A DNA stretch of 64,000 bases from Longimicrobiales bacterium (GTDB lineage Bacteria > Gemmatimonadota > Gemmatimonadetes > Longimicrobiales > Gaopeijiaceae), in NCBI GenBank assembly GCA_965202985.1, contig CBDBCF010000002.1, positions 160,001 through 224,000 of the forward strand, read 5' to 3'. A program made the translations under genes and the position numbers. Shown here piece by piece: positions 1 to 64,000 of this stretch; positions within the stretch are counted from its first letter, which is position 1; each line of letters begins with the position of its first letter. Under the pieces are notes generated by a model, which ran no database searches, was not told where the DNA came from, and saw only the letters and a list, made by a program, of their open reading frames with translations.

Positions 1-3000
1 GGCCGGGACCTCGGTAGATCACGTCGGGCGTCGTGGTACCCAGGACGCGGTCCAGCCGAATCTGCTCGTCGCGCCCGCCTTCCGCGAAACCGGCCCGCAA
101 CAGCAATCGACGGAGCTTGGCCTCGGCGGCGTTGACGGGGATGGTGCTGCTGCGTGGAAGAGTCGCGTCCGGCTGACGGGGCGGAATGTTGTGCTCCCAC
201 GCCAGGTTGCTCCCCCACTTGTCGAAGCGCTTGACTGCGTTTCCGCGGTCGAGGAAGCGGTGGTAGTAGGCGTTGCGGAAGGTCTGGAGGCAGTCGGTGC
301 ACGCCGATTCGCACAGGGCGGGGCACTCGCCGACGACTTGCCGGGCCGCCGCGACCACTTCTCCAAAGCGGTCGCATATCCGCTCCAAGAGGCCGGAGCC
401 GCCGGGCATCGGGTCCCACAGCAGCGCGTCCACGGCCTCCTCGTGCATCTTGCCGACGACCAGGACCTGCAGGTCGTCGATGTGCATGTCGAGCACGCGG
501 GCGGCGCCGAAGCGCAGGGCCTCCAAGACGCTGTGCGCCGTAGTCTGGCCGTCGCACGCCGGCAGGGAAAGGGCGTCCGCGATCACGTCCGCATGGAAGC
601 CCACGAGTCCCGGCTTGCGGTTGCACCGCTCCTCGTGGCCCTTGTCGAACTCCTCCCGCTGGCGGTCCGACGCGAACGGCGAGACGCTGTGGCCGCAAAC
701 CGAGCACACGGGATAACCCAGCGCGCCCCCGCCTTCCATGGAGGTCGCGGGACCTACGTTGACCAGACGCATCCGCACGCCCCGGCGAAGCAGCAACGAT
801 TGCGCGCCCCACCGATAGGCATCGCCGCCGCTGTGCTGGTTGCGCTCGACGCCCGCGACGGCGACTCCCAGCTGAAAGCGAAGGTCCTCTTCGTCGGAGA
901 TGTGGGACGTGTGCACGAGGTCGACGTCGCAGACGGCCATGGTGGGCAGCGTTGCGTCCCCGTCGGTGCCGCCGCCGTGCGGGGCCTCGGCAACGGCCCG
1001 CCGCCTCCGCGACACCGCGTAGGTCGCCATGTCGGTCCGGCGCTCGTTGGCGTCCCTGTGAAAGCGGCGGGCGGCGAAGCGATGGCCGTTGGCGTAGATC
1101 AGGTTGCCGGGCACGTACTCGCGCAGCGCGGTAGCCGGCGGACGCGGAAGCCGGAACTCCGCGGGCCCCGCCTTCCAGAAGGGCACTTCGGCCCAGCCCG
1201 TCACCGCGCCGGTCTCCAGGCCGTATCCGGGCAGGAATCCCTCCGCGGCGAGCACGCCGAAGGTGTTGGCGTCGTCGTGTCCCTCCGCATGTCTCCAGTT
1301 TCTCGGCGATGTGCCCTTCAGCTGCTTGACCAGCCGGTCGCAACGTCGGCGCAGCGCCTCCTCGGGCGGCTCCAGGCTTCCCTTCAGTTCCTGTTCGCGG
1401 TTCAAGCGCCCGATCTGCCGCATCGCCCACTGCAAGCGGTGCCGCAGGCGCGTCACGACCTCTTCGAGCTCGTCGGTGAATCGCTGCACGTGGCCTTGCA
1501 GCGCCGCGTCGGCTACGACTGCCGCGTCCGCCTCGGGCCAGCCCTGACGGAACACGCGCTTCGCGTCGTGCGTCAAGCTGTGCGAAAGGTCCTCCACGAG
1601 GCTCCGCAGGGGGCCGAAGTCGAAGGGCGCATCCCGCACCGCTCCGTCGGCGAACAGGTAGGGCGCCACTCGCCGGGGCAGGGCCGCGTTCAGCATGTTG
1701 CGAATGCGGTTTCGCTCGGCCTCGGGTCGTTCCGGGTCCTGGCTGTACCGGTACAGGGCGCCGATCGCGACGGCGTGAACGTGCTTGGCGACCATCACCT
1801 CGTTGCGAAGGTTGAACGCCGGCGGGTCGATCTTGCCGCCCAGAAGCTTCGGCGGGTCGGCGAAGTAGGCGCGGTCGTGGGAAACGGGCCGGCAGTAGGT
1901 CACGTTCACGGCCATGCGGTGACGCCGGCCCGCTCGCCCGGCGCGTTGCCAGTAGTTGGCGGGCAGAGGCGGCACATTGCGCATGAGCACCGAGTCCAGC
2001 CGACCGATGTCGATCCCGAGCTCCAGCGTCGGCGTGCACACGAGGCAGTTCACGGCATCGGACTCGCCCTTGAATCGGTTCTCCAGCCGGTCGCGCTCGT
2101 CGGGCGGCACCATGGCGGTGTGCTCATCGGAGCGAAGCATCGAGTAGTCGCCGTCCAGCAGCCGCAAGTTGTAGTCGTCGGGGTCCTCCTTGATCCACTC
2201 CAGCGCGCCGTCGCACCGCCAGGCCGGGCACAAGCCGTGGGGCACGTCGCGGGTGGCCTTGCGCCTGCACTTCCTGCAACGCCACACGCCCCTGTTCGGC
2301 TTCAACAGCAGCTTGTCGGCGGCCACCTGAAACACCCCGCTCACTCCCGGCAGCGGTCTCTTCCTGGACCCCTTGAGGACGACCCGGACAAGCAGCCCCG
2401 CCTCGACCAAGTATTCGAACAGGCCCTCCAGAAACGCCTCGACCGCGTCTCCCGCCACGCCCCACTTCCTGGCGATCTGGCGCATCGTGGTGTCGCCGCC
2501 GCCGGTGCTCAGCCACTGGGTGACCTGCGCGGGCTTCTCTGTCGGCTCTCGGCGTAGCTTCGTGGCGTTGGGCTTGAGGAAGCCGGGAAGGTAGCCCTGC
2601 TGAACTTCCCGATCGCCGTCCATCCAATGCTTGGTGAAGACCTCGTGCACGGGGTCGAAGAGCGCGCGCTTGCGGCGCAGATAGTCCAGGACGCTGGCGA
2701 CGCCTTCGCGCAACTTGTCGGGCGGGATGCCCAGCTGGTGGGCGTGAAGCTGAATCCACGGGTCCGTCGAACTCAGGCCGTCGTACTCCACCTTCATCCG
2801 GCCCCACGGCTCCAGGCCGTATGCTTGGCGCGGGGAAAGGGCCACCTCGCGCAGCACTTGAATGCGCAGGTACTTCCGGCGCTCCTGCCTGTGACGGACT
2901 CCGGTGCCGTCGCTCGGGGCGGCCTGCCAGACTTCGGGGATCAGCGCCCGAGAGAGGGCTTCGTCCTCGTCCAGTCGGTCGTCCAGGGATGCTGTAAGGT

Positions 3001-5185
3001 CGCCGACGGAGATCGTGCCGGCCTCGAGCACTTGGCTCATGAGCGCGCGCAGGCGGAAGCGGCGGGCGTGATCTTTCATCCAGCCCGCCTGGAACGCGGC
3101 GTCCTGCCGGTTGTCGCAGAAGACGAGAAGGCGCCGCCGCTCGGCGTGTTGCACCATGTCCTGCGAAAGGACGTGCACGTCGGCAACGTTGACGGCGCGC
3201 ACCTCGCGGGCAGGCTCCCGGTACCGACCGCCGCTGGGACGGCGACCCACCGATCCGCACGACAGGCAGCTCGTGAGAAGGCCCGGATTGTCCTTCTTCT
3301 GCCGGACCGCCAGCAGCTCCAAGAGCGGCCCCGGGCGGCCGCATGCCGAGCAGCTCGCCTGTGCCCGGGCGTGAGCGGCGCCGCAGCGACGGCAGAAGGC
3401 GAGCGACGCCGTGCGCTTGTGGGCGGGTGCGTCGTCGTCGTCCGCTTCGTCCGCGCCGATGAGCCGGTCGGTGACCAGGACGCGCTTTCCGCCCGCCTTC
3501 TGGTCCAGTCGCTCCCACCAGGGACCGCTGGGGCTCGCGTTGCCCCCGCCCGGCTTGGTTCCCGTGAAGGCGAAGTCCTTGAGGAATGCGACGAAGTAGT
3601 GCTGTCCGCACGTCGTGCAGGTGGTCACGGGGAAGCGGGCGCGGGCGCCGTCGGGTCCGTTGCTGGCGGCTTCGTCTTCGGCGGCCAGCCAGAGCCTGGG
3701 ACCGGAGGCCCCGTCGGGGAACGACGCGACCGCGCCGCCGACGCCGCGCACGAACGCATGCACGACGGGGCGAAGCAATGGGCGCCCTTGCAGGCGTGCC
3801 GCCGCCCCCAGCGTGAGCCAGGACAGGATCTCGGCTTGGGACGCGGACCTTCCAATCCGTTGCTCTAGGGCGGCGGGCAACGCCTCCAGGGCACGGGGCT
3901 CGGCAAGCTCCTCGTTCAGCGCGTAGACGACCTCGTTCTGCGACAGAGCCGCGTGCAGCGCCACCGGCCAGCCTTTGCCGCTGCCATCTCCATCGCCATC
4001 CGCGCCCGGAAGCGTTCGGCCCGACAGGGACCAGTAGGCCGCGCGAACCCTGCCTCCTACCGGGTCTTCGTCTTCGACGGCTCGCACGCACTGGTCGAGG
4101 ATGCCGGTGGCGTCTCCGTCGGGCGTGGGCGGCAGGAATCGCTGGCTAGCCCAGACCTCGGCCTCGTAGTCCTCTCCGACGGTTGCCACGTCCTCCGGCG
4201 CGACGCCGAAGAACCGAGCGGCGAAGTTGCGCGCCGCTTCCGGGTCCTCCCGGTCCACGATGGTGGCGGAAGTGGCGATGCACGTCGTGTGCTCCGGCCC
4301 CGCGTCGCAGAAGGCGCGAAGGCGGCGGAGCAGACAAGCGGACTCGGCCCCCATGACGCCAGTGAAGGTGTGGGCCTCGTCGAACACCAGGTAGTCCAGG
4401 CGCGCGCCGGCGAATAGTTCGATGTCGCGGCGGCGGGTCAGCAGAAGCTCCAGCTGCTTCACGTTGGTGAGCAGGATGCGCGGCTGGCGGCCCGGCGTCC
4501 GCATCGCTTCGCGCGAGCACACTTCCTCTGCAGGGTAGACGGCCTCTCCTTGACCGTCCTTTCGCGCCTGCTCCAACCGCGCCCGGTAGTCTGCCCGGGA
4601 CGAACCGGCGGGCAAGCGGAGGCCCGTCACGCCAGACTCCCCTTCCGGAGTCTTGCCGACGTAGATGCCGAACGAGACTCCAGTTCCGGCCAGCAGGTCC
4701 CGGAGCCGCAACAGCTGGTCCTCGGCGAGCGCGTTCATGGGGTAGACGATCACGGCGCTGACGCCCGGCGGCGCGTCTTCGTCCCGCAGCTCCAGGCACT
4801 TGCTGACGATGGGGTAGAGAAAGCACTCGGTCTTGCCCGAGCCGGTGCCCGTGGACACCAGTGTGGTCCGTCCCTCGGCGACGGCCCGAACCGCCTTTTC
4901 CTGGTGGCTGTACAGGTGAGTGATCGCCTCGGGAATCCGCTCCCGAAGAAGCGGGTGCAGCAGCCCCTCGCCCACCAGGTCATCCACCGCCGCGCCCTGC
5001 CTGAACGGGCGGGACAGGCTAACGTAAGGTCCCTTCAGCAGGGGCGACTGCCGGGTCTCGTCCAGAGAGAGGAGGTCGCGCATCTGGCCGCGAAGCCCCT
5101 CGTCCATGAACGGATAGGCCGTGAGCTGGTACCGCAGGAAGCTGCCGACAACCTTCTCGGTGTAGGCGACGGGGTTCAGGGCCAT
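1..5185 (-). CDS. DEAD/DEAH-box helicase with C-terminal DUF1998 (DruE/DrmAB-like), 3' end beyond the window
   Basis: Not in the ORF track because it has no stop in the window. Translated by hand from ATG 5185 (MALNPVAYTEKVVGSFLRYQL). Motifs: STGTGSGKTECFLYP, YPMNALAEDQL, FDEAH, ATSAT, TPTLELGIDIG, QRAGRAGRR and DUF1998-type LYDPMPGGSG...CPALCESACTDCLQTFRN. The tail EAKLRRLL...TTTPDVIY may begin a nuclease domain. Confidence 0.9.
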   Translation of the reverse strand, partial: MALNPVAYTEKVVGSFLRYQLTAYPFMDEGLRGQMRDLLSLDETRQSPLLKGPYVSLSRPFRQGAAVDDLVGEGLLHPLLRERIPEAITHLYSHQEKAVRAVAEGRTTLVSTGTGSGKTECFLYPIVSKCLELRDEDAPPGVSAVIVYPMNALAEDQLLRLRDLLAGTGVSFGIYVGKTPEGESGVTGLRLPAGSSRADYRARLEQARKDGQGEAVYPAEEVCSREAMRTPGRQPRILLTNVKQLELLLTRRRDIELFAGARLDYLVFDEAHTFTGVMGAESACLLRRLRAFCDAGPEHTTCIATSATIVDREDPEAARNFAARFFGVAPEDVATVGEDYEAEVWASQRFLPPTPDGDATGILDQCVRAVEDEDPVGGRVRAAYWSLSGRTLPGADGDGDGSGKGWPVALHAALSQNEVVYALNEELAEPRALEALPAALEQRIGRSASQAEILSWLTLGAAARLQGRPLLRPVVHAFVRGVGGAVASFPDGASGPRLWLAAEDEAASNGPDGARARFPVTTCTTCGQHYFVAFLKDFAFTGTKPGGGNASPSGPWWERLDQKAGGKRVLVTDRLIGADEADDDDAPAHKRTASLAFCRRCGAAHARAQASCSACGRPGPLLELLAVRQKKDNPGLLTSCLSCGSVGRRPSGGRYREPAREVRAVNVADVHVLSQDMVQHAERRRLLVFCDNRQDAAFQAGWMKDHARRFRLRALMSQVLEAGTISVGDLTASLDDRLDEDEALSRALIPEVWQAAPSDGTGVRHRQERRKYLRIQVLREVALSPRQAYGLEPWGRMKVEYDGLSSTDPWIQLHAHQLGIPPDKLREGVASVLDYLRRKRALFDPVHEVFTKHWMDGDREVQQGYLPGFLKPNATKLRREPTEKPAQVTQWLSTGGGDTTMRQIARKWGVAGDAVEAFLEGLFEYLVEAGLLVRVVLKGSRKRPLPGVSGVFQVAADKLLLKPNRGVWRCRKCRRKATRDVPHGLCPAWRCDGALEWIKEDPDDYNLRLLDGDYSMLRSDEHTAMVPPDERDRLENRFKGESDAVNCLVCTPTLELGIDIGRLDSVLMRNVPPLPANYWQRAGRAGRRHRMAVNVTYCRPVSHDRAYFADPPKLLGGKIDPPAFNLRNEVMVAKHVHAVAIGALYRYSQDPERPEAERNRIRNMLNAALPRRVAPYLFADGAVRDAPFDFGPLRSLVEDLSHSLTHDAKRVFRQGWPEADAAVVADAALQGHVQRFTDELEEVVTRLRHRLQWAMRQIGRLNREQELKGSLEPPEEALRRRCDRLVKQLKGTSPRNWRHAEGHDDANTFGVLAAEGFLPGYGLETGAVTGWAEVPFWKAGPAEFRLPRPPATALREYVPGNLIYANGHRFAARRFHRDANERRTDMATYAVSRRRRAVAEAPHGGGTDGDATLPTMAVCDVDLVHTSHISDEEDLRFQLGVAVAGVERNQHSGGDAYRWGAQSLLLRRGVRMRLVNVGPATSMEGGGALGYPVCSVCGHSVSPFASDRQREEFDKGHEERCNRKPGLVGFHADVIADALSLPACDGQTTAHSVLEALRFGAARVLDMHIDDLQVLVVGKMHEEAVDALLWDPMPGGSGLLERICDRFGEVVAAARQVVGECPALCESACTDCLQTFRNAYYHRFLDRGNAVKRFDKWGSNLAWEHNIPPRQPDATLPRSSTIPVNAAEAKLRRLLLRAGFAEGGRDEQIRLDRVLGTTTPDVIYRGPG

Positions 5186-5243
5186 GGACGGGGGCTGATC
5201 TTGTCAATCAACATCACGGATAGGCAGGTTCTTCTCGTCGGAG

Positions 5244-5756
5244 TCAATTGCCATTTCGGCTCTCCATGATTCGCAGGTAGTACTTGCCAATCAGCTCGTT
5301 GGGAATGTGCACGTTTCTCATGCCCTTGTTCTCGTTCCACACGATGTCCCACGGCGTGCCGGGCGCGTGGGCCATGCCGGACAGTTGCAGACCGCTGAAG
5401 TCGCCGTAGACCTTCCACACTCGTCCAAGGAGCGCGACCGCATTGACGTCGTCCGTCTCGACACGAGGCGTAACCAGCTTGAAGTCGGTTCCCACGAGCT
5501 CGAAGTCGGTCGCGTAGTCGAGTATGGGCGACGCGCCGTAGTGCTTGAACTCGTGGTAAACGGACGGGAAGACCGGGCCGTACTCCCATGCCTCGACGTA
5601 TTCGTCCGAGACCAGTGGTTTCCCGCCGCTGAGTGCGAGATGCCAGCCGTGAGAGATGTACACGAGCTTCTGAATCATCAGCGGCGATATCTCTTTCGTG
5701 CGAGTTCGTCCGAAGTCCAGGAAGTGATTCGCCACTGCTTTCGCGGTGTAGCCCAT
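5244..5756 (-). CDS. Panacea/SocA (DUF4065) family antitoxin-like protein
   Basis: MGYTAKAVANHFL...ISPLMIQKLVYISHGWHLA...EAWEYGPVFPSVYHEFK...LSGMAHAPGTPW matches the DUF4065 pattern. AGGAG RBS upstream of ATG 5756. Confidence 0.88.
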   Translation of the reverse strand: MGYTAKAVANHFLDFGRTRTKEISPLMIQKLVYISHGWHLALSGGKPLVSDEYVEAWEYGPVFPSVYHEFKHYGASPILDYATDFELVGTDFKLVTPRVETDDVNAVALLGRVWKVYGDFSGLQLSGMAHAPGTPWDIVWNENKGMRNVHIPNELIGKYYLRIMESRNGN

Positions 5757-5989
5757 CTGCGGTCTCCTCTTGCCGGGGATATGGGCGGTCCGGGCATCCA
5801 ACGAACTTGGTCACCACTCACTGTTTGATCGTAACACATCAATGCGACGCTTGTCAAGGTTGCTGCGCAAGCTCACGCCCGAGCGCGTCGGCTCCCAGAT
5901 TGCCCGCCGACAGACAACATCCTCAGGAGTGTCGACTTCCGACGGCGACCCCTGGCAGCGGCGGGAGCTCCTCCGGAAGCCGGTCCAGG

Positions 5990-6112
5990 TACGGGCGAGT
6001 TCCCGCCAAGCCCAGCCGTGTCGGGGAGGCGTCGAGCTGCGGCACGCGCTCCAGGAGGGTCCCGGCCCCTGCAAGGATGCGCCGATTGGACTCAGGGACG
6101 CCGCTCCGCAGC
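5990..6112 (-). pseudogene. Degenerate copy of the 3' (TPR-like) end of the AlbA_2/HATPase gene
   Basis: DNA aligns to ~10848-10975. Translates ALRSGVPESNRRILAGAGTLLERVPQLDASP, then shifts frame to HGWAWRELART (4-nt deletion relative to the intact gene). Confidence 0.85.
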
Positions 6113-6265
6113 GCGGGGCTGGCGGGATCGGGCTGTCCGAGGGCGAGTCGCACGCGCGGAGCGCGATGAGCCAGGCAGTTGACGGCCAAGGTTCCGGCGG
6201 GCATATTGCTTTCAGCGGGACGCGGACTTCAGTTCAGACACCCGGAGAACAGGAGTAGCATGTAG

Positions 6266-6634
6266 GTGGAAGAGCTGGACGGGGAACGGATCCTGGACGC
6301 GATCGACGCCGACACCTTGAGGGCAGCCCGGGTCAAGGGAGGGACCATGCCTCAGATCGAGGTCAACAGGGGCCGAATCGCAGCGTTGCTGGGGTGGTGC
6401 GACAAATGGAAGCGGCCTGATGAAGTCTACGCCGACGAGGCGTGGGAGATCTGCATCATCTGGCGCAGCGGGTACGGCAGGGTCGAGATCGGCACCGAAG
6501 AGGATGGCAGCGTCGGGTACTGCGTCAGCCGCACGTTGAGCGAGGAGAGCAAGGAAGGAAGCTTCCTGGAGCACAGCCGAGAGGAACTCGACCGAGTCAT
6601 GTCATGGCTAGAAGAGGTGCCCGAGGAGATCTGA
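6266..6634 (+). CDS. Hypothetical acidic protein (122 aa), preceded in frame by ATG-TAG
   Basis: Protein-like ORF. AGGAG RBS then ATG(6260) TAG(6263) GTG(6266). No family recognised. Confidence 0.55.
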   Translation: MEELDGERILDAIDADTLRAARVKGGTMPQIEVNRGRIAALLGWCDKWKRPDEVYADEAWEICIIWRSGYGRVEIGTEEDGSVGYCVSRTLSEESKEGSFLEHSREELDRVMSWLEEVPEEI

Positions 6635-6657
6635 GTCGGATACCAAGGAGGACGCCG

Positions 6658-6864
6658 GTGACGAGAACGCTGACTGCAATCATCGAACGCGAGGGCGACC
6701 TGTACGTCGCGACCTGTCCGTACTTCGACGTGATTACCCAAGGACACACCATTCAAGAAGCTCAAGACAACCTCAAAGAAGCCGTCGAGCTGTCGCCCGC
6801 CGAGAAGATGGCAAGGGATCGACCGGAGTTCTACGTTACCGACGTCGAAGTCACCGTTGGGTAG
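6658..6864 (+). CDS. hicB: HicB-family antitoxin (short, orphan)
   Basis: AGGAGG RBS and GTG start. MTRTLTAIIEREGDLYVATCPYFDVITQGHTIQEAQDNLKEAVEL is a typical HicB N-terminal domain. Confidence 0.85.
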   Translation: MTRTLTAIIEREGDLYVATCPYFDVITQGHTIQEAQDNLKEAVELSPAEKMARDRPEFYVTDVEVTVG

Positions 6865-7007
6865 CCGCGACACGGCTGGTACCACTGGGTCGAGACCGGG
6901 CAGTTGGACCGGGAGCTCAACGAGACGTCGGTGCGGGTGCGGGCCTGGCTGGCGCTAGTCGTCGAAGCCGGACCCTTGTGCGTGGCCTGTCCAACGCCGC
7001 GATGTCC

Positions 7008-9578
7008 TCAAGCGTCCACATCTGGTCGTACAGGCACTGCGTGAACCGCCGCGCGAACTTCGTCGTAGATGTCGATACCGAGTTCCTCGGCCACCTCCAG
7101 CGTTATGGCAAGCGCGTAGGGGACTTCTTCTTCCAAGCTCCCGGCCCCGGCGCGGCAGCTGACTTGAATTTCTAGGTCTGCGCCCTCGACAAATTCTGCT
7201 GGTCGTTGGCCTTCAAGTATCTCGTGCTGCAACGTCCCGCGTCGCACTGCCCGCCCATCTGCATGCTGGCGACGTACATTAATCGGGTCCTGCGGAGGGT
7301 CGAAGCTGAGGGCAGCTTTCCGCCAAGCTTGATGTCGTGGGTTGACCGGTGACAGCCACGCAAGGGTAATCGCGAGTCTTCGATGACCACGCTTCCCCTG
7401 CAGGGACGGCGGCAACGGGAAGCGAAGGATGTGCGACTGGTCTTGCCGAAGCATACCGCCACCGAGAGCCGTGACTCGCTGGGCAGTGCACTCTTGCACT
7501 CGATCGATGTTCACTACTCCGTATCCAAGGAACCGCGTGACGTGCTCTTTGAGCTGTCGGCTGTTGTTCTTGTTCTTCAGTACCCGAGTCAGTATCGCTC
7601 CTGCCTCTCCCCATTCTGCTCCGTGCGCGACGATTGCCTTGAGCCAAACTGCTCGGGGAACGCCATCGATGGTCTCTCCCCACGGTTCCGCACGAAGCTC
7701 GTCCAAGACGTCGTAGAGCATCCCGCAGGCTCGACTGACCAGCGCGGTCGCGTTGCTCGTGCCCCGCGAGTACTTTACTGCTCCTCGGTCGCCCGGGTTT
7801 GCCCCCGGGGAGGCTACCCGCTGTCCGGGTGGAAGCGGTCCTCCGTAGAGCTCGAAAGCGGCTCTGCCTCTCTTCGTTTGCTGCACCATGACCCGTCCAC
7901 CTGCCGCCAACACATCTGGCTTTATCCCGCGACGATGCCCCATGCCTTGAGCGTTGATTGGACTGGGAAGCCCCGTGGCAGTAAAGGGATCGTCCCATCC
8001 GGGCGGCGGTGCCTCGGTCGACGCGTCCTCGTGCGCCGAAGCCACGGTGAGCGCATTCACTGCCTCGGCAGGCGAAAGGAGGCGGCGGTGTCGCGCGTCG
8101 GCGGCAACAGATCGAATCACCTCTTCCTGATTGTTGCCAAACAACTGTCGGCTCGGTTGTTTTACTGCCGACAGGTCGATGTTTCCATGGTTGCCGGCAC
8201 TTACGACAAAGAGGACCTTGTAATGCCACGCCAGCCAATCGAGCAAGCGTGCAAGTGGACTCAAGCTGAGATCAAAGGGCCGATCCCGGATGCCAATCGA
8301 CAGATTGACAATCGCCACGTGCGGTGCCACTGGTGCTTGGTTCCCGTCTCCCTCGAACAGGCGTCGAACCGCCCTGTGAATCAAATCGACCACGAGCGTT
8401 CCTTCGGGCATGGATTCGGCGTCCGCCCAGTCATGCGGTCGCAAGATCGGACGCACGTACAATGATCTCGCGAGAGGAACTTCACCTGCGGCCAGGTCGC
8501 CGTGGAGAATGAGCGACGCCATGGCAGTGCCATGCTGGCGCTGGAGGGGCGGAGAGTCTGCTTCGAAGCCGTCTGGATCATCAACGACGAGCCGTCCCTG
8601 AAGTCGACGGTGTGCCTGTAGCGGAAGCCCATCAAACATCGCAACAACGGGAAAGCCTGCCGGCGGCTCCTCTGACATCGCTTCCCGATCTTGATCCTGG
8701 AACTCGTCCGCCAGGCGCACGGACATCTGCCCGGCGGCTCGAAAGAACTGGATCGCCTCGCACTGGACGAGATCGATATCGGACTTGCCCATCTCCCACA
8801 CAGGGCGAATGTGAACCACAGGTAGCTGAATCAGAAGGGCGTGATAACGGATCTCTGGAATGTCCGCTTCGGCTTGCACTTGGCCGTCCATGCCTTTGGC
8901 AAGGCTCACAACCCGATTCCGAGCCGTACGACGCTGTTCCGGCTTGTTCCGATACCAGAGCTCGATTTCGCATGGTACCACTTCTTGACCGTGCTTCACA
9001 CGCTGGCGCCAATCTTCGAGTATTCCCGTTTCCGAAAGGCGGTCCTGTATGCCCCAGTGCCGAAGCTCACGGATCTGTTGAAAGAGCCACTTCCATTTAC
9101 CAAGGCGGTAAGGAAGCTTATCCCCCGACTGCCAGGTTTTCCAAAGCGACATCAGATACTTCAACGCATCTTGGTCCGAAAAGACCAAGAATACGCGGCC
9201 CCGAAGGTCCTTGTCCAGGCGTGTCTCGCGATCATGGGCCGTGGCGAAGAAATCGTCATCTGGAGGGATTCCCTCGACCTCTACCTCGGCAAGCCACTCC
9301 ATGCCGGGCACTCTCTCCACGGCGCGCATGAAATCGCCCACCGCCCCCACAGTCTCCAGCACTATCACTTCCTCGGGGACGAGATCACGCGACTCCGTTT
9401 GCAGCCGGACCCGCCGCTCGTCGAATGCTTGCCGTAGTCGCTTGAACTGGGGTGAAAGCCGTTCTTTCTGCCGCTCAACGCTCGGGCGTTGGAACTTTTC
9501 GCCGCCAAACCCGCTCCCTTTTTGCCGCGCCAAGGGCGCCCCTGGGCTCGGGAGAATCAGCAGAGGACGTTCAGGCAT
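7008..9578 (-). CDS. S8 subtilisin-like serine peptidase (IetS-like)
   Basis: Triad contexts AMFDG, HGTAMASLILHGD and GTSNATA; oxyanion VSAGNH. No signal peptide. ATG 9578 overlaps the stop of the upstream AAA ATPase. Confidence 0.9.
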   Translation of the reverse strand: MPERPLLILPSPGAPLARQKGSGFGGEKFQRPSVERQKERLSPQFKRLRQAFDERRVRLQTESRDLVPEEVIVLETVGAVGDFMRAVERVPGMEWLAEVEVEGIPPDDDFFATAHDRETRLDKDLRGRVFLVFSDQDALKYLMSLWKTWQSGDKLPYRLGKWKWLFQQIRELRHWGIQDRLSETGILEDWRQRVKHGQEVVPCEIELWYRNKPEQRRTARNRVVSLAKGMDGQVQAEADIPEIRYHALLIQLPVVHIRPVWEMGKSDIDLVQCEAIQFFRAAGQMSVRLADEFQDQDREAMSEEPPAGFPVVAMFDGLPLQAHRRLQGRLVVDDPDGFEADSPPLQRQHGTAMASLILHGDLAAGEVPLARSLYVRPILRPHDWADAESMPEGTLVVDLIHRAVRRLFEGDGNQAPVAPHVAIVNLSIGIRDRPFDLSLSPLARLLDWLAWHYKVLFVVSAGNHGNIDLSAVKQPSRQLFGNNQEEVIRSVAADARHRRLLSPAEAVNALTVASAHEDASTEAPPPGWDDPFTATGLPSPINAQGMGHRRGIKPDVLAAGGRVMVQQTKRGRAAFELYGGPLPPGQRVASPGANPGDRGAVKYSRGTSNATALVSRACGMLYDVLDELRAEPWGETIDGVPRAVWLKAIVAHGAEWGEAGAILTRVLKNKNNSRQLKEHVTRFLGYGVVNIDRVQECTAQRVTALGGGMLRQDQSHILRFPLPPSLQGKRGHRRLAITLAWLSPVNPRHQAWRKAALSFDPPQDPINVRRQHADGRAVRRGTLQHEILEGQRPAEFVEGADLEIQVSCRAGAGSLEEEVPYALAITLEVAEELGIDIYDEVRAAVHAVPVRPDVDA

Positions 9579-10590
9579 CGCTTGGCGCATCCGCTGGCTC
9601 GGCCAGCGGTACCGGTGCCTTGGAACGGTCCTGCCACTGCCTCAGCCGCTCTGCAACGATTGCGCGCAGATTGTGGTTGGGGAGCGTGAGGACGTACTGC
9701 CGCTGCACATCGAGGGCGAACTGCTCCAGTTCAGAGAAGCTCACACCCCTGAGACGCTTCGCCAAGGTGGCGGGCTGGTACCCGAGCTGCTCGCCGAGGC
9801 GTTTCTCGAAGCGGCGGAACCACTCCTCCGCCAGCGAGAGAGTAGGAGGGGGGAGGTTCAGCCGGAGCTGAAACCGACGCCAGACCGCCCTGTCCAGCAG
9901 TTCGGGATGGTTCGTCGCCGTGACCACCACGACATGGCTGGGCAAATCGTCGATCTTCAGCAGGAGCGAGCTGACGACTCGCTTTATCTCTCCGGTCTCG
10001 TGGACGTCTCCGCGCTCTTTTCCGACCACATCGAATTCGTCGAAGAAGAGCACGCACCGGCGCGTCCGGACCTCGTCGAAGAGCCGGGCAAGACGGACCG
10101 CCGTCTCGCCAAGGTAGCTGGCGATCACCGATTCGTACCGCACTGCGAACAACGGAACCGCTAGCTCCGTGGCGAGCGCTTCGGCCAGGGAGGTCTTCCC
10201 GTTGCCGGGCGGTCCGGTCAGCAACACCCGGTGCCGCGGTTCCAGATTGTGCGCTCGCAAGAGGTCAGCGCGCCGAAACTCTTCGACCAACTCCCTGCCC
10301 GCGTTCTCTACGGGGGCCGGAAGGACGAGGTCGCGCATCCGCCGTTCGGGATGGATCTCGTGAAATGGCCCGTCCACCGGCCCGTTGCGGTTGCGGCTCG
10401 TCAAGGGTGGCGAAGCAGTGGCGTTCGGCGGACTTGCCGCGTTGAGGTGAGAGGCTAGTCGGTCAGCCAATACGTGGTGCTGCTTGGCGCGTTCCTCGGT
10501 GACGAGGGCCTCGATGGCCTTGCGGAACAGGGGCTGATTGCCCCCAACGCCTGCGCGCACCAAGTCGAGGAGCAGATCGGCTCGGGCCAT
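9571..10590 (-). CDS. AAA+ ATPase (IetA-like), partner of the S8 peptidase
   Basis: GPPGNGKT Walker A, LFFDEFD Walker B, ATNHPELLDRAVWRRF second region of homology. GGAGG RBS before ATG 10590. Confidence 0.92.
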   Translation of the reverse strand: MARADLLLDLVRAGVGGNQPLFRKAIEALVTEERAKQHHVLADRLASHLNAASPPNATASPPLTSRNRNGPVDGPFHEIHPERRMRDLVLPAPVENAGRELVEEFRRADLLRAHNLEPRHRVLLTGPPGNGKTSLAEALATELAVPLFAVRYESVIASYLGETAVRLARLFDEVRTRRCVLFFDEFDVVGKERGDVHETGEIKRVVSSLLLKIDDLPSHVVVVTATNHPELLDRAVWRRFQLRLNLPPPTLSLAEEWFRRFEKRLGEQLGYQPATLAKRLRGVSFSELEQFALDVQRQYVLTLPNHNLRAIVAERLRQWQDRSKAPVPLAEPADAPSDA

Positions 10591-10722
10591 GTCAGACACC
10601 TCCCTCAGGGGAGCACGGACGCGGACAAGGCAAACGTAAGGAATGGCACCCGTGGCCGTCTACCTCCCGGCAACGTGTGTTCGGCGAAGACAAAGAGGAA
10701 TCCCTGCTCCAGTCGTCCAAGC

Positions 10723-12693
10723 TCACCGCGTCTTCTCCCGCAACTGCTCCAGCTCCTCCCGAAACCGGTCCTCCGACGGCAGCAGCTTGATCGCCCTCTG
10801 GTAGGCCTCCTCCGCTTCGCGCCGGGGTGCGTTTAGCCAGGTCAACGTGCGGGCGAGTTCCCGCCAAGCCCAGGCGTGGCGAGCCGGGGATGCGTCGAGC
10901 TGCAGCACGCGCTCCAGGAGGGTCCGGGCCTCGGCAAGGAGGCGCCGGTTGGACTCGGGGATGCCGCTCCGCAGGGCCTCGCCAGCCAGCCACATCTTCG
11001 TCTGGGCGAATTCGAGCATCGCGCGGGGGTCGGCGTAGACGGCTTCGCCGGCGCGCTCGAAGTGCTGGTGCGCCAACTGCGAGTCGCGGGCTCGTCGCGC
11101 CACGATGGCCGCGTTGATGGCGTCCTGGCCGAACCGGGCCGCGTCGTCCTGCTGGAGAAGCTGCCGCGCCCGTTCGGGGTCGCCGGCCGCCACCAAGACT
11201 TCCGCCAGCGCGTTGGCCACGTGAACAGCCGCGACTCCCGGTCCTTGAGCCTTGAAGGCGCGGAACACATCTTCGGCGCGGGCCGTCTCCCCCTTCTTGG
11301 CGTAGGCCCGGATCAGTTCGACCGCGAGCGCTCCCGAGCCTGGGTTGCCCTGCCATGCGGCCTCGACGCGGCGAAACGCCTCTGCCTCGTCCCCCAGCAC
11401 CCGCAGGTGCGCCGCGTCTCGAAGGGCAGAGAGCGCCGCGTACTCGGGGTGGGCCGGCAGAGTCACCTGGAAGTACGTCCGCGACTCGTCGAACCTGAAC
11501 CGCGGCGGCGGCGAGCCGTTGGCCTCCATCGCGCGATACATCTTCGGAAGCCCTGTCAGCCGCAGCTCGGCGAACTTCAGCTCCTTGAAGAACTCGCCGA
11601 TCCGGCGGTTTCGGGCGGGAGCGCCCCGAAATGCGGCGCCGGGCACCAGGTGTTCCGACTGCACGCCTGGCACCGGGCCGGGGTAGCTGACGATCTCCAC
11701 CTTGTCGGGAAACAGGTAGACTTTCGTGGGATCGGGGTGCTCCACGTCGTAGCTGCGATGGTAGAGCGCGTTGACCAAGGCCTCTCGAATCGCGGGCACC
11801 GGAAAGTTGACCCATCCGCGAACTTGGCTGCGATGGTTCTGCTTCTGGACGTGATTCACCGAGAGGTTCTCGAGGTAAGTCATGCAGTCGCGGAACTGAT
11901 CCAAGAGACCGCCCTTGAAGACACGCTCTTCCTGGACGTCACCGGCGCGGTCGGCCGCGAACTGCACGACCTCGATCCACGCACCCCGAAACCACGCTGC
12001 AGGATCCGACGAGAACAACAACAGCCCAACGTTCCTGGGCACGTCGTGATCGTTCACCTTGGTGGTAAGGCGCATTCCGCGATAGACGGTCTCGGTTTCC
12101 GGCTCGTCCAAGAGCCCGCTCCCCACATCGTGCAGGAACTGCCGAACCCTCATTTCCCGCATGTCTTCAACGCGTGCGTCCATGGCCCTGCGGTCGTCCC
12201 ACGGCACACGGCCGGCCTGCTGCACCAGCGGCTGCAATAGGCCGTTAGGCTCTGCGTCCACGGTTTCGGCGCCGACACGAACCCAGTACCGTCGCCGCCC
12301 CTTCCCATCGGGTGCCCGGTGCGGCCTCACCTGACTCGCAAACGCCCACACGACCACAATCAATCGGTCGTCGACCCATTCGCGGGACAGAACCGGTTGG
12401 TAGTCTGGATCGATGCGTCTACAGTTGCCGCGAATCCACTTCTCCGCCGCCTCGGCCGTCTCGGGCACCAGGCCCACGGGCGGCAGCACGGCTCGACCGT
12501 CACGTTCCTCCACGCCAATGACCACGTACCCCCCGTTGAGGTTGTGGAGGTCGTTGGCGAAGGCGCAGATCGTTCGGAGCACCTGCGGGCCAGTCGTCTT
12601 GGGGTCCCAGGAACGCTTGAACTCGACCCGCTCCGACTCGACGGTTCGGCAGTCGAGAAGGTCATCCAGGTTGACGCGGAGGACGGTCTTCAT
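10723..12693 (-). CDS. Schlafen/AlbA_2 domain + HATPase_c_4 (RecG-C-like) + C-terminal TPR-like helical region
   Basis: ESERVEFKRS...ICAFANDLHNLNGGYVVIGV (AlbA_2). AIREALVNALYHRSY...RNRRIGEFFKEL (HATPase_c_4). Ala-rich TPR-like helices (AEEAYQRAIKLLP). ATG 12693 overlaps the MTase stop (ATGA). Confidence 0.85.
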   Translation of the reverse strand: MKTVLRVNLDDLLDCRTVESERVEFKRSWDPKTTGPQVLRTICAFANDLHNLNGGYVVIGVEERDGRAVLPPVGLVPETAEAAEKWIRGNCRRIDPDYQPVLSREWVDDRLIVVVWAFASQVRPHRAPDGKGRRRYWVRVGAETVDAEPNGLLQPLVQQAGRVPWDDRRAMDARVEDMREMRVRQFLHDVGSGLLDEPETETVYRGMRLTTKVNDHDVPRNVGLLLFSSDPAAWFRGAWIEVVQFAADRAGDVQEERVFKGGLLDQFRDCMTYLENLSVNHVQKQNHRSQVRGWVNFPVPAIREALVNALYHRSYDVEHPDPTKVYLFPDKVEIVSYPGPVPGVQSEHLVPGAAFRGAPARNRRIGEFFKELKFAELRLTGLPKMYRAMEANGSPPPRFRFDESRTYFQVTLPAHPEYAALSALRDAAHLRVLGDEAEAFRRVEAAWQGNPGSGALAVELIRAYAKKGETARAEDVFRAFKAQGPGVAAVHVANALAEVLVAAGDPERARQLLQQDDAARFGQDAINAAIVARRARDSQLAHQHFERAGEAVYADPRAMLEFAQTKMWLAGEALRSGIPESNRRLLAEARTLLERVLQLDASPARHAWAWRELARTLTWLNAPRREAEEAYQRAIKLLPSEDRFREELEQLREKTR

Positions 12694-15600
12694 GACGGGT
12701 CGTCGGTGCCGAAGAGGTCGGAACGGTACTCTGCTCTGGGTTCGGCCGCCTTCATGAGGGGTTGGCGAGAGGGCGTGTCGGTGGCGAACTCGGCATATTC
12801 TTCGGATCCAAGGAGGTTCCTGGCGTGCAGGCGACACTCTCGCCACGCGTCCGCAGGACTTTGGGACAGCTGCCAGTCGTAGAATCGAGGGCCAAGGCGG
12901 CTGGCCACGGGTTGCGGCTGTTCCGCCCGTTCGTCGCGGCCAAGGCCGTAGTCAGCAAGGCGGAGTGTCTCGGGAATGAGCCAGCCTTCGCCGTGATTCT
13001 GATCCAGGAAGTCCCGGATTCCCATGTCTCTATCGCCGTTGCGGCTCTTGATTTTAGACTCAAGGTCAACAAATGCAACCATCGTCAGAACGGTCTGGCG
13101 GAGCTCTGGGTCCATGTTCTTGTCAACTCGCCAGAAGCCCTTAGCGTCATCATCATGTGCATGGACTTGTCCGATTTCTTGTGTCGGAATACAACAGTTG
13201 CGCAGAATATGGCCAATGTCATCCGCGTCAAGATTGAACAATGTCGACACGAGGACATCGATCACGATCTTCGCCCTGAGGCGTTCCCTGAGTGTAACTG
13301 GTGAGTGACCTGCTAGCAGTGGGTACATCGCTTCTTGCCCGAATATAAGCTCTGCCAGTCCATTCAACGACTTCACAAGAGACGCAAGAACGTGTCGAGT
13401 ACTCTCACTGACAGTGGCCAATACCGGTGTTTCTTCAATAATGAACCAGTTGGCACTGAGTCCCGACAGGCGAACACGAAGCGAGAAGTCATAAACAAAC
13501 GACGCCAGTATTGCACACAACAACGCACTATCGTCATCATCACTTCCGTCAACCCGCAGCACAGGAACGGAATTGCCACAAGGAACGTCGTGCAGGAGAG
13601 ACGAAATCATTGTCCTTGTATTCGTAGACGACGTTGTATTCATGAAGCCTACTTTACATCCACTTCGCAACTTGTGCTGCCGTTCATCGATTGCGTACTG
13701 TGGCTCAACTTGCTTTGTTTCCCATGGAATTTGCCTCCATACAGCACTCCGCCCTCTTCCACTTACCCACCCCTTCGCACTGAAGTCGAACTGCCCAATC
13801 ATGCGCCCTTCCCACAACGGAAAAGCTGTGTCGTCCACATCCCCTTCGATTATCCACTTGTTTCCATCTCGAGATAGGAACACCCCTGCAGGAATCGAAG
13901 TCCTCGGCACCGGCAGTCGGTCGTAGGGCGGCGGGGCGCACCGCACTTGCCAGAGGCTCCGAGCGATGTCCCCCGGCTTCAGCAGGTGGCCGTGGACAAA
14001 GCGGGCTTCCGCTTTCCGCCGCTCTGGCCCTGCCGTCGAATCGAACAGCCATCCTTCCAACTCCACTTCGGCTGGCGTCGGTCGAGACGGATCAACCCCG
14101 AGTTCCGCCCACAGCTCCCCGATCGGGCGCCATTTCCCAAGCAGCCACCGGCTGTACTCGTCGGGCTGGTAGCCCTTTGCCTCCCACTGGGCGCGTGGAG
14201 GAAACAGTTTCGAGTCGTTGGTCATATCGAACTCGCGCGTGTACTCTACGCCCCAGCCGTTTGGGCCGTTGTCCCCAAGGAGAACGCCGTTGGCGTACAT
14301 CTTCTCAAGGATGTCCAGGTCGCGCTTGGACTGAATTTCGAGCAGCGTCCGACTTTGGGGACTGAACTGCTCGACCTGAGAACGGGCGTACGGAATGGCG
14401 ACGGCTTCGGGGCGATCCCAGTCGTCCAGGTCGTGGCGCATGAACGCGGTGCGGATCGCTTCGGTGGAGCCGCCCTTCTGAACTACGACGGGGTTGAATT
14501 TGTAGCTCCTGTGGATCGGAAAGATCTTGTTGCCGTTCTCGATGCCGAATAACCATTCCCACTTGCATTGCTCCAGAAACAGGGTTCGGATCGGGGCCGT
14601 ACCGTAGTCGGAGTACAGCCCCGAGGGCACGATGAACCCCATTCGGCCGGCTGGACTGAGCAGGGCGTGGGCAACCTCGAGGAACAGCTTGTACAGGTTC
14701 AGGTCCGCAGAACCTTGTCGACAGAACGGGTGCATCGCGTCGGCGAACCCGGCCGACTGGCTACGGCGGACCCGCCAGCTTCTGTGTAGCACACCGTTGG
14801 TGGTGCCGCGTGCAAGTGAGAAGCGGTCCACGCTCTTGTCTTTGGTGATGGGGTCCCCGTATGGGCGCGCCGCATACTTCACATAGTTGGACTGGAACCG
14901 GAACCGGGCGTTGTAGTCGAGCCAATCGTGTTCGATAGCTTCGCCCGAGGCGGCGTCGTCGAAATAGGAAGTCTGTTTTCGGATCGCTTCCTGCTTTCGG
15001 TAGCTTCGGTACAGCGGATCGATGTTGGAGAAGAACTCGTGCGAGTTGGGCTTGGCGACGTCCCACGGCGGGTTCCCCAGGACCGCGTCGAACCCGGAAC
15101 CCGCTTCCCGGAATACGTCCGGGAACTCCAGCTCCCAGTGGAAGAACCGTGTATCGGCGGAAATACGATGGACCACATCCCGCGTTCCCTGCGACGGGTT
15201 GGCGAAGGCCCGGGGAAGTGGGGCGCACTCGATCTCGCCGGGGGGCCAGAACCAGCAGGCGCACCACAGGTCCATCGCATCCTTGAGTGCCGACCACGCG
15301 GGCGAGCCCACGAACTCGTCGCGGTAGAGCCGCGCCCGTTCCGTCGCGTCTTGCACGGGCAGGGCGTGCATCTTCTCCAGAACGGCCAGCGCACTGCGGT
15401 GGGCGTTGTCGTGGCGCTGCAGATGGTCGTCGAGGAAGAGGTCCGGGTCGCGGAGGAACGAGGCCAAGTCCGGCGTCAACCGGTCCTTCACGAACGCCTT
15501 GATCGCCTTCGTCCGGGCGCCCTTCTTGAAGTGGATGCCGTTGCCGTGGTTCTTGTCGCCGCCTTCGCGGTTCTTCCAGGCCATGACCGGGTCGTGGGCG

Positions 15601-17930
15601 AACTGGTCGAGCCACGCGCCCACGAGGGAGTTGCCGCACTTGACCTTGTGATCCAGGAAGCCGAAGGGCAGGCCCCGGTCCATGGTCTCGATCCACAGCG
15701 ACAAGCGGCAGAGCTCGACGGCCAAGGGGTCGATGTCCACGGCGTAGATGCAGCGCTCCACCACGTGACGGCGCAGCACGGCCCGCAGACGGGGCTCGAA
15801 GTCGTCATGGTCCTGCGGACAGGGGATCAGCTCGTCGCCCAAACGCTCGGTGTGCGGCTCGTATTCGGTCGGCGCGCCCAGCAACCGAATCAGCGTGCGC
15901 TCCCCGTCCGGCTCGATGCGTCCGTGGCGCTGAAGAGAAGCGAGGAGAGCGTTGGTCAGGAAGCGCAAAGCCGACAGCACGAACGCGCCCGAACCACAGG
16001 CCGGGTCGCACACCTTCAGTTCAAGGACCACCTCGGGGCGCTTGGGAGTCCACTTGGCGGCAGGAGCGTCTCGGTCGGGTTCGCCGTCCTTGCCGAGCGG
16101 CGGGTCGTAGGCCAAGGGCCGCAACGTGCGCTGCACCGTGGGCACGACCAAGCCGGGTCGCGTGTAGAAGCTGCCCGACCCCTTCCGGGTGCCGCCCCAC
16201 CGCACCAAGTACCACTCGCCGGGCAACACGACGCGGGCGACCAGCTTGCGGGCCTTTCGGGCCAAGTCGTCCTCGGCCTTCAGTCGGCGCTCCGGGGTGA
16301 GCTTGCCACGGGGTTTCTTGACCAATCCAGCCACGTGTGCGGCCCGCCGCGCCCACTTCTCGGCGCGGGTGCGGTTGGCAAATCGCGGGTCGGCGCCGTC
16401 CGGCGAAGCCTCGCTGGGGTCGCCGACGAGCGGCTCAGCGGCGTCTTCGGCTTCCGCTTCGTTCGCCTCGCCTTTGACAGCGGCTTGGCCCTCCGACTCC
16501 TCCGGTCCGTCGTCGTCCGCCGCAACATCCTTCTTCAGGTTGCTGAACAGCGCCCTGATCGCCTTGTCGTCCATCGCCTCCAGGCGCGACAACGGCAATG
16601 CCGGGTACTGGCCCGCCGCCAGGAAGATCACGGGCTCGCCGGGCGGGGCCGTCTTGAGCTCGTAGTCCAGCAGCCCCTCGTACAGTATGCCGATGTAGTC
16701 GGAGGACAGGTCCGAGAAGTCCACGGGCACTGTGACCCAGGTGCCGCCCCGGCCCTGGCGGATTCGGACCCGCGTGAGCGTCATCCGATCCAACATGCGC
16801 CGAACATCGTCGTCCGGGAGCACGTCGTGCTTCAAGCAGGCGGTCTCGAACACCGCCAAGGCTCGGGAGAGGCCGTCGGCCGACTCCGCGCTGCCGGGCT
16901 TGAAGAGCTCGCCGCCGTAGTCCTTGACCGGCATCTGGGGAAGGTGGGAGCCGTCGTGCACCAAGGTGAAGAGGGCCTGCACCTGGGGCCACGCGCTGAA
17001 GCGGTGGGACAGGGCATGGCCACCAACCGCCGACTGCAGCCGCTCCATCAGGCCGTTGAGGCCATAGCTGGCGTGGTAGACAGGGTTGTCCCTAGGCAGC
17101 AGGTCCCGGGCCTCGGCGAAGAGGATCACCACGAGGCGCATCGCGACTCGGCAGGCGGCCCGGTAGATGTCGGCGGGGTCCACGTCGGAGCACTGCTCCT
17201 TGAGCGCGTCTCCGTGGCCTTGGATCAGGATCTCGACGGCTTTCCGCACGCGCTCGCCCAGCGTCTCCGAGAGCTCGGCCTGTCCCTTGCGCGTGTCCCG
17301 AATCGCTTGGAGCAGAGGCGAGGCGGCGTCCTTTGACGCGGGAGTCCAGAGCTTGGGCTGCAACAGCGTCCGAAGCGCCTCCACCTGGGGCGCGGGCCTG
17401 CCTTCCTGGAACCACAGGTCCACGTCCCACTCGCACCAAGCCTCGAAGTCCAACCCGGCGAAGAGGAGTCGCCACTGCTTGCCGTTGGTGATCAGGGCCA
17501 AGTGGTCGTTGCCGGTGCGAAGCCATCCGAGTACCCGGCTGACCGTTCGGCGGCCCTTGCCGATCCCGACGCGCGGTCCCGGTTCCATGAACACCGGCAG
17601 ACGCCCGCCCCCGAGACCCTCCCACAGCTGGCGCGGCTTGACGACCTCTCCGGTCGGGGCTCGACGACTCCACTCGGGCCCGACCTTGGTGCCTCGCGTC
17701 CACGTGCCCGAGCCCGAGTCGAATCCGCACACGTCCTCCAACACGAACTTGACGAACGCCGGGGCCTCGTCCGTGGCGCGGCGACGCAGCTGTTGCTCGG
17801 TCCAGCCGTCCATAGGGTTGGGCGCATGAGGCGCCAAATCGGCCAAGCGCTGCCCGTCCAGCAGGAGCCCGCCGTGACGCAGGTCTCGCCAGCCAGTGAC
17901 CTCTTGACCAGCGCGCGAGGCGGCCGTCAC
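12690..17930 (-). CDS. Large type IIG/Eco57I-like N6-adenine DNA methyltransferase (DrmMI-like)
   Basis: GILYEGLL, RKGSGSFYT, motif I DPACGSGAF, motif IV VLGNPPWD, FFHWELEFPDVF and ADLNLYKLFLE. C-terminal TRD-like region. GTGA overlap with the SNF2 gene. Confidence 0.92.
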   Translation of the reverse strand: MTAASRAGQEVTGWRDLRHGGLLLDGQRLADLAPHAPNPMDGWTEQQLRRRATDEAPAFVKFVLEDVCGFDSGSGTWTRGTKVGPEWSRRAPTGEVVKPRQLWEGLGGGRLPVFMEPGPRVGIGKGRRTVSRVLGWLRTGNDHLALITNGKQWRLLFAGLDFEAWCEWDVDLWFQEGRPAPQVEALRTLLQPKLWTPASKDAASPLLQAIRDTRKGQAELSETLGERVRKAVEILIQGHGDALKEQCSDVDPADIYRAACRVAMRLVVILFAEARDLLPRDNPVYHASYGLNGLMERLQSAVGGHALSHRFSAWPQVQALFTLVHDGSHLPQMPVKDYGGELFKPGSAESADGLSRALAVFETACLKHDVLPDDDVRRMLDRMTLTRVRIRQGRGGTWVTVPVDFSDLSSDYIGILYEGLLDYELKTAPPGEPVIFLAAGQYPALPLSRLEAMDDKAIRALFSNLKKDVAADDDGPEESEGQAAVKGEANEAEAEDAAEPLVGDPSEASPDGADPRFANRTRAEKWARRAAHVAGLVKKPRGKLTPERRLKAEDDLARKARKLVARVVLPGEWYLVRWGGTRKGSGSFYTRPGLVVPTVQRTLRPLAYDPPLGKDGEPDRDAPAAKWTPKRPEVVLELKVCDPACGSGAFVLSALRFLTNALLASLQRHGRIEPDGERTLIRLLGAPTEYEPHTERLGDELIPCPQDHDDFEPRLRAVLRRHVVERCIYAVDIDPLAVELCRLSLWIETMDRGLPFGFLDHKVKCGNSLVGAWLDQFAHDPVMAWKNREGGDKNHGNGIHFKKGARTKAIKAFVKDRLTPDLASFLRDPDLFLDDHLQRHDNAHRSALAVLEKMHALPVQDATERARLYRDEFVGSPAWSALKDAMDLWCACWFWPPGEIECAPLPRAFANPSQGTRDVVHRISADTRFFHWELEFPDVFREAGSGFDAVLGNPPWDVAKPNSHEFFSNIDPLYRSYRKQEAIRKQTSYFDDAASGEAIEHDWLDYNARFRFQSNYVKYAARPYGDPITKDKSVDRFSLARGTTNGVLHRSWRVRRSQSAGFADAMHPFCRQGSADLNLYKLFLEVAHALLSPAGRMGFIVPSGLYSDYGTAPIRTLFLEQCKWEWLFGIENGNKIFPIHRSYKFNPVVVQKGGSTEAIRTAFMRHDLDDWDRPEAVAIPYARSQVEQFSPQSRTLLEIQSKRDLDILEKMYANGVLLGDNGPNGWGVEYTREFDMTNDSKLFPPRAQWEAKGYQPDEYSRWLLGKWRPIGELWAELGVDPSRPTPAEVELEGWLFDSTAGPERRKAEARFVHGHLLKPGDIARSLWQVRCAPPPYDRLPVPRTSIPAGVFLSRDGNKWIIEGDVDDTAFPLWEGRMIGQFDFSAKGWVSGRGRSAVWRQIPWETKQVEPQYAIDERQHKLRSGCKVGFMNTTSSTNTRTMISSLLHDVPCGNSVPVLRVDGSDDDDSALLCAILASFVYDFSLRVRLSGLSANWFIIEETPVLATVSESTRHVLASLVKSLNGLAELIFGQEAMYPLLAGHSPVTLRERLRAKIVIDVLVSTLFNLDADDIGHILRNCCIPTQEIGQVHAHDDDAKGFWRVDKNMDPELRQTVLTMVAFVDLESKIKSRNGDRDMGIRDFLDQNHGEGWLIPETLRLADYGLGRDERAEQPQPVASRLGPRFYDWQLSQSPADAWRECRLHARNLLGSEEYAEFATDTPSRQPLMKAAEPRAEYRSDLFGTDDPS

Positions 17931-20900
17931 GGACGGCGCCGCGTTGCCGGGAGGCGCACTTCCACGGCCACCGGAAAGAGTTGGGCGTCCCCCGCCAAGG
18001 CGAAGCGCTTGGGAAACAGCCGTTTCACTGTGCGGTCGCGCTCTCGCTGGAGCTGGTCGCGAATCTCGTCGTGATGGAAGCGACGGCGCTTCAGCTCTTC
18101 TTCCCGTTCCTCGATAGATCGCTCCAAGTCGGCCAAGCGCTCGGCTTCGTTGAAGAGCTGTCCTTGGTCGCGCTGCCCCTTGAGTCGCTCGATTTCACGG
18201 CCCAGCCTGTCCATTGTGGTGCGTGTGATGAGTTCGGAGACTTCGGCCAGGCGCTGTCGGTAGCTCTCGTTATCGCGCTCCCTGGCATCGTCGCCGTCAA
18301 GCGAAAGCTGGGTGGCCAAGCGTACGCCGAGGCGGCGCCTGTGGTCGCGCATCCACTGCTTGAGCTCCGGCGCGGCGGCTTCCAGGATCTCGGCGGCCTG
18401 TGCCCGGCGAGCCGCGTCCTCGCACTTGCTTGCGCCCAGGAGCGACCGGGCGGGCGCGTGGGGAAGGGGCGGTCCGAGCTCGCCGTCGCGCACGGGGAAC
18501 ACGACCGTCCGCACCCAGCGGTGGAACGTCTCCCGCAACTTGTTCACGCCGATCTCCTCCACGCTGAGCAGAACCGCCGCCTCGGCTCCTTCCGGCACGC
18601 CGCCGCAGCGCGCGGTCCAGCGCGAGGCCTCGCTCCCGGCGCCCGGGTATCGCCGTTTCGCCAGCACGCCCAGGGCATGGCGCATGATTGGGTGGGCCAA
18701 GTGGACGAGCAACGCATCCTTTCGTGGCCGGAAGACGCTCAAGTCGCCCATCTGCTGGATGAACGGCTTTGGACCGAAAGCCAGTGCGGGAACCGGTCCC
18801 TGCGCCCCGCCGAGTCCGGGGCGGCGGACGGACTCGTCCACTACTTGGTTCCAGCCGGGCAACCCGGGGTTCACAAGCCGGTGAAGGCCGTCGCGGCCGT
18901 TGCTGCCGCCGCTGGTCTCGTGGGCGCGCGCGGCGGGCTCGAGCTGCGGCCGCCCGGCCGTGTCCGCCATCGCCGCCTCCAGCGTATCCCGGACCGCTTC
19001 GGGGTCGAAATCGATTTCGGCGGCTAAAATGTCCAGCGAAATGTCCCGATTTTCGCCGTTTGATGTCCCATCGGATGTCCCGTTGGACGTCCGGTCGGCG
19101 GCCCCGTCGCCGCCAAGGCTGGCACGGCCTCGCGCCGCCTCCACTTCCAAGTCCAGCCCGGCATGCACGGCGGCGGCGTCCTCGCCCCGAACCAAGCGGC
19201 GATGAACGGCACGGTCGAAGACCTCGTTGACCGACCCCAGGTCCTCCCGGATGTCGTCGGCCTTGCGGACCACATGGTCCAGGAAGCGCAAGTCCGGGTC
19301 CGTGTCGCTCACGAAGTGGTGGACGGTCACGTCGCGGGCTTGGCCGTAGCGGTCCAGGCGGCCGTTGCGCTGCTCCAGCCGAGACGGGTTCCAGGGACAG
19401 TCCCAGTGGAGCAGGTAGCGGGCCGTGCGGTGCAGGTTGAGCCCCTCCGACGCGGCGTCGGTGGCCACGAGGATGCGCACGGGGGACATGGGGTCGTTGA
19501 ACGCCGCCTTGACGTGCTCGCGCCCCGACTCGTCCATCCCGCCGGGGCCGCCCGCGCCGAACAGGGTCAGGATACGTTCGTCTCCGTAGCGCTCCCGCAG
19601 GCGGCGGGCCACATAATCCAGCGTCGTCTTGTACTCCGTGAAGACGACCAGCCGCTCATTGCCGCGGAACCGATCCTCGGCGCGAAGGCAGTCCTCGACG
19701 AGCTTCAAGAGCCGGTCGAAGCGGGCGTCGGCAATGGGCGTTTGGGACACGACGGGCGCAGCGCCGGCATCCAAGTCGAACTCCAGCCGGGCAAGGGCGT
19801 CTTCGATCCCGCGGACCTCGGCCATCAAGTCGCCCGCGAAGTTCTTCAGCCACGCCCCCACGACCGTCGATGCCGTGGCCTGGCGCTGCTGCGCCTCGCG
19901 GTCGTCGCCCGTGTCTTGGCGCAGCGAGCGTTCCACCGTGGCAAGCTGTTGATCGCCGGCGGCCTGCGGGTCCTCGAACCCCTGCTTGGCGCGGCTCCAC
20001 GACTCGGCGAAGGCGGTGGGGCAGGACAGCAGCCGCTTGCCGAAGATCTCGACCGCGAACGCACCGGCGCGGCGACGGCGTTTGCCTCCTTCCGCGACTT
20101 GCTCCCGGATGGCACTGCGAAAGGCGTCGAAGGCGGCGGAGAGGCGGGCCTCGTGCGGGCCGAAGGCGAGCGCCAGGGCCTTGGGCGGGCGCCGGGTGCA
20201 GAAGCGGGGGCCGGTCCCCTCGCCGGTCGCGGTCGCGTTGATGTCGCGCTTGAGCCGGCGAATCACCACGTCGTCGATGCGTCCGCGCATGGCGGGCGTC
20301 ATCTCGCTGGTGCGCGAGAAGCGGACCGGGTCCAGCATCTCCAGCAGTCCGGTGAACGAGCGGGTGTGGCCGTTGTGGGGCGTGGCCGACAGGAAGAGCC
20401 GGTGCTCGAAGCGCGGGGCCACAAAGCGCAGCATCTTGCACAGCTCGCTGTCTTCGCCGAACGGGGACGGCATCAGGTTGTGGCACTCGTCGACGATTAG
20501 CAGGTCCCATGGCAGGTGGGGAGAGCCTTCGCGAGTCTGGTGGTCGCAGGCCGCCCGGAACTGCTCCATCACGTCCGGCTGGCGCAGGTAGTGGTACGAC
20601 GCCACGACGCGGCTGAAGGAGCGCCAGGGGTTGGCGTCCATGCCTTGGCGGCGGCGCAGCTTCTCCGTGCTCAGCCGGTCCACGATCTCGAAGGGCAGCG
20701 AAAACTTCTCCTGCATCTCTTCGCTCCACTGGCGGCGGAGCGAGGCGGGCGTCAGCACCAGCACGCGACGGATGCGGCGGCGCAGCAGCAGCTCGGACAG
20801 AACGAGGCCGGCTTCCACGGTCTTGCCCAGCCCCACGTCGTCGGCGATGAGCAGGTTGACCCGGGGCATCCGCAACGCCTTCAGGAGCGGCTCCAACTGG

Positions 20901-21265
20901 TAGTTCTCAATGCGGACGCCACCGTGGAAGGGGCTGGCCAGGGGCTCCTGGGCCGGGCGGCCGTCGCCGGACGGGTCGAGGTAGGGCGAGATGGCCGTCC
21001 ACCGAGCCGCCCGAAGCATGGCGTCGAAGTCGGGCGCGGCCATGGGCGGACGGGCCGGGTCGGGCAGGGCGTTGGGCTCCAGGAGAGACGGCCTGCCTTC
21101 GATCTCCCACAGAAGGCGTTCCTCTCGGGGCGACTGATGGTCCGCGTACTCCAAGTGGACCAGGTGGATCCGGCCACGCTCGCCGTCGTGGGGCTCCACC
21201 GCCGCCACCACGCCCCTCCGGTTGCGGACGGTGGCCAGCATTCCGGGGCGGGGGACGTCCGTCAT
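17927..21265 (-). CDS. SNF2-like helicase, DISARM DrmD-like
   Basis: Start ATG 21265 (MTDVPRPGMLATVRNRRGVV). Motifs LIADDVGLGKT, DECHN, SATPHNG, ATDAASEGLNL and WNPSRLEQRNGRLDRYGQ. C-terminal coiled coil. Confidence 0.9.
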   Translation of the reverse strand: MTDVPRPGMLATVRNRRGVVAAVEPHDGERGRIHLVHLEYADHQSPREERLLWEIEGRPSLLEPNALPDPARPPMAAPDFDAMLRAARWTAISPYLDPSGDGRPAQEPLASPFHGGVRIENYQLEPLLKALRMPRVNLLIADDVGLGKTVEAGLVLSELLLRRRIRRVLVLTPASLRRQWSEEMQEKFSLPFEIVDRLSTEKLRRRQGMDANPWRSFSRVVASYHYLRQPDVMEQFRAACDHQTREGSPHLPWDLLIVDECHNLMPSPFGEDSELCKMLRFVAPRFEHRLFLSATPHNGHTRSFTGLLEMLDPVRFSRTSEMTPAMRGRIDDVVIRRLKRDINATATGEGTGPRFCTRRPPKALALAFGPHEARLSAAFDAFRSAIREQVAEGGKRRRRAGAFAVEIFGKRLLSCPTAFAESWSRAKQGFEDPQAAGDQQLATVERSLRQDTGDDREAQQRQATASTVVGAWLKNFAGDLMAEVRGIEDALARLEFDLDAGAAPVVSQTPIADARFDRLLKLVEDCLRAEDRFRGNERLVVFTEYKTTLDYVARRLRERYGDERILTLFGAGGPGGMDESGREHVKAAFNDPMSPVRILVATDAASEGLNLHRTARYLLHWDCPWNPSRLEQRNGRLDRYGQARDVTVHHFVSDTDPDLRFLDHVVRKADDIREDLGSVNEVFDRAVHRRLVRGEDAAAVHAGLDLEVEAARGRASLGGDGAADRTSNGTSDGTSNGENRDISLDILAAEIDFDPEAVRDTLEAAMADTAGRPQLEPAARAHETSGGSNGRDGLHRLVNPGLPGWNQVVDESVRRPGLGGAQGPVPALAFGPKPFIQQMGDLSVFRPRKDALLVHLAHPIMRHALGVLAKRRYPGAGSEASRWTARCGGVPEGAEAAVLLSVEEIGVNKLRETFHRWVRTVVFPVRDGELGPPLPHAPARSLLGASKCEDAARRAQAAEILEAAAPELKQWMRDHRRRLGVRLATQLSLDGDDARERDNESYRQRLAEVSELITRTTMDRLGREIERLKGQRDQGQLFNEAERLADLERSIEEREEELKRRRFHHDEIRDQLQRERDRTVKRLFPKRFALAGDAQLFPVAVEVRLPATRRRP

Positions 21266-22863
21266 GCTCCCCACACCGCGATCTCGGTACCGTTCTCGGC
21301 GGTGCGGACGTCGCGAAACACCTTCTCGTCCCAACTGCGTTCCTGGTTGCGGTCGAAGACGACCAAGTGCCCGGCCTCGGCCCCGCAGCGATCCATGTAC
21401 GCCGCCGTCTGCTCCACGCCCTCGGCCACGGTGCGATCCCGGCGCCGGCGCTCGTGGCGAACCTTGCATTCGACCACGTACTTGCTCGCGCGCCCGCCCT
21501 GCGGCCACACGATCAACAGGTCGGTGCGCCCGCTGCCCAGCGCGTACTCTCGCTCGATCCGCCCGCCGCTGTTGACGACCCGCTGCAGGAACGCCTGCAA
21601 GAGCAGCTGCGGTCCCGCCTCCTTGAAGCCGTAGCGCTCGACCCAATGCTCCGAGTTCTCGCGGTAGAATTGCTGGAACGCTTCGAGCAGCTTGCCCAAC
21701 AGCAGCGCGCCGGAGGCGTCCACGTACCAGGCCGGGTCGTGCGGCAGGTCGTCCTGGGCGAGCCATGTGAGTTCGCGGGGCACGACCTCGGCGTAGATGG
21801 GGTTGGCCATGCGGATCGGGGGGTCGCGGGCGATCAGGCCCAGGTCCCGGACGTACTCCACGTCCCGAGCGGTGTAGCTGGACTCGCTGGCGCCGGCGAG
21901 AAGTGGTTCGACGACCCGCCAGACGCGGTCCTCGCGCAGCTTGTCGGTCAGCTGGTCCAGGTGGGTGTCGCGACGCTGGATCAGCTGCTCGCGGGCGTCC
22001 AGCACGTCCGCCTCGGTCACTGGGCGGGACCGATCCTTCGCCAAGTCGCCGCGGAAGCAGGTCTCGTAGGCCAGGGCGTTGACGAGCCAGGGCTGGCCCT
22101 GGGTCTGGGTCCAGATCGCGCCCATTGCGTCGTCGGTGAACGACTGTCCGGTCTCCTCGGTGTGCTGGCGGAGCAGGTCGTGCACTTCGTTCTTGGAGAA
22201 GTCGCCCAGGCGCAGGGACTCGGCCTTGATGTTGAAGGCGCTGCCGCCGGCGATCATCGTCTTGGCCGAGCCGGACCAGATGCGGTAGTCGCGGACGTCG
22301 CGGACGCCGCACAGGACCACGCTCTGGGGGAACCTCCCGGGCCTCATGTCGTAGCCTGCGCGAAGCTGGCGCAGCGCCGCCAGGAGCGTGTCGCCCACCA
22401 GCGCATCGATCTCGTCGATCAGCAGCACCAGCGGCTTCTCGTCGGCCTCGGCCCAGCGCGACAGGGCCTCGCCCCAAGCGCCGTCTCCGTGTTCGGCGAA
22501 GATCTCGGACCACGCCCCGGTCAGGAAGTCGTCGCCCGCCCGCCGCGCTTGGCGGGCCATCTGGCTCAGCATCACTTGCGTTGCCGCCCTCACGTCTTCG
22601 CGCATCGCCTGGCCGGCTTCGACGTTGACGTAGACGCAGCGGTAGCGGCCCTCGGCGTTGAGCAGGTCCTGGAGCGCCAGCAGAGCCGATGTCTTGCCGG
22701 TCTGCCGGGGGGCGTGAAGCACGAAGTACTGCTGTTCGTCGATCAGCTCTCGGACCTCGGCAAGGTCGAGTCGATCGAGGGGAGCGATGCAGTAGTGGCG
22801 TCGCTCCACTACGGGACCGGACCTGTTGAAGCGGCGCATCGGCGACAAGCCCTGGGACGACAT
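21262..22863 (-). CDS. AAA-like ATPase + C-terminal PD-(D/E)XK nuclease, tandem copy 3
   Basis: HAPRQTGKT Walker A, LLIDEID Walker B, EREYALGSGRTDL...VVECKV nuclease motif. The stop overlaps the SNF2 start. Confidence 0.88.
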   Translation of the reverse strand: MSSQGLSPMRRFNRSGPVVERRHYCIAPLDRLDLAEVRELIDEQQYFVLHAPRQTGKTSALLALQDLLNAEGRYRCVYVNVEAGQAMREDVRAATQVMLSQMARQARRAGDDFLTGAWSEIFAEHGDGAWGEALSRWAEADEKPLVLLIDEIDALVGDTLLAALRQLRAGYDMRPGRFPQSVVLCGVRDVRDYRIWSGSAKTMIAGGSAFNIKAESLRLGDFSKNEVHDLLRQHTEETGQSFTDDAMGAIWTQTQGQPWLVNALAYETCFRGDLAKDRSRPVTEADVLDAREQLIQRRDTHLDQLTDKLREDRVWRVVEPLLAGASESSYTARDVEYVRDLGLIARDPPIRMANPIYAEVVPRELTWLAQDDLPHDPAWYVDASGALLLGKLLEAFQQFYRENSEHWVERYGFKEAGPQLLLQAFLQRVVNSGGRIEREYALGSGRTDLLIVWPQGGRASKYVVECKVRHERRRRDRTVAEGVEQTAAYMDRCGAEAGHLVVFDRNQERSWDEKVFRDVRTAENGTEIAVWGA

Positions 22864-24467
22864 CACATCCCCCACACCGCGATCTCGGCCCCGCTCTCGG
22901 CGGTGCGGACGTCGCGGAAGACCTTCTCGTCCCAGCTGCGCTCGTCGCTGCGGTCAAAGACGATCAAGTGCCCGGCCTTGGCCCCGCACCGATCCATGTA
23001 GGCGGCCGTCTGCTCCACGCCCTCGGCCACGGTGCGATCTCGGCCGCGGCGTTCGTGGCAAACCTTGCATTCGACCACGTACTTGCTTGCGCGTTCGCCC
23101 TGCGGCCACACGACCAGCAAGTCCGTGCGACCCGTCCCCAGCGCGTACTCCCGCTCGATCCGCCCGCCGCTGTTGACGACCCGCTGCAGGAACGCCTGCA
23201 AGAGCAGCTGCGGTCCCGCCTCCTTGAAGCCGTAGCGCTCGATCCAGTGCTCCGAGTGCTCCCGGTAGAACTCCTGGAACGCTTCGAGCAGCTTGTCCAA
23301 CAGCAGTGCGCCGGAGGCGTCCACGTACCAAGTCGGGTCGTGGGGCAGGTCGTCCTGGGCCAGCCAGGTCAGCTCGCGGGGCACGACTTCGGCGTAGATG
23401 GGGTTGGCCATGCGGATCGGCGGGTCGCGGGCGATCAGGCCCAGGTCCCGGACGTACTCCACGTCCCGAGCGGTGTAGCTGGACTCGCTGGCGCCGGCCA
23501 GAAGCGGTTCGACGACCCGCCATACGCGGTCCTCGCGCAGCTTGTCGGTCAGCTGGTCCAGGTGGGTGTCGCGGCGCTGGATCAGCTGCTCGCGGGCGTC
23601 CAGCATGTCCGCTTCGGTCACTGGGCGGGACCGGTCTTTCGCCAAGTCGCCGCGGAAGCAGGTCTCGTAGGCCAGGGCGTTGACGAGCCAGGGCTGTCCT
23701 TGGGTCTGGGTCCAGATCGCTTCGAGCGCGTCGTCGGTGAACGGTTGTCCGGTCTCCTCGGTGTGCTGTCGAAGCAGGTCGTGCGCTTCGTCCTTGGAGA
23801 AGTCGCCCAGGCGCAGGGACTCGGCCTTGATGTTGAAGGCGCTGCCGCCGGCGATCATCGTCTTGGCCGAGCCGGACCAGATGCGGTAGTCGCGGACGTC
23901 GCGGACGCCGCACAGGACCACGCTCTGGGGGAACCTCCCGGGCCTCATGTCGTAGCCTGCGCGAAGCTGGCACAGCGCCGCCAGGAGCGTGTCGCCCACC
24001 AGCGCATCGATCTCGTCGATCAGCAGCACCAGCGGCTTCTCGTCGGCCTCGGCCCAGCGCGACAGAGCCGCTCCCAGAGCGCCGTCGCGAAACTCGTCGG
24101 CGATGCCGGACCAAGCGCTCGACAGGAAGTCGTCGCCAAGCGCCGCCCGAGCCCGCAAGGCCATCTGGCCCAGCATGACCCGAGTCGCGCGCTCCACGTC
24201 TTCGCGCATCGCCTGGCCGGCTTCGACGTTGACGTAGACGCAGCGGTAGCGGCCCTCGGCGTTGAGCAGGTCCTGGAGCGCTAGCAGAGCCGACGTCTTG
24301 CCGGTCTGCCGGGGAGCGTGAAGCACGAAGTACTGCTGTTCGTCGATCAGCTCTCGGACCTCGGCAAGGTCGAGTCGGTCGAGGGGAGCGATGCAGTAGT
24401 GGCGTCGCTCCACTACGGGACCGGACCTGTTGAAGCGGCGCATCGGCGACAAGCCCTGGGACGACAT
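22863..24467 (-). CDS. AAA-like ATPase + PD-(D/E)XK nuclease, tandem copy 2 (mosaic of copies 1 and 3)
   Basis: Same motifs as copy 3. Starts MSSQGLSPMRRFN like copy 3 and ends IAVWGM like copy 1. TGATG coupling at both ends. Confidence 0.88.
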   Translation of the reverse strand: MSSQGLSPMRRFNRSGPVVERRHYCIAPLDRLDLAEVRELIDEQQYFVLHAPRQTGKTSALLALQDLLNAEGRYRCVYVNVEAGQAMREDVERATRVMLGQMALRARAALGDDFLSSAWSGIADEFRDGALGAALSRWAEADEKPLVLLIDEIDALVGDTLLAALCQLRAGYDMRPGRFPQSVVLCGVRDVRDYRIWSGSAKTMIAGGSAFNIKAESLRLGDFSKDEAHDLLRQHTEETGQPFTDDALEAIWTQTQGQPWLVNALAYETCFRGDLAKDRSRPVTEADMLDAREQLIQRRDTHLDQLTDKLREDRVWRVVEPLLAGASESSYTARDVEYVRDLGLIARDPPIRMANPIYAEVVPRELTWLAQDDLPHDPTWYVDASGALLLDKLLEAFQEFYREHSEHWIERYGFKEAGPQLLLQAFLQRVVNSGGRIEREYALGTGRTDLLVVWPQGERASKYVVECKVCHERRGRDRTVAEGVEQTAAYMDRCGAKAGHLIVFDRSDERSWDEKVFRDVRTAESGAEIAVWGM

Positions 24468-26050
24468 CACATCCCCCATACCGCGATCTTGGCCCCGCTC
24501 TCGACAGTTCGGACGTCGCGGAAGACCTTCTCGTCCCAGCTGCGCTCGTCGCTGCGGTCGAAGACGACCAAGTGCCCAGCCTCGGCCCCGCATCGGTCCA
24601 TGTAGGCCGCCGTCTGCTCCACGCCCTCGGCCACGGTGCGATCCCGGCTCCGGCGCTCGTGGCGAACCTTGCATTCGACCACGTGCTTGCCCGTGCCCTC
24701 GCCCTGCGGCCAGACAACAAGCAAGTCCGTGCGACCCGTCCCCAGCGCATACTCCCGCTCGATACGCCCGCCGCTGTTGACGACCCGCTGCAGGAACGCC
24801 TGCAAGAGCAGTTGCGGTCCGGCCTCCTTGAAGCCGTAGCGCTCGACCCAATGCTCCGAGTGCTCCCGGTAGAACTCCTGGAACGCTTCGAGCAGCTTGC
24901 CCAACAGCAGTGCGCCGGAGGCGTCCACGTACCAAGTCGGATCGTGGGGCAAGTCGTCCTGGGCCAGCCAAGTCAGCTCGCGGGGCACGACTTCGGCGTA
25001 GATCGGGTTCGCCATGCGGATCGGCGGGTCGCGGGCGATCAGGCCGAGGTCGCGGACGTACTCCACGTCCCGCTCGGTGTAGGACGACTCGCAGGCATTG
25101 GTCAGGATCGGTTCGATCACCCGCCATACGCGGTCTTCGCGCAGCTTGTCGGCGAGCTGGTCCAAGTGCGTGTCGCGACGGAGGATCAGCGCTTCTTGCG
25201 CCTTCACCATGTCCGCCTGGGTCACGGAGCGGGAACGGTCTTTGGCCAGCGCGCCCCGGAAGCAGGTCTCGTAGGCCAGCGCGTTGACGAGCCACGGCTG
25301 GCCCTGCGTCCGGGTCCAGATCGCGTCCAACGCACCGTCGGTGAACGGCTGGCCGGTCTCGGCGGCGTGCTGCCCCAGCAGGTCGCGCACGTCGTCCTTG
25401 GAGAAGTCGCCCAAGCGCAAGGACTCGGCCTTGACGTTGAAGGCACTGCCGCCGGCAACCATCGTCTTCGCCGAGCCGGAGTGGATGCGGTAGTCGCGCA
25501 CGTCCCGCACGCCGCACAAGATCACGCTCTGGGGAAACCCCGCAGGTCGCAGGTGGTGGCCTGCCCGGAGTTGCCGCAACACCGCCAAGAGCGAGTCGCC
25601 CACCAGCGCGTCGATCTCGTCGACGAGCAGGACCAGCGGTTTGTCGCCATTCCTCGCCCAGCGAGTCAGCGCCACCCGCAATGCGCTGTGTCCGCCGCTC
25701 TTGGTGAGCACGGCGGCCCACGTATCGGCAAGGAAGCTGTTTTCCAGCGTGTAGTGGGCGGCTTCGGCCAGCTCGCTGAGGACGGTGCGAACCGCTGCTT
25801 CCACGTCTTCGCGGGCCGTTGTCGCGCCTTCGACGTTGACGTAGACGCAATCGTAGCGGCCCTCGGAGTTCATTAGATCCCGGAGGGCGAGGAGCGTGGA
25901 TGTCTTCCCCGTCTGCCGGGGCGCGTGGAGCACGAAGTACTGCTGTGCGTCGATCAGCTCTCGGACTTCGGCAAGGTCGATTCGGTCAAGCGGCGGAACG
26001 CAGTAGTGGTCTCGCTCCACTACAGGACCAGACCTGTTGAACCGGCGCAT
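24467..26050 (-). CDS. AAA-like ATPase + PD-(D/E)XK nuclease, tandem copy 1
   Basis: MRRFNRSGPVVERDHYCVPPLDR, HAPRQTGKT, LLVDEID, RTDL...VVECKV. Confidence 0.88.
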   Translation of the reverse strand: MRRFNRSGPVVERDHYCVPPLDRIDLAEVRELIDAQQYFVLHAPRQTGKTSTLLALRDLMNSEGRYDCVYVNVEGATTAREDVEAAVRTVLSELAEAAHYTLENSFLADTWAAVLTKSGGHSALRVALTRWARNGDKPLVLLVDEIDALVGDSLLAVLRQLRAGHHLRPAGFPQSVILCGVRDVRDYRIHSGSAKTMVAGGSAFNVKAESLRLGDFSKDDVRDLLGQHAAETGQPFTDGALDAIWTRTQGQPWLVNALAYETCFRGALAKDRSRSVTQADMVKAQEALILRRDTHLDQLADKLREDRVWRVIEPILTNACESSYTERDVEYVRDLGLIARDPPIRMANPIYAEVVPRELTWLAQDDLPHDPTWYVDASGALLLGKLLEAFQEFYREHSEHWVERYGFKEAGPQLLLQAFLQRVVNSGGRIEREYALGTGRTDLLVVWPQGEGTGKHVVECKVRHERRSRDRTVAEGVEQTAAYMDRCGAEAGHLVVFDRSDERSWDEKVFRDVRTVESGAKIAVWGM

Positions 26051-26052
26051 TC

Positions 26053-26166
26053 CTAAACGTACCACAGGACTTCCGAGAGCTCGACCACCACCTTCAGGCG
26101 CTCGAGCGGGGGAATGCAGTAGTGGTCCTCCGGCACTACCGGACCGGACGTGTTGAAGTAGCGCAT
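26053..26166 (-). pseudogene. N-terminal remnant of a fourth AAA/PD-(D/E)XK paralog
   Basis: MRYFNTSGPVVPEDHYCIPPLERL matches the paralog N-terminus, then diverges and stops after 37 aa. Confidence 0.8.
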
Positions 26167-26225
26167 GGAAGGCAAGGTTTCACGCACGAACGGTTCTCGG
26201 CAATTCGCGGGCCTGCGCGACGCGC

Positions 26226-27068
26226 TCACCGCCCTTGGAACGCTGGCCGCCGCTTCTCCACGAAGGCTCGCACGCCTTCTCGGCCGTCCTCCGAGGCGAA
26301 CGCTTCCAGGAAGAGTTCCTTCTCCAGGGCAAGGCCGGCGGACAGCGGGCGTTCCCATGCGGCCCGCACCGCCTGCTTGGCCAAGCGCAACGCCACGGGA
26401 CTCCATCGCACCATGCGGGCGGCCAGCTCCCGGGCCTTCTCCAGATGCTGGCCCTCTTCCACCAGAAACTCGACGAGGCCGATCCGGTGGGCTTCGGCGG
26501 CGTCCACCAAGTCGCCGCAAAGGGCCATGCGCATGGCTTGGCCGGGACCCGTCAGGCGGGCCAGCCGCTGGGTGCCCCCGGCGCCGGGGATCAGGCCCAG
26601 GCGGATCTCGAACTGGCCGAAGCGAGCGGTGGCGTCGGCCACGCGGATGTCGCACGCCAGGGCGAGTTCGTTGCCGCCGCCTATGCAGAAGCCGTGGATC
26701 GCGCAGATCGCGGGCTTGGGGAACTCGGCCAGAGCGTCGTAGACGCGCCGCTCCTTGTACAGTTCACGCTGCTGGGCGGCCGTGCGGGCCGCGAATTCGG
26801 CCACGTCGGCGCCCGCCACGAACGCCTTGTCGCCGGCGCCGTGGAGGATCGCGACCTTCACCCGGTCGTCGTCGGCCAAGGCGTCGAACGCCTGCGACAG
26901 CTGCCGTCGCACAGTGTCGTTCAGGGCGTTGAGCTTGTCCTGCCGGTCGATCGTCACTTCAGCTACGGAGCCGCGCACGGACACGCGCACGCTCCGGCTG
27001 TCAGCGGACTCCTGGCCCGCGTTGCTGGACTCCCCGCCCGCGTTCGCCGATTTCTCGCGGTCGCTCAC
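26226..27068 (-). CDS. Enoyl-CoA hydratase (PaaF-like)
   Basis: IDRQDKLNALN, AFVAGADV, GGGNELALACD, GLIPGAGGTQRL. GTGA overlap with the upstream gene. Confidence 0.9.
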   Translation of the reverse strand: MSDREKSANAGGESSNAGQESADSRSVRVSVRGSVAEVTIDRQDKLNALNDTVRRQLSQAFDALADDDRVKVAILHGAGDKAFVAGADVAEFAARTAAQQRELYKERRVYDALAEFPKPAICAIHGFCIGGGNELALACDIRVADATARFGQFEIRLGLIPGAGGTQRLARLTGPGQAMRMALCGDLVDAAEAHRIGLVEFLVEEGQHLEKARELAARMVRWSPVALRLAKQAVRAAWERPLSAGLALEKELFLEAFASEDGREGVRAFVEKRRPAFQGR

Positions 27069-28000
27069 GACGCATCGCCCCAGTCGTAGAACCCTCGGCC
27101 CGACTTCTTGCCCAGCCGGCCCTCGGCCACCATGCGTTCGAGCAGCGCCGGCGGACGAAACGCCTCCGACCCCAGCTTCTCGTGCAGGTAGCGCGCGATA
27201 TCCAGCCGCACGTCGAGTCCCACCAGGTCCGTGAGGCGCAACGGTCCCATCGGGTGGCGGTACCCCAGGGTCATGGCCTTGTCGATGTCCTCGGGCGACG
27301 CCACCCCCGCCTCCACCATGCGGATCGCCTCCATCCCCAGGACGATCCCCAGCCGCGACGACGCGAAGCCGGGCGAGTCGGCCACGACGACGGGCTCCTT
27401 GCCCAGCCCCCGGACGAAGCCGACCGCCCGCTCTGCGACCTCCGCAGACGTGCGCTCGCCCTTCACGACCTCCACAAGGGCCATGACGTGGACGGGGTTG
27501 AAGAAGTGAAGCCCCAGGAACCGCTCCGGGGCCGGGAGGTCGGCGCCGATCTCGTCGATCGACAGGGACGACGTGTTCGTGGCGAGGATCGCGTCTTGCG
27601 CCGCCAGCCCCGCGACTTGGCCGAGCAGGTCCGCCTTGAGCGACAGGATTTCGGGCACCGCTTCGACGACCAGGTCCGCGCCGTCCACGGCGGCGTCCAA
27701 CATCGGGACCGCCGCCAAGCGACCAAGCGCCCCGGCCCGCACGGAAGCGTCCACCTTCCCCAGGCGCACGCCCTTGTCCAGGTTCGCGGCGACTCGCGCC
27801 ATGGCTGCCTCCAGCGGACCGCTCGCCATGTCGTGCAGGGCCACGAGATGGCCGGCCATCGCCGCCACCTGCGCGATCCCGTGGCCCATCACCCCCGCGC
27901 CGACGACGGCGACCTTGCGGAGCCCCGCACCACCGCCCCCCGCCTCCGCGACCTTGCCGTACCGCGTGCCTTCGCGCTCCCGGCGCTCGCCGGCCGTCAT
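27065..28000 (-). CDS. 3-hydroxyacyl/3-hydroxybutyryl-CoA dehydrogenase (PaaH-like)
   Basis: VVGAGVMGHGIA Rossmann motif, EAVPE, NTSSL, LHFFNP, HPMGPL. Confidence 0.92.
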   Translation of the reverse strand: MTAGERREREGTRYGKVAEAGGGGAGLRKVAVVGAGVMGHGIAQVAAMAGHLVALHDMASGPLEAAMARVAANLDKGVRLGKVDASVRAGALGRLAAVPMLDAAVDGADLVVEAVPEILSLKADLLGQVAGLAAQDAILATNTSSLSIDEIGADLPAPERFLGLHFFNPVHVMALVEVVKGERTSAEVAERAVGFVRGLGKEPVVVADSPGFASSRLGIVLGMEAIRMVEAGVASPEDIDKAMTLGYRHPMGPLRLTDLVGLDVRLDIARYLHEKLGSEAFRPPALLERMVAEGRLGKKSGRGFYDWGDAS

Positions 28001-29229
28001 CGCCCCTCCACCACGGCCGCAACCCCCTGTCCCACGCCGACGCACATCGCCGCAAGCCCCAGCCCGGCGCCCCGGCGCGTCATCTCGTGCACCAGCGTAA
28101 CCAGAATCCGCGCGCCCGAGCACCCCACCGGGTGCCCCAGCGCGATGGCCCCGCCGTTCACGTTCACCGTCTCGGGGTCGAGGCCGATCTCCCGCACGCA
28201 GGGAACCGCCTGCGCCGCGAACGCCTCGTTGATCTCGGCCAAGTCCAGGTCGCCGGCCTTCGCCCCCGCCCGCTCCAGGCAGGCGCGCGTCGCTGGCACC
28301 GGGCCGATGCCCATGCGTTGGGGCGCCACCCCGGCCACCGCCGTCGCGCGGACGGCGGCCAGCGGCTTCAGTCCCAGCGCCCGCGCCGCCCCGGACTCCA
28401 CCACCAACAGCGCCGCGGCCCCGTCGTTGATCCCGGACGAGTTGCCCGCGGTCACCGTGCCGCCTTCCTCGAACACGGGGCGCAGGCGGGCCAAGGACTC
28501 CGCCGTGGTGCCGGGACGGGGGTGCTCGTCCTTGTCCACCCGGTCCGATCCCGGATCGCCGCCGCTCCTCCGCGCCCGACCCGCCGGCGCTGGCGCCGAC
28601 ACCGGCACGATCTCGGCGTCGAAGCGCCCGGCCTCGACCGCCGCCGCCGCCTTCCGCTGGCTGGCCAGGGCGAAGTCGTCCTGCTCCTGCCTGGACACGC
28701 CGTGCTCGCGGGCCACGAGCTCCGCCGTTCCCCCCAGGCTCATCGTCCACTCGGGCGAGAAGCGCGGGTTCGGAAACCGCCAACCCAGCACCGTGTCGGC
28801 TGTCCGCGGCGTTCCCCGCGCGTAGGCCCGCTCGGGCTTGAGCATCACGTAGGGCGCCCGGCTCATCGACTCGACGCCGCCGGCCACGAACGCCGCCCCC
28901 TCACCCGCCCGGACGGCGTGCGCCGCCGCCGCCACGGCCTGCATCCCCGAGCCGCAAAGCCGGTTCACGGTCTGACCGGGCACCTCCACGGGCACGCCGG
29001 CGCGCAACAGCGCCATCCGGGCCACGTTTCGGTTGTCTTCGCCGGCTTGGTTGGTGCAGCCGAAGATCACGTCGTCCAGCCGGTCCGGGGGCAGGGAAGG
29101 GTTGCGCTCCAACAGCGCCCGAACGCACACCGCCGCTAGGTCGTCGGGCCGCACCGACGCCAACGCGCCCCCGTGGCGGCCGATCGGCGTCCGCACGGCG
29201 TCGACGATCCACGCTTCGCCCCGCGACAT
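27997..29229 (-). CDS. Thiolase (3-oxoadipyl-CoA thiolase, PaaJ/PcaF-like)
   Basis: VRTPIG, QAGEDNRNVARMA, NRLCGSG, NEAFAAQ, GGAIALGHP, AMCVGVGQG. Confidence 0.92.
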   Translation of the reverse strand: MSRGEAWIVDAVRTPIGRHGGALASVRPDDLAAVCVRALLERNPSLPPDRLDDVIFGCTNQAGEDNRNVARMALLRAGVPVEVPGQTVNRLCGSGMQAVAAAAHAVRAGEGAAFVAGGVESMSRAPYVMLKPERAYARGTPRTADTVLGWRFPNPRFSPEWTMSLGGTAELVAREHGVSRQEQDDFALASQRKAAAAVEAGRFDAEIVPVSAPAPAGRARRSGGDPGSDRVDKDEHPRPGTTAESLARLRPVFEEGGTVTAGNSSGINDGAAALLVVESGAARALGLKPLAAVRATAVAGVAPQRMGIGPVPATRACLERAGAKAGDLDLAEINEAFAAQAVPCVREIGLDPETVNVNGGAIALGHPVGCSGARILVTLVHEMTRRGAGLGLAAMCVGVGQGVAAVVEGR

Positions 29230-29243
29230 CGCGCCCGTGCCCG

Positions 29244-30779
29244 CTACCCGTCCATGGCGACCCAGACGCTCTTCAGCTGCGTGTACTTCTCCAGCGCCGA
29301 ATGGAAGCCCAAGTCGCGTCCGAAGCCGCTCTCCTTGTATCCGCCGAAGGGAGAGGCCGGGGCGTACTGGTTGTATGTGTTGATCCAGACGGTGCCGGCG
29401 TCCACGGCCGCGGCGATGCGATGCGCCTTGCCCACGTCCCGCGTCCACACGCCGGCGGCCAGTCCGTAGCAGGAGTCGTTGGCCTTGGCCACGGCGTCGT
29501 CCACGTCCTCGAAGCGGATCACCGAGGCCACCGGCCCGAAGATCTCTTCGCGGGCGATCGCCATCTCCGGCGCCACCTCGCTGAACACCGTCGCGCCGAC
29601 GAAGTTGCCGCGCCCGTTCACCGTCTGCCGCTCGCCGCCGGCCACCAGCTTGGCGCCGTCGCGTCGCCCGCTCTCGACGTAGCCCATCACGCGCTCCAAC
29701 TGCGCCTCGCTCACGATGGCGCCCAGGCGCGTGGTCGGGTCCATGGGGTCGCCGACCGGGGTTCGCTCCGCCCGCGCCGCCAAGCTCTCCACGAAGCGGT
29801 CGTGGACCGACGCCTCGACCAAAATGCGGCTGCCCGCCGCGCACACTTCGCCCTTGCCGTAGAAGACGCCCGTGGACGCCCCCTTCACGGCTTGGTCCAG
29901 GTCGGCGTCGGCGAAGACGATGTTGGGCGACTTTCCGCCCAGCTCCAGCGACACCTTCTTCAGGGTTGCGGCGGCCTCGCGCATGACGATCCGCCCGGTC
30001 TCCGTGGAGCCGGTGAACGAGATCGCGTCCACGCCGGGATGGCGCACCAGCGCCGCGCCTGCAACCTCGCCGAACCCCGGCGCCACGTTCAGCACGCCCG
30101 GCGGGAAGCCCGCCTCCGCTGCCAGTTCGCCGAAGCGGAGCGCCGTCAGGGGGGTCTCTTCGGCCGGCTTGAGCACCACCGTGTTGCCGCAGGCCAGCGC
30201 GGGTGCCGCCTTCCACGCCGCCATCGACAGGGGGAAGTTCCATGGAACGATCGCCCCCACCACGCCCACCGGCTCGCGCAACGTGTAGTTGAGGAATGGA
30301 CCCGGGACGGGGATCGTGTCGCCCTGCACCTTGTCCGCCAGTCCGGCGTAGTAGCGCAAGGTGAGCGCCGCCGAGGGCACGTCGATCTTTCGCGACTCGA
30401 AGTAGGGCTTGCCGTTGTCCTGCGTCTCCAGGAGCGCAAGTTCGTCCGCGTTGGCGTCCAGCAGGTCGGCCAGCCGCCAGAGCAGGCGGGACCGCTTCTG
30501 GGGTGCCATCCGCCGCCACGCCTTGCCGCCGAACGCCGCTCGGGCGGCCTCCACGGCCAAGTCCACGTCCTCTTCGCGGGCCTCGGCCACGTGGGCCAGC
30601 ACTTCGCCGGTGGCGGGGTTCGTGGTGGCGAAGGTGTTCCCGGCGCGGGCGTCGCGCCATTCGTTCCCGATCCACAGGCGCGTCCGCAGGGCGGCGCTTC
30701 CTTCGCCGGTGGCTGCCTGGGCTCCCCGGGAAGCTGCTGGGCCCCCGCCGGAAGCCGCTTGTGCCGCGGCCGTCGCCAT
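29244..30779 (-). CDS. NAD-dependent aldehyde dehydrogenase
   Basis: IVPWNFP, FTGSTETG, LELGGKSP, GEVCAAGSR, EEIFGPV, PFGGYKESG. Confidence 0.93.
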   Translation of the reverse strand: MATAAAQAASGGGPAASRGAQAATGEGSAALRTRLWIGNEWRDARAGNTFATTNPATGEVLAHVAEAREEDVDLAVEAARAAFGGKAWRRMAPQKRSRLLWRLADLLDANADELALLETQDNGKPYFESRKIDVPSAALTLRYYAGLADKVQGDTIPVPGPFLNYTLREPVGVVGAIVPWNFPLSMAAWKAAPALACGNTVVLKPAEETPLTALRFGELAAEAGFPPGVLNVAPGFGEVAGAALVRHPGVDAISFTGSTETGRIVMREAAATLKKVSLELGGKSPNIVFADADLDQAVKGASTGVFYGKGEVCAAGSRILVEASVHDRFVESLAARAERTPVGDPMDPTTRLGAIVSEAQLERVMGYVESGRRDGAKLVAGGERQTVNGRGNFVGATVFSEVAPEMAIAREEIFGPVASVIRFEDVDDAVAKANDSCYGLAAGVWTRDVGKAHRIAAAVDAGTVWINTYNQYAPASPFGGYKESGFGRDLGFHSALEKYTQLKSVWVAMDG

Positions 30780-30784
30780 CGGCG

Positions 30785-31594
30785 TCAGCTCCCCTTGAAG
30801 GCGGGCTTCCGTTTCTCCACGTAGGCGTCCAGCCCCTCGCGCGCGTCGCCGCTGGCGAAGAGCTGCTGCTGAAGCTCGCGCTCCAACGCCAGAGCGGTCT
30901 CGAAGGGCACCTCGGCGCCGGTCTGCACGGAGCGCTTGATCGCGCCCACGGCCTTGGACGCCCTGGCCGGCGGACAGAAGCCCCCGGCGTACTCCAGGAC
31001 CCGGGCCATGAAGGCGTCGTGGCTCTCGGTTTCCCAGACTTCGTGGACGATCCCCAGCTCCTTGGCCTCGTCGAAGCCGAAGGTGCGGCCCGTCGCCATG
31101 AGTTCGATGGACTTCGCCTTGCCCACCAGGCGGGCCAGCCGCTGCGTGCCGCCGGTGCCGGGAAGCACGCCCAGGTTGACCTCGGGCAGCCCGGCCTTGG
31201 CGCGCCCCGCCCGCGCGACCCGGATGTCGGCCGCCATCGCCACCTCGAGTCCCCCGCCGACGGTGTGCCCGTTCAGGGCCGCCACCACCAGCTTGGGCGT
31301 GTGCTCCAGCCGGTTGAGCGTCTCGTTGGCGTGAAGGCAGAAGTGGTACTTGAAGCCCGTCGTGACGCGGGCCAGCATCGCGATGTCGGCCCCGGCGCAG
31401 AAGAACTTGTCCCCGGCCCCCGTCACCACGACGACGTGGACCGCGTCGTCGAAGCGCGCCTTCAAGACGGCTTCGTCGAGCTGGCGCATCATCTCGTGGG
31501 TGTAGGTGTTGGCGGGCGGATCGTCCAAGGTCAGGACGGCGACGCCGTCTTGGGTCTCGTAGCGAACCAGAGTCTTGCCGGAGCTGTCGGACAT
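30785..31594 (-). CDS. Enoyl-CoA hydratase/isomerase family protein
   Basis: FFCAGADI, GGGLEVAMAAD, LPEVNLGVLPGTGGTQRL. Alternative start at 31621. Confidence 0.9.
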   Translation of the reverse strand: MSDSSGKTLVRYETQDGVAVLTLDDPPANTYTHEMMRQLDEAVLKARFDDAVHVVVVTGAGDKFFCAGADIAMLARVTTGFKYHFCLHANETLNRLEHTPKLVVAALNGHTVGGGLEVAMAADIRVARAGRAKAGLPEVNLGVLPGTGGTQRLARLVGKAKSIELMATGRTFGFDEAKELGIVHEVWETESHDAFMARVLEYAGGFCPPARASKAVGAIKRSVQTGAEVPFETALALERELQQQLFASGDAREGLDAYVEKRKPAFKGS

Positions 31595-31805
31595 CGGCGG
31601 CCTCGGGGGGTGAAGGTTCATGGCTTGGAAGCGCCCGAAAGATAATGTGAGCGGAGCCGAACGACGCCCGAGTCCGGCGGCGGGTCCGACGACGGTCCGG
31701 CGACGTGGATTGCGACCGGGCGCGGGTTGGGCGGGCGGGGCGCGTCTCTTTGGCGTAGATTGATTTCGGGCGCGGATGCGTAGTTGACCAGAGGAGGTTC
31801 GTCGA

Positions 31806-33245
31806 ATGTTCAGCAAGCGAAAGGGAACGCCGGCCGCCCTGGGCGGAACGCTGGTCGCCCTGGCCTTGGCCCTGGTCGCGCCGGCCGTGGCGGTGGTCGA
31901 CGCCGTGGAGGGCCAGGACGACGCGACGCCGACGGTGGTGCGCGTGCCGGTGGACGGGACGGTGGAGATGGGGCTGGCCCCGTTCATCGAGCGAGCGCTG
32001 GAAGAGGCCGCCGCCGAGGGTGCTCGGGCCGTGGTCTTGGAGATCGAGACGCCGGGGGGGCGAGTGGACGCCGCGGAGCGGATCGTGGGCGCCGTGAGCC
32101 GCTCGTCCGTGCCCGTATACGCCTACGTGAACATGTACGCCTATTCGGCCGGGGCCATGATCGCCCTGGCGGCCGAGCAGGTCTTCATGCGGACGGGCGC
32201 CGTGATGGGGGCCGCCACGCCGGTCGACGGCCAGGGAACCAAGGCGTCCGAGAAGGTCGTCTCGGCGATGCGGGGCCGGATGCGGGCGCTGGCCGAGGCG
32301 CGCGGACTGGACCCCCGAGTGGCCGAGGCGATGGTGGACGAGGAGCTGGCCATCGACGAGGTGGTGGAAGAGGGCAAGCTCCTGACGCTGACCACCGAGG
32401 AGGCCGTGGAGCTGGGGTACGCCGTCGCGGTGGCGGACTGGGACGACGTGATGGGCGAGATCGGGCTGGGAGCGGCGGGGCCGGCCGGAGCGGGAGCGGT
32501 CGCCGGCGGCGACGGACCCGGGGCCGTGACGGTCGTGGACGCCCGCGTGAACTGGGCGGAGCGGCTGGTGCGCTTCTTCACCAGTCCGGTGATCGCGCCG
32601 TTCCTGTTGTCGCTGGGGTTCCTGGGGCTGATCGTGGAGATCAAGACGGCAGGGTTCGGCTTGGCGGGCGCCGCCGGGCTCCTGTCGCTGGCGCTCTTCT
32701 TCGGGGCGCACCTGCTGGTGGGGTTGGCCGGCGCCGAGGACCTGATCCTGGTCGGCGTGGGGGTGGTCCTGGTGCTGGTCGAGATACTGGTCGTGCCGGG
32801 CTTCGGGATCGCCGGCATCGCCGGGGGGGTGGCGCTCGTCGGCGGACTCTTCATGACCCAGATCGGCAGCCTGCCCACGCAGCAGGACTTCACGCGGGCG
32901 GCCGCGGTCCTGAGCACCACGGTCGTGCTGGTCGTCCTGACCACGTGGGCGTTTCTGCGGACCTTGCCGCGCAACTGGCGCCTGCGCCGAAGCGGCGTGC
33001 TGCTGCCCGAGTCCACCGACCGGGACGAGGGGTACATCTCCGCAAGCGTTCGGCCCGACTTGGAGGGCGCGCGCGGCGTGGCGATCACCGCGCTCCGCCC
33101 CGCCGGGATGGGCCTCTTCGGCGACGAACGAGTGGACGTGGTGTCCGAAAGCGAGTGGATCGAAGAGGGCACGCCGATCCGAATCCTCAGCGCCGAGGGC
33201 TACCGTCACATCGTGCGCGCCGTGAAGTCCCATCAGGCGGAGTAG
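31806..33245 (+). CDS. nfeD: NfeD family membrane-bound serine protease (YqeZ-like)
   Basis: Signal peptide. ClpP-like ETPGG...AYSAGAMIAL. Transmembrane block. C-terminal OB-fold (GVAITALRPAG...VDVVSE). Confidence 0.92.
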   Translation: MFSKRKGTPAALGGTLVALALALVAPAVAVVDAVEGQDDATPTVVRVPVDGTVEMGLAPFIERALEEAAAEGARAVVLEIETPGGRVDAAERIVGAVSRSSVPVYAYVNMYAYSAGAMIALAAEQVFMRTGAVMGAATPVDGQGTKASEKVVSAMRGRMRALAEARGLDPRVAEAMVDEELAIDEVVEEGKLLTLTTEEAVELGYAVAVADWDDVMGEIGLGAAGPAGAGAVAGGDGPGAVTVVDARVNWAERLVRFFTSPVIAPFLLSLGFLGLIVEIKTAGFGLAGAAGLLSLALFFGAHLLVGLAGAEDLILVGVGVVLVLVEILVVPGFGIAGIAGGVALVGGLFMTQIGSLPTQQDFTRAAAVLSTTVVLVVLTTWAFLRTLPRNWRLRRSGVLLPESTDRDEGYISASVRPDLEGARGVAITALRPAGMGLFGDERVDVVSESEWIEEGTPIRILSAEGYRHIVRAVKSHQAE

Positions 33246-33339
33246 CTTGATTCCACCCGAGGCCGCCGTCGCGCGCTCACGGAGTCGGCCCTAACGAGGT
33301 CCGGCCCCGCACACCTTCCCAAAACGGAACCGCAACCAA

Positions 33340-34329
33340 ATGAACGAGACTCTCCTTTTCCTGGCCGTCCCCGCGCTCCTGGTCGTGGCGATCATGATCC
33401 TGGGCTGGGCCATCCCCGTTCGCCTGTGGATCGAAGCCACCTTCTCCGGCGTGCGCCTGGGGCTGGGCAGCTTGGTGGGAATGCGCCTGCGCAAGGTCAG
33501 CCCGCCCGCCGTGGTGCGGCCCTTGATCGCGTCCACCAAGGCCGGCTTGCCCCTGGACGTGTCGCATCTGGAGGCCCACTACTTGGCCGGCGGCGACGTG
33601 GACCGGGTGGTGCGCGCGCTGATCAGCGCCGACAAGGCCAACATCGAGCTTCCCTTCCAGCAGGCGGCGGCGATCGACTTGGCGGGCCGGGAAGTCTTCG
33701 AGGCCGTGCAGGTCTCGGTGAACCCGAAGGTCGTGCAGACGCCGCGGGTGGCAGCGATGGCCAAGGACGGCATCCAGCTGATCGCCGTGGCGCGGGTCAC
33801 CGTGCGGGCCAACATCAATCGGTTGGTCGGCGGCGCCGGAGAGGAGACGATTCTGGCGCGCGTGGGCGAGGGGATCGTGTCCACGATCGGGTCCGCCGAC
33901 ACGCACAAGGCGGTTCTGGAGAACCCGGACGCGATCTCCAAGACCGTGTTGCAGAAGGGGTTGGACTCGGGGACCGCCTTCGAGATTCTGTCGATCGACA
34001 TCGCCGACGTGGACGTGGGGAAGAACATCGGCGCCGAGCTGCAGACCGACCAGGCCGAGGCCGACAAGCGGGTCGCCCAGGCGCGAGCCGAGGAGCGCCG
34101 CGCCATGGCGATGGCCAAGGAGCAGGAGATGAAGGCCAAGGTCGAGGAGATGCGGGCCGAGGTCGTGGCGGCGGAGGCGAAGGTCCCGCTTGCGATGGCC
34201 GACGCCTTCCGCAGCGGCAACCTGGGCGTCATGGACTACGCCAAGTACCGCAACGTGGAGTCGGACACCCACATGCGCCGCGCGATTGCCACCGGCGACC
34301 CGGACGCGCCCTCCGAATCCGAGTCCTAG
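33340..34329 (+). CDS. floA: Flotillin-like protein FloA (YqfA/SigmaW regulon family)
   Basis: [56 protein letters not shown]. Follows nfeD. Confidence 0.95.
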
Positions 34330-34371
34330 TCGAGCCGAACGCCGAGCCCGCCAGCCGAACGGAGCCGCCCC

Positions 34372-37155
34372 GTGGACCTCCAGATCCTGGTCATCGTCGT
34401 TGTCGTGGTCCTGTCGATCCTGGACGCGGTGATGAAGAAGGCCAAGAAGCGCGGGCTGGAGCTGCCCCAGAGCGACGAGCCGGCGGCCACTTCGGAGGTG
34501 GAGCAGGGGCACCCGCCACCTGTGCCCGGCCCGGACGCGGCGTCGCGGCCCTCCACGGCCGGCCCTCCGTCGGCGGGAAGGCGCCAGTCGGCGTTGGACA
34601 TCCTGGTCCCGCCGGAGATACGAAAGGAGCTGGAGGACTTGGTCTCGGGCGGGGGGCCGAGGGCCGGGCAAACGACGTCTCCGCCGACGCAGGCGTCTGG
34701 ATCGGGGGAGCTCTCGGGGACTTCCATGCCGTCGGATCGGCGTTCACTCCCGGCACCTTCCGAGGCGTCTGCGTCGTCCACCGCAGATCCTTCCTGGGAA
34801 AAAGAGGGTTCGCTAGGCGAGTGGCTGGCTCCTGACCACGGCCGCAGCGCGCCACAGGTCGAAGTGCGTTCAAGGGTGCCTCGTCCCTTGAACGTGCATG
34901 CCCCAGAGCCTCGCCCGGAGCGTCGAGCGGTACCGAGCGTGCCCACCACGCCCGGGTCGCCGGCTCGGCCTCACCCCCCACTCGCCAGCAGGCTTGGCTT
35001 CAGCACGATGTCCGACCTGCGACGCAACATCGTTGCGCGAGAGATCCTAGGTGCGCCCGTGGCGCTGCGGGACGACGGCCAATGGCGCGGAGAAGCAGGA
35101 TCCCGGCCCTTGGCGACACCCTTGGTGCCGCCGCCTACTTCTCCAGAACCCCCATCTTCGCCTCCCTCGACGCCCTCCGACCCCCCAACGCCGAAGCCAC
35201 CACAGCCGGAGTCGGAGGACGACAAGACACCGATCTCGGTCGGCGGAAAACGTCGTGACCCTCACAAGCCTTCGGACGAGACACCTGCGAATAGGGAGCG
35301 CCTGTCCGGCTTTCGCAGGCCAGAACTGCGGTGTCGCGAGACCTCCGACTCGCATTGGGAAGTCGTAGTGGACTTACCGAACGCGCCCAGCCTACCCAAG
35401 ATATTGCTTGACGGTCAACAACTGCCGACCTCCGACCGATGCTGTCCGCTTCCCAGCCTTGACCGCAACATCGTTGCGGTGCTGGATGGGGGCAGCACGG
35501 TCGAGCTGCTGACCCCTGGCTTGCCTCTGATCTTCAAAACGGCAAAGCACTGGAAGTCCGGCGGACGGCGCGTTGGTCGAGTCACGCGCGGCTATTTCGT
35601 GGTGATCGTTCCCGAAGGCTGGCGGCGCGAGGGTCCTCCCCCTCCGGTTGCTCCCACGAAGGCTACGGCTCCTGGGTACCAAGCGCATTACGAGTACTGG
35701 GACGGCCGCAGCAACGACCGAGTGCGCTTCGCAGGACACGATCTGCCTATGGCGAACGACATTGAGATTCTCAAAGGTTCAACTCTCTTTGACGATGATC
35801 TGGATCACGGCCCCCTTTTTGTCGGCGACCCGCCGAGATTGACGAATTCGAACGCCTTCGCGTGGGCGATGGTGGGGGAGGAAGGAGTTCCCGACGGTTG
35901 GCGATGCCGCTTCAAGCCGTCGAAACACCAACTGGCCGACCTGCTGGAAGGCCGGGAGGGCTGGTTCTTTGTGCGACTGTACGATGCGAACGTTGCACTC
36001 CAGGCGAGCACCGACTTCCGTTATTCCCGTTGCTTGGCTCAGATCCACGTGAACAACCAAGCCTACTCGGGCACGACGATACTGCTTCCAGCCGAGACTG
36101 GCCACGATCTCACTCGCCTGGCATTTATTGACCGAACGGGCAGTCCAGTCAATCCCTGGTACTCACGCCTCCAGCCTACAGTCGTTGATGCGATTGCGGA
36201 CAAGCATGCTGACGACGTGCGTGTGGAACTAAGGTCGCCAGCCGGCAGAATACCAGTAAGGGTCCAACTGCCCCGACTCTGGTGGCGACTTGTGGGTGAC
36301 GATACCGAGCACGATTGGCAGTCCACCGCATTTCGCTGGGTGCCCCAAGAGTACCATAGACTCGCCGAAATCGGGACAACGATATGTCTAGATATGCCCC
36401 GCCATGTGCCGGATGTCAGCTGTGGCTTCGACGGTGACACCACACGTCGGTATCGTCGATCAAAATCAGGTTACTTCGAGATTCCATTGGACGAGTTCTT
36501 GGATGAACTGGACGACTTCTTCGACGAACATGCACCCCATGTGGAATCCCGAGATCGAATAGCCCTTGGCGTTACCTCTAATCTGGTGTCTCGCAACGTG
36601 CCCATCGTTCACGTACACCGCGAACCTGTCGAGAACGGTCCCATGGACTACAACGAGCCTATGGATATTCCCCGCTCGGAGGACGATGACCATGAATTCG
36701 TAGCTGTCGAGCAGAGACCCCCGCCACCAGATCCCATAACGCAACGAGACTGCGAGGAGTTTCTCGTCTGTCACTGCGACTCCCATGATTTTCACAGTTG
36801 GGAAGAGGCTAGAAGCAATGGCGTTGTGAACATACCGTACTTGACGCGATTCCCGATGGGATTGCCATCACCGGGTTCCCGACTTTGGGTGTGCTTGTCA
36901 GGCAGAGGCTATGTCGGGGTGGGGATCGTTGCCAATCGGAACCGTGGCCAACCCCAGCGTCCGGCGACTAAAGATGGACCGTGGACCACCGAGGTGCCGG
37001 TCGACTGGTACGACACCCTACCCGAGACCAAGATGCTTTTCGGTCCCGAGATTATGCTTGTTTCGGCTGTTGTGCCTATCAGGAACGATGGACCCAAGTG
37101 TCGCGAAACAGTTGAAGCCCTCAAGACAGGGCTCAAGTGGCGCATCGATGCCTGA
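34372..37155 (+). CDS. Chimeric protein: YqfB-like membrane-anchored N-terminus, Pro-rich linker, uncharacterised beta-rich region, putative PUA/EVE-like C-terminus
   Basis: N-terminal TM helix and DLRRNIVAREILGAPVALR, typical of the third gene of nfeD-floA operons. The frame stays open for ~690 more codons of visibly lower-GC sequence. Its stop overlaps the helicase start (ATGCCTGA). Confidence 0.7.
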   Translation: MDLQILVIVVVVVLSILDAVMKKAKKRGLELPQSDEPAATSEVEQGHPPPVPGPDAASRPSTAGPPSAGRRQSALDILVPPEIRKELEDLVSGGGPRAGQTTSPPTQASGSGELSGTSMPSDRRSLPAPSEASASSTADPSWEKEGSLGEWLAPDHGRSAPQVEVRSRVPRPLNVHAPEPRPERRAVPSVPTTPGSPARPHPPLASRLGFSTMSDLRRNIVAREILGAPVALRDDGQWRGEAGSRPLATPLVPPPTSPEPPSSPPSTPSDPPTPKPPQPESEDDKTPISVGGKRRDPHKPSDETPANRERLSGFRRPELRCRETSDSHWEVVVDLPNAPSLPKILLDGQQLPTSDRCCPLPSLDRNIVAVLDGGSTVELLTPGLPLIFKTAKHWKSGGRRVGRVTRGYFVVIVPEGWRREGPPPPVAPTKATAPGYQAHYEYWDGRSNDRVRFAGHDLPMANDIEILKGSTLFDDDLDHGPLFVGDPPRLTNSNAFAWAMVGEEGVPDGWRCRFKPSKHQLADLLEGREGWFFVRLYDANVALQASTDFRYSRCLAQIHVNNQAYSGTTILLPAETGHDLTRLAFIDRTGSPVNPWYSRLQPTVVDAIADKHADDVRVELRSPAGRIPVRVQLPRLWWRLVGDDTEHDWQSTAFRWVPQEYHRLAEIGTTICLDMPRHVPDVSCGFDGDTTRRYRRSKSGYFEIPLDEFLDELDDFFDEHAPHVESRDRIALGVTSNLVSRNVPIVHVHREPVENGPMDYNEPMDIPRSEDDDHEFVAVEQRPPPPDPITQRDCEEFLVCHCDSHDFHSWEEARSNGVVNIPYLTRFPMGLPSPGSRLWVCLSGRGYVGVGIVANRNRGQPQRPATKDGPWTTEVPVDWYDTLPETKMLFGPEIMLVSAVVPIRNDGPKCRETVEALKTGLKWRIDA

Positions 37156-40100
37156 AACACACGACATCCTCGAGTGGACAGCGACGATACGTCGTCGCTA
37201 CGAAAACTACCTAAGAACGCTGTTCTACTTCAAGGACGCTGGGCTTCGGGCGTCCTTTCGCAACGCTCTTCAGAAAGGCGACGGCCTCCTCAAGGGCCCA
37301 TTTTCCGAGGAAGATCAGGGATTTCTATACGGCGCAACGCCGAGGGACATGGCTGAAGCCGCATTTCCGCAGCGGAGTGCTGATCTGTGGCCAGCACTGC
37401 TTGACAAGCCTCTCTACACTCATCAGGAACAGGCTTTGCAGAACGTGCACTGTCGAGGGCGTAATGTGGTCGTAGCTACCGGTACCGCTAGTGGCAAGAC
37501 TGAGAGTTTCTTGTATCCGATTCTATTCTCTCTATATCGCGAGCACCTGGAGAAGAAGCTGGAACGTCCTGGCGTACGCGCCATGATACTGTACCCGATG
37601 AACGCACTGGCCAACGATCAGAGAGACCGGCTGGGCGCAATCTGCGACGCACTGGAGAAAGAAAAATCTCAGTTCCGCTTCACCTTTGGCCAGTACATTG
37701 GCCAAACACCGGAAAACTCCCGGGACAGTTATCGGAATGCTCCGGTCCGAGCAGAAGAACGCCTCCCGGGCGAGATGGTCTTTCGAGAGGACATGCGCCA
37801 ATATCCTCCTCACATCCTGCTGACGAACTACTCGATGCTTGAGTACTTGTTGATCCGACCGCAGGACAGCTCGTTGTTCGACGGTGGCAGAGGTTCTCGC
37901 TGGAGGTTTATTGTGTTGGACGAGGCTCACCAGTACCGCGGCGCAAGGGGTATGGAGATGGGCATGTTGCTGCGGCGATTGAAAGAACGCGTGCGCGACG
38001 GAGGCCGAACCGATGGATTTCAATGCATCGCGACAAGCGCGACGATTTCCACCAAACAGAGTAGCACGGAGAAGTTGAATGTCGCCGATTTTGCATCGGA
38101 GTTGTTTGGCGCTCAGTTTAGCGACAGCGACATAGTGTTCGGATCACGAGTGGCCGACAGGCGTGACACGACGCGGCGCCATCACGTATTTGTTCGTGCG
38201 CTGGAAGGGGCGTTTGTGGTTCATGAACAAGGTGAGGACAGGATTGTCTTGAACAGGACGGCAGGTGCAGACGGTCGCAACGGCTCAACACCGCTGGAGA
38301 TTGCACTGTGTCGAGAGTGTGGTCAACACTATTACGTGGGGCGGGTAGTGGGTGGGAGGTTGAGCGAAGCCGTCAGGGACCCAAGCCACACGGCCTTCGG
38401 TGTAGAATTCTTCCTGCCGTCCAATCGCGGAGATCAGTTGCTTTGTCGGCAATGCGGCCGGATTGGAGTTTTGAGGGCGCCGCCGATGTGCGATTGTGGC
38501 GCAATGGTGCAGGTAATGACCTGTCCTTCACACGGGAAGCGGGCTGACCAGCTGGCAAAGTGCGAGTCGTGCGGATACGGACGGGGTGGCGTGGGCGATC
38601 CGGTTCAGGAAGTTGTCCACGGTCACGACGGCCCGAACACCGTTATTGCCACCACGTTGCATGAGCTTCTGTCGGCCGAGTCACGGAAGATCCTTGCGTT
38701 TGCGGATAGTAGGCAAGAGGCAGCGTTCTTTGCCTGGTACCTTGAAGATACATATGACAAGATCCGTGACCGGAATCTAATGTGGAGGGTTGTGGAACGA
38801 ATGGGTGCTGGGGCGGAGGCGCTGTCGCTCTCGGACCTGGCGGATGGAATGTCGCGGCTCTGGGGCGAGCACAGACTGTTCCGGGCATCGGACACTGAGC
38901 TGGCTAGGAGGCGCCAGATCTTGGGGGCGATCTTGGCGGAGGCCATGACGTCGGAGAGACGCTTGTCGCTCGAAGGGGTCGGATTAGTGAAGTGGTACAC
39001 GGAGTTGCCCGACGACGTCGAGATGCCACGGACACTGTCGGAGAGTGCCTGGGGTCTTGACGAGGAAGAGGGCAGACGACTAGCCCTTAGGCTTGTGGAC
39101 GAGTTCCGAAGGAACCGCGCGGTCGAGTTGTCGGAGGGATATCCGGTCTGGGGGTGCGTTTCACCGTGGCCGCAACGGGCGTTCGGTGCAGGACCACCCA
39201 GAGGAAGAAGGAATGTGGCCGAATGGGGTAGTGCCGGATCAGGGATCGTCCAGCATTTCTTGACGAGGGTGTGGCTTGACGACGGGCCGGGCTCGGCGGA
39301 GGTTGAAGCAAGCAAGGCCGGTGTTGAGTTGATGAAGCAGCTGTGGAGAGCGTTGCGTGCTCGGGACCGCAGGGTGCCCGCTTCGGAGCGGTTTCTGATT
39401 GGAACGGGTGCTGGCAAGTATCGAGTTTCGCCTGAGTGGCTGCGGATTGCACGAGTAACGAATGGAGGGCTGTGGGAGTGCGGGATGTGCGGCGCCGTCA
39501 GCCCTACGAACATTCGAGATGTGTGCGACAGGCGTGCGTGTCCGGGCCGTCTTCGGTCGGTGGTACCGGGGCGGCTGGACCAGAACTACTATCGGGAGTT
39601 GTACGCCAACGCTAGCATGCCATCCCGGCTGCGGTCGGAAGAACACACTGCGCAGATCGACAGCGAGGAGGCGAGGATACGGCAGAACGGCTTCAAGCAG
39701 GGCGATATTCATGTGCTGAGCTCCTCGACTACGTTCGAAGTCGGCGTCGACCTAGGGGACCTTGACGTCGTGTTTCTGCGCAACGTACCACCGGAGGCGT
39801 TCAACTACACCCAGCGGGTCGGGAGGGCGGGGCGTCGCGACAGTCCCGGCGTGGCTGTTACGTACTGCCGTCGGAACCCGCACGACTTGTATCACTACGA
39901 GAATCCAGCGCAACGAATCATCAAAGGGGAGATCAGGCCGCCACGGCTGCGGATGAGCAACGAGAAGATCATCCGTCGGCACATGACAGCTGTTGCACTT
40001 TCCGCCTTTTTTCGCGAACGGCCGAATGCAGACCGTTTTTCGCGGGTGAAGAGGTTTGTGGGAGATTGGTTGAAGCCAAGCGGCACGTCTTCGTTTCGGG

Positions 40101-41386
40101 AGTTCTGCACACAGGATCGGTCTCTGGAGGCGACGCTTCGGCGGGTGGTGCCGAACGATGTCCACGAAGCTGTCGGACTCGCAGACGGAACATGGATCGA
40201 AGAAGTGTCGGGATCCAAAAGTCGTCTGGCAGAGATGGAAGCCGAGGTTTGTGGAGACTACCGTACAATGAATGAAGCGAAGGATAGGTTGATTGACAAG
40301 CAACCAAGGTCATGGACTAAGCGGGTGGAGAGAATCGAGCGACGGATGAGGGGAATCACCTCGGAACGCACGCTGAATTTGCTGTCGCGAAAGGCTGTGA
40401 TACCGAAATATGGATTTCCAGTTGACGTTGTGGAGCTCGACACACACGGGGAAAAGGGCGTTGCTCTTGCCCGTGATTTGTCGCAGGCAATCGCGGAGTA
40501 CGCACCAGGGAGTTCCGTCGTAGCGAAGAAGCTGGAGTGGAAGTGCGCTGGGCTGAAGGTCGTTCCTGGATGCCAGTTGCCCGTTCGACGGTATCAGTAC
40601 GATGATGCGCGAAATTTTCGCCAAGAGGAAAAAGCCGGAACGGTGTTTGCGGATTCGTTGGAGCGGGCGTACGTGTCGCCGGTGTTTGGGTTTGTAACAC
40701 CTCATATGGGATCACAAACGCCCAAAGGACGTTCCCGTCGCTTGTACACGACAAGGCCGTTTTTCCAGGGAGTGGGGAAGGAAACGGGGACCGACGCCAG
40801 GGTGGTGGCAGGCGTGCGCATAACCAAAGCGCAACCGGGAACACTGGTCATTTTGTGCGAAGGCAAGGCTAGAGCGGGATTCCACATATGTCTCACGTGT
40901 GGTAGCGGTTTCAAGGAGCTGACGGTGCCACACAAGTCGCCATATGGCGGTAGTTGCAACGGAACGCTTGAACGGCTGTCTCTCGGGCACGAGCTGGCCA
41001 CTGACGTGGTTCGCTTGCAGTTTCCCGGGCTGAGCGGCGAATGGGACGCGTACTCGGTGGCGTACGCTGCTGTTCTTGGCGTGGCAAAGGCCTTGGACGT
41101 TCCAGATACAGATCTGAACGTCACGATTACGGCCGGCGAACGCCCGACAGAGACCGGGATCGTATTGTACGACAACGTGCCGGGTGGGGCTGGCCTGGTA
41201 GCACAGCTCGAAGACGAGCCGTTGTTCCGAGAAGCATTGGAAAGGGCATGCGAACGCGTTGAAGGAGGTTGCGGATGCGACATGAGTTGCTACGGCTGTC
41301 TGCGAAGCTATCGCAACCAGTTCGCACACCCGCATCTGAACCGGAAGAGAGCAAGGTCGTTCCTTATGGATGTCGCGACAGCGTGA
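37148..41386 (+). CDS. DEAD/DEAH-box helicase with DUF1998 (Druantia DruE-like)
   Basis: Start ATG 37148 (MPETHDIL). Motifs ATGTASGKTESFLYP, YPMNALANDQ, LTNYSMLE, DEAH, AFADSRQ, EEHTAQ, STTFEVGVDLG, QRVGRAGR, IPKYGFP and LYDNVPGGAG...CGCDMSCYGCLRSYRNQ. Confidence 0.92.
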   Translation: MPETHDILEWTATIRRRYENYLRTLFYFKDAGLRASFRNALQKGDGLLKGPFSEEDQGFLYGATPRDMAEAAFPQRSADLWPALLDKPLYTHQEQALQNVHCRGRNVVVATGTASGKTESFLYPILFSLYREHLEKKLERPGVRAMILYPMNALANDQRDRLGAICDALEKEKSQFRFTFGQYIGQTPENSRDSYRNAPVRAEERLPGEMVFREDMRQYPPHILLTNYSMLEYLLIRPQDSSLFDGGRGSRWRFIVLDEAHQYRGARGMEMGMLLRRLKERVRDGGRTDGFQCIATSATISTKQSSTEKLNVADFASELFGAQFSDSDIVFGSRVADRRDTTRRHHVFVRALEGAFVVHEQGEDRIVLNRTAGADGRNGSTPLEIALCRECGQHYYVGRVVGGRLSEAVRDPSHTAFGVEFFLPSNRGDQLLCRQCGRIGVLRAPPMCDCGAMVQVMTCPSHGKRADQLAKCESCGYGRGGVGDPVQEVVHGHDGPNTVIATTLHELLSAESRKILAFADSRQEAAFFAWYLEDTYDKIRDRNLMWRVVERMGAGAEALSLSDLADGMSRLWGEHRLFRASDTELARRRQILGAILAEAMTSERRLSLEGVGLVKWYTELPDDVEMPRTLSESAWGLDEEEGRRLALRLVDEFRRNRAVELSEGYPVWGCVSPWPQRAFGAGPPRGRRNVAEWGSAGSGIVQHFLTRVWLDDGPGSAEVEASKAGVELMKQLWRALRARDRRVPASERFLIGTGAGKYRVSPEWLRIARVTNGGLWECGMCGAVSPTNIRDVCDRRACPGRLRSVVPGRLDQNYYRELYANASMPSRLRSEEHTAQIDSEEARIRQNGFKQGDIHVLSSSTTFEVGVDLGDLDVVFLRNVPPEAFNYTQRVGRAGRRDSPGVAVTYCRRNPHDLYHYENPAQRIIKGEIRPPRLRMSNEKIIRRHMTAVALSAFFRERPNADRFSRVKRFVGDWLKPSGTSSFREFCTQDRSLEATLRRVVPNDVHEAVGLADGTWIEEVSGSKSRLAEMEAEVCGDYRTMNEAKDRLIDKQPRSWTKRVERIERRMRGITSERTLNLLSRKAVIPKYGFPVDVVELDTHGEKGVALARDLSQAIAEYAPGSSVVAKKLEWKCAGLKVVPGCQLPVRRYQYDDARNFRQEEKAGTVFADSLERAYVSPVFGFVTPHMGSQTPKGRSRRLYTTRPFFQGVGKETGTDARVVAGVRITKAQPGTLVILCEGKARAGFHICLTCGSGFKELTVPHKSPYGGSCNGTLERLSLGHELATDVVRLQFPGLSGEWDAYSVAYAAVLGVAKALDVPDTDLNVTITAGERPTETGIVLYDNVPGGAGLVAQLEDEPLFREALERACERVEGGCGCDMSCYGCLRSYRNQFAHPHLNRKRARSFLMDVATA

Positions 41387-41401
41387 CCGAAGCGACTCCG
41401 A

Positions 41402-41914
41402 TCATCCGTCGAGGCTTCCTTCGCCCTCGGCAGGATCCGGGCGGCGTCCTTCCGTCTTCATGACTGTGGGTTTCACCGGATCGCCTTCTGGCGTCTCGGA
41501 TCTGCCTGTCGACTCGCCGCCGACCGGGTAGTCCTTACCCGTTTCCCGCACCACGAGCGGGCGGGGAGACGATCGCTCGTCAAGCTTGGCGTTGACGGCG
41601 CTGACCGTTGCCTTCAGCTCGCCGATCTCCCGGGCGAACTCGGCGATCTTCCCGAGCAGTTCTGCGTGGTTGGCACGAGCCCGCTCTTCTTGCCGGTCGA
41701 TACGATGTCCGAGGGCTTCGTCGCCCTTGTCGATCCGCTGTACGAGCCTCTCTTCACTCTTGTCGATCCGGTGTACGAGCCTCCCTTCGAGCTTGTCGAT
41801 CCGCTTTCCGGTGTCGGTTCGCAGAGCCCAGAAGAGACTGGCCGCGGCAACGACGACGGAAAAGACGGTGACGAAGACGTCGCTGGACAGGAAATCCACC
41901 ACGGTCTCGTCCAT
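41402..41914 (-). CDS. Membrane-anchored coiled-coil protein with 11-aa RIDK repeats
   Basis: Hydrophobic VFVTVFSVVVAAASLFWAL, then RIDKLEGRLVH/RIDKSEERLVQ/RIDKGDEALGH/RIDRQEER. Confidence 0.75.
   Translation of the reverse strand: MDETVVDFLSSDVFVTVFSVVVAAASLFWALRTDTGKRIDKLEGRLVHRIDKSEERLVQRIDKGDEALGHRIDRQEERARANHAELLGKIAEFAREIGELKATVSAVNAKLDERSSPRPLVVRETGKDYPVGGESTGRSETPEGDPVKPTVMKTEGRRPDPAEGEGSLDG
41693..41803. repeat. 33-bp intragenic tandem repeat (3-4 units)
   Basis: cttgtcgatccg occurs at 41726, 41759 and 41792, with a degenerate unit at 41693. Confidence 0.85.
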
Positions 41915-42027
41915 TTTCTCGGTGGTCTCGCCCCGGCAATCCGGGCTTGGGTCGGAAGCTGACCGACACCATAACAGGTACCGCAAGCCCCCCAACCCCG
42001 ACCGCCGCCCTCCGGCTGGACGCGCTG

Positions 42028-44784
42028 CTACCTCCCTTCGGCCGCCAACTTCCGCAGCACCGTGTGGAGGATGCCGCCGTTGCGGTAGTACTCCACCTCG
42101 ACATCCGAGTCCAACCGGGCCGTCGCGCTGAACTCGATCCGAGCGCCGTCGGGGCGGGTGGCCTTCACCTCGACCTGGCTGCGGCGCCCCAGCCCGTCGG
42201 CGATTCCCGCGATGTCGTAGGTCTCGTCGCCGCTCAGCCCGAGCGACTCGGCGCCTTCGCCCTCCGCGAACTGGAGAGGCAGCACGCCCATCCCCACCAA
42301 GTTGGAGCGGTGGATGCGCTCGTAGCTCTCGGCGATCACCGCGCGCACGCCGAGCAGCAGCGTGCCCTTGGCCGCCCAGTCGCGGGAGCTCCCAGTTCCG
42401 TACTCGCGCCCGGCGATCACGATCAGGGGCGTCCCAGCCGCCCGGTAGCGCTCCGCCGCCTCGAAGATCGGCACGACGTCGCCGCTGGGGACGTGCCGGG
42501 TCCAGCCGCCTTCCTTGCCGTCGAGCAGCAGGTTGCGCAGCCGCACGTTGCCGAAGGTGCCCCGCATCATCACTTCGTGGTTCCCGCGCCGAGCGCCGAA
42601 GGTGTTGAAGTGGATCGGCGTCACGCCCAGCCCCTGGAGGTACTGGCCGGCGGGCTCGTCCCTGGGAATCGCGCCGGCGGGCGAAATGTGGTCGGTGGTC
42701 ACCGTCTGGCCCAGCAGCGCAAGCACTCGGGCGTCTCGCACGTCCTCGGGTGCCGGAGCCTCGGAGCTCATCCCCTGGAAGAAGGGCGGGTTGCGGATGT
42801 AGGTGGACTCGGCGTCCCACTCGTAGAGGCTCCCTTCCTCCGGCAGGGGAAGGGCGCGCCAGTGCTCGTCGCCGTCGAACACGCTGCCGTAGCGCTCCCG
42901 GTACATCTCCGGCTTCAGCGACGCCGCCACCGTGTCGCGAACCTCGCCGGGCGACGGCCAGATGTCGGCCAGGAAGACGGGCACGCCGTCGCGGTCGCAG
43001 CCCAGCGGCTCGTCCCGCAGGTCGATGTCGATTCGCCCAGCCAACGCGAACGCCACCACCAGCATCGGCGACGCAAGGTAGTTGGCGCGCACCAGCGTGT
43101 GGATGCGGGCCTCGTAGTTGCGGTTCCCCGACAGGATCGACGCCACGACCAGCCCGTTCTTCTCGACGGCCTCGGCCACCGGCCCGGGCAGCGGTCCGCT
43201 GTTGCCGATGCAGGTCGTGCAGCCGTAGCCGACCAGGTTGAACTTGAGCTCCTCCAAGTACCGCATGAGCCCGGCCGCCTCCAAGTAGTCCGTGACCACC
43301 TGCGAGCCCGGCGCCATGCTCGTCTTCACCCACGGCTTCGGCTCCATCCCCAGCGCCCGCGCCTTCGTGGCCATCAGTCCGGCGCCGACCATGACCGACG
43401 GGTTGGACGTGTTCGTGCAGCTGGTGATCGCGGCCACCACGATGCTCCCGTCGCCGATCTCCATCCGCTCGCCGTCGATCTCAATCTCGACGCTGCGTCG
43501 AGCGTCGGGCGCCGTCCCGCCTTGCGGCTCGGCACCGTTGCCGGACGCGCCCGTCCTGCCGAACCCCGCTGGACGCAGCTTCGGCAGGTCCGTGGGGAAC
43601 GCCCGGTCGATCTCCGTCAGCGCGATCCGGTCCTGGGGACGCTTCGGCCCCGCCAAGCTGGGCACCACGGTCGAGAGGTCCAGCTCCAGGGCGGTCGTGT
43701 ACTCGGGGTCGGGGGTGTCGTCGGTGCGGAAGAGGCCCAGCTCCTTGGCTACCCGCTCCACGCGCTCGACGTGGGCGGGCTCCCGCCCGGTGCCCCTCAA
43801 GTAGCGCAGCGCCTCGTCGTCCACGGGGAAGAAGCCGACGGTGGCGCCGTACTCGGGGGACATGTTGGCCAGCGTGGCCTTGTCCGGCAGGCTCAGCGCC
43901 GACAGGCCGGCCCCGTAGTACTCGACGAACCGTCCCACGACCCCGTGGGCGCGGAGCATCTCGGTCACCCGGAGGACGAGATCGGTGGCGGTCGCGCCTT
44001 CGGAGAGCGCGCCGGTGAACTTCACGCCCACCACGTCCGGCAGGAGCATGTGGTAGGGCTGGCCCAGCAGCACCGCCTCCGCCTCGATCCCGCCGACGCC
44101 CCAGCCCACCACGCCCAGCCCGTTGATCATCGTCGTGTGGGAATCGGTTCCGACCACCGTGTCCGGGTAGGCCAGCGCGCCGTCGCCGTGCTCCCGCCGG
44201 TGCACCACCGACGCCAAGTACTCCAGGTTGACCTGATGCACGATCCCGGTGCCCGGGGGCACGACCCGGTAGTTCTCGAAGGCCTCCTGCGCCCAGCGAA
44301 GGAGGGCGTAGCGCTCCCGGTTCCGCTCGTACTCTCGGGCGACGTTCTTCTCGAAGGCGTAGCCGGTCCCGAAGAAGTCCACCTGCACCGAGTGGTCGAT
44401 CACGAGGTCGGCCGGGACGAGCGGGTTGATGCGCCCGGGGTCGCCGCCCATCGCGCGGATGCCGTCGCGCATTGAAGCCAGGTCCACGACCGCGGGCACC
44501 CCGGTGAAGTCCTGGAGGACCACCCGCGTGGGCATGAACGGGAAGTCGGGGCGGGGACCGTCGGGCCGCCAGGAAGCCACCGCCTCCACGTCGTCGGGCG
44601 AGACGTGGCCGTCTCCTGCATTGCGCAGCACGTTCTCCAGCAGGATGCGGATCGAGAAGGGGAGGCGGTCCAGCGAGGGGACCACGCCGCTCTCTTCCAG
44701 GCGCGCGAGGCGGTAGAAGGACGCACGGCCCTCCGCCAGTTCGATAGCGGCGAGGGCGCCGAAGGGATCGGTGAGGCTTGGCAC
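42028..44784 (-). CDS. acnA: Aconitate hydratase A
   Basis: LPFSIRILLEN, QDFTGVP, IDHSVQVD, GTDSHTTM, AAITSCTNTSNP, GYGCTTCIGNSG, TTDHISPAG, GSSRDWAAKG. GTG start with AGGAG RBS. Confidence 0.97.
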   Translation of the reverse strand: MPSLTDPFGALAAIELAEGRASFYRLARLEESGVVPSLDRLPFSIRILLENVLRNAGDGHVSPDDVEAVASWRPDGPRPDFPFMPTRVVLQDFTGVPAVVDLASMRDGIRAMGGDPGRINPLVPADLVIDHSVQVDFFGTGYAFEKNVAREYERNRERYALLRWAQEAFENYRVVPPGTGIVHQVNLEYLASVVHRREHGDGALAYPDTVVGTDSHTTMINGLGVVGWGVGGIEAEAVLLGQPYHMLLPDVVGVKFTGALSEGATATDLVLRVTEMLRAHGVVGRFVEYYGAGLSALSLPDKATLANMSPEYGATVGFFPVDDEALRYLRGTGREPAHVERVERVAKELGLFRTDDTPDPEYTTALELDLSTVVPSLAGPKRPQDRIALTEIDRAFPTDLPKLRPAGFGRTGASGNGAEPQGGTAPDARRSVEIEIDGERMEIGDGSIVVAAITSCTNTSNPSVMVGAGLMATKARALGMEPKPWVKTSMAPGSQVVTDYLEAAGLMRYLEELKFNLVGYGCTTCIGNSGPLPGPVAEAVEKNGLVVASILSGNRNYEARIHTLVRANYLASPMLVVAFALAGRIDIDLRDEPLGCDRDGVPVFLADIWPSPGEVRDTVAASLKPEMYRERYGSVFDGDEHWRALPLPEEGSLYEWDAESTYIRNPPFFQGMSSEAPAPEDVRDARVLALLGQTVTTDHISPAGAIPRDEPAGQYLQGLGVTPIHFNTFGARRGNHEVMMRGTFGNVRLRNLLLDGKEGGWTRHVPSGDVVPIFEAAERYRAAGTPLIVIAGREYGTGSSRDWAAKGTLLLGVRAVIAESYERIHRSNLVGMGVLPLQFAEGEGAESLGLSGDETYDIAGIADGLGRRSQVEVKATRPDGARIEFSATARLDSDVEVEYYRNGGILHTVLRKLAAEGR

Positions 44785-44932
44785 GGGGATTCGGCTCCTG
44801 GTCCGGGGGCGTCGCGACGGGTTGGACTCTGAAGCTAGCCACGAGCGAACGGCGGAACCGGCGGGCCCGAACGCGGACCCCGATCCCGTCCAGACGATTC
44901 TCCGGCCGTCCCGTTCCAACCACGCCCCCGAC

Positions 44933-44961
44933 TTTACGGACCGGCATTGTCGCGCTAGACT
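44933..44961 (+). promoter_or_regulatory. Putative sigma70 promoter of tRNA-Leu
   Basis: TTTACG-N17-TAGACT, 18 nt upstream of the tRNA. Confidence 0.5.
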
Positions 44962-44978
44962 CCCCCGCTCCCCAACCA

Positions 44979-45062
44979 GCCGAGGTGGCGGAACCGGTAG
45001 ACGCGAAGGTCTCAAAAACCTTTGCCCTTGCGGGCGTGAGGGTTCGAGTCCCTCCCTCGGCA
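44979..45062 (+). tRNA. tRNA-Leu (CAA)
   Basis: Acceptor stem GCCGAGG/CCTCGGC+A. D-loop GGCGGAACCGGTAGACGC. Anticodon arm AAGGT-CTCAAAA-ACCTT. Long variable arm. T-loop GGTTCGAGTCC. CCA not encoded. Confidence 0.97.
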
Positions 45063-45199
45063 TTCTGGACAACAGGTGGGCCTGGGGTCAATGCCGAGTA
45101 AGCCCGAGAGAGGCTTCGACCGCCTGCCCTTGATGCCGGGCCGCCGAATCAACGCGCCGGCCCGGGTCCTCGCGACGCCACCCCGGGCACCGAGCGAAG

Positions 45200-45233
45200 T
45201 TGACTGCCGCTTCGAAAATGTGTAGACTACACA
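45200..45233 (+). promoter_or_regulatory. hicAB promoter with palindromic operator over the -10 box
   Basis: TTGACT(45200)-N17-TAGACT(45223). Inverted repeat TGTGTAG-A-CTACACA at 45219-45233. Confidence 0.65.
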
Positions 45234-45358
45234 CTCGTGCCGAATCGGCCTCGGCACCCGGTACTCGTTCTCCCAGAGGAGCTACTTGATGGATCGTGCC
45301 AACCAACGAAAGAGGCTACTAAATGGGCCGTCGCAAACGACCTTCCCGAGGAGGGAAA

Positions 45359-45553
45359 ATGAGAAGCAAGGAAGTGATCCGGATGCTCGGGCAAGATGGA
45401 TGGGAGCATTGCCACACGAAAGGAAGCCACCGCCAGTTTGTCCACTCCGACAAGACCGGGCGGGTGACGGTACCGCACCCGACCAAGGACATTCCCGTCG
45501 GCACGCTACGCAACATCTATCGTCAAGCTGGCTGGGACTGGAACGACCGCTGA
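45359..45553 (+). CDS. hicA: HicA toxin (mRNA interferase)
   Basis: MRSKEVIRML...GW...KGSHRQFVH...GRVTVPHP.KDIPVGTLRNIYRQAG. GGAGG RBS. Confidence 0.93.
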   Translation: MRSKEVIRMLGQDGWEHCHTKGSHRQFVHSDKTGRVTVPHPTKDIPVGTLRNIYRQAGWDWNDR

Positions 45554-45605
45554 GGTGGAAGAACGCGACGACGAATGAACTTACCAAAACCGGAGAAAGC
45601 CAACC

Positions 45606-46016
45606 ATGCGATTTGCCGTCGTCATTCACAAGGACCCGAACAGCTGCTACGGGGTCACCGTGCCCGGGCTCCCCGGCTGCTTCTCCGCCGGGGACACGCT
45701 CGACGAGGCCGTCGAGTCTGCTTCGGAGGCCATCGCCTGCCATGTTGAGGGTATGCTGATGGACGGGGAAGCGGTCCCCGAGCAGCCATCCCTGGAAGAA
45801 CTCCAAGCGTGCAACGACTTCGAGGCCGGGACCTGGGCCCTCGTGAACGTCGACCTGTCGAAGCTGACAAGCGCGACGAAGCGGGTGAACATCACGATGC
45901 CGGCCCGAGTACTGGCGATCGTGGACGAGGCGGCCGTCAGGGAAGGCGACACGAGGTCGGGCTACCTGGCCCGTGCGGCGCTCAGCTACCTGAGGGACCG
46001 CCAGCCCGTCGGTTGA
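45606..46016 (+). CDS. hicB: HicB antitoxin with C-terminal ribbon-helix-helix
   Basis: YGVTVPGLPGCFSAGDTLDEAV, then KRVNITMP...IVDE...TRSGYLARAA. Confidence 0.93.
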   Translation: MRFAVVIHKDPNSCYGVTVPGLPGCFSAGDTLDEAVESASEAIACHVEGMLMDGEAVPEQPSLEELQACNDFEAGTWALVNVDLSKLTSATKRVNITMPARVLAIVDEAAVREGDTRSGYLARAALSYLRDRQPVG

Positions 46017-46926
46017 AGCCCCCGATCTGATCCGCGCTCGGCTCAGCAGCACCCGTTCCGGTCTCGATCTCGCGGCTGCGGTGCAGATAGGAGCCGACGA
46101 CGCCGTAGCCGCCGTTCACGTTCTGCACGGGATGGACATCGTGCAGGTTGCCTTGGTCGCCCGTCGTGAGAAAGGCGTGGAAGTGACGGTCAACCGCAAG
46201 CACGTCCAGCATGGGAACCGGAGCTGCGCTGTCCACCGCGACCTGGGGCACCTGTCCTTTGAAGCGCGTGCCCTGCACCTCGGCGTACCACGCTCTGCCG
46301 CAGTTCGGGCAGTCGTCGAATCGCCGCCGCACACCCATCAGGTATCGATGCGCGGCCGCGCTCTCGGACCACGTTGCGGCCAGCGAATGCGAGCCGTCGC
46401 TACTAGAGATCGCTGCGCGCTCGATCTCGAAGTCGCCGACGACACGGGTCTCGCCGAAGGCTCGAACCCGCCCGTCCGCGGCGGCTTCTACGCGGTACGT
46501 CGCTCCCGGTTCCAGCACGGCCTCGGGCCGCAGGCAGTACCATGCCCGCCGCACTCCGGTCGCATAGACGATCCGAGGCCCCAGCGAGCCCGGCCACTCG
46601 TAGTCGCGATCACGACGGATGCAGCTGTCGCCGGCGAATCTCGTGCCCGCGGCGGCGGCCCGGGCGCTGTCCCACTCCACGACGAGAGTCCACCCTCCCG
46701 ATCCCGGGTCGCGCCGGTGAATCCGGACGCTCACGTTTGCGAGCGCATGGGTGGTGAATCCGTCCACGGGCGCGACGTCCACTACGTGCCCGATGGAGTC
46801 GGCGTTCAGGACTGCGTAGAGCACCAGCTGGTCGCTGAGTCCCGTGGGTTGCAGCGGAAGTTCCTCGCAGGCACCGAGAACCAAGGCCAGAAGGCCAAGG
46901 CCGGCAAGGCGGTTGTTGGTGGTCAT
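45982..46926 (-). CDS. Lipoprotein, DUF4249-like TonB-receptor partner
   Basis: Lipobox LGAC-EE, LVLYAVLN, PGATYRVEA, C-terminal QNVNGGYGVVGS. Lies downstream of a TonB-dependent receptor. Confidence 0.7.
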   Translation of the reverse strand: MTTNNRLAGLGLLALVLGACEELPLQPTGLSDQLVLYAVLNADSIGHVVDVAPVDGFTTHALANVSVRIHRRDPGSGGWTLVVEWDSARAAAAGTRFAGDSCIRRDRDYEWPGSLGPRIVYATGVRRAWYCLRPEAVLEPGATYRVEAAADGRVRAFGETRVVGDFEIERAAISSSDGSHSLAATWSESAAAHRYLMGVRRRFDDCPNCGRAWYAEVQGTRFKGQVPQVAVDSAAPVPMLDVLAVDRHFHAFLTTGDQGNLHDVHPVQNVNGGYGVVGSYLHRSREIETGTGAAEPSADQIGGFNRRAGGPSGS

Positions 46927-46954
46927 CTTCGCGGGCCTCCTTGTATTCGTTCAG

Positions 46955-49267
46955 TCAGAACTTGAAGTCGATGCCGATCGTCGGGAGGAACGGCAGCTGT
47001 TGCTCGTGCTCGAAGACGTACGGACCGTTCGCGTCGTCCAGAGCGTGTCCGAAGCCGGCGAACTGGTAGAACAGGACGTTGGTGCGCCCTGTAACGTTGA
47101 CGACGGAAAGATAGGGCGCGATCTCCCACGCGCCCCACCGAAAGGCGTAGTTCGCCGCCACGTCGAAGCGGGCATAGGTGGGAAGGCGACCCTGCAAGTC
47201 CGACCAAACGGTGAAGAAATCCCCGGTGGTCAGCAGGGCTCCCTCTTTGCTTGTGCTCCCGCCGCGACGCTGATGCGGATCGAAGCGCTGGTTGGTGTAG
47301 TCTCCGGCCGGGTACCAAAACGGGCCACCGGTTCCAACGGTCGCCCGAAGGGAGACGCCGAACCCGCCGGGCAAATCGGCTACCACAAGGCCTTCGACTT
47401 CGTGGCGCCGGTCCCAGTGTGGACGGTACTCTTCGCCTTCGGCGCGGGCGAGGGCCACGCTTGCCCACTGGTACGACAGCCATCCCCGTACGGGACCCGC
47501 GTGCTTCTGCACCATCAAGTCCACGCCGTAAGCGTTGCCGTCGTGAAACTCCATCGTCCTGGGGTCGCGGGCGACCCCGGCTCGCCAATGCGGCAGACCT
47601 CTGAACCGACGGATCCATCCGGCTATGGAGGCTGTCCAGTCTTGTCCCCGCCATGCGTCCAGCGCCAAGCTCGCGCCGTCGGCTACGGAGACGGGCTGGT
47701 CCTCGGCGTGAACAAACCATGTCGGCGCGCCCGGTTCGCGGGCGTAGGCGTCCCGAAGCACCGACAAGAACTGGTACGTGCGATCCACGCTGGCACTGAT
47801 GGCGAACAACGGGGTGCGCAAACGAACCGAGAACCGCGGCTCGAAGAAGCTGCGCTTCGACCTTCTCTCCAGGCCCGCGCGGATCCCCGGAGCGAATCGC
47901 ACCGGTCCCAGCCACGCTTCCATCTCCGCGAACGCGGACGCGTGAAGGTAGGAGCGAGAAAGATTGCCAGTGAAGGCGGCTCCCTCCCCAAAGCTTTGCA
48001 GGCGCACAGGACCGCCTTCGACGGCAATTCCTGCTCGTCCGCCAGTCCGCTCGCCCCGCAATGTGACCCCTGCTCGCAGTCCCGCCACCGCAATGCGGTT
48101 GGTGGTCGAAGGGTCGGTGGGCGTGCCTCCGAACGCCTGTCTTGCCCGGTAGCGGCTGTAGTATGCGGTCACGTTGCTGGTCGTGCGGTTGTCGCGCACC
48201 CACGACCACGACGCCGAAGAGGTGAGGTTAGCCCACTTTGCACTGAAGGATTCGTGTCCTACGCCACCAGACTGAAAGTCCCACGCGTAGTAGTCGTCGG
48301 ACGCGAAGATCGACCAGCGCAGTCGGTGCTCTTCGGCAGGATATGCCTCGATGCCGAGGTTTAGGTCGTGGAAGGAGTACGGGACGTTGATGCGCGCGAG
48401 GTCGACGAACGCCTTGCGTCCGGCCGCAAGCCATCGAACGCCGGCCCAGGGGAGCGTCCCGTCGGCGGCGAGCCGTCCGCCGAGCAGGCTGAGCCCGCCG
48501 GACAGGTTGACTCCGCCCGGACCGCCGGCGCGCTGATGCGCGGACACCACGCCGGAGAGGGTGCCGCCGTGCCGGGCGGGGATCGCTCCCCGGTAGAATT
48601 CGGTGGACTCGACGACGTCGGCGTTGAAGGAGCCGAAGTAGCCATACATGTGGTACGGCGCGAAGACCGGAGCGCCGTCCAGGAGCACCGCCACTTGGTC
48701 GCTGCCGCCGCCCCTCACGAAAAGTTCGCCCGTGTAGTCGTTCACGCTGGTAACGCCGGCCAAAGCCTGGAGGCTGCGGAAAACGTCGGGCTCGGCCAAG
48801 GCCGGCACGGCCTTGATCTCGGCCTGCGTGACGCCGACTGCGCCGACCGCGACCTCGCGGTCGAAGATGAGCCGGTGAAGCTGCCGGGACGTAATCTGAC
48901 GATCGACCTGGACGGTCAGCGCGGGCAAGGAGATCGCTGTGCGTTCCAGTTGGAGCTCGGCGATGGAGCCCGCGGGAGGCACCGCAACGATCGTGTCCAG
49001 GTCGGCGTACCCGAGTCGCCTGGCCACTATCCGAACCCGGCTGCTCGTGCCTTCGCCGGTCGCCAGCCCCTCGCGGTTGGTGAGCCGGGTCGTCGAGTAC
49101 TCCGGAAAAGCGACCAGCACGTCGCTCAACGGTTCGCCTGAAGTGCGGTCCACGGTGCGAACCGCCCAGGCCCCCGATGTGGGGACCTGGGCATAACTCG
49201 CCGCCGGCAGGAAGGCCAAACACGTCGCTGTGCTCGCCAATCCGAAAAACGCCGCGAGATGGTTCAT
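46955..49267 (-). CDS. TonB-dependent outer-membrane receptor
   Basis: Signal peptide, carboxypeptidase-regulatory-like N-domain, plug (EPDVFRSLQALAGV...VRGGGSDQ...LDG), beta-barrel ending in IGIDFKF. Confidence 0.88.
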   Translation of the reverse strand: MNHLAAFFGLASTATCLAFLPAASYAQVPTSGAWAVRTVDRTSGEPLSDVLVAFPEYSTTRLTNREGLATGEGTSSRVRIVARRLGYADLDTIVAVPPAGSIAELQLERTAISLPALTVQVDRQITSRQLHRLIFDREVAVGAVGVTQAEIKAVPALAEPDVFRSLQALAGVTSVNDYTGELFVRGGGSDQVAVLLDGAPVFAPYHMYGYFGSFNADVVESTEFYRGAIPARHGGTLSGVVSAHQRAGGPGGVNLSGGLSLLGGRLAADGTLPWAGVRWLAAGRKAFVDLARINVPYSFHDLNLGIEAYPAEEHRLRWSIFASDDYYAWDFQSGGVGHESFSAKWANLTSSASWSWVRDNRTTSNVTAYYSRYRARQAFGGTPTDPSTTNRIAVAGLRAGVTLRGERTGGRAGIAVEGGPVRLQSFGEGAAFTGNLSRSYLHASAFAEMEAWLGPVRFAPGIRAGLERRSKRSFFEPRFSVRLRTPLFAISASVDRTYQFLSVLRDAYAREPGAPTWFVHAEDQPVSVADGASLALDAWRGQDWTASIAGWIRRFRGLPHWRAGVARDPRTMEFHDGNAYGVDLMVQKHAGPVRGWLSYQWASVALARAEGEEYRPHWDRRHEVEGLVVADLPGGFGVSLRATVGTGGPFWYPAGDYTNQRFDPHQRRGGSTSKEGALLTTGDFFTVWSDLQGRLPTYARFDVAANYAFRWGAWEIAPYLSVVNVTGRTNVLFYQFAGFGHALDDANGPYVFEHEQQLPFLPTIGIDFKF

Positions 49268-49281
49268 TGTTCGCTCCTTGC

Positions 49282-50426
49282 CTACCACGTGAGTGCGACT
49301 TCGGAGCGAACGCGCAGGTTAACCGACAGGGCGTACGTTCTGGGCCCGTTCTCGAACGTCACGACGGCCGAGCCGAGGTCGTCGTCCCAGATTGGGTCGA
49401 GTTCGACGGCCGAGACCTCGAAGTTGGCTCCTCCCGGCTTGGGCGAAACAGGGAGCATTTCACGTGCGGGATCGATCGTAACCCACCGTCCGTCTCTGAC
49501 GCCCCCGTAACTTGCGGTCCCGGTTACGAGTGTTCCGTGGGAGTTGGTATATCCCACGCTGATTCTAACTTCCTCACGTCCCCATTCCGTGTTGTAGAGC
49601 GACTTAAAGCCAATCAGGTCCGTAGGCGAGTAGGTCACCAAGGGGTCATAGTGAGGGTGTCCCGCCACATTGCCTTCACGAGCTAACCCGATAGAAGCCA
49701 GCAGGTAGTTTCGGGCCGTGTCCAAGTCTTCCACCGACTCGAATCGCCCGTAGTCCAGCGTCAAGGGTTCGGCGTCACCCACCTTGTACGTCCACACCAC
49801 GGCCGTCTCGCCGTCATCAGGGTCCTGGATGACGGCTCCGGGCACGTCGGCTTGGTGGCCGATTCGAGTTCCCCAGTTCTCTCTGGGAGCCACGTAGAAG
49901 AATGCGCCGTACCGCTGGATATGGCGCATCTCGGTTGCCTCCGCTCGGCGTCCGCCGGGCTCGTGGACCGCGAAGTCGAGTACGTCCGGGTCCCACGAGC
50001 CTGCGACTCCGATGTCGGGACTGCCTCTCCACGTCAGCCGGTGTTCGCGAAGTGGTACCGAGATCACCAGCTGGGCCACCTCGTCGAGTCGAGCGACCCG
50101 AGCCAGGAACGCGGCTTCGTCGGTGTTCAGGGCAGCGGCACTGCCCGCCAGCAAGTCCCGGCCTTCGGGGCTGCCGAGGTACTCGCCGAGGATCAGCTGG
50201 TGCTCGACTTCGGTGGAGGCCCTCATGGCGGCGAGGATCTGCCGCCGGGCGTCGGGGGACGCCAGCCCGCGAGCCAGGGCGCCGGCCACCTGGGCGAGCG
50301 TGGGTTCGGCGTTCAACGCGCGTGAGCGAAGGACTCGTCGCCGGGTGTCGCGACGGGACGAGTCGCGTCGGCGCAGGCCGTCGTGAAGACGGCGAGCGCG
50401 ATCAGGAACAGCTTGCTGCTTCTCAT
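49282..50426 (-). pseudogene. Secreted lipoprotein split by a frameshift after codon ~36
   Basis: The signal/lipobox ORF MRSSKLFLIALAVFTTAC... (50426-50313) ends at CAC GCG CGT TGA. Removing one CG from CACGCGCGTTG joins it to the 344-aa ORF LNAEPTLAQVA (50316-49282). Confidence 0.7.
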
Positions 50427-50682
50427 GGAACGACTCCTGGATGGTGCGCCGTCCAGGAACAGGCTGGATGCCCGTTCCCAGAGAGGCGCCTGTACCCTGG
50501 ATACTCCAGGTTCCCGAAAAAGTTCCATTTGCCGTCCGCTAGCCGTGCTGACCGCACCACGGACGAAGCCGCCGCCAGAGATGGCGACCCGAGGTCGAGC
50601 TACTGGGCTCGGGCCCCGGCGACCTGCTTGAAGGACGGCCCTGCCATGACGCCCCGGCAGGCCCGGACCACGCCCGCCGCTC

Positions 50683-52194
50683 CTACTCCTCCGCCACCGG
50701 CGCGACCGCCTTCAGCACCTCCCGCGTCAGGTCCCAGCGGTTGAAGCCCTGGCGGCCGTAGTCCAGCCCGCGCCGGACGATCACCAAGTCGTGCGTGGGG
50801 ACGACGACCACGTACTGGCCCCGGTTCCCGGCGGTCGAGTAGGCGGTGGCCGGCACGTCGGTGCGGTCGTCGGGGACCAGCCACCACTGGCCGCCGTAGA
50901 AGGCGCCGCGCTCGGCGGTGGACGGGGCGGGCGTGCGCGCGAAGTCGATCCACGCCTCCGACAGGATGCGCTCGCCGTTCCACACGCCGCCGTTCAGGTA
51001 GAGCAGGCCGAAGCGGGCCAAGTCCCGCGCGTTCGTGTACACCTGGCTGCTCAAGATGAAATCGCCGAAGCGGTCCACGCTCAGGTACGTGTTCCGCATC
51101 CCGATCCGGTCCAGCAGGGCGGTGCGGGGGAAGGTCAGGTAGTCGCCCCCCAGCGCCAGCTTCATGGCGTAGACGCCCAGCAGCGTGTCGTAGTTCTCGT
51201 AGTCCCAGTTGGCGCCCGGCTCCCGCACGAGCGCCCGACGGCGAGCCCCAAGCACGGAGCTCGCGCCTGCCCAGTACGACATCCCGGAACCGACGGCGTA
51301 CTCCATCCCCCGATTGTCGACCGGGTATAGGCCGCTGGACATGTTGAGGACGTGACGCAAGGTGATCCGGGCGCGCGGGTCCGTCTCGGCGGCGTCGGCT
51401 TCGGGCAGCCAGTCGAAGCCCAGCGGGGCGTCCAGCTCCAGTCGCTCTTGGTCCGCCAGGATGCCGATCAGCGTCACGGCGATGCTCTTGGCGGTGGACC
51501 AGGTGCGGGTGCGGGTAGCCATCTCCACGCCGGGGGCGTACCGCTCGTGAACGATCCGCCCCCCGTGGACCACGAGGAGGCTCAGCGTGACCTGCTCCGG
51601 GGACTCGCGCTCGAAGGCCCACGTTGAAGCCGCGTCGAGGGCGGCGGCGTCCACGCCCTCGGGCAGCGCGGCCTCCGCCACCATGTCGCCGTCCGGCCAC
51701 GGGATGTCGGCGGGGTCGCCCGGGGGCGGCGCCATGTCGAGAACGGGCAGGCTCTCGATGTCGGCAAAGGTCTGGTCGGGCGCCATGATCACGCAGCCCA
51801 GCCCCTCTCGGAACGCCGCCCGCATCGTCGGGACGTACCCCGGCGCGCCGATCGCCACGGCCCGGCGCTCCCAGTCCACCTCGTAGTCGCCGCCCTCCGC
51901 GGTCCCGACCGCCGTGCCCACCCGGCCCTGGATGTACGCGATCTCCTGGTCGAAGACCTGCTCCAGCGTCCGGTTCGACGTGAACAGCCCGTTGCAGAGG
52001 AAGATCGCCTGCATTCCTCGAGCGATCATCTCCCGGTTGAACCGCCAGTAGTCGTAGGACCCTTGGGCCTGGGACGCGACGGCTTCGGCGGTCGCGGCGC
52101 CGTCGGCGGCAGCGGGGGCGGGGTCTTCGGCGTCGGCGACGCAGGCGGCGTGCGCGAGAAGGGCAAGGAGGGCGGTGGAGGCGGGACGCTTCAT
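50683..52194 (-). CDS. Serine hydrolase, beta-lactamase (class C-like) family
   Basis: Signal peptide, SxxK (WSTAKS), ITLRHVLNMSSG, YEN (YxN), ARDLARFGLLYL. Confidence 0.88.
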   Translation of the reverse strand: MKRPASTALLALLAHAACVADAEDPAPAAADGAATAEAVASQAQGSYDYWRFNREMIARGMQAIFLCNGLFTSNRTLEQVFDQEIAYIQGRVGTAVGTAEGGDYEVDWERRAVAIGAPGYVPTMRAAFREGLGCVIMAPDQTFADIESLPVLDMAPPPGDPADIPWPDGDMVAEAALPEGVDAAALDAASTWAFERESPEQVTLSLLVVHGGRIVHERYAPGVEMATRTRTWSTAKSIAVTLIGILADQERLELDAPLGFDWLPEADAAETDPRARITLRHVLNMSSGLYPVDNRGMEYAVGSGMSYWAGASSVLGARRRALVREPGANWDYENYDTLLGVYAMKLALGGDYLTFPRTALLDRIGMRNTYLSVDRFGDFILSSQVYTNARDLARFGLLYLNGGVWNGERILSEAWIDFARTPAPSTAERGAFYGGQWWLVPDDRTDVPATAYSTAGNRGQYVVVVPTHDLVIVRRGLDYGRQGFNRWDLTREVLKAVAPVAEE

Positions 52195-52458
52195 GGACGC
52201 GGGTTCTCCCGGAGAGTGGAATTGGGTACCGGAAGGGCATTCTACGGCGCGCCAACTTGGCCAACAAGAGGCCGCACGTCGGGTCGAACCGGATCGCCGC
52301 GCGCGGGCCGATTCCACTTCCCGTCCCCTGCCCCCGGGGCTATCTTCCAGGGCGAAAACCCACGACGACCCGGCCCGAACCGCGTGGAGCCCGGCGGTCT
52401 CTGCGGCCGCTCCGAAGGGCCGTCCGGAAACCATCGGAAGAAGGAAGCGAGGGAGGCG

Positions 52459-52962
52459 ATGAACACGAGGAAGATGGCGGCAGCCGGCTTGCTGGCGGCA
52501 GGGGTTGCGGTGGTGCTGGTTGCCGCGAGCATGTCCCGCGGCGACGGGGTGGGCGACGGCTTGGAGGTTGCTCGGGCGACGGGCGACGGCCCTGCGGTCC
52601 ACGTCTATAAAACGGCCACGTGCGGGTGCTGCGCCAAGTGGGTCGACCACCTGCGGGAGGCCGGCTTCGCGGTGACGGTGGAGGACACGAGGGATCTGAT
52701 GGCCGTGAAGCGCCGCGAGGGAATCCCGACGGACCTGAGCTCGTGCCACACGGCGCTGGTGAACGGCTACGTCGTGGAGGGCCACGTGCCGGCCTCGGTG
52801 GTCCAGGCGTTCCTTGAAGAGCCGGGAGACGCTCGCGGCTTGGCCGTGCCCGGAATGCCGATAGGGTCGCCGGGGATGGAGGGACGGCACGCCGAAGCCT
52901 ACGACGTGTTCGCCTTCGACGCGGACGGGGGCCGGGAGGTGTTCCGCCGCATCGAGCCGTAG
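52459..52962 (+). CDS. DUF411 family metal-binding protein
   Basis: VYKTATCGCCAKWVDHL, SCHTA, EGHVPA, GLAVPGMPIGSPGME. Confidence 0.92.
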   Translation: MNTRKMAAAGLLAAGVAVVLVAASMSRGDGVGDGLEVARATGDGPAVHVYKTATCGCCAKWVDHLREAGFAVTVEDTRDLMAVKRREGIPTDLSSCHTALVNGYVVEGHVPASVVQAFLEEPGDARGLAVPGMPIGSPGMEGRHAEAYDVFAFDADGGREVFRRIEP

Positions 52963-53128
52963 CCGGCTGTTTCGGAGGCGTCCCCGCGACCATAGAATAG
53001 GGACCCGCGCCCGGCAGAGAGGCGACAGCGTCGCCGGCCTTCCCCACAACCCTTCCATCCTCCGCCACCGCCGGCGGAGCCCGAACCGGCCCCGGCCCGC
53101 GCCAGGGCAGGACGCTTCCAGGAGCCCG

Positions 53129-54433
53129 ATGTCCGAGACCGACAACCGCAAGAACACCCTGACCGTCACCGACAACCGCACGGGGCGACGGTACGAGATC
53201 GACGTCCTCGACGGCGACGTGGTGCGCGCCATGGACCTGCGCCAGATCAAGGTCCGCGACGGCGATTTCGGAATGATGGCCTACGACCCCGGCTTCATGA
53301 ACACGGCGTTCACGACCAGCCGGATCACGGACGTCAAGGGGGGGCAGGGGATCCTGGAGTACCGGGGCTACCCCATCGAGCAGCTGGCGGAGCGGTCGAC
53401 CCACTTGGAGGTGGCCTACCTGATCCTCAAGGGGGAACTCCCGACGCCCGAGCAGCTGGACGGCTTCGTCCACGACGTCACCTACCACACCTACGTCCAC
53501 GAAAACGTCCTCACGATTCTCAAGGGGTTCCGCTACGACGCCCACGCCATGGGGATGATGATCTCCACCGTGGCGGCCCTCTCCACCTTCTACCCCGAGG
53601 CCAAGGAGGTTGAGGACCCCGAGAACCGCTGGGTGCAGATCAACCGGCTGATCGCCAAGCTGCCGACTCTGGCGGCCTTCGCCTACCGTCACCACCGGGG
53701 TCTGCCTTACGTCTACCCGGAGAACGAGTTCTCCTACACGGCCAACTTCCTCAACATGCTCTTCCGGATCGGGGGCAGGGAGTACCAGCCGAACCCGGTG
53801 CTGGAGCGGGCGCTGGACATCCTCTTCATCCTCCACGCCGACCACGAGCAGAACTGCTCCACCACGGCGATGCGCGTGATCGGAAGCTCCCGGGTCGATC
53901 CGTACTCGGCGATGGCCGGCGCCATGGCCGCCCTGTACGGGCCGCTGCACGGGGGGGCCAACGAGGCGGTGCTGCGGATGCTCGACGAGATCGGGACGAC
54001 CGACAACATCCCGGCCTTCATGGACAGCGTGCGGCGTGGGGAGCGGCGGCTGATGGGCTTCGGCCACCGCGTGTACAAGGCGTACGACCCCAGGGCGGCG
54101 ATCATCAAGCGCACGGCGGACGACGTGTTCGCCGTCACGGGGCGCAACCCGCTGCTGGACATCGCGCTCGAGCTGGAAAAGATCGCGCTCGGGGAAGAGT
54201 ACTTCGTGAAGCGCAACCTGTACCCCAACGTGGACTTCTACTCCGGGCTGATCTACCAGGCCATGGGCTTCCCCGTGGAGCTGTTCCCCGTGCTCTTCGC
54301 CATACCGAGGGCCGTCGGTTGGCTTGCCCAGTGGGAAGAGATGATCCGCGACCCCGAGCAGAAGATCGCCCGCCCGCGCCAAGTGTTCCGGGGACGCGAG
54401 CGTCGCGACTTCGTGCCGCCGGAGGCGCGCTAG
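53129..54433 (+). CDS. gltA: Citrate synthase (type II)
   Basis: YDPGFMNTA, LHADHEQNCST, GPLHGGANE, LMGFGHRVYK, YPNVDFYSG. Confidence 0.97.
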   Translation: MSETDNRKNTLTVTDNRTGRRYEIDVLDGDVVRAMDLRQIKVRDGDFGMMAYDPGFMNTAFTTSRITDVKGGQGILEYRGYPIEQLAERSTHLEVAYLILKGELPTPEQLDGFVHDVTYHTYVHENVLTILKGFRYDAHAMGMMISTVAALSTFYPEAKEVEDPENRWVQINRLIAKLPTLAAFAYRHHRGLPYVYPENEFSYTANFLNMLFRIGGREYQPNPVLERALDILFILHADHEQNCSTTAMRVIGSSRVDPYSAMAGAMAALYGPLHGGANEAVLRMLDEIGTTDNIPAFMDSVRRGERRLMGFGHRVYKAYDPRAAIIKRTADDVFAVTGRNPLLDIALELEKIALGEEYFVKRNLYPNVDFYSGLIYQAMGFPVELFPVLFAIPRAVGWLAQWEEMIRDPEQKIARPRQVFRGRERRDFVPPEAR

Positions 54434-54441
54434 CCCGCGCA

Positions 54442-54855
54442 ATGTTCGCACGGGCCGCAATCCGCGGGCGTCGCCCGGACGCCGTCGCCGTCGGCATTGC
54501 GCTTGCGTGCGCCCTGGCGGCGTTCGCGGGCGGGTGCGCCGGGGGCCGCGCCGACGCCGGGGCCAACCCGCTGGGCGGAGGCGTCCAAGACGACGAGATC
54601 GAGATCCTCGTGCGCAACGACAACTTCAACCAAGTCACCGTCTACACCGCGCGGGGCAGGGCCTTCCGCCGGCTGGGCGTCGTTGCGGGCAAGGGCGAGG
54701 CCACGTTCTCCACCAAGTGGTACCTGCCCGACATCCAGCTGCGCGTGAAGTTCCTGGCCGGCCCCGACTTCTACACCGAGGTTCTCCCGGTCAGTCCGGG
54801 CGAACTCCTGGAGCTGATCATCCCCGCGCGACAGTCGCAAGCCCCGGGCGAGTAG
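54442..54855 (+). CDS. Hypothetical lipoprotein
   Basis: Hydrophobic stretch ending AGGC, followed by a small beta-rich domain (IEILVRNDNFNQVTVY). Confidence 0.65.
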   Translation: MFARAAIRGRRPDAVAVGIALACALAAFAGGCAGGRADAGANPLGGGVQDDEIEILVRNDNFNQVTVYTARGRAFRRLGVVAGKGEATFSTKWYLPDIQLRVKFLAGPDFYTEVLPVSPGELLELIIPARQSQAPGE

Positions 54856-54867
54856 GGCGGACGAGCC

Positions 54868-57120
54868 ATGCTGCGTGTCCTGGGGGCGGCGTTGTCCGCG
54901 GCAGTCCTGCCGGTAGCGGTCCTGCCGGCGGCCGTCTTGCCCGTGGCGACTTTGTCCGCGGCGGTCCTGCCGGCCGCGGCGGGGCTGGGTTCCGTCGTGG
55001 AACCGGCGGCCGCGCAGCAGGCGCAGGACGGGAGCGCGCACGCGGGATCGCAAGGGTTCGGCTTCGACGACGCGCTGAACTTGGTGGGCGTGTCGGCACC
55101 GAGGCTGTCCCCCGACGGCTCCCGGGTCCTCTTCGCGCGGGACGAACTGGACTGGGACAAGAACAAGCGCAACATCCGCATCTGGATCGTGGGTGCCGAC
55201 GGCTCCGGCGCGCGTCCCTTCACGGCCTCCACCGACGACCGCAACGCCGAGTGGTCGCCCGACGGTCGCTGGGTCGCGTTCACCCGCCCCGTGCAGCGAA
55301 AGGGCGACGAGACCGACGCCAAGCCGAGGCAGCTGTTCGTGATGCCGGCGGGAGGGGGCGAGCCCGCCCAGCTGACCCGCCATCCCACGTCGGTGGGGCG
55401 GTACGCCTGGACCCGCGACGGCGCGTCGATCTTCTTTCTGGCCCCCGACTCGCTGCCCGACGCCGCGGAGAAGGAGCGCAAGAACGGGGCCGACGCCGTG
55501 TTCGTGGACGAAGGTCCCAACGGCCAGACCCGCGGGTCGTGGAACGGGATCTGGAAGGTCGATCTGCCCGTGCGCGGCTCCGGGCTCGCCGCAGCCCCCG
55601 TGGACGCGGTGCGCGCGACGCCCCAAGGCCGGATCGCGAGCAGCTTCGCCGTCTCGCCGGACGGCAACCACTTGGCGTACGTGTTCCGCACCGAGAACCG
55701 CCGCAACGCGGGCCATCTGGGCGAGATCGCGCTGCGGCCGGCCAGGGGCCTGGACGGGGCGGTCGACATCGCCGAGGAGCGGCTGACCCGGAACGACGCC
55801 CCCGAGTCGCAGCTTGCGTGGTCGCCGGACGGCCGAAGGCTGGCGTTCGTCGCGCCGGACTTGGAGAGCTGGGAGCTGGATCAGGGCAACCTGTACGTGT
55901 ACGACGTGCCGTCGGGTCGGACGCGGCAGGTCCTGGCCGACTTCGAGGGCGACCTGCGGGACTTCCGCTGGCACCCGGGCGGGCGGGCCGTGGACTTCGT
56001 GGCCTTGGAGCGAACCGACGCCAACTTCTACCGGGTGGAGCTGGCGTCGGGCGAGGTCCGGCAGCTGACGCGGGAACCCGGCGTGGCGAGCGCGCCGTCG
56101 TGGGACCGCTTCCACCATGCCGCCGCCTTTGCCCACGCCTCTCCGACCGCGCCCGCCGACATCTGGCTGGCCCGCTTGGACGGCGGCGGCATGGTGCGGC
56201 TCACCGATGCCAACCCGGCGCTCGCGGGCAAGGACTTGGCGGACCCGGAGATCGTCCGCTGGAACAGCGCCGACGGCCTCGAGATCGAAGGTCTCCTCTA
56301 CCTGCCTCCGGGGCGCGGCGCGGCCGGCGAGGGAGGCCGAAGTCCGGACGCCGGGCAGCGTGGTCCGGGCGCCGCCGTGCTCCAGATTCACGGAGGGCCG
56401 GCTGGAGTCTTCACGCGGCGCTTCGACCCGGGCGCCCAAATCCTGGCGTCTCACGGGTACGCCGTGTTGCAGCCCAACGTGCGGGGGTCGTCGGGGTACG
56501 GCGACGCCCTGTTGCGCGGGAACATGAACGACATCGGCGGCGGGGACTACGAGGACCTCATGTCGGGCGTGGACGCCATGGTGGAGCGGGGCGTGGCCCA
56601 TCCCGACTCGCTGGCGGTGAAGGGATGGAGCTACGGCGGCATCCTCGGAGGCTGGACGATCACGCGGACGGATCGCTTCAAGGCCGCCAGCCTGGGGGCG
56701 ATGGTCGCCGACTGGCGGAGCGAGTTCGGCGCCGGGTTCAACTTCGACGTGGTGCGCTGGTACTTGGGCGGGGACCCGTGGTCGAACCGCGACTTCTGGA
56801 CCGACCGCTCGCCCTACACCCACTTGGACAAGGTGCGGACGCCGACGATCCTCTTTCACGGGGCGGCGGACCGCACCGACACCATGGAGCAGTCCATGAA
56901 CTTCTTCGCCGGCCTGCGCCACTTGGGCGTGGAGGCGCGGTTCGTGCTGTTCCCCAGGGAGGGCCACGGCATCCGGGAGCCCCGCCACCGGCGCACTCTG
57001 CTGACCGAGGAGATGCGCTGGCTGCAGGGCCACGTCCGAGGGCTGGAAGACTGGGAGCCCCCGCCGCGGCCGGCGGTTGCGGATTCGGCGGCGACGGCTC
57101 CTCGTCCCGTGTCGCCCTGA
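54868..57120 (+). CDS. S9 family peptidase (prolyl oligopeptidase/acylaminoacyl peptidase)
   Basis: PD40-like WSPDG repeats, IHGGP, PNVRGSSGYG, GWSYGG nucleophile, FPREGHG. Confidence 0.93.
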   Translation: MLRVLGAALSAAVLPVAVLPAAVLPVATLSAAVLPAAAGLGSVVEPAAAQQAQDGSAHAGSQGFGFDDALNLVGVSAPRLSPDGSRVLFARDELDWDKNKRNIRIWIVGADGSGARPFTASTDDRNAEWSPDGRWVAFTRPVQRKGDETDAKPRQLFVMPAGGGEPAQLTRHPTSVGRYAWTRDGASIFFLAPDSLPDAAEKERKNGADAVFVDEGPNGQTRGSWNGIWKVDLPVRGSGLAAAPVDAVRATPQGRIASSFAVSPDGNHLAYVFRTENRRNAGHLGEIALRPARGLDGAVDIAEERLTRNDAPESQLAWSPDGRRLAFVAPDLESWELDQGNLYVYDVPSGRTRQVLADFEGDLRDFRWHPGGRAVDFVALERTDANFYRVELASGEVRQLTREPGVASAPSWDRFHHAAAFAHASPTAPADIWLARLDGGGMVRLTDANPALAGKDLADPEIVRWNSADGLEIEGLLYLPPGRGAAGEGGRSPDAGQRGPGAAVLQIHGGPAGVFTRRFDPGAQILASHGYAVLQPNVRGSSGYGDALLRGNMNDIGGGDYEDLMSGVDAMVERGVAHPDSLAVKGWSYGGILGGWTITRTDRFKAASLGAMVADWRSEFGAGFNFDVVRWYLGGDPWSNRDFWTDRSPYTHLDKVRTPTILFHGAADRTDTMEQSMNFFAGLRHLGVEARFVLFPREGHGIREPRHRRTLLTEEMRWLQGHVRGLEDWEPPPRPAVADSAATAPRPVSP
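54898..54972 (+). repeat. 15-bp tandem repeat in the S9 signal region (AAVLP-type units)
   Basis: gcggcagtcctgccg / gtagcggtcctgccg / gcggccgtcttgccc / gtggcgactttgtcc / gcggcggtcctgccg. Confidence 0.75.
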
Positions 57121-57143
57121 AGCCGTCCCGTCCGGCGCAGCCC

Positions 57144-58457
57144 TTGGTTCCGCAAGAGCTGATCGCCCGCAAGCGCGACGGCGCCGTTCTTTCGCCGGGC
57201 GAACTCGGCGCCTTCCTGCAGGCCTACATGGACGGAGCGGTCGGCGACGATCAGATGGCGGCGTTCCTCATGGCCGTGTACTTCCAAGGGCTGTCCGCCG
57301 ACGAGCTGGACGCGCTGGTCGAGGCCATGATCCACTCGGGCCGGGTGCTGGAACGAGAAGGCGGCGGGGCGCCCCGTGTGGACAAGCACTCCACCGGCGG
57401 CGTGGGAGACAAGGTCTCGCTGGCGCTGGCGCCGTTGGCCGCCGAAATGGGCATGGTGGTGCCGATGATGTCGGGGCGGGGCCTGGGGCACACCGGCGGC
57501 ACCCTGGACAAGCTCGAAGCCGTCCCCGGCTTTCGCACCCGCATCTCGCTGGAGGAGTTCGACCGGGTTCTGGCCGGCGTGGGGTGCGCCATGATCGGCC
57601 AGACGGACGAGATCGCGCCCCTGGACCGGCGCCTCTACGCCCTGCGCGACGTGACGGCCACGGTGCCCTCGCTGCCGCTGATCACGGCGTCGATCATGTC
57701 CAAGAAGCTGGCCGAGGGGCTGGACGCGCTAGTGCTGGACGTGAAGGTGGGGCAGGGGGCCTTCCTGCCCGAGATCGACCAAGCGCGGGAGCTGGCTCGC
57801 GCCATGGTGCGAGCCGGGACGGCCAGGGGCTTGGCGGTGACCGCGTTGCTGACGGCCATGGACCAGCCGCTGGGGCGGGCCGTGGGACACGCCCTCGAGG
57901 TGGACGAGGCCGTGGCGTGCCTGTCCGGACGCGGCCCCGACGACTTTCGGTCGCTCGTCGTGGAGCTGGCCGCGGAGATGGCCGTGGCGGGAAGCGTCGC
58001 CGCCGGCTTGGACGAGGGTCGCGCCGCCGCGACGGTGGCCCTGGACGAGGGCGGTGCCCTGGAGCGGTTCGGCCGTCTGGTCGCGGCCCAAGGCGGAGAC
58101 GCCGGCTTCCTGGCCCGCGGCGAAGCGCTGGCGGAGGCGCCGCGCCGAACGGTGGTGGAGGCGGAGCGGGACGGCTTCGTTGCCGAGATCGAACCGAAGG
58201 CGCTGGGCTACGGACTGGTCGCGATGGGCGGCGGCCGGACGCGCCAAGACGAGGAGATCGACCACCGCGTGGGGTTCGAACTGGAAGCCAAGGCGGGCGA
58301 CGCCGTTGCGCGTGGTCGGCCGCTGGCGGTGGTCCACGGGGCGGACTCGGCCGGTCTGGCCGCCGGCGTCGACGCCGTCAGGAAGGCGGTTCGCATCTCC
58401 GAGGAGGCCCCCGTCCCAAGCCCGCTGCCACTGCTGATTGAGCGCGTGAGCGCGTGA
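57144..58457 (+). CDS. deoA: Thymidine/pyrimidine-nucleoside phosphorylase
   Basis: LIARKRDG, DKHSTGGVGDK, SGRGLGHTGGTLDKLE, ASIMSKKLAEG, LDVKVGQGAF. The TTG start is uncertain. Confidence 0.92.
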   Translation: MVPQELIARKRDGAVLSPGELGAFLQAYMDGAVGDDQMAAFLMAVYFQGLSADELDALVEAMIHSGRVLEREGGGAPRVDKHSTGGVGDKVSLALAPLAAEMGMVVPMMSGRGLGHTGGTLDKLEAVPGFRTRISLEEFDRVLAGVGCAMIGQTDEIAPLDRRLYALRDVTATVPSLPLITASIMSKKLAEGLDALVLDVKVGQGAFLPEIDQARELARAMVRAGTARGLAVTALLTAMDQPLGRAVGHALEVDEAVACLSGRGPDDFRSLVVELAAEMAVAGSVAAGLDEGRAAATVALDEGGALERFGRLVAAQGGDAGFLARGEALAEAPRRTVVEAERDGFVAEIEPKALGYGLVAMGGGRTRQDEEIDHRVGFELEAKAGDAVARGRPLAVVHGADSAGLAAGVDAVRKAVRISEEAPVPSPLPLLIERVSA

Positions 58458-58500
58458 CGGCGGGCGCCCCGGCTCCGGTCCGGCTCCGGGTGGTCCCCGG

Positions 58501-58743
58501 TCAGACCGACCGGGTCGTGTAGCCGATCCCTTCCTGGTCCAGCGCCTCGGCCAGCGCGCCGGCGTGCGCTTCGGGGGTGCGCAGCGCCAAGCCGCACTGT
58601 GCGCCGTCGCCTGGAGGCGCGGGGACGACTTCCGCGGGGATGTCCAGCTCCTGGGCCACGTCTTCCGCCCACATGGCGTGGTGCGTGGTGGAGAAGACGA
58701 AGGTGCGGGTCCGGGCGGGCGGACGTTCGTCGGGAGCGGACAT
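58501..58743 (-). CDS. DUF3343 family small protein
   Basis: FSTTHHAMWAE...VVPAP...CGLALR. Confidence 0.8.
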   Translation of the reverse strand: MSAPDERPPARTRTFVFSTTHHAMWAEDVAQELDIPAEVVPAPPGDGAQCGLALRTPEAHAGALAEALDQEGIGYTTRSV

Positions 58744-58763
58744 GGCCGAGAGGGCGGAGGGGA

Positions 58764-61004
58764 TCAGGGGCGCGGGCGACCGGCCACCGGGCGGGCCTCG
58801 CGGTCGCACGGCGCGGTGGGCTCGGTCCCCGGCAGGTAGAGCTCGTCGTAGGCGTCTTCGTCGGGGCACCAGCGAGAGGCCACCAGCCCGGTCTTCGAGT
58901 CCACGCGGAGCGAGACCAATCCGTCCGGCACCGGCCAGCGCACCGGAACCGGCAACAGCGGGCGACGAGGGCGCGCGATCTCGGCCACGTCGGTCGTGCC
59001 GGCCCCTTCGTCCGCCGTCTCGCCGCCGGGTTCGGGCAAGTCGTCGTAGTAGACGCGGCGCATGAACTCTCCCCAGACGGGGGCCGCGAACCCGCCCCCG
59101 GTGGCGCGCTCCACGATCGAGACGGGTTCGTCCATGCCGAACCACGCGGCGGCCGCCAAGTCCGGCGTGAAGCCGATGAACCAGACGTTGCCGCCCTCGT
59201 TGGTGGTGCCCGTCTTGCCGGCGGCGGGCACCTCGCGTGGCAGCCCGGCCACCAAGCGGACCCCCGTGAAACCCGTGCCTTGGACCACCACGTCTTCCAG
59301 CAACGACACCGCAAGCCGCGCCACCAGGGGGTCCAGCTCCCTCGTGCTCTCGGGCTTGGGCTCCCACAGCACCTCGCCGCCCGAACCCTCGACCCGTGCG
59401 ATGGGGAAGGGGCGAACCCGCGTGCCCATGTTGGCCAGCGTGGAGTACACCTCCAGCATCTGGATCGGGATCACCTCGGCCGCGCCGATCGCCGACGACG
59501 GGTAGCGCTCCACCTCGGTGGCGATCCCCAGTCGCCGCGCCATCTGTCCCACCGACTCCAGCCCCACGCGCTGCCCCAGCCGGATCGCCACCATGTTGAT
59601 CGAGCGGCGCAGGCCGTGGCGGATCGTGATCGGTCCCAGGAACTCCGGCTCGTAGTTGGTGGGCCGCCACACCGTCCCGTCGATCTGGTCGATCACGACG
59701 GGTGCATCCAACTCGATCTGCGACGCCGGAACGCCGCTCTCCAGCGCCGCCGCGTAGACGATCGGCTTGAACGACGAACCGGCCTGGCGGAGCGCCTGGG
59801 TGACCCGGTCGAACTTGGAGTGGTTGTAGTCCCGGCCTCCCACCAGCGCCCGCACCCGGCCGGTGCGCGGGTCGGATGCCACGAACATGCCCTGCACGTA
59901 CGGGATGTTCCGGAAGTTCACGCCCTGCGCCGTGTCGGCGAACTCCTGGTACGTGACGTGGTCGTACCCGGGCCACGCCTCGATCCGGTCCCAGCCGTTC
60001 GTCATCGCCGCTTGGGCCGCCGCCTGCATGTCCAAGTCGAGCGTCGTGTGGATCGTCAGTCCGGCCGTGTACAGCTTGCTGCCGAAGCGGTCGTCCAAGA
60101 TGCGCCGGACCCATTCCACGAAGTACGGCGCCTGCTGCTCCACGGCGCGCGCGCGCTCCAGCGGCACCGGCTCCTGCTTCCAGCGGGCGGCTTCGTCGGC
60201 GGTCAAGTAGCCTTGGCGCGCCATCAGGTCCAGAACCAGGTTCCGTCGTCGCACCGCGGCGTCCGGGTGGCGAAGCGGCGTGTAGTGCTCGGGCAAGTTG
60301 GCGATCGCGGCCAAGAGGGCGCCCTCGGCCGGGTTCATGTCGATGGCGTTCTTGCCGAAATAGTTCTCTGCGGCAGTCTGAAGTCCGTACCAGCCATGGG
60401 CATAGCCGATTTGGTTCATGTAAGCCTCGAGGATTTCGTCCTTGGAGTACGCCCGCTCCAAGGCCGTGGCGACCTGCCACTCCTTGAGCTTCCGAAGAAC
60501 CCGCTTCTCGAAGCCCAGCCGCTCCGTCCACATGTTCCGCGCCAGCTGCTGCGTGATCGTGCTGCCGCCGCCCCCCGAGAACGACCGCGTCCGGATCACG
60601 CCCAGCACCGCCCGCGCGATCCCCCGATAGTCCAGCCCGCGGTGCTGGTAGAACCGCTTGTCCTCGATGGCGATGAACGCCTGCGGCACGTGGGTGGGGA
60701 GGCTCGCGATCGCCACCAGCGTGCGGCGTTCGGTGCCGAGCTCGGTCACCAGCCGACCGTCGCGGGCGTAGATCTTGCTGGCTTGGCGCGGCTGGTAGGT
60801 GTGGATGCGGGCGATCGACGGGCAGTCCGTGCACAGATTCCGCCACGCCCCCGCCGCCAGTCCCGCGCCGCCCGCGACAAGAAACACCAGGACGAACCAC
60901 GCGGCGGCGGGAATCCGCAGTCGCCAGCGACGGGTCCCGCCCCGGTCGCTCTGGGCTCCGCGCCTGCGGCTCCGGCGGCTCCGCAGGTTCGCGAAAGGCT
61001 TCAT
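58764..61004 (-). CDS. Class A penicillin-binding protein (PBP1A family)
   Basis: Transglycosylase motifs EDKRFYQH, GGSTITQQLARN and RKLKE. Transpeptidase motifs SSFK, SIN and KTGT. Confidence 0.95.
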   Translation of the reverse strand: MKPFANLRSRRSRRRGAQSDRGGTRRWRLRIPAAAWFVLVFLVAGGAGLAAGAWRNLCTDCPSIARIHTYQPRQASKIYARDGRLVTELGTERRTLVAIASLPTHVPQAFIAIEDKRFYQHRGLDYRGIARAVLGVIRTRSFSGGGGSTITQQLARNMWTERLGFEKRVLRKLKEWQVATALERAYSKDEILEAYMNQIGYAHGWYGLQTAAENYFGKNAIDMNPAEGALLAAIANLPEHYTPLRHPDAAVRRRNLVLDLMARQGYLTADEAARWKQEPVPLERARAVEQQAPYFVEWVRRILDDRFGSKLYTAGLTIHTTLDLDMQAAAQAAMTNGWDRIEAWPGYDHVTYQEFADTAQGVNFRNIPYVQGMFVASDPRTGRVRALVGGRDYNHSKFDRVTQALRQAGSSFKPIVYAAALESGVPASQIELDAPVVIDQIDGTVWRPTNYEPEFLGPITIRHGLRRSINMVAIRLGQRVGLESVGQMARRLGIATEVERYPSSAIGAAEVIPIQMLEVYSTLANMGTRVRPFPIARVEGSGGEVLWEPKPESTRELDPLVARLAVSLLEDVVVQGTGFTGVRLVAGLPREVPAAGKTGTTNEGGNVWFIGFTPDLAAAAWFGMDEPVSIVERATGGGFAAPVWGEFMRRVYYDDLPEPGGETADEGAGTTDVAEIARPRRPLLPVPVRWPVPDGLVSLRVDSKTGLVASRWCPDEDAYDELYLPGTEPTAPCDREARPVAGRPRP

Positions 61005-61190
61005 TCGGTTCTCCCTGGTCGCGTCGGTTGCCGCTGCGGTTTCCTCGGGGACGCCCCGGCCCTCCAAACAAGTTACCACCAACGGGGCTGCGGGCGGCCC
61101 GATCTACGCTTGCGGGCGGTCATGGAGCGGGAGCTGGCGGCAGCGGCGGGTTGACCGAACGAAGACCGCATCGCTAACAATTGTGACGTT

Positions 61191-61357
61191 CGGCAGAGTA
61201 CTCGGGGTCCGCACTCGAAGAACCCCAGACGAAGAAGGAAGGCGCAGTGACGGAACGCCCGACATGTTCACGTGGCATGGGGCTCCGCCTTCTTCGCGCT
61301 TACGTTGCTTTGGGTGTTCGCCTAACTCGGAGCTAGTGGCCAAGTCCCCGGCTGCCT
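61191..61357. ncRNA. Candidate long-hairpin structured RNA (6S-like shape; unverified)
   Basis: Nested complementary blocks ggcag/ctgcc, cgggg/ccccg, cact/agtg, gaacccca~tgggtgttc and cgaagaagg/ccttcttcg in a 400-bp intergenic region. Confidence 0.3.
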
Positions 61358-61403
61358 CCCGGGAACCTGGAGCAGAGATAGGGAGACTACCCCAGTTAGA
61401 ACG

Positions 61404-62639
61404 ATGAACGTTTGGCGGTCCCTGTTCGCATCCGCGGTGCCGACAACCTGCTGGGTTCTGGCTTCGTGCGCCGCGCAGACGCCTGGGCAGCAATGGGTGG
61501 AGGCTGCCGACCCGGCGCTCGAAGCGATGGCGACGCGGTTGCTCCCGGAGGTCTCTCGTCGCTCGGGGATGCCGATCCGCCGGCCCGTGCACGTGGCCCT
61601 TCGCAGCCGCGACGCTCTGGAAACCTACTTGCGCGCCAAGCTGGCCGAGGACCTTCCGCCGCAGGAAGCCGAACGGGTCGTCGCGGCCTACTCGCTGCTG
61701 GGCTTGGTGGAACCGGACCTGGACCTCGAATCCGTGCTGCTGTCGGTCTACCTGGAGCAGGTCGTGGGCTTCTACGAGCCCGACTCGCTCGCGCTCTTCG
61801 TCGTGGAAGGCCAGGACGACGCCGTCTTGGAGCCGGTTCTGGTCCACGAACTGGTGCACGCTCTGCAGGACCAGTACCGCAACCTGGACTCCCTGACGGC
61901 CCGCGAGCGCGGCAACGACGCTCGCACGGCGGCCCAGGCGGCGTTGGAGGGCCACGCCACCCTGGTCATGATGGAGTGGGCCATGAGCCGCAGCGCGGGC
62001 GGCGACGTGGACTTGACAAGCCTTCCCGGCCTGGACGCCGGCTTGGAGGCCGTTCTGGGGGCCGCGGAGTCAGACTTTCCCCGGTTGTCGGAAGCTCCTC
62101 GGGTGGTGCGCGAAGGGCTGCTGTACCCCTACGTCGAAGGCGCGCGTTTCGCCGCTGCGGTCCGGCGCGCCACCGGAGAGCGTGCATCGGCGCTGGGTCG
62201 CCACCTGCCCCAATCCACGGAGCAGGTGTCCGATCCGGCGCGCCTCCTGGGGTCGCCGACCGACGCACCCGTACGCCTCGTGTTCGGGGGCGAGAACCGG
62301 CCCGTCTTCCAGGACAACCTGGGTCGGCTGGAGCTGGGCATCCTGCTGGCAGAGCGGGGTGGGGGCGCCCGCGTTGCCGACCTGGCCACCGGGTGGGCCG
62401 GGGACCAGTACGCGCTGTACGGCGCCCCGGGCGCGTGGTCGCTTCGCTGGGTGGTGCTGTGGGACGACGAGGCCGAGCGCGACGCCTTCTTGCGGTGGGC
62501 GGCGGCGGGCGGCGCGCCTCCGGGTGCCCAGGCGGGTCCGGTGGAGGTGGAAGGCTGGCCGGGGGCCGAGCTGGTCGTCGGGCGTCCGCCTCCGGGCGCG
62601 GTCCAGATACGGGCGGCGGCCCAGGGAGACGGCGGCTGA
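61404..62639 (+). CDS. Putative zincin metallopeptidase lipoprotein
   Basis: LASC lipobox-like motif, VGFYEP, HELVHALQDQ (HExxH), ALEGHAT, YPYVEG, PQSTEQV. Confidence 0.8.
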   Translation: MNVWRSLFASAVPTTCWVLASCAAQTPGQQWVEAADPALEAMATRLLPEVSRRSGMPIRRPVHVALRSRDALETYLRAKLAEDLPPQEAERVVAAYSLLGLVEPDLDLESVLLSVYLEQVVGFYEPDSLALFVVEGQDDAVLEPVLVHELVHALQDQYRNLDSLTARERGNDARTAAQAALEGHATLVMMEWAMSRSAGGDVDLTSLPGLDAGLEAVLGAAESDFPRLSEAPRVVREGLLYPYVEGARFAAAVRRATGERASALGRHLPQSTEQVSDPARLLGSPTDAPVRLVFGGENRPVFQDNLGRLELGILLAERGGGARVADLATGWAGDQYALYGAPGAWSLRWVVLWDDEAERDAFLRWAAAGGAPPGAQAGPVEVEGWPGAELVVGRPPPGAVQIRAAAQGDGG

Positions 62640-62650
62640 GCGTCGGCGTT

Positions 62651-63781
62651 GTGGTCCGCGTCTCGTCGGCGTCGGGCGGCTACGATGTGCACATCGGGCG
62701 GGGCGTGCGACGGCAGCTGCCCGACTTGGCCGGCGCGGCGGCACCGTCGGGCCAGTGCGCCGTGCTGTCGGACGACCAGGTCTTTGCGCACTGGGGCGCT
62801 CGCGCGGTTCGACTTCTGGAGGAAGGGGGGCTGGACGTGGTCTCGGCTACCTTTCCCGAAGGCGAGGCGTCCAAGACGCGGGACACCTGGGCCGCGCTGA
62901 CCGACGCCTTGTTGGAGGCGGGCCTGGGCCGCGACTGCGCCGTGGTGGCCCTGGGCGGGGGCGTGACGGGAGACGTGGCGGGGTTCGTGGCCGCCACCTA
63001 CCTGCGCGGCGTTCCGTTCGTCCAAGTCCCGACCACCACCTTGGCGATGATCGACGCCTCGGTCGGCGCCAAGACCGGCGTGGACCACCCCGCCGGCAAG
63101 AACCTCGTCGGCGCCTTCCATGCGCCCCGCGCCGTAGTGGCCGACACCGAGTTCCTGGACACGCTGGCGCCGGAACGACGGGCCGAAGGCTTCGCCGAAG
63201 CCGTCAAGCACGGGGCGGTCCTGGACGCGACCTACGCCGAGTGGCTGGCCGGCCGGGCCAACGAGCTGCTGGCCTGCGCACCCGCCGTCGTGGAGCGCGC
63301 GGTGGTCCGTTCCGTCGAGTTGAAGGCCGGCGTCGCGTCCGCCGACGAGTTCGAAGCCGGGCGTCGCCAAATCCTCAACTTCGGCCACACGGTGGGCCAC
63401 GCCCTGGAAGCCGCCTCCGGCTACGCCCTGCCGCACGGTCGAGCCGTCTCCGCCGGCATGGTGGCGGAAGCCCGGATGGGAGAGGCGCTGGGGGTAACCG
63501 CTCCGGGGACGGCGGCCCGAATCCGATCGATGGTCCGCGCGTTCGGCCTGCCGGACGAGCCCGACCAGGGCGCGAGCCCGCAGGCGCTGGCCGCGCTGAT
63601 GACCCGAGACAAGAAAGTGCGGGACGGAGTTGTCCATGTCGTGCTTCTGCAAGAACTGGGAACAGTGGCCGCGAACGCCACCGCATGGGCCCATCCCGTG
63701 CCGGTTCGCGAACTCGTTCCGCTCTTGGCGAATGCGCTTCGGCCGGGAAGGCTTGCGCCCCGCGAAGCCGGTCGGGTTTGA
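62651..63781 (+). CDS. aroB: 3-dehydroquinate synthase
   Basis: GEASKT, ALGGGVTGD, PTTTLAMIDASVGAKTG, KNLVGAFH, LNFGHTVGHALE, HGRAV. The start could be CTG 62636. Confidence 0.95.
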   Translation: MVRVSSASGGYDVHIGRGVRRQLPDLAGAAAPSGQCAVLSDDQVFAHWGARAVRLLEEGGLDVVSATFPEGEASKTRDTWAALTDALLEAGLGRDCAVVALGGGVTGDVAGFVAATYLRGVPFVQVPTTTLAMIDASVGAKTGVDHPAGKNLVGAFHAPRAVVADTEFLDTLAPERRAEGFAEAVKHGAVLDATYAEWLAGRANELLACAPAVVERAVVRSVELKAGVASADEFEAGRRQILNFGHTVGHALEAASGYALPHGRAVSAGMVAEARMGEALGVTAPGTAARIRSMVRAFGLPDEPDQGASPQALAALMTRDKKVRDGVVHVVLLQELGTVAANATAWAHPVPVRELVPLLANALRPGRLAPREAGRV

Positions 63782-63841
63782 CGCAGCGTTCTCCCGACGC
63801 GAAATTCCACGTTACGCCCCGTCACGACGGCCGGAGGGCAA

Positions 63842-64000
63842 ATGGCGCCACGAGAGCGCGCGCCGGACCTTACAATCTCGACCGTTCTAGCACGCCGTGC
63901 CGCGGAGGAGCCCAGCCCGGCGTTCCTTCTGTCGGACGGCGATGCTCTGTCGTACGCCGAAGCCGAAGCGCAAGCGACCGCGATCGCCGCGGCCCTGGCG
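63842..64000 (+). CDS. AMP-binding enzyme (acyl-CoA ligase), N-terminus only
   Basis: GGAGG RBS. MAPRERAPDLTISTVLARRAAEEPSPAFLLSDGDALSYAEAEAQATAIAAAL resembles adenylate-forming enzyme N-termini. Truncated by the window edge. Confidence 0.6.
   Translation, partial: MAPRERAPDLTISTVLARRAAEEPSPAFLLSDGDALSYAEAEAQATAIAAALA

Follow-up and report, generated by a model that had tools for sequence, protein, structure and literature searches.

The flotillin operon and its fused third gene

A flotillin operon lies on the plus strand of the window (the whole stretch of 64,000 nucleotides that was analysed), and its third gene is fused to the partner gene of a helicase. The operon opens with nfeD, an NfeD1b-type gene encoding 479 amino acids at 31806..33245 (Pfam NfeD1b_N at 1.8e-52, with NfeD_membrane and NfeD), followed by the flotillin gene floA, encoding 329 amino acids, at 33340..34329 (Pfam FloA at 2.7e-156; NF010186 above its cut-off). 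The Pfam and NCBIfam matches place NfeD1b and FloA genes in tandem, as an nfeD-floA-yqfB operon requires. The third gene itself matched no Pfam or NCBIfam model.

The fusion gene occupies 34372..37155 on the plus strand and encodes 927 amino acids. It starts as the usual third gene and then runs on in a single open frame with no stop, as the initial annotation had proposed. Residues 1-26 (34372..34449) form a predicted transmembrane helix and are the only hydrophobic segment (KD19 >1.3, reaching 2.84); unfused third genes also have a hydrophobic N-terminus. Basic residues just past this helix suggest that the C-terminus is cytoplasmic. The conserved third-gene motif is in place at 35014-35070, its match extending over 34996-35076, and is followed by a proline-rich linker at 35077..35307; unfused relatives end 4-18 codons past the motif match. 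The stop codon at 37153-37155 is overlapped by the helicase ATG at 37148, an 8-nt overlap that agrees with the initial annotation.

The GC content falls from ∼0.70 to 0.54-0.63, and GC3 is 0.93-0.95 in nfeD (0.93) and floA and 0.64-0.65 in partner and helicase. The extension is AT-richer, as first described, but the shift sets in near codon 115, within the third gene and not at the linker. GC3 is 0.89 before this point and 0.69 after it; the corresponding halves of three unfused third-gene orthologs have values of 0.78-0.82. Protein identity between the fused protein P0003 and G001 likewise drops from 143/145 before the point equivalent to 34714 to 57/113 after it, so that the 3' half of the third gene (34714..35076) appears to move with the cassette. 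This placement rests on GC3 and protein identity; a codon-usage likelihood scan gave no clean breakpoint.

The fusion is real. A contig of 7,846 nt from run X1, possibly the source sample, covers 34233-42078 without any difference, and three other fused products give independent support. In runs X3, X6, and X7 no contig crosses the linker from end to end, those of X3 breaking within it. A TTG codon at 35110 is preceded by AGGA 9 nt upstream; no in-frame Met is conserved at the junction. The linkers of the fused forms differ in length and are in frame.

A scan of 31400-42100 found no plus-strand promoter-like site, promoters and terminators being called at chance level by a method that suits a GC-rich genome poorly. 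No tRNA, direct-repeat pair, or integrase was found at the cassette ends, where short repeats look like chance; the sole tRNA found is at 44979. The idea of a tRNA-anchored island was therefore dropped.

Partner core, EVE-like tail, and helicase

Beyond the linker, 35308..36636 encodes the partner core, predicted to consist of tandem Ig/Fn3-like β-sandwich domains (model pLDDT 90). Its fold matches were to Ig/Fn3 domains of a generic kind, with a best Z of 6.1. The core belongs to an unnamed family of 696 clusters at E ≤0.001.

The C-terminal part of the fusion protein, encoded at 36739..37152, was modelled from six sequences as an EVE/YTH-like domain (pLDDT 81) with a PUA-like fold. The top structural matches were EVE, YTH, and ASCH relatives, including 1wmm (Z 8.9, rmsd 3.2, 109 aligned), VcaM4I 6yex (Z 8.1, rmsd 3.5, 119 aligned), and DrmA 7s9w chain A (Z 6.9, rmsd 3.5, 109 aligned). 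Atlas feature hits reached 0.95, one set having EVE in 17% of its members. Pfam EVE gave no match in the tail, and a tail-only search among longer proteins returned the query alone. From its modelled fold, the tail is a possible reader of a modified base or of nucleic acid. A weak match to PDC-S11 at residues 790-859 is accounted for by this tail, and membership of that group was rejected.

The helicase gene (37148..41386, plus strand) encodes a 1,412-residue YprA/DruE-like SF2 protein (Pfam DEAD, Helicase_C, and MZB) with the DEAH motif at residue 258, intact RecA1/RecA2 motifs, and an MZB/DUF1998 domain at 1305-1385. The DruE-like assignment in the initial annotation agrees with the Druantia HMMs, with matches to DruE1 and DruE3 of 1e-150 and 1e-145, far above other YprA families. 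The protein is compact: it ends 27 residues past the MZB match, without PLD or other C-terminal nuclease, and its residues 334-344 align across ∼115 extra residues of distant relatives, so that a helical insert after RecA1 is absent. From its position, we infer that the missing insert is BrxA-like.

Partner and helicase are tied by the arrangement of a single upstream partner gene with the 8-nt overlap, as in Druantia type III. A predicted complex of the partner core with the C-terminal half of the helicase scored 0.50 (best control 0.00), a weak pass: of 157 solved pairs 116 attain the mark, and of 215 mismatched pairs 2 do, but 18 of those solved pairs and both mismatches lie at ≤0.60. The runs agreed in at least 42% of contacts, with a partner pLDDT of at least 79.

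Recurrence of the fusion and N-termini of the partner family

Three further fused proteins (P0164, P0002, and P0003) bring the total to four sequences in three 90% clusters. Core identity to the window protein among fused forms is 327/430 and 212/411 (down to 52%), and the third-gene motif is kept at 25/27 and 20/27 positions. The genes for P0002, P0003, and P0164 are presumed to lie behind floA and before a helicase. In P0163 (668 residues, same 90% cluster) the half from the third gene is missing, which may reflect a split allele, a fault of assembly, or the way the gene was called. JGI metagenomes searched with P0003 gave no match, and searches with the five closest proteins returned distant unfused relatives only.

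In a quick version of the tree, the fused forms group together (SH-aLRT 90, below 95) as sister to the unfused P0004, P0005, and P0165 (SH-aLRT 99). These unfused sisters open with an amphipathic helix and have a tail in common with the fused forms.

Both halves exist as stand-alone proteins. The third gene stands alone, at 172-370 residues, in the floA loci of 26 of 29 relatives, the remaining three being interrupted by contig ends, and partner homologs occur unfused. Genome G003 retains an empty site in which the third gene leads directly into acnA, in keeping with the earlier proposal that the 3' end of this gene captured a two-gene DruE-like module acquired from elsewhere. The other origin then proposed, a recent chance in-frame integration scar, is unlikely because the fusion recurs in four sequences.

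The partner half adjoins DUF1998 helicases elsewhere as well, as the initial annotation required: in 58 of 63 loci a helicase lies directly adjoining, ≤2.5 kb downstream of the partner gene. Neither floA nor nfeD was found in any of the 63 unfused module loci, and the module therefore does not need flotillins. Apart from the present genome, 2 of 200 genomes of the family had a match to the partner core, a patchy distribution, and a search of 72,556 plasmid records with the partner found none; a full unfused homolog gave no usable match in the Atlas. Among 19 loci scanned, and without a control set, defence-family neighbours were present in 8, while 9 had ABC-ATPase cross-matches at most and 2 more a lone Cas6 or methyltransferase match. 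Many module loci sit among housekeeping genes, and the module in the window is not inside a defence island.

N-terminal anchors were sought in unfused homologs with an N-extension of at least 85 residues, at thresholds set in this analysis, which left out 34 of 159 homologs with short N-termini. A helix within the first 40 residues was present in 78 of the 125 remaining (amphipathic in 73, transmembrane in 5), and 47 were negative. As controls, residues 41-80 were positive in 1/125, and 200 shuffles gave a mean of 6.9 and a maximum of 15. The N-terminal helix is followed by a disordered linker. Two further homologs carry DUF4389, which we take to be a membrane domain, at the N-terminus. Partner N-termini are very variable, as are the tails; P0117 has a PIN domain there instead of an anchor, and the family therefore tolerates unrelated N-terminal fusions.

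The flotillin operon was first thought to have given the partner its membrane anchor. That view did not hold, most unfused homologs having an amphipathic or transmembrane helix of their own. The partner family was probably tethered to the membrane from the outset, without help from the flotillin gene. Because 78/125 unfused homologs already bear a helix and disordered linker, the fusion looks like an anchor swap that replaced the usual membrane anchor of the partner family.

Interpretation and comparison with known systems

We favour, with a probability of about 0.55, the reading that a mobile Druantia III-B-like module was captured behind the flotillin operon, that the partner's anchor was swapped for the third gene, and that the fusion was retained. 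Beyond the observed architecture, recurrence, neighbourhood, and folds, a mechanism can be proposed. The two-gene module, an Ig-repeat partner and a nuclease-less YprA helicase, would have inserted once in an ancestor of these lineages. An in-frame join would have put the whole third gene in place of the partner's own membrane-binding helix and disordered linker, the third gene being of the same build, with a transmembrane helix and a long disordered region. The frame of the fusion would have been preserved while the sequences diverged widely, and homologous recombination, breaking within the third gene, would have exchanged it between lineages. The module is probably read from the promoter of the flotillin operon. 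The partner would hang from the inner membrane by a tether of ∼300 residues, its Ig core scaffolding the translationally coupled helicase, and the EVE-like tail would recognise a modified base or another nucleic-acid feature of the invader. The helicase would load on single-stranded DNA and unwind it 3' to 5', as reported in the available accounts of type III-A DruE, and would thereby block phage replication although it has no nuclease domain. The locus suggests that Druantia-type helicase defences with such partners work at the cell membrane. Several observations weigh against this reading: the 47 unfused homologs negative for an anchor, the PIN domain of P0117, the shortened P0163, the scanned loci without convincing defence neighbours, the position of the window's module outside any defence island, the support below 95 for the fused group, and the reported cytosolic location of type III-A DruE.

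An unlikely alternative is that the module works and the join gave it just a start codon and a promoter, the membrane site being irrelevant and the motif kept for housekeeping. The PIN domain of P0117, the highly variable N-termini, the shortened P0163, the conservation of the motif, and the absence of a promoter-like site in the poorly suited scan are all consistent with this. However, anchor helices are far more frequent at the N-termini of unfused homologs than in the controls, and the closest unfused sisters bear the helix that the fusion removed. Somewhat less probable is domestication by the flotillin operon, in which the third-gene motif would dock on FloA or NfeD and gather the reader-helicase pair in flotillin domains, near phage DNA entry and under envelope-stress control. 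The whole third gene is retained, including its conserved motif, and the fusion has not left the operon. In Bacillus, σW induces the yqeZ-floA-yqfB operon (PMC8144471), and SNIPE and Kiwa already provide examples of membrane-located defence (PMC13434031). The absence of floA and nfeD from the unfused module loci speaks against it. We consider it improbable that the module is a mobile DNA-repair or processing unit of the MrfA type instead of an antiphage system. The missing nuclease, the missing BrxA-like insert, and the many loci among housekeeping genes fit such a unit, but the DruE HMM scores, the III-B-like listing of a close relative's contig (below), the patchy distribution, the alien GC, and the variable tails do not. 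Misassembly, or separate production of the partner from an internal start, is very improbable: the TTG with its AGGA, the call of P0163, and the X3 breaks are outweighed by the four fused sequences, whose linkers differ in length but stay in frame, the lack of a conserved Met at the junction, and the unchanged X1 contig.

Under the anchor-swap reading, the locus is a natural anchor-swap experiment, which would indicate that a large family of helicase partners needs to be tethered to the membrane, and a core envelope gene has been turned into part of a putative exchangeable defence cassette. A wider proposal, which we regard as doubtful, is that a widespread undescribed Druantia-like branch is membrane-tethered via a modular partner, in which the anchor and a tail serving as sensor or bait can be exchanged around an Ig core, domesticated here by the flotillin operon as a modified-base reader and helicase docked in flotillin domains and induced with envelope stress. 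If the docking idea were true, flotillin operons would be linked to phage defence. Characterised Druantia III-A systems are described, in the sources available, as soluble DNA-structure sensors.

In the openly available Druantia, flotillin, and YprA literature, titles and opening lines of abstracts describe neither the fusion nor the anchor; subscription papers or bioRxiv supplements may describe III-B partners. The YprA/DUF1998 papers retrieved included none with L13e. As PMC8144471 describes it in its available part, the Bacillus subtilis yqeZ-floA-yqfB operon also opens with nfeD1b and floA and has a third gene behind them, but the third gene here is ∼690 codons longer, and its equivalence to YqfB is by position only.

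Druantia III-B-like systems (Bell et al., PMC12458937), described as uncharacterised in the available sources, share the two-gene order of a partner and then a YprA helicase with MZB and no C-terminal nuclease. The window helicase differs in lacking the ∼115-residue helical insert after RecA1, and its partner is not detectably DruH; no mention of a membrane anchor, EVE-like tail, or host-gene fusion was found in the available text of PMC12458937. Contig JAPOVX010000017.1 (L043), whose helicase is 58% identical, is listed as III-B-like at contig level, the one of six contigs looked up that was found among the entries listed.

Druantia III-A (DruH-DruE, E. coli and P. aeruginosa), as far as the available descriptions go, has its genes in the same order, tandem Ig/Fn3-like domains in the partner, and the SF2 helicase core in common with the locus. 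Its DruE, reported to be cytosolic in the accessible part of 10.64898/2026.05.13.724758, is described as ∼2,000 residues long with PLD domains, unlike the nuclease-less window helicase. By sequence, the partner cannot be recognised as DruH: 0/53 partner members matched a PADLOC DruH model, there was no NCBIfam match, and hhalign against a shallow five-sequence YjiT profile gave probabilities of 0.1 and 1.5. No DruH chain was among the fold matches of the partner, and kinship could still exist. The tandem domains resemble the middle of DruH, although the fold matches are generic and DruH was compared by description only; the N- and C-terminal helical domains of that partial description are absent from the modelled part of the window partner.

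SNIPE and Kiwa, in the available text of PMC13434031, likewise combine a membrane anchor with cytoplasmic DNA-handling parts, and a possible shared logic is to act near DNA entry or to keep the effector off the chromosome. Their proteins are unrelated to those described here, where the effector is a separate nuclease-less helicase and a gene of a host operon supplies the anchor. DrmA of class 1 DISARM also couples a YprA-family helicase to an EVE-like domain; in DrmA this domain is on the helicase itself, whereas here it is at the C-terminus of the partner, with no adjoining methyltransferase or nuclease gene.

Structure and recurrence of the fused gene

The flotillin-operon genes nfeD1b (31806-33245) and floA (33340-34329), both recognized by Pfam, are followed by a stop-free frame of 927 codons (34372-37155), the end of which is overlapped by the start of a gene for a 1,412-residue helicase (37148-41386), as the initial annotation had described. 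The encoded protein has a single hydrophobic helix, at its N terminus, and begins as the third gene of the flotillin operon (YqfB-like by position), of which the conserved end motif (35014-35070) is followed by a proline linker. GC3 is 0.93-0.95 in nfeD and floA and ~0.64 in the partner and helicase. A contig from sequencing run X1, possibly the source sample, spans the junction with zero differences; contigs from a second study are present on either side of the linker and are broken within it. The fusion is real and old.

Both halves also exist as separate genes. A stand-alone third gene of 172-370 codons, ending shortly past the same motif, was found at 26 of 29 floA loci from related genomes (L002-L030; L020, from the unpublished genome G025, is among the 26, and none of the conclusions rests on it), the remaining three being truncated by contig ends. 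At these 26 loci the gene is fast-evolving and encodes a TM helix and disordered chain with a conserved C-terminal motif, a candidate docking site. The window copy of the third gene has no Pfam match. The unnamed family that includes the partner half comprises 696 clusters at 50% identity. Within the genus, one genome (G003) retains an empty site, with the third gene and then acnA; another (G002) has the third gene, a small ORF, and acnA, and a third (G001) has different genes downstream. In the last, a repeat-bearing frame of >4,500 codons (L031:5217-19001) takes the place of acnA.

The fusion recurs in relatives. When proteins of 509-1,623 residues were searched with the first 245 residues, the matches were the window protein and two homologs, P0002 and P0003, both joined to the same partner; the 90% cluster of the window protein contributed a further fused homolog, P0164, and an N-terminally shortened one, P0163. 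Identities to the window protein in P0002 and P0003, respectively, are 327/430 and 212/411 in the core, 75/130 and 47/128 in the tail, and 25/27 and 20/27 in the third-gene motif. P0002, P0003, and P0164 are presumably syntenic with the flotillin operon and helicase. A quick tree was built from 57 of the 201 cores with adequate coverage, namely the 45 closest and some distant ones; P0163 was labeled as fused in it though it lacks the N-terminal half. The fused forms cluster together (SH-aLRT 90), with the unfused P0004, P0005, and P0165 as sister group (support 99). The simplest reading would be that the fusion arose once and was then kept for a long time.

Alignment of P0003 to the unfused third gene of G001 shows identity at 143 of 145 residues as far as the equivalent of window codon 115 and at 57 of 113 beyond, and window GC3 falls at the same point from 0.89 to 0.69; the second halves of unfused third-gene orthologs have values of 0.78-0.82. 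From the identity break and the GC3 drop we infer a cassette that extends into the third gene, including its 3′ half, and was exchanged by homologous recombination in either direction. Run X1 also holds a relative at deeper coverage (record 5, 34233-34652), with a 96-nt insertion at 34537 like that of G001. Related species may thus co-occur, which would make such recombination possible.

The partner and its helicase

At 58 of 63 partner loci from genomes and metagenomes, the start of a related helicase lies no more than 2.5 kb downstream, some of the 58 being frameshifted; two of the other five loci are too short and three lack a helicase. The module is rare in the family of the source organism, its core having matches in 2 of the 200 other genomes that were searched, one of these being an unfused copy elsewhere in G002. 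That copy (L036:8474-20000) adjoins a second DruE-like helicase, a DEDDh exonuclease-like gene, and a DNA-3-methyladenine glycosylase. A neighbor scan of 19 loci, without a control set (126 crudely called ORFs, each cut to 600 residues), gave defense-type neighbors at eight (restriction-modification, DruA, PDC, Hma/Pbe, or further DruE-like genes), a lone Cas6 or methyltransferase match at two, and at most ABC-ATPase cross-matches at nine.

The helicase has intact Walker A, DEAH, motif VI, and zinc-cluster motifs and matched the DruE1 model at 1e-150 and the DruE3 model at 1e-145. It ends just past the zinc domain, with no nuclease. Modeling the partner core together with the last 513 helicase residues gave a complex score of 0.50 (best control, 0.00), with runs agreeing in at least 42% of contacts and partner pLDDT of at least 79. 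The modeling tool rates this as a weak pass: 116 of the 157 solved pairs and 2 of the 215 mismatched ones reach the mark, but scores of ≤0.60 account for only 18 of the former and for both of the latter.

Two further YprA/DUF1998 helicase frames were seen, one of ~1,990 residues on the minus strand (1-5203, extending past the window start; G000:C2:159231-165203 in the source genome, L102:4232-10204) and one of ~2,250 residues (L101:9005-15775). A small minus-strand ORF at 41402-41950 begins with a hydrophobic stretch and encodes a coiled coil in three 33-nt repeats; DNA resembling it is present at other places in the genome and, in G002, at the corresponding site.

The partner core was modeled confidently (pLDDT 90) as mostly β domains, with generic matches only to Ig/Fn3 sandwiches. 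The tail (residues 790-927) has a predicted fold like EVE/YTH domains (PH1033, Z 8.9; VcaM4I, Z 8.1; DISARM DrmA, Z 6.9), with which Foldseek and Atlas leads agree; fold by itself is no proof of function. Tails of relatives differ: 41 of the 53 members that were aligned have a Pfam L13e match, and ribosomal S6, S5, S18, or TrcR domains occur in single cases among 44 proteins scanned. Such varied C termini in unfused partners (P0005-P0162), most of which have an L13e-like piece at the end, suggest a swappable bait or sensor tail.

Proposed membrane anchoring of the partner

Unfused homologs with an N-terminal extension of at least 85 residues (125 of 159, 34 being excluded) were examined with thresholds that we set. 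Their starts form an amphipathic helix in 73 and a TM helix in 5, compared with 1 of 125 for residues 41-80 and shuffle means of 6.9 (first 40 residues) and 0.4 (whole extension). S, P, E, D, and T residues abound in the remaining part of the extension. The other 47 failed, some narrowly, and part of these failures are probably wrong start calls. TM starts also occur in distant metagenome relatives (L105, L113, and L119), two homologs begin with DUF4389, and the nearest unfused sisters of the fused forms carry the amphipathic helix.

Because most of these unfused homologs already have a helix and disordered extension, the flotillin third gene, a TM helix with a disordered chain, would have replaced a part of the same build. 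We regard this anchor swap as the best reading, with a probability of roughly 55%. That the fusion is a tolerated passenger seems unlikely. A PIN-domain start in one homolog indicates that unrelated N-terminal fusions do occur, which counts against an anchor swap; together with the two DUF4389 cases, three homologs (P0016, P0113, and P0117) have captured another N-terminal domain. Specific docking to flotillin, for which the conserved motif is a candidate site, is more doubtful still; floA and nfeD are absent from all 63 partner loci.

The architecture, coupling, recurrence, and folds are shown by the data, and the mechanism proposed from them is as follows. The partner would be tethered to the inner membrane, its core and tail lying in the cytoplasm, given the basic residues that come after the TM helix. 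The tail would sense a nucleic-acid feature, the core would recruit or release the helicase, and the helicase would act on single-stranded DNA where it is exposed, as III-A DruE is reported to do; one study found the PLD domains of that DruE to be dispensable (10.64898/2026.05.13.724758). The Bacillus operon is reported to be σW-induced (PMC8144471), and SNIPE and Kiwa are described as membrane-sited defenses (PMC13434031). DruE itself is described as cytosolic but, after infection, as enriched with membrane proteins (10.64898/2026.05.13.724758), so precedent for action at the membrane is mixed.

Comparison with Druantia

PADLOC DruH gave zero matches in 53 partner-family members, and profile similarity to a five-sequence YjiT alignment was negligible. 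We therefore do not file the pair as DruH-DruE (a canonical pair also described in 10.64898/2026.05.12.722862 and PMC13316683). DruH is described with central Ig-like domains between flanking helical domains (10.64898/2026.05.13.724313, 10.64898/2026.05.12.724681, 10.64898/2026.05.13.724758), so the partner Ig core may be remotely akin to it. The source genome has a partial YjiT/DruH-family gene (L081, G000:C1:2155609-2157618; model positions 339-969 of 1,090), possibly a remnant, as no YprA helicase was found among frames of at least 500 residues in the surrounding 19 kb.

The pair probably works like a Druantia type III system, from which its partner differs by the DruH sequence tests, and its helicase is probably of the III-B-like class. 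Type III-like helicases are described as mostly nuclease-free, and a table in the same source assigns a helicase from the contig of one partner locus, L043, to the III-B-like class (PMC12458937). The window helicase lacks ~115 residues after RecA1 that distant relatives possess, at the position given for the BrxA-like domain (PMC12458937).
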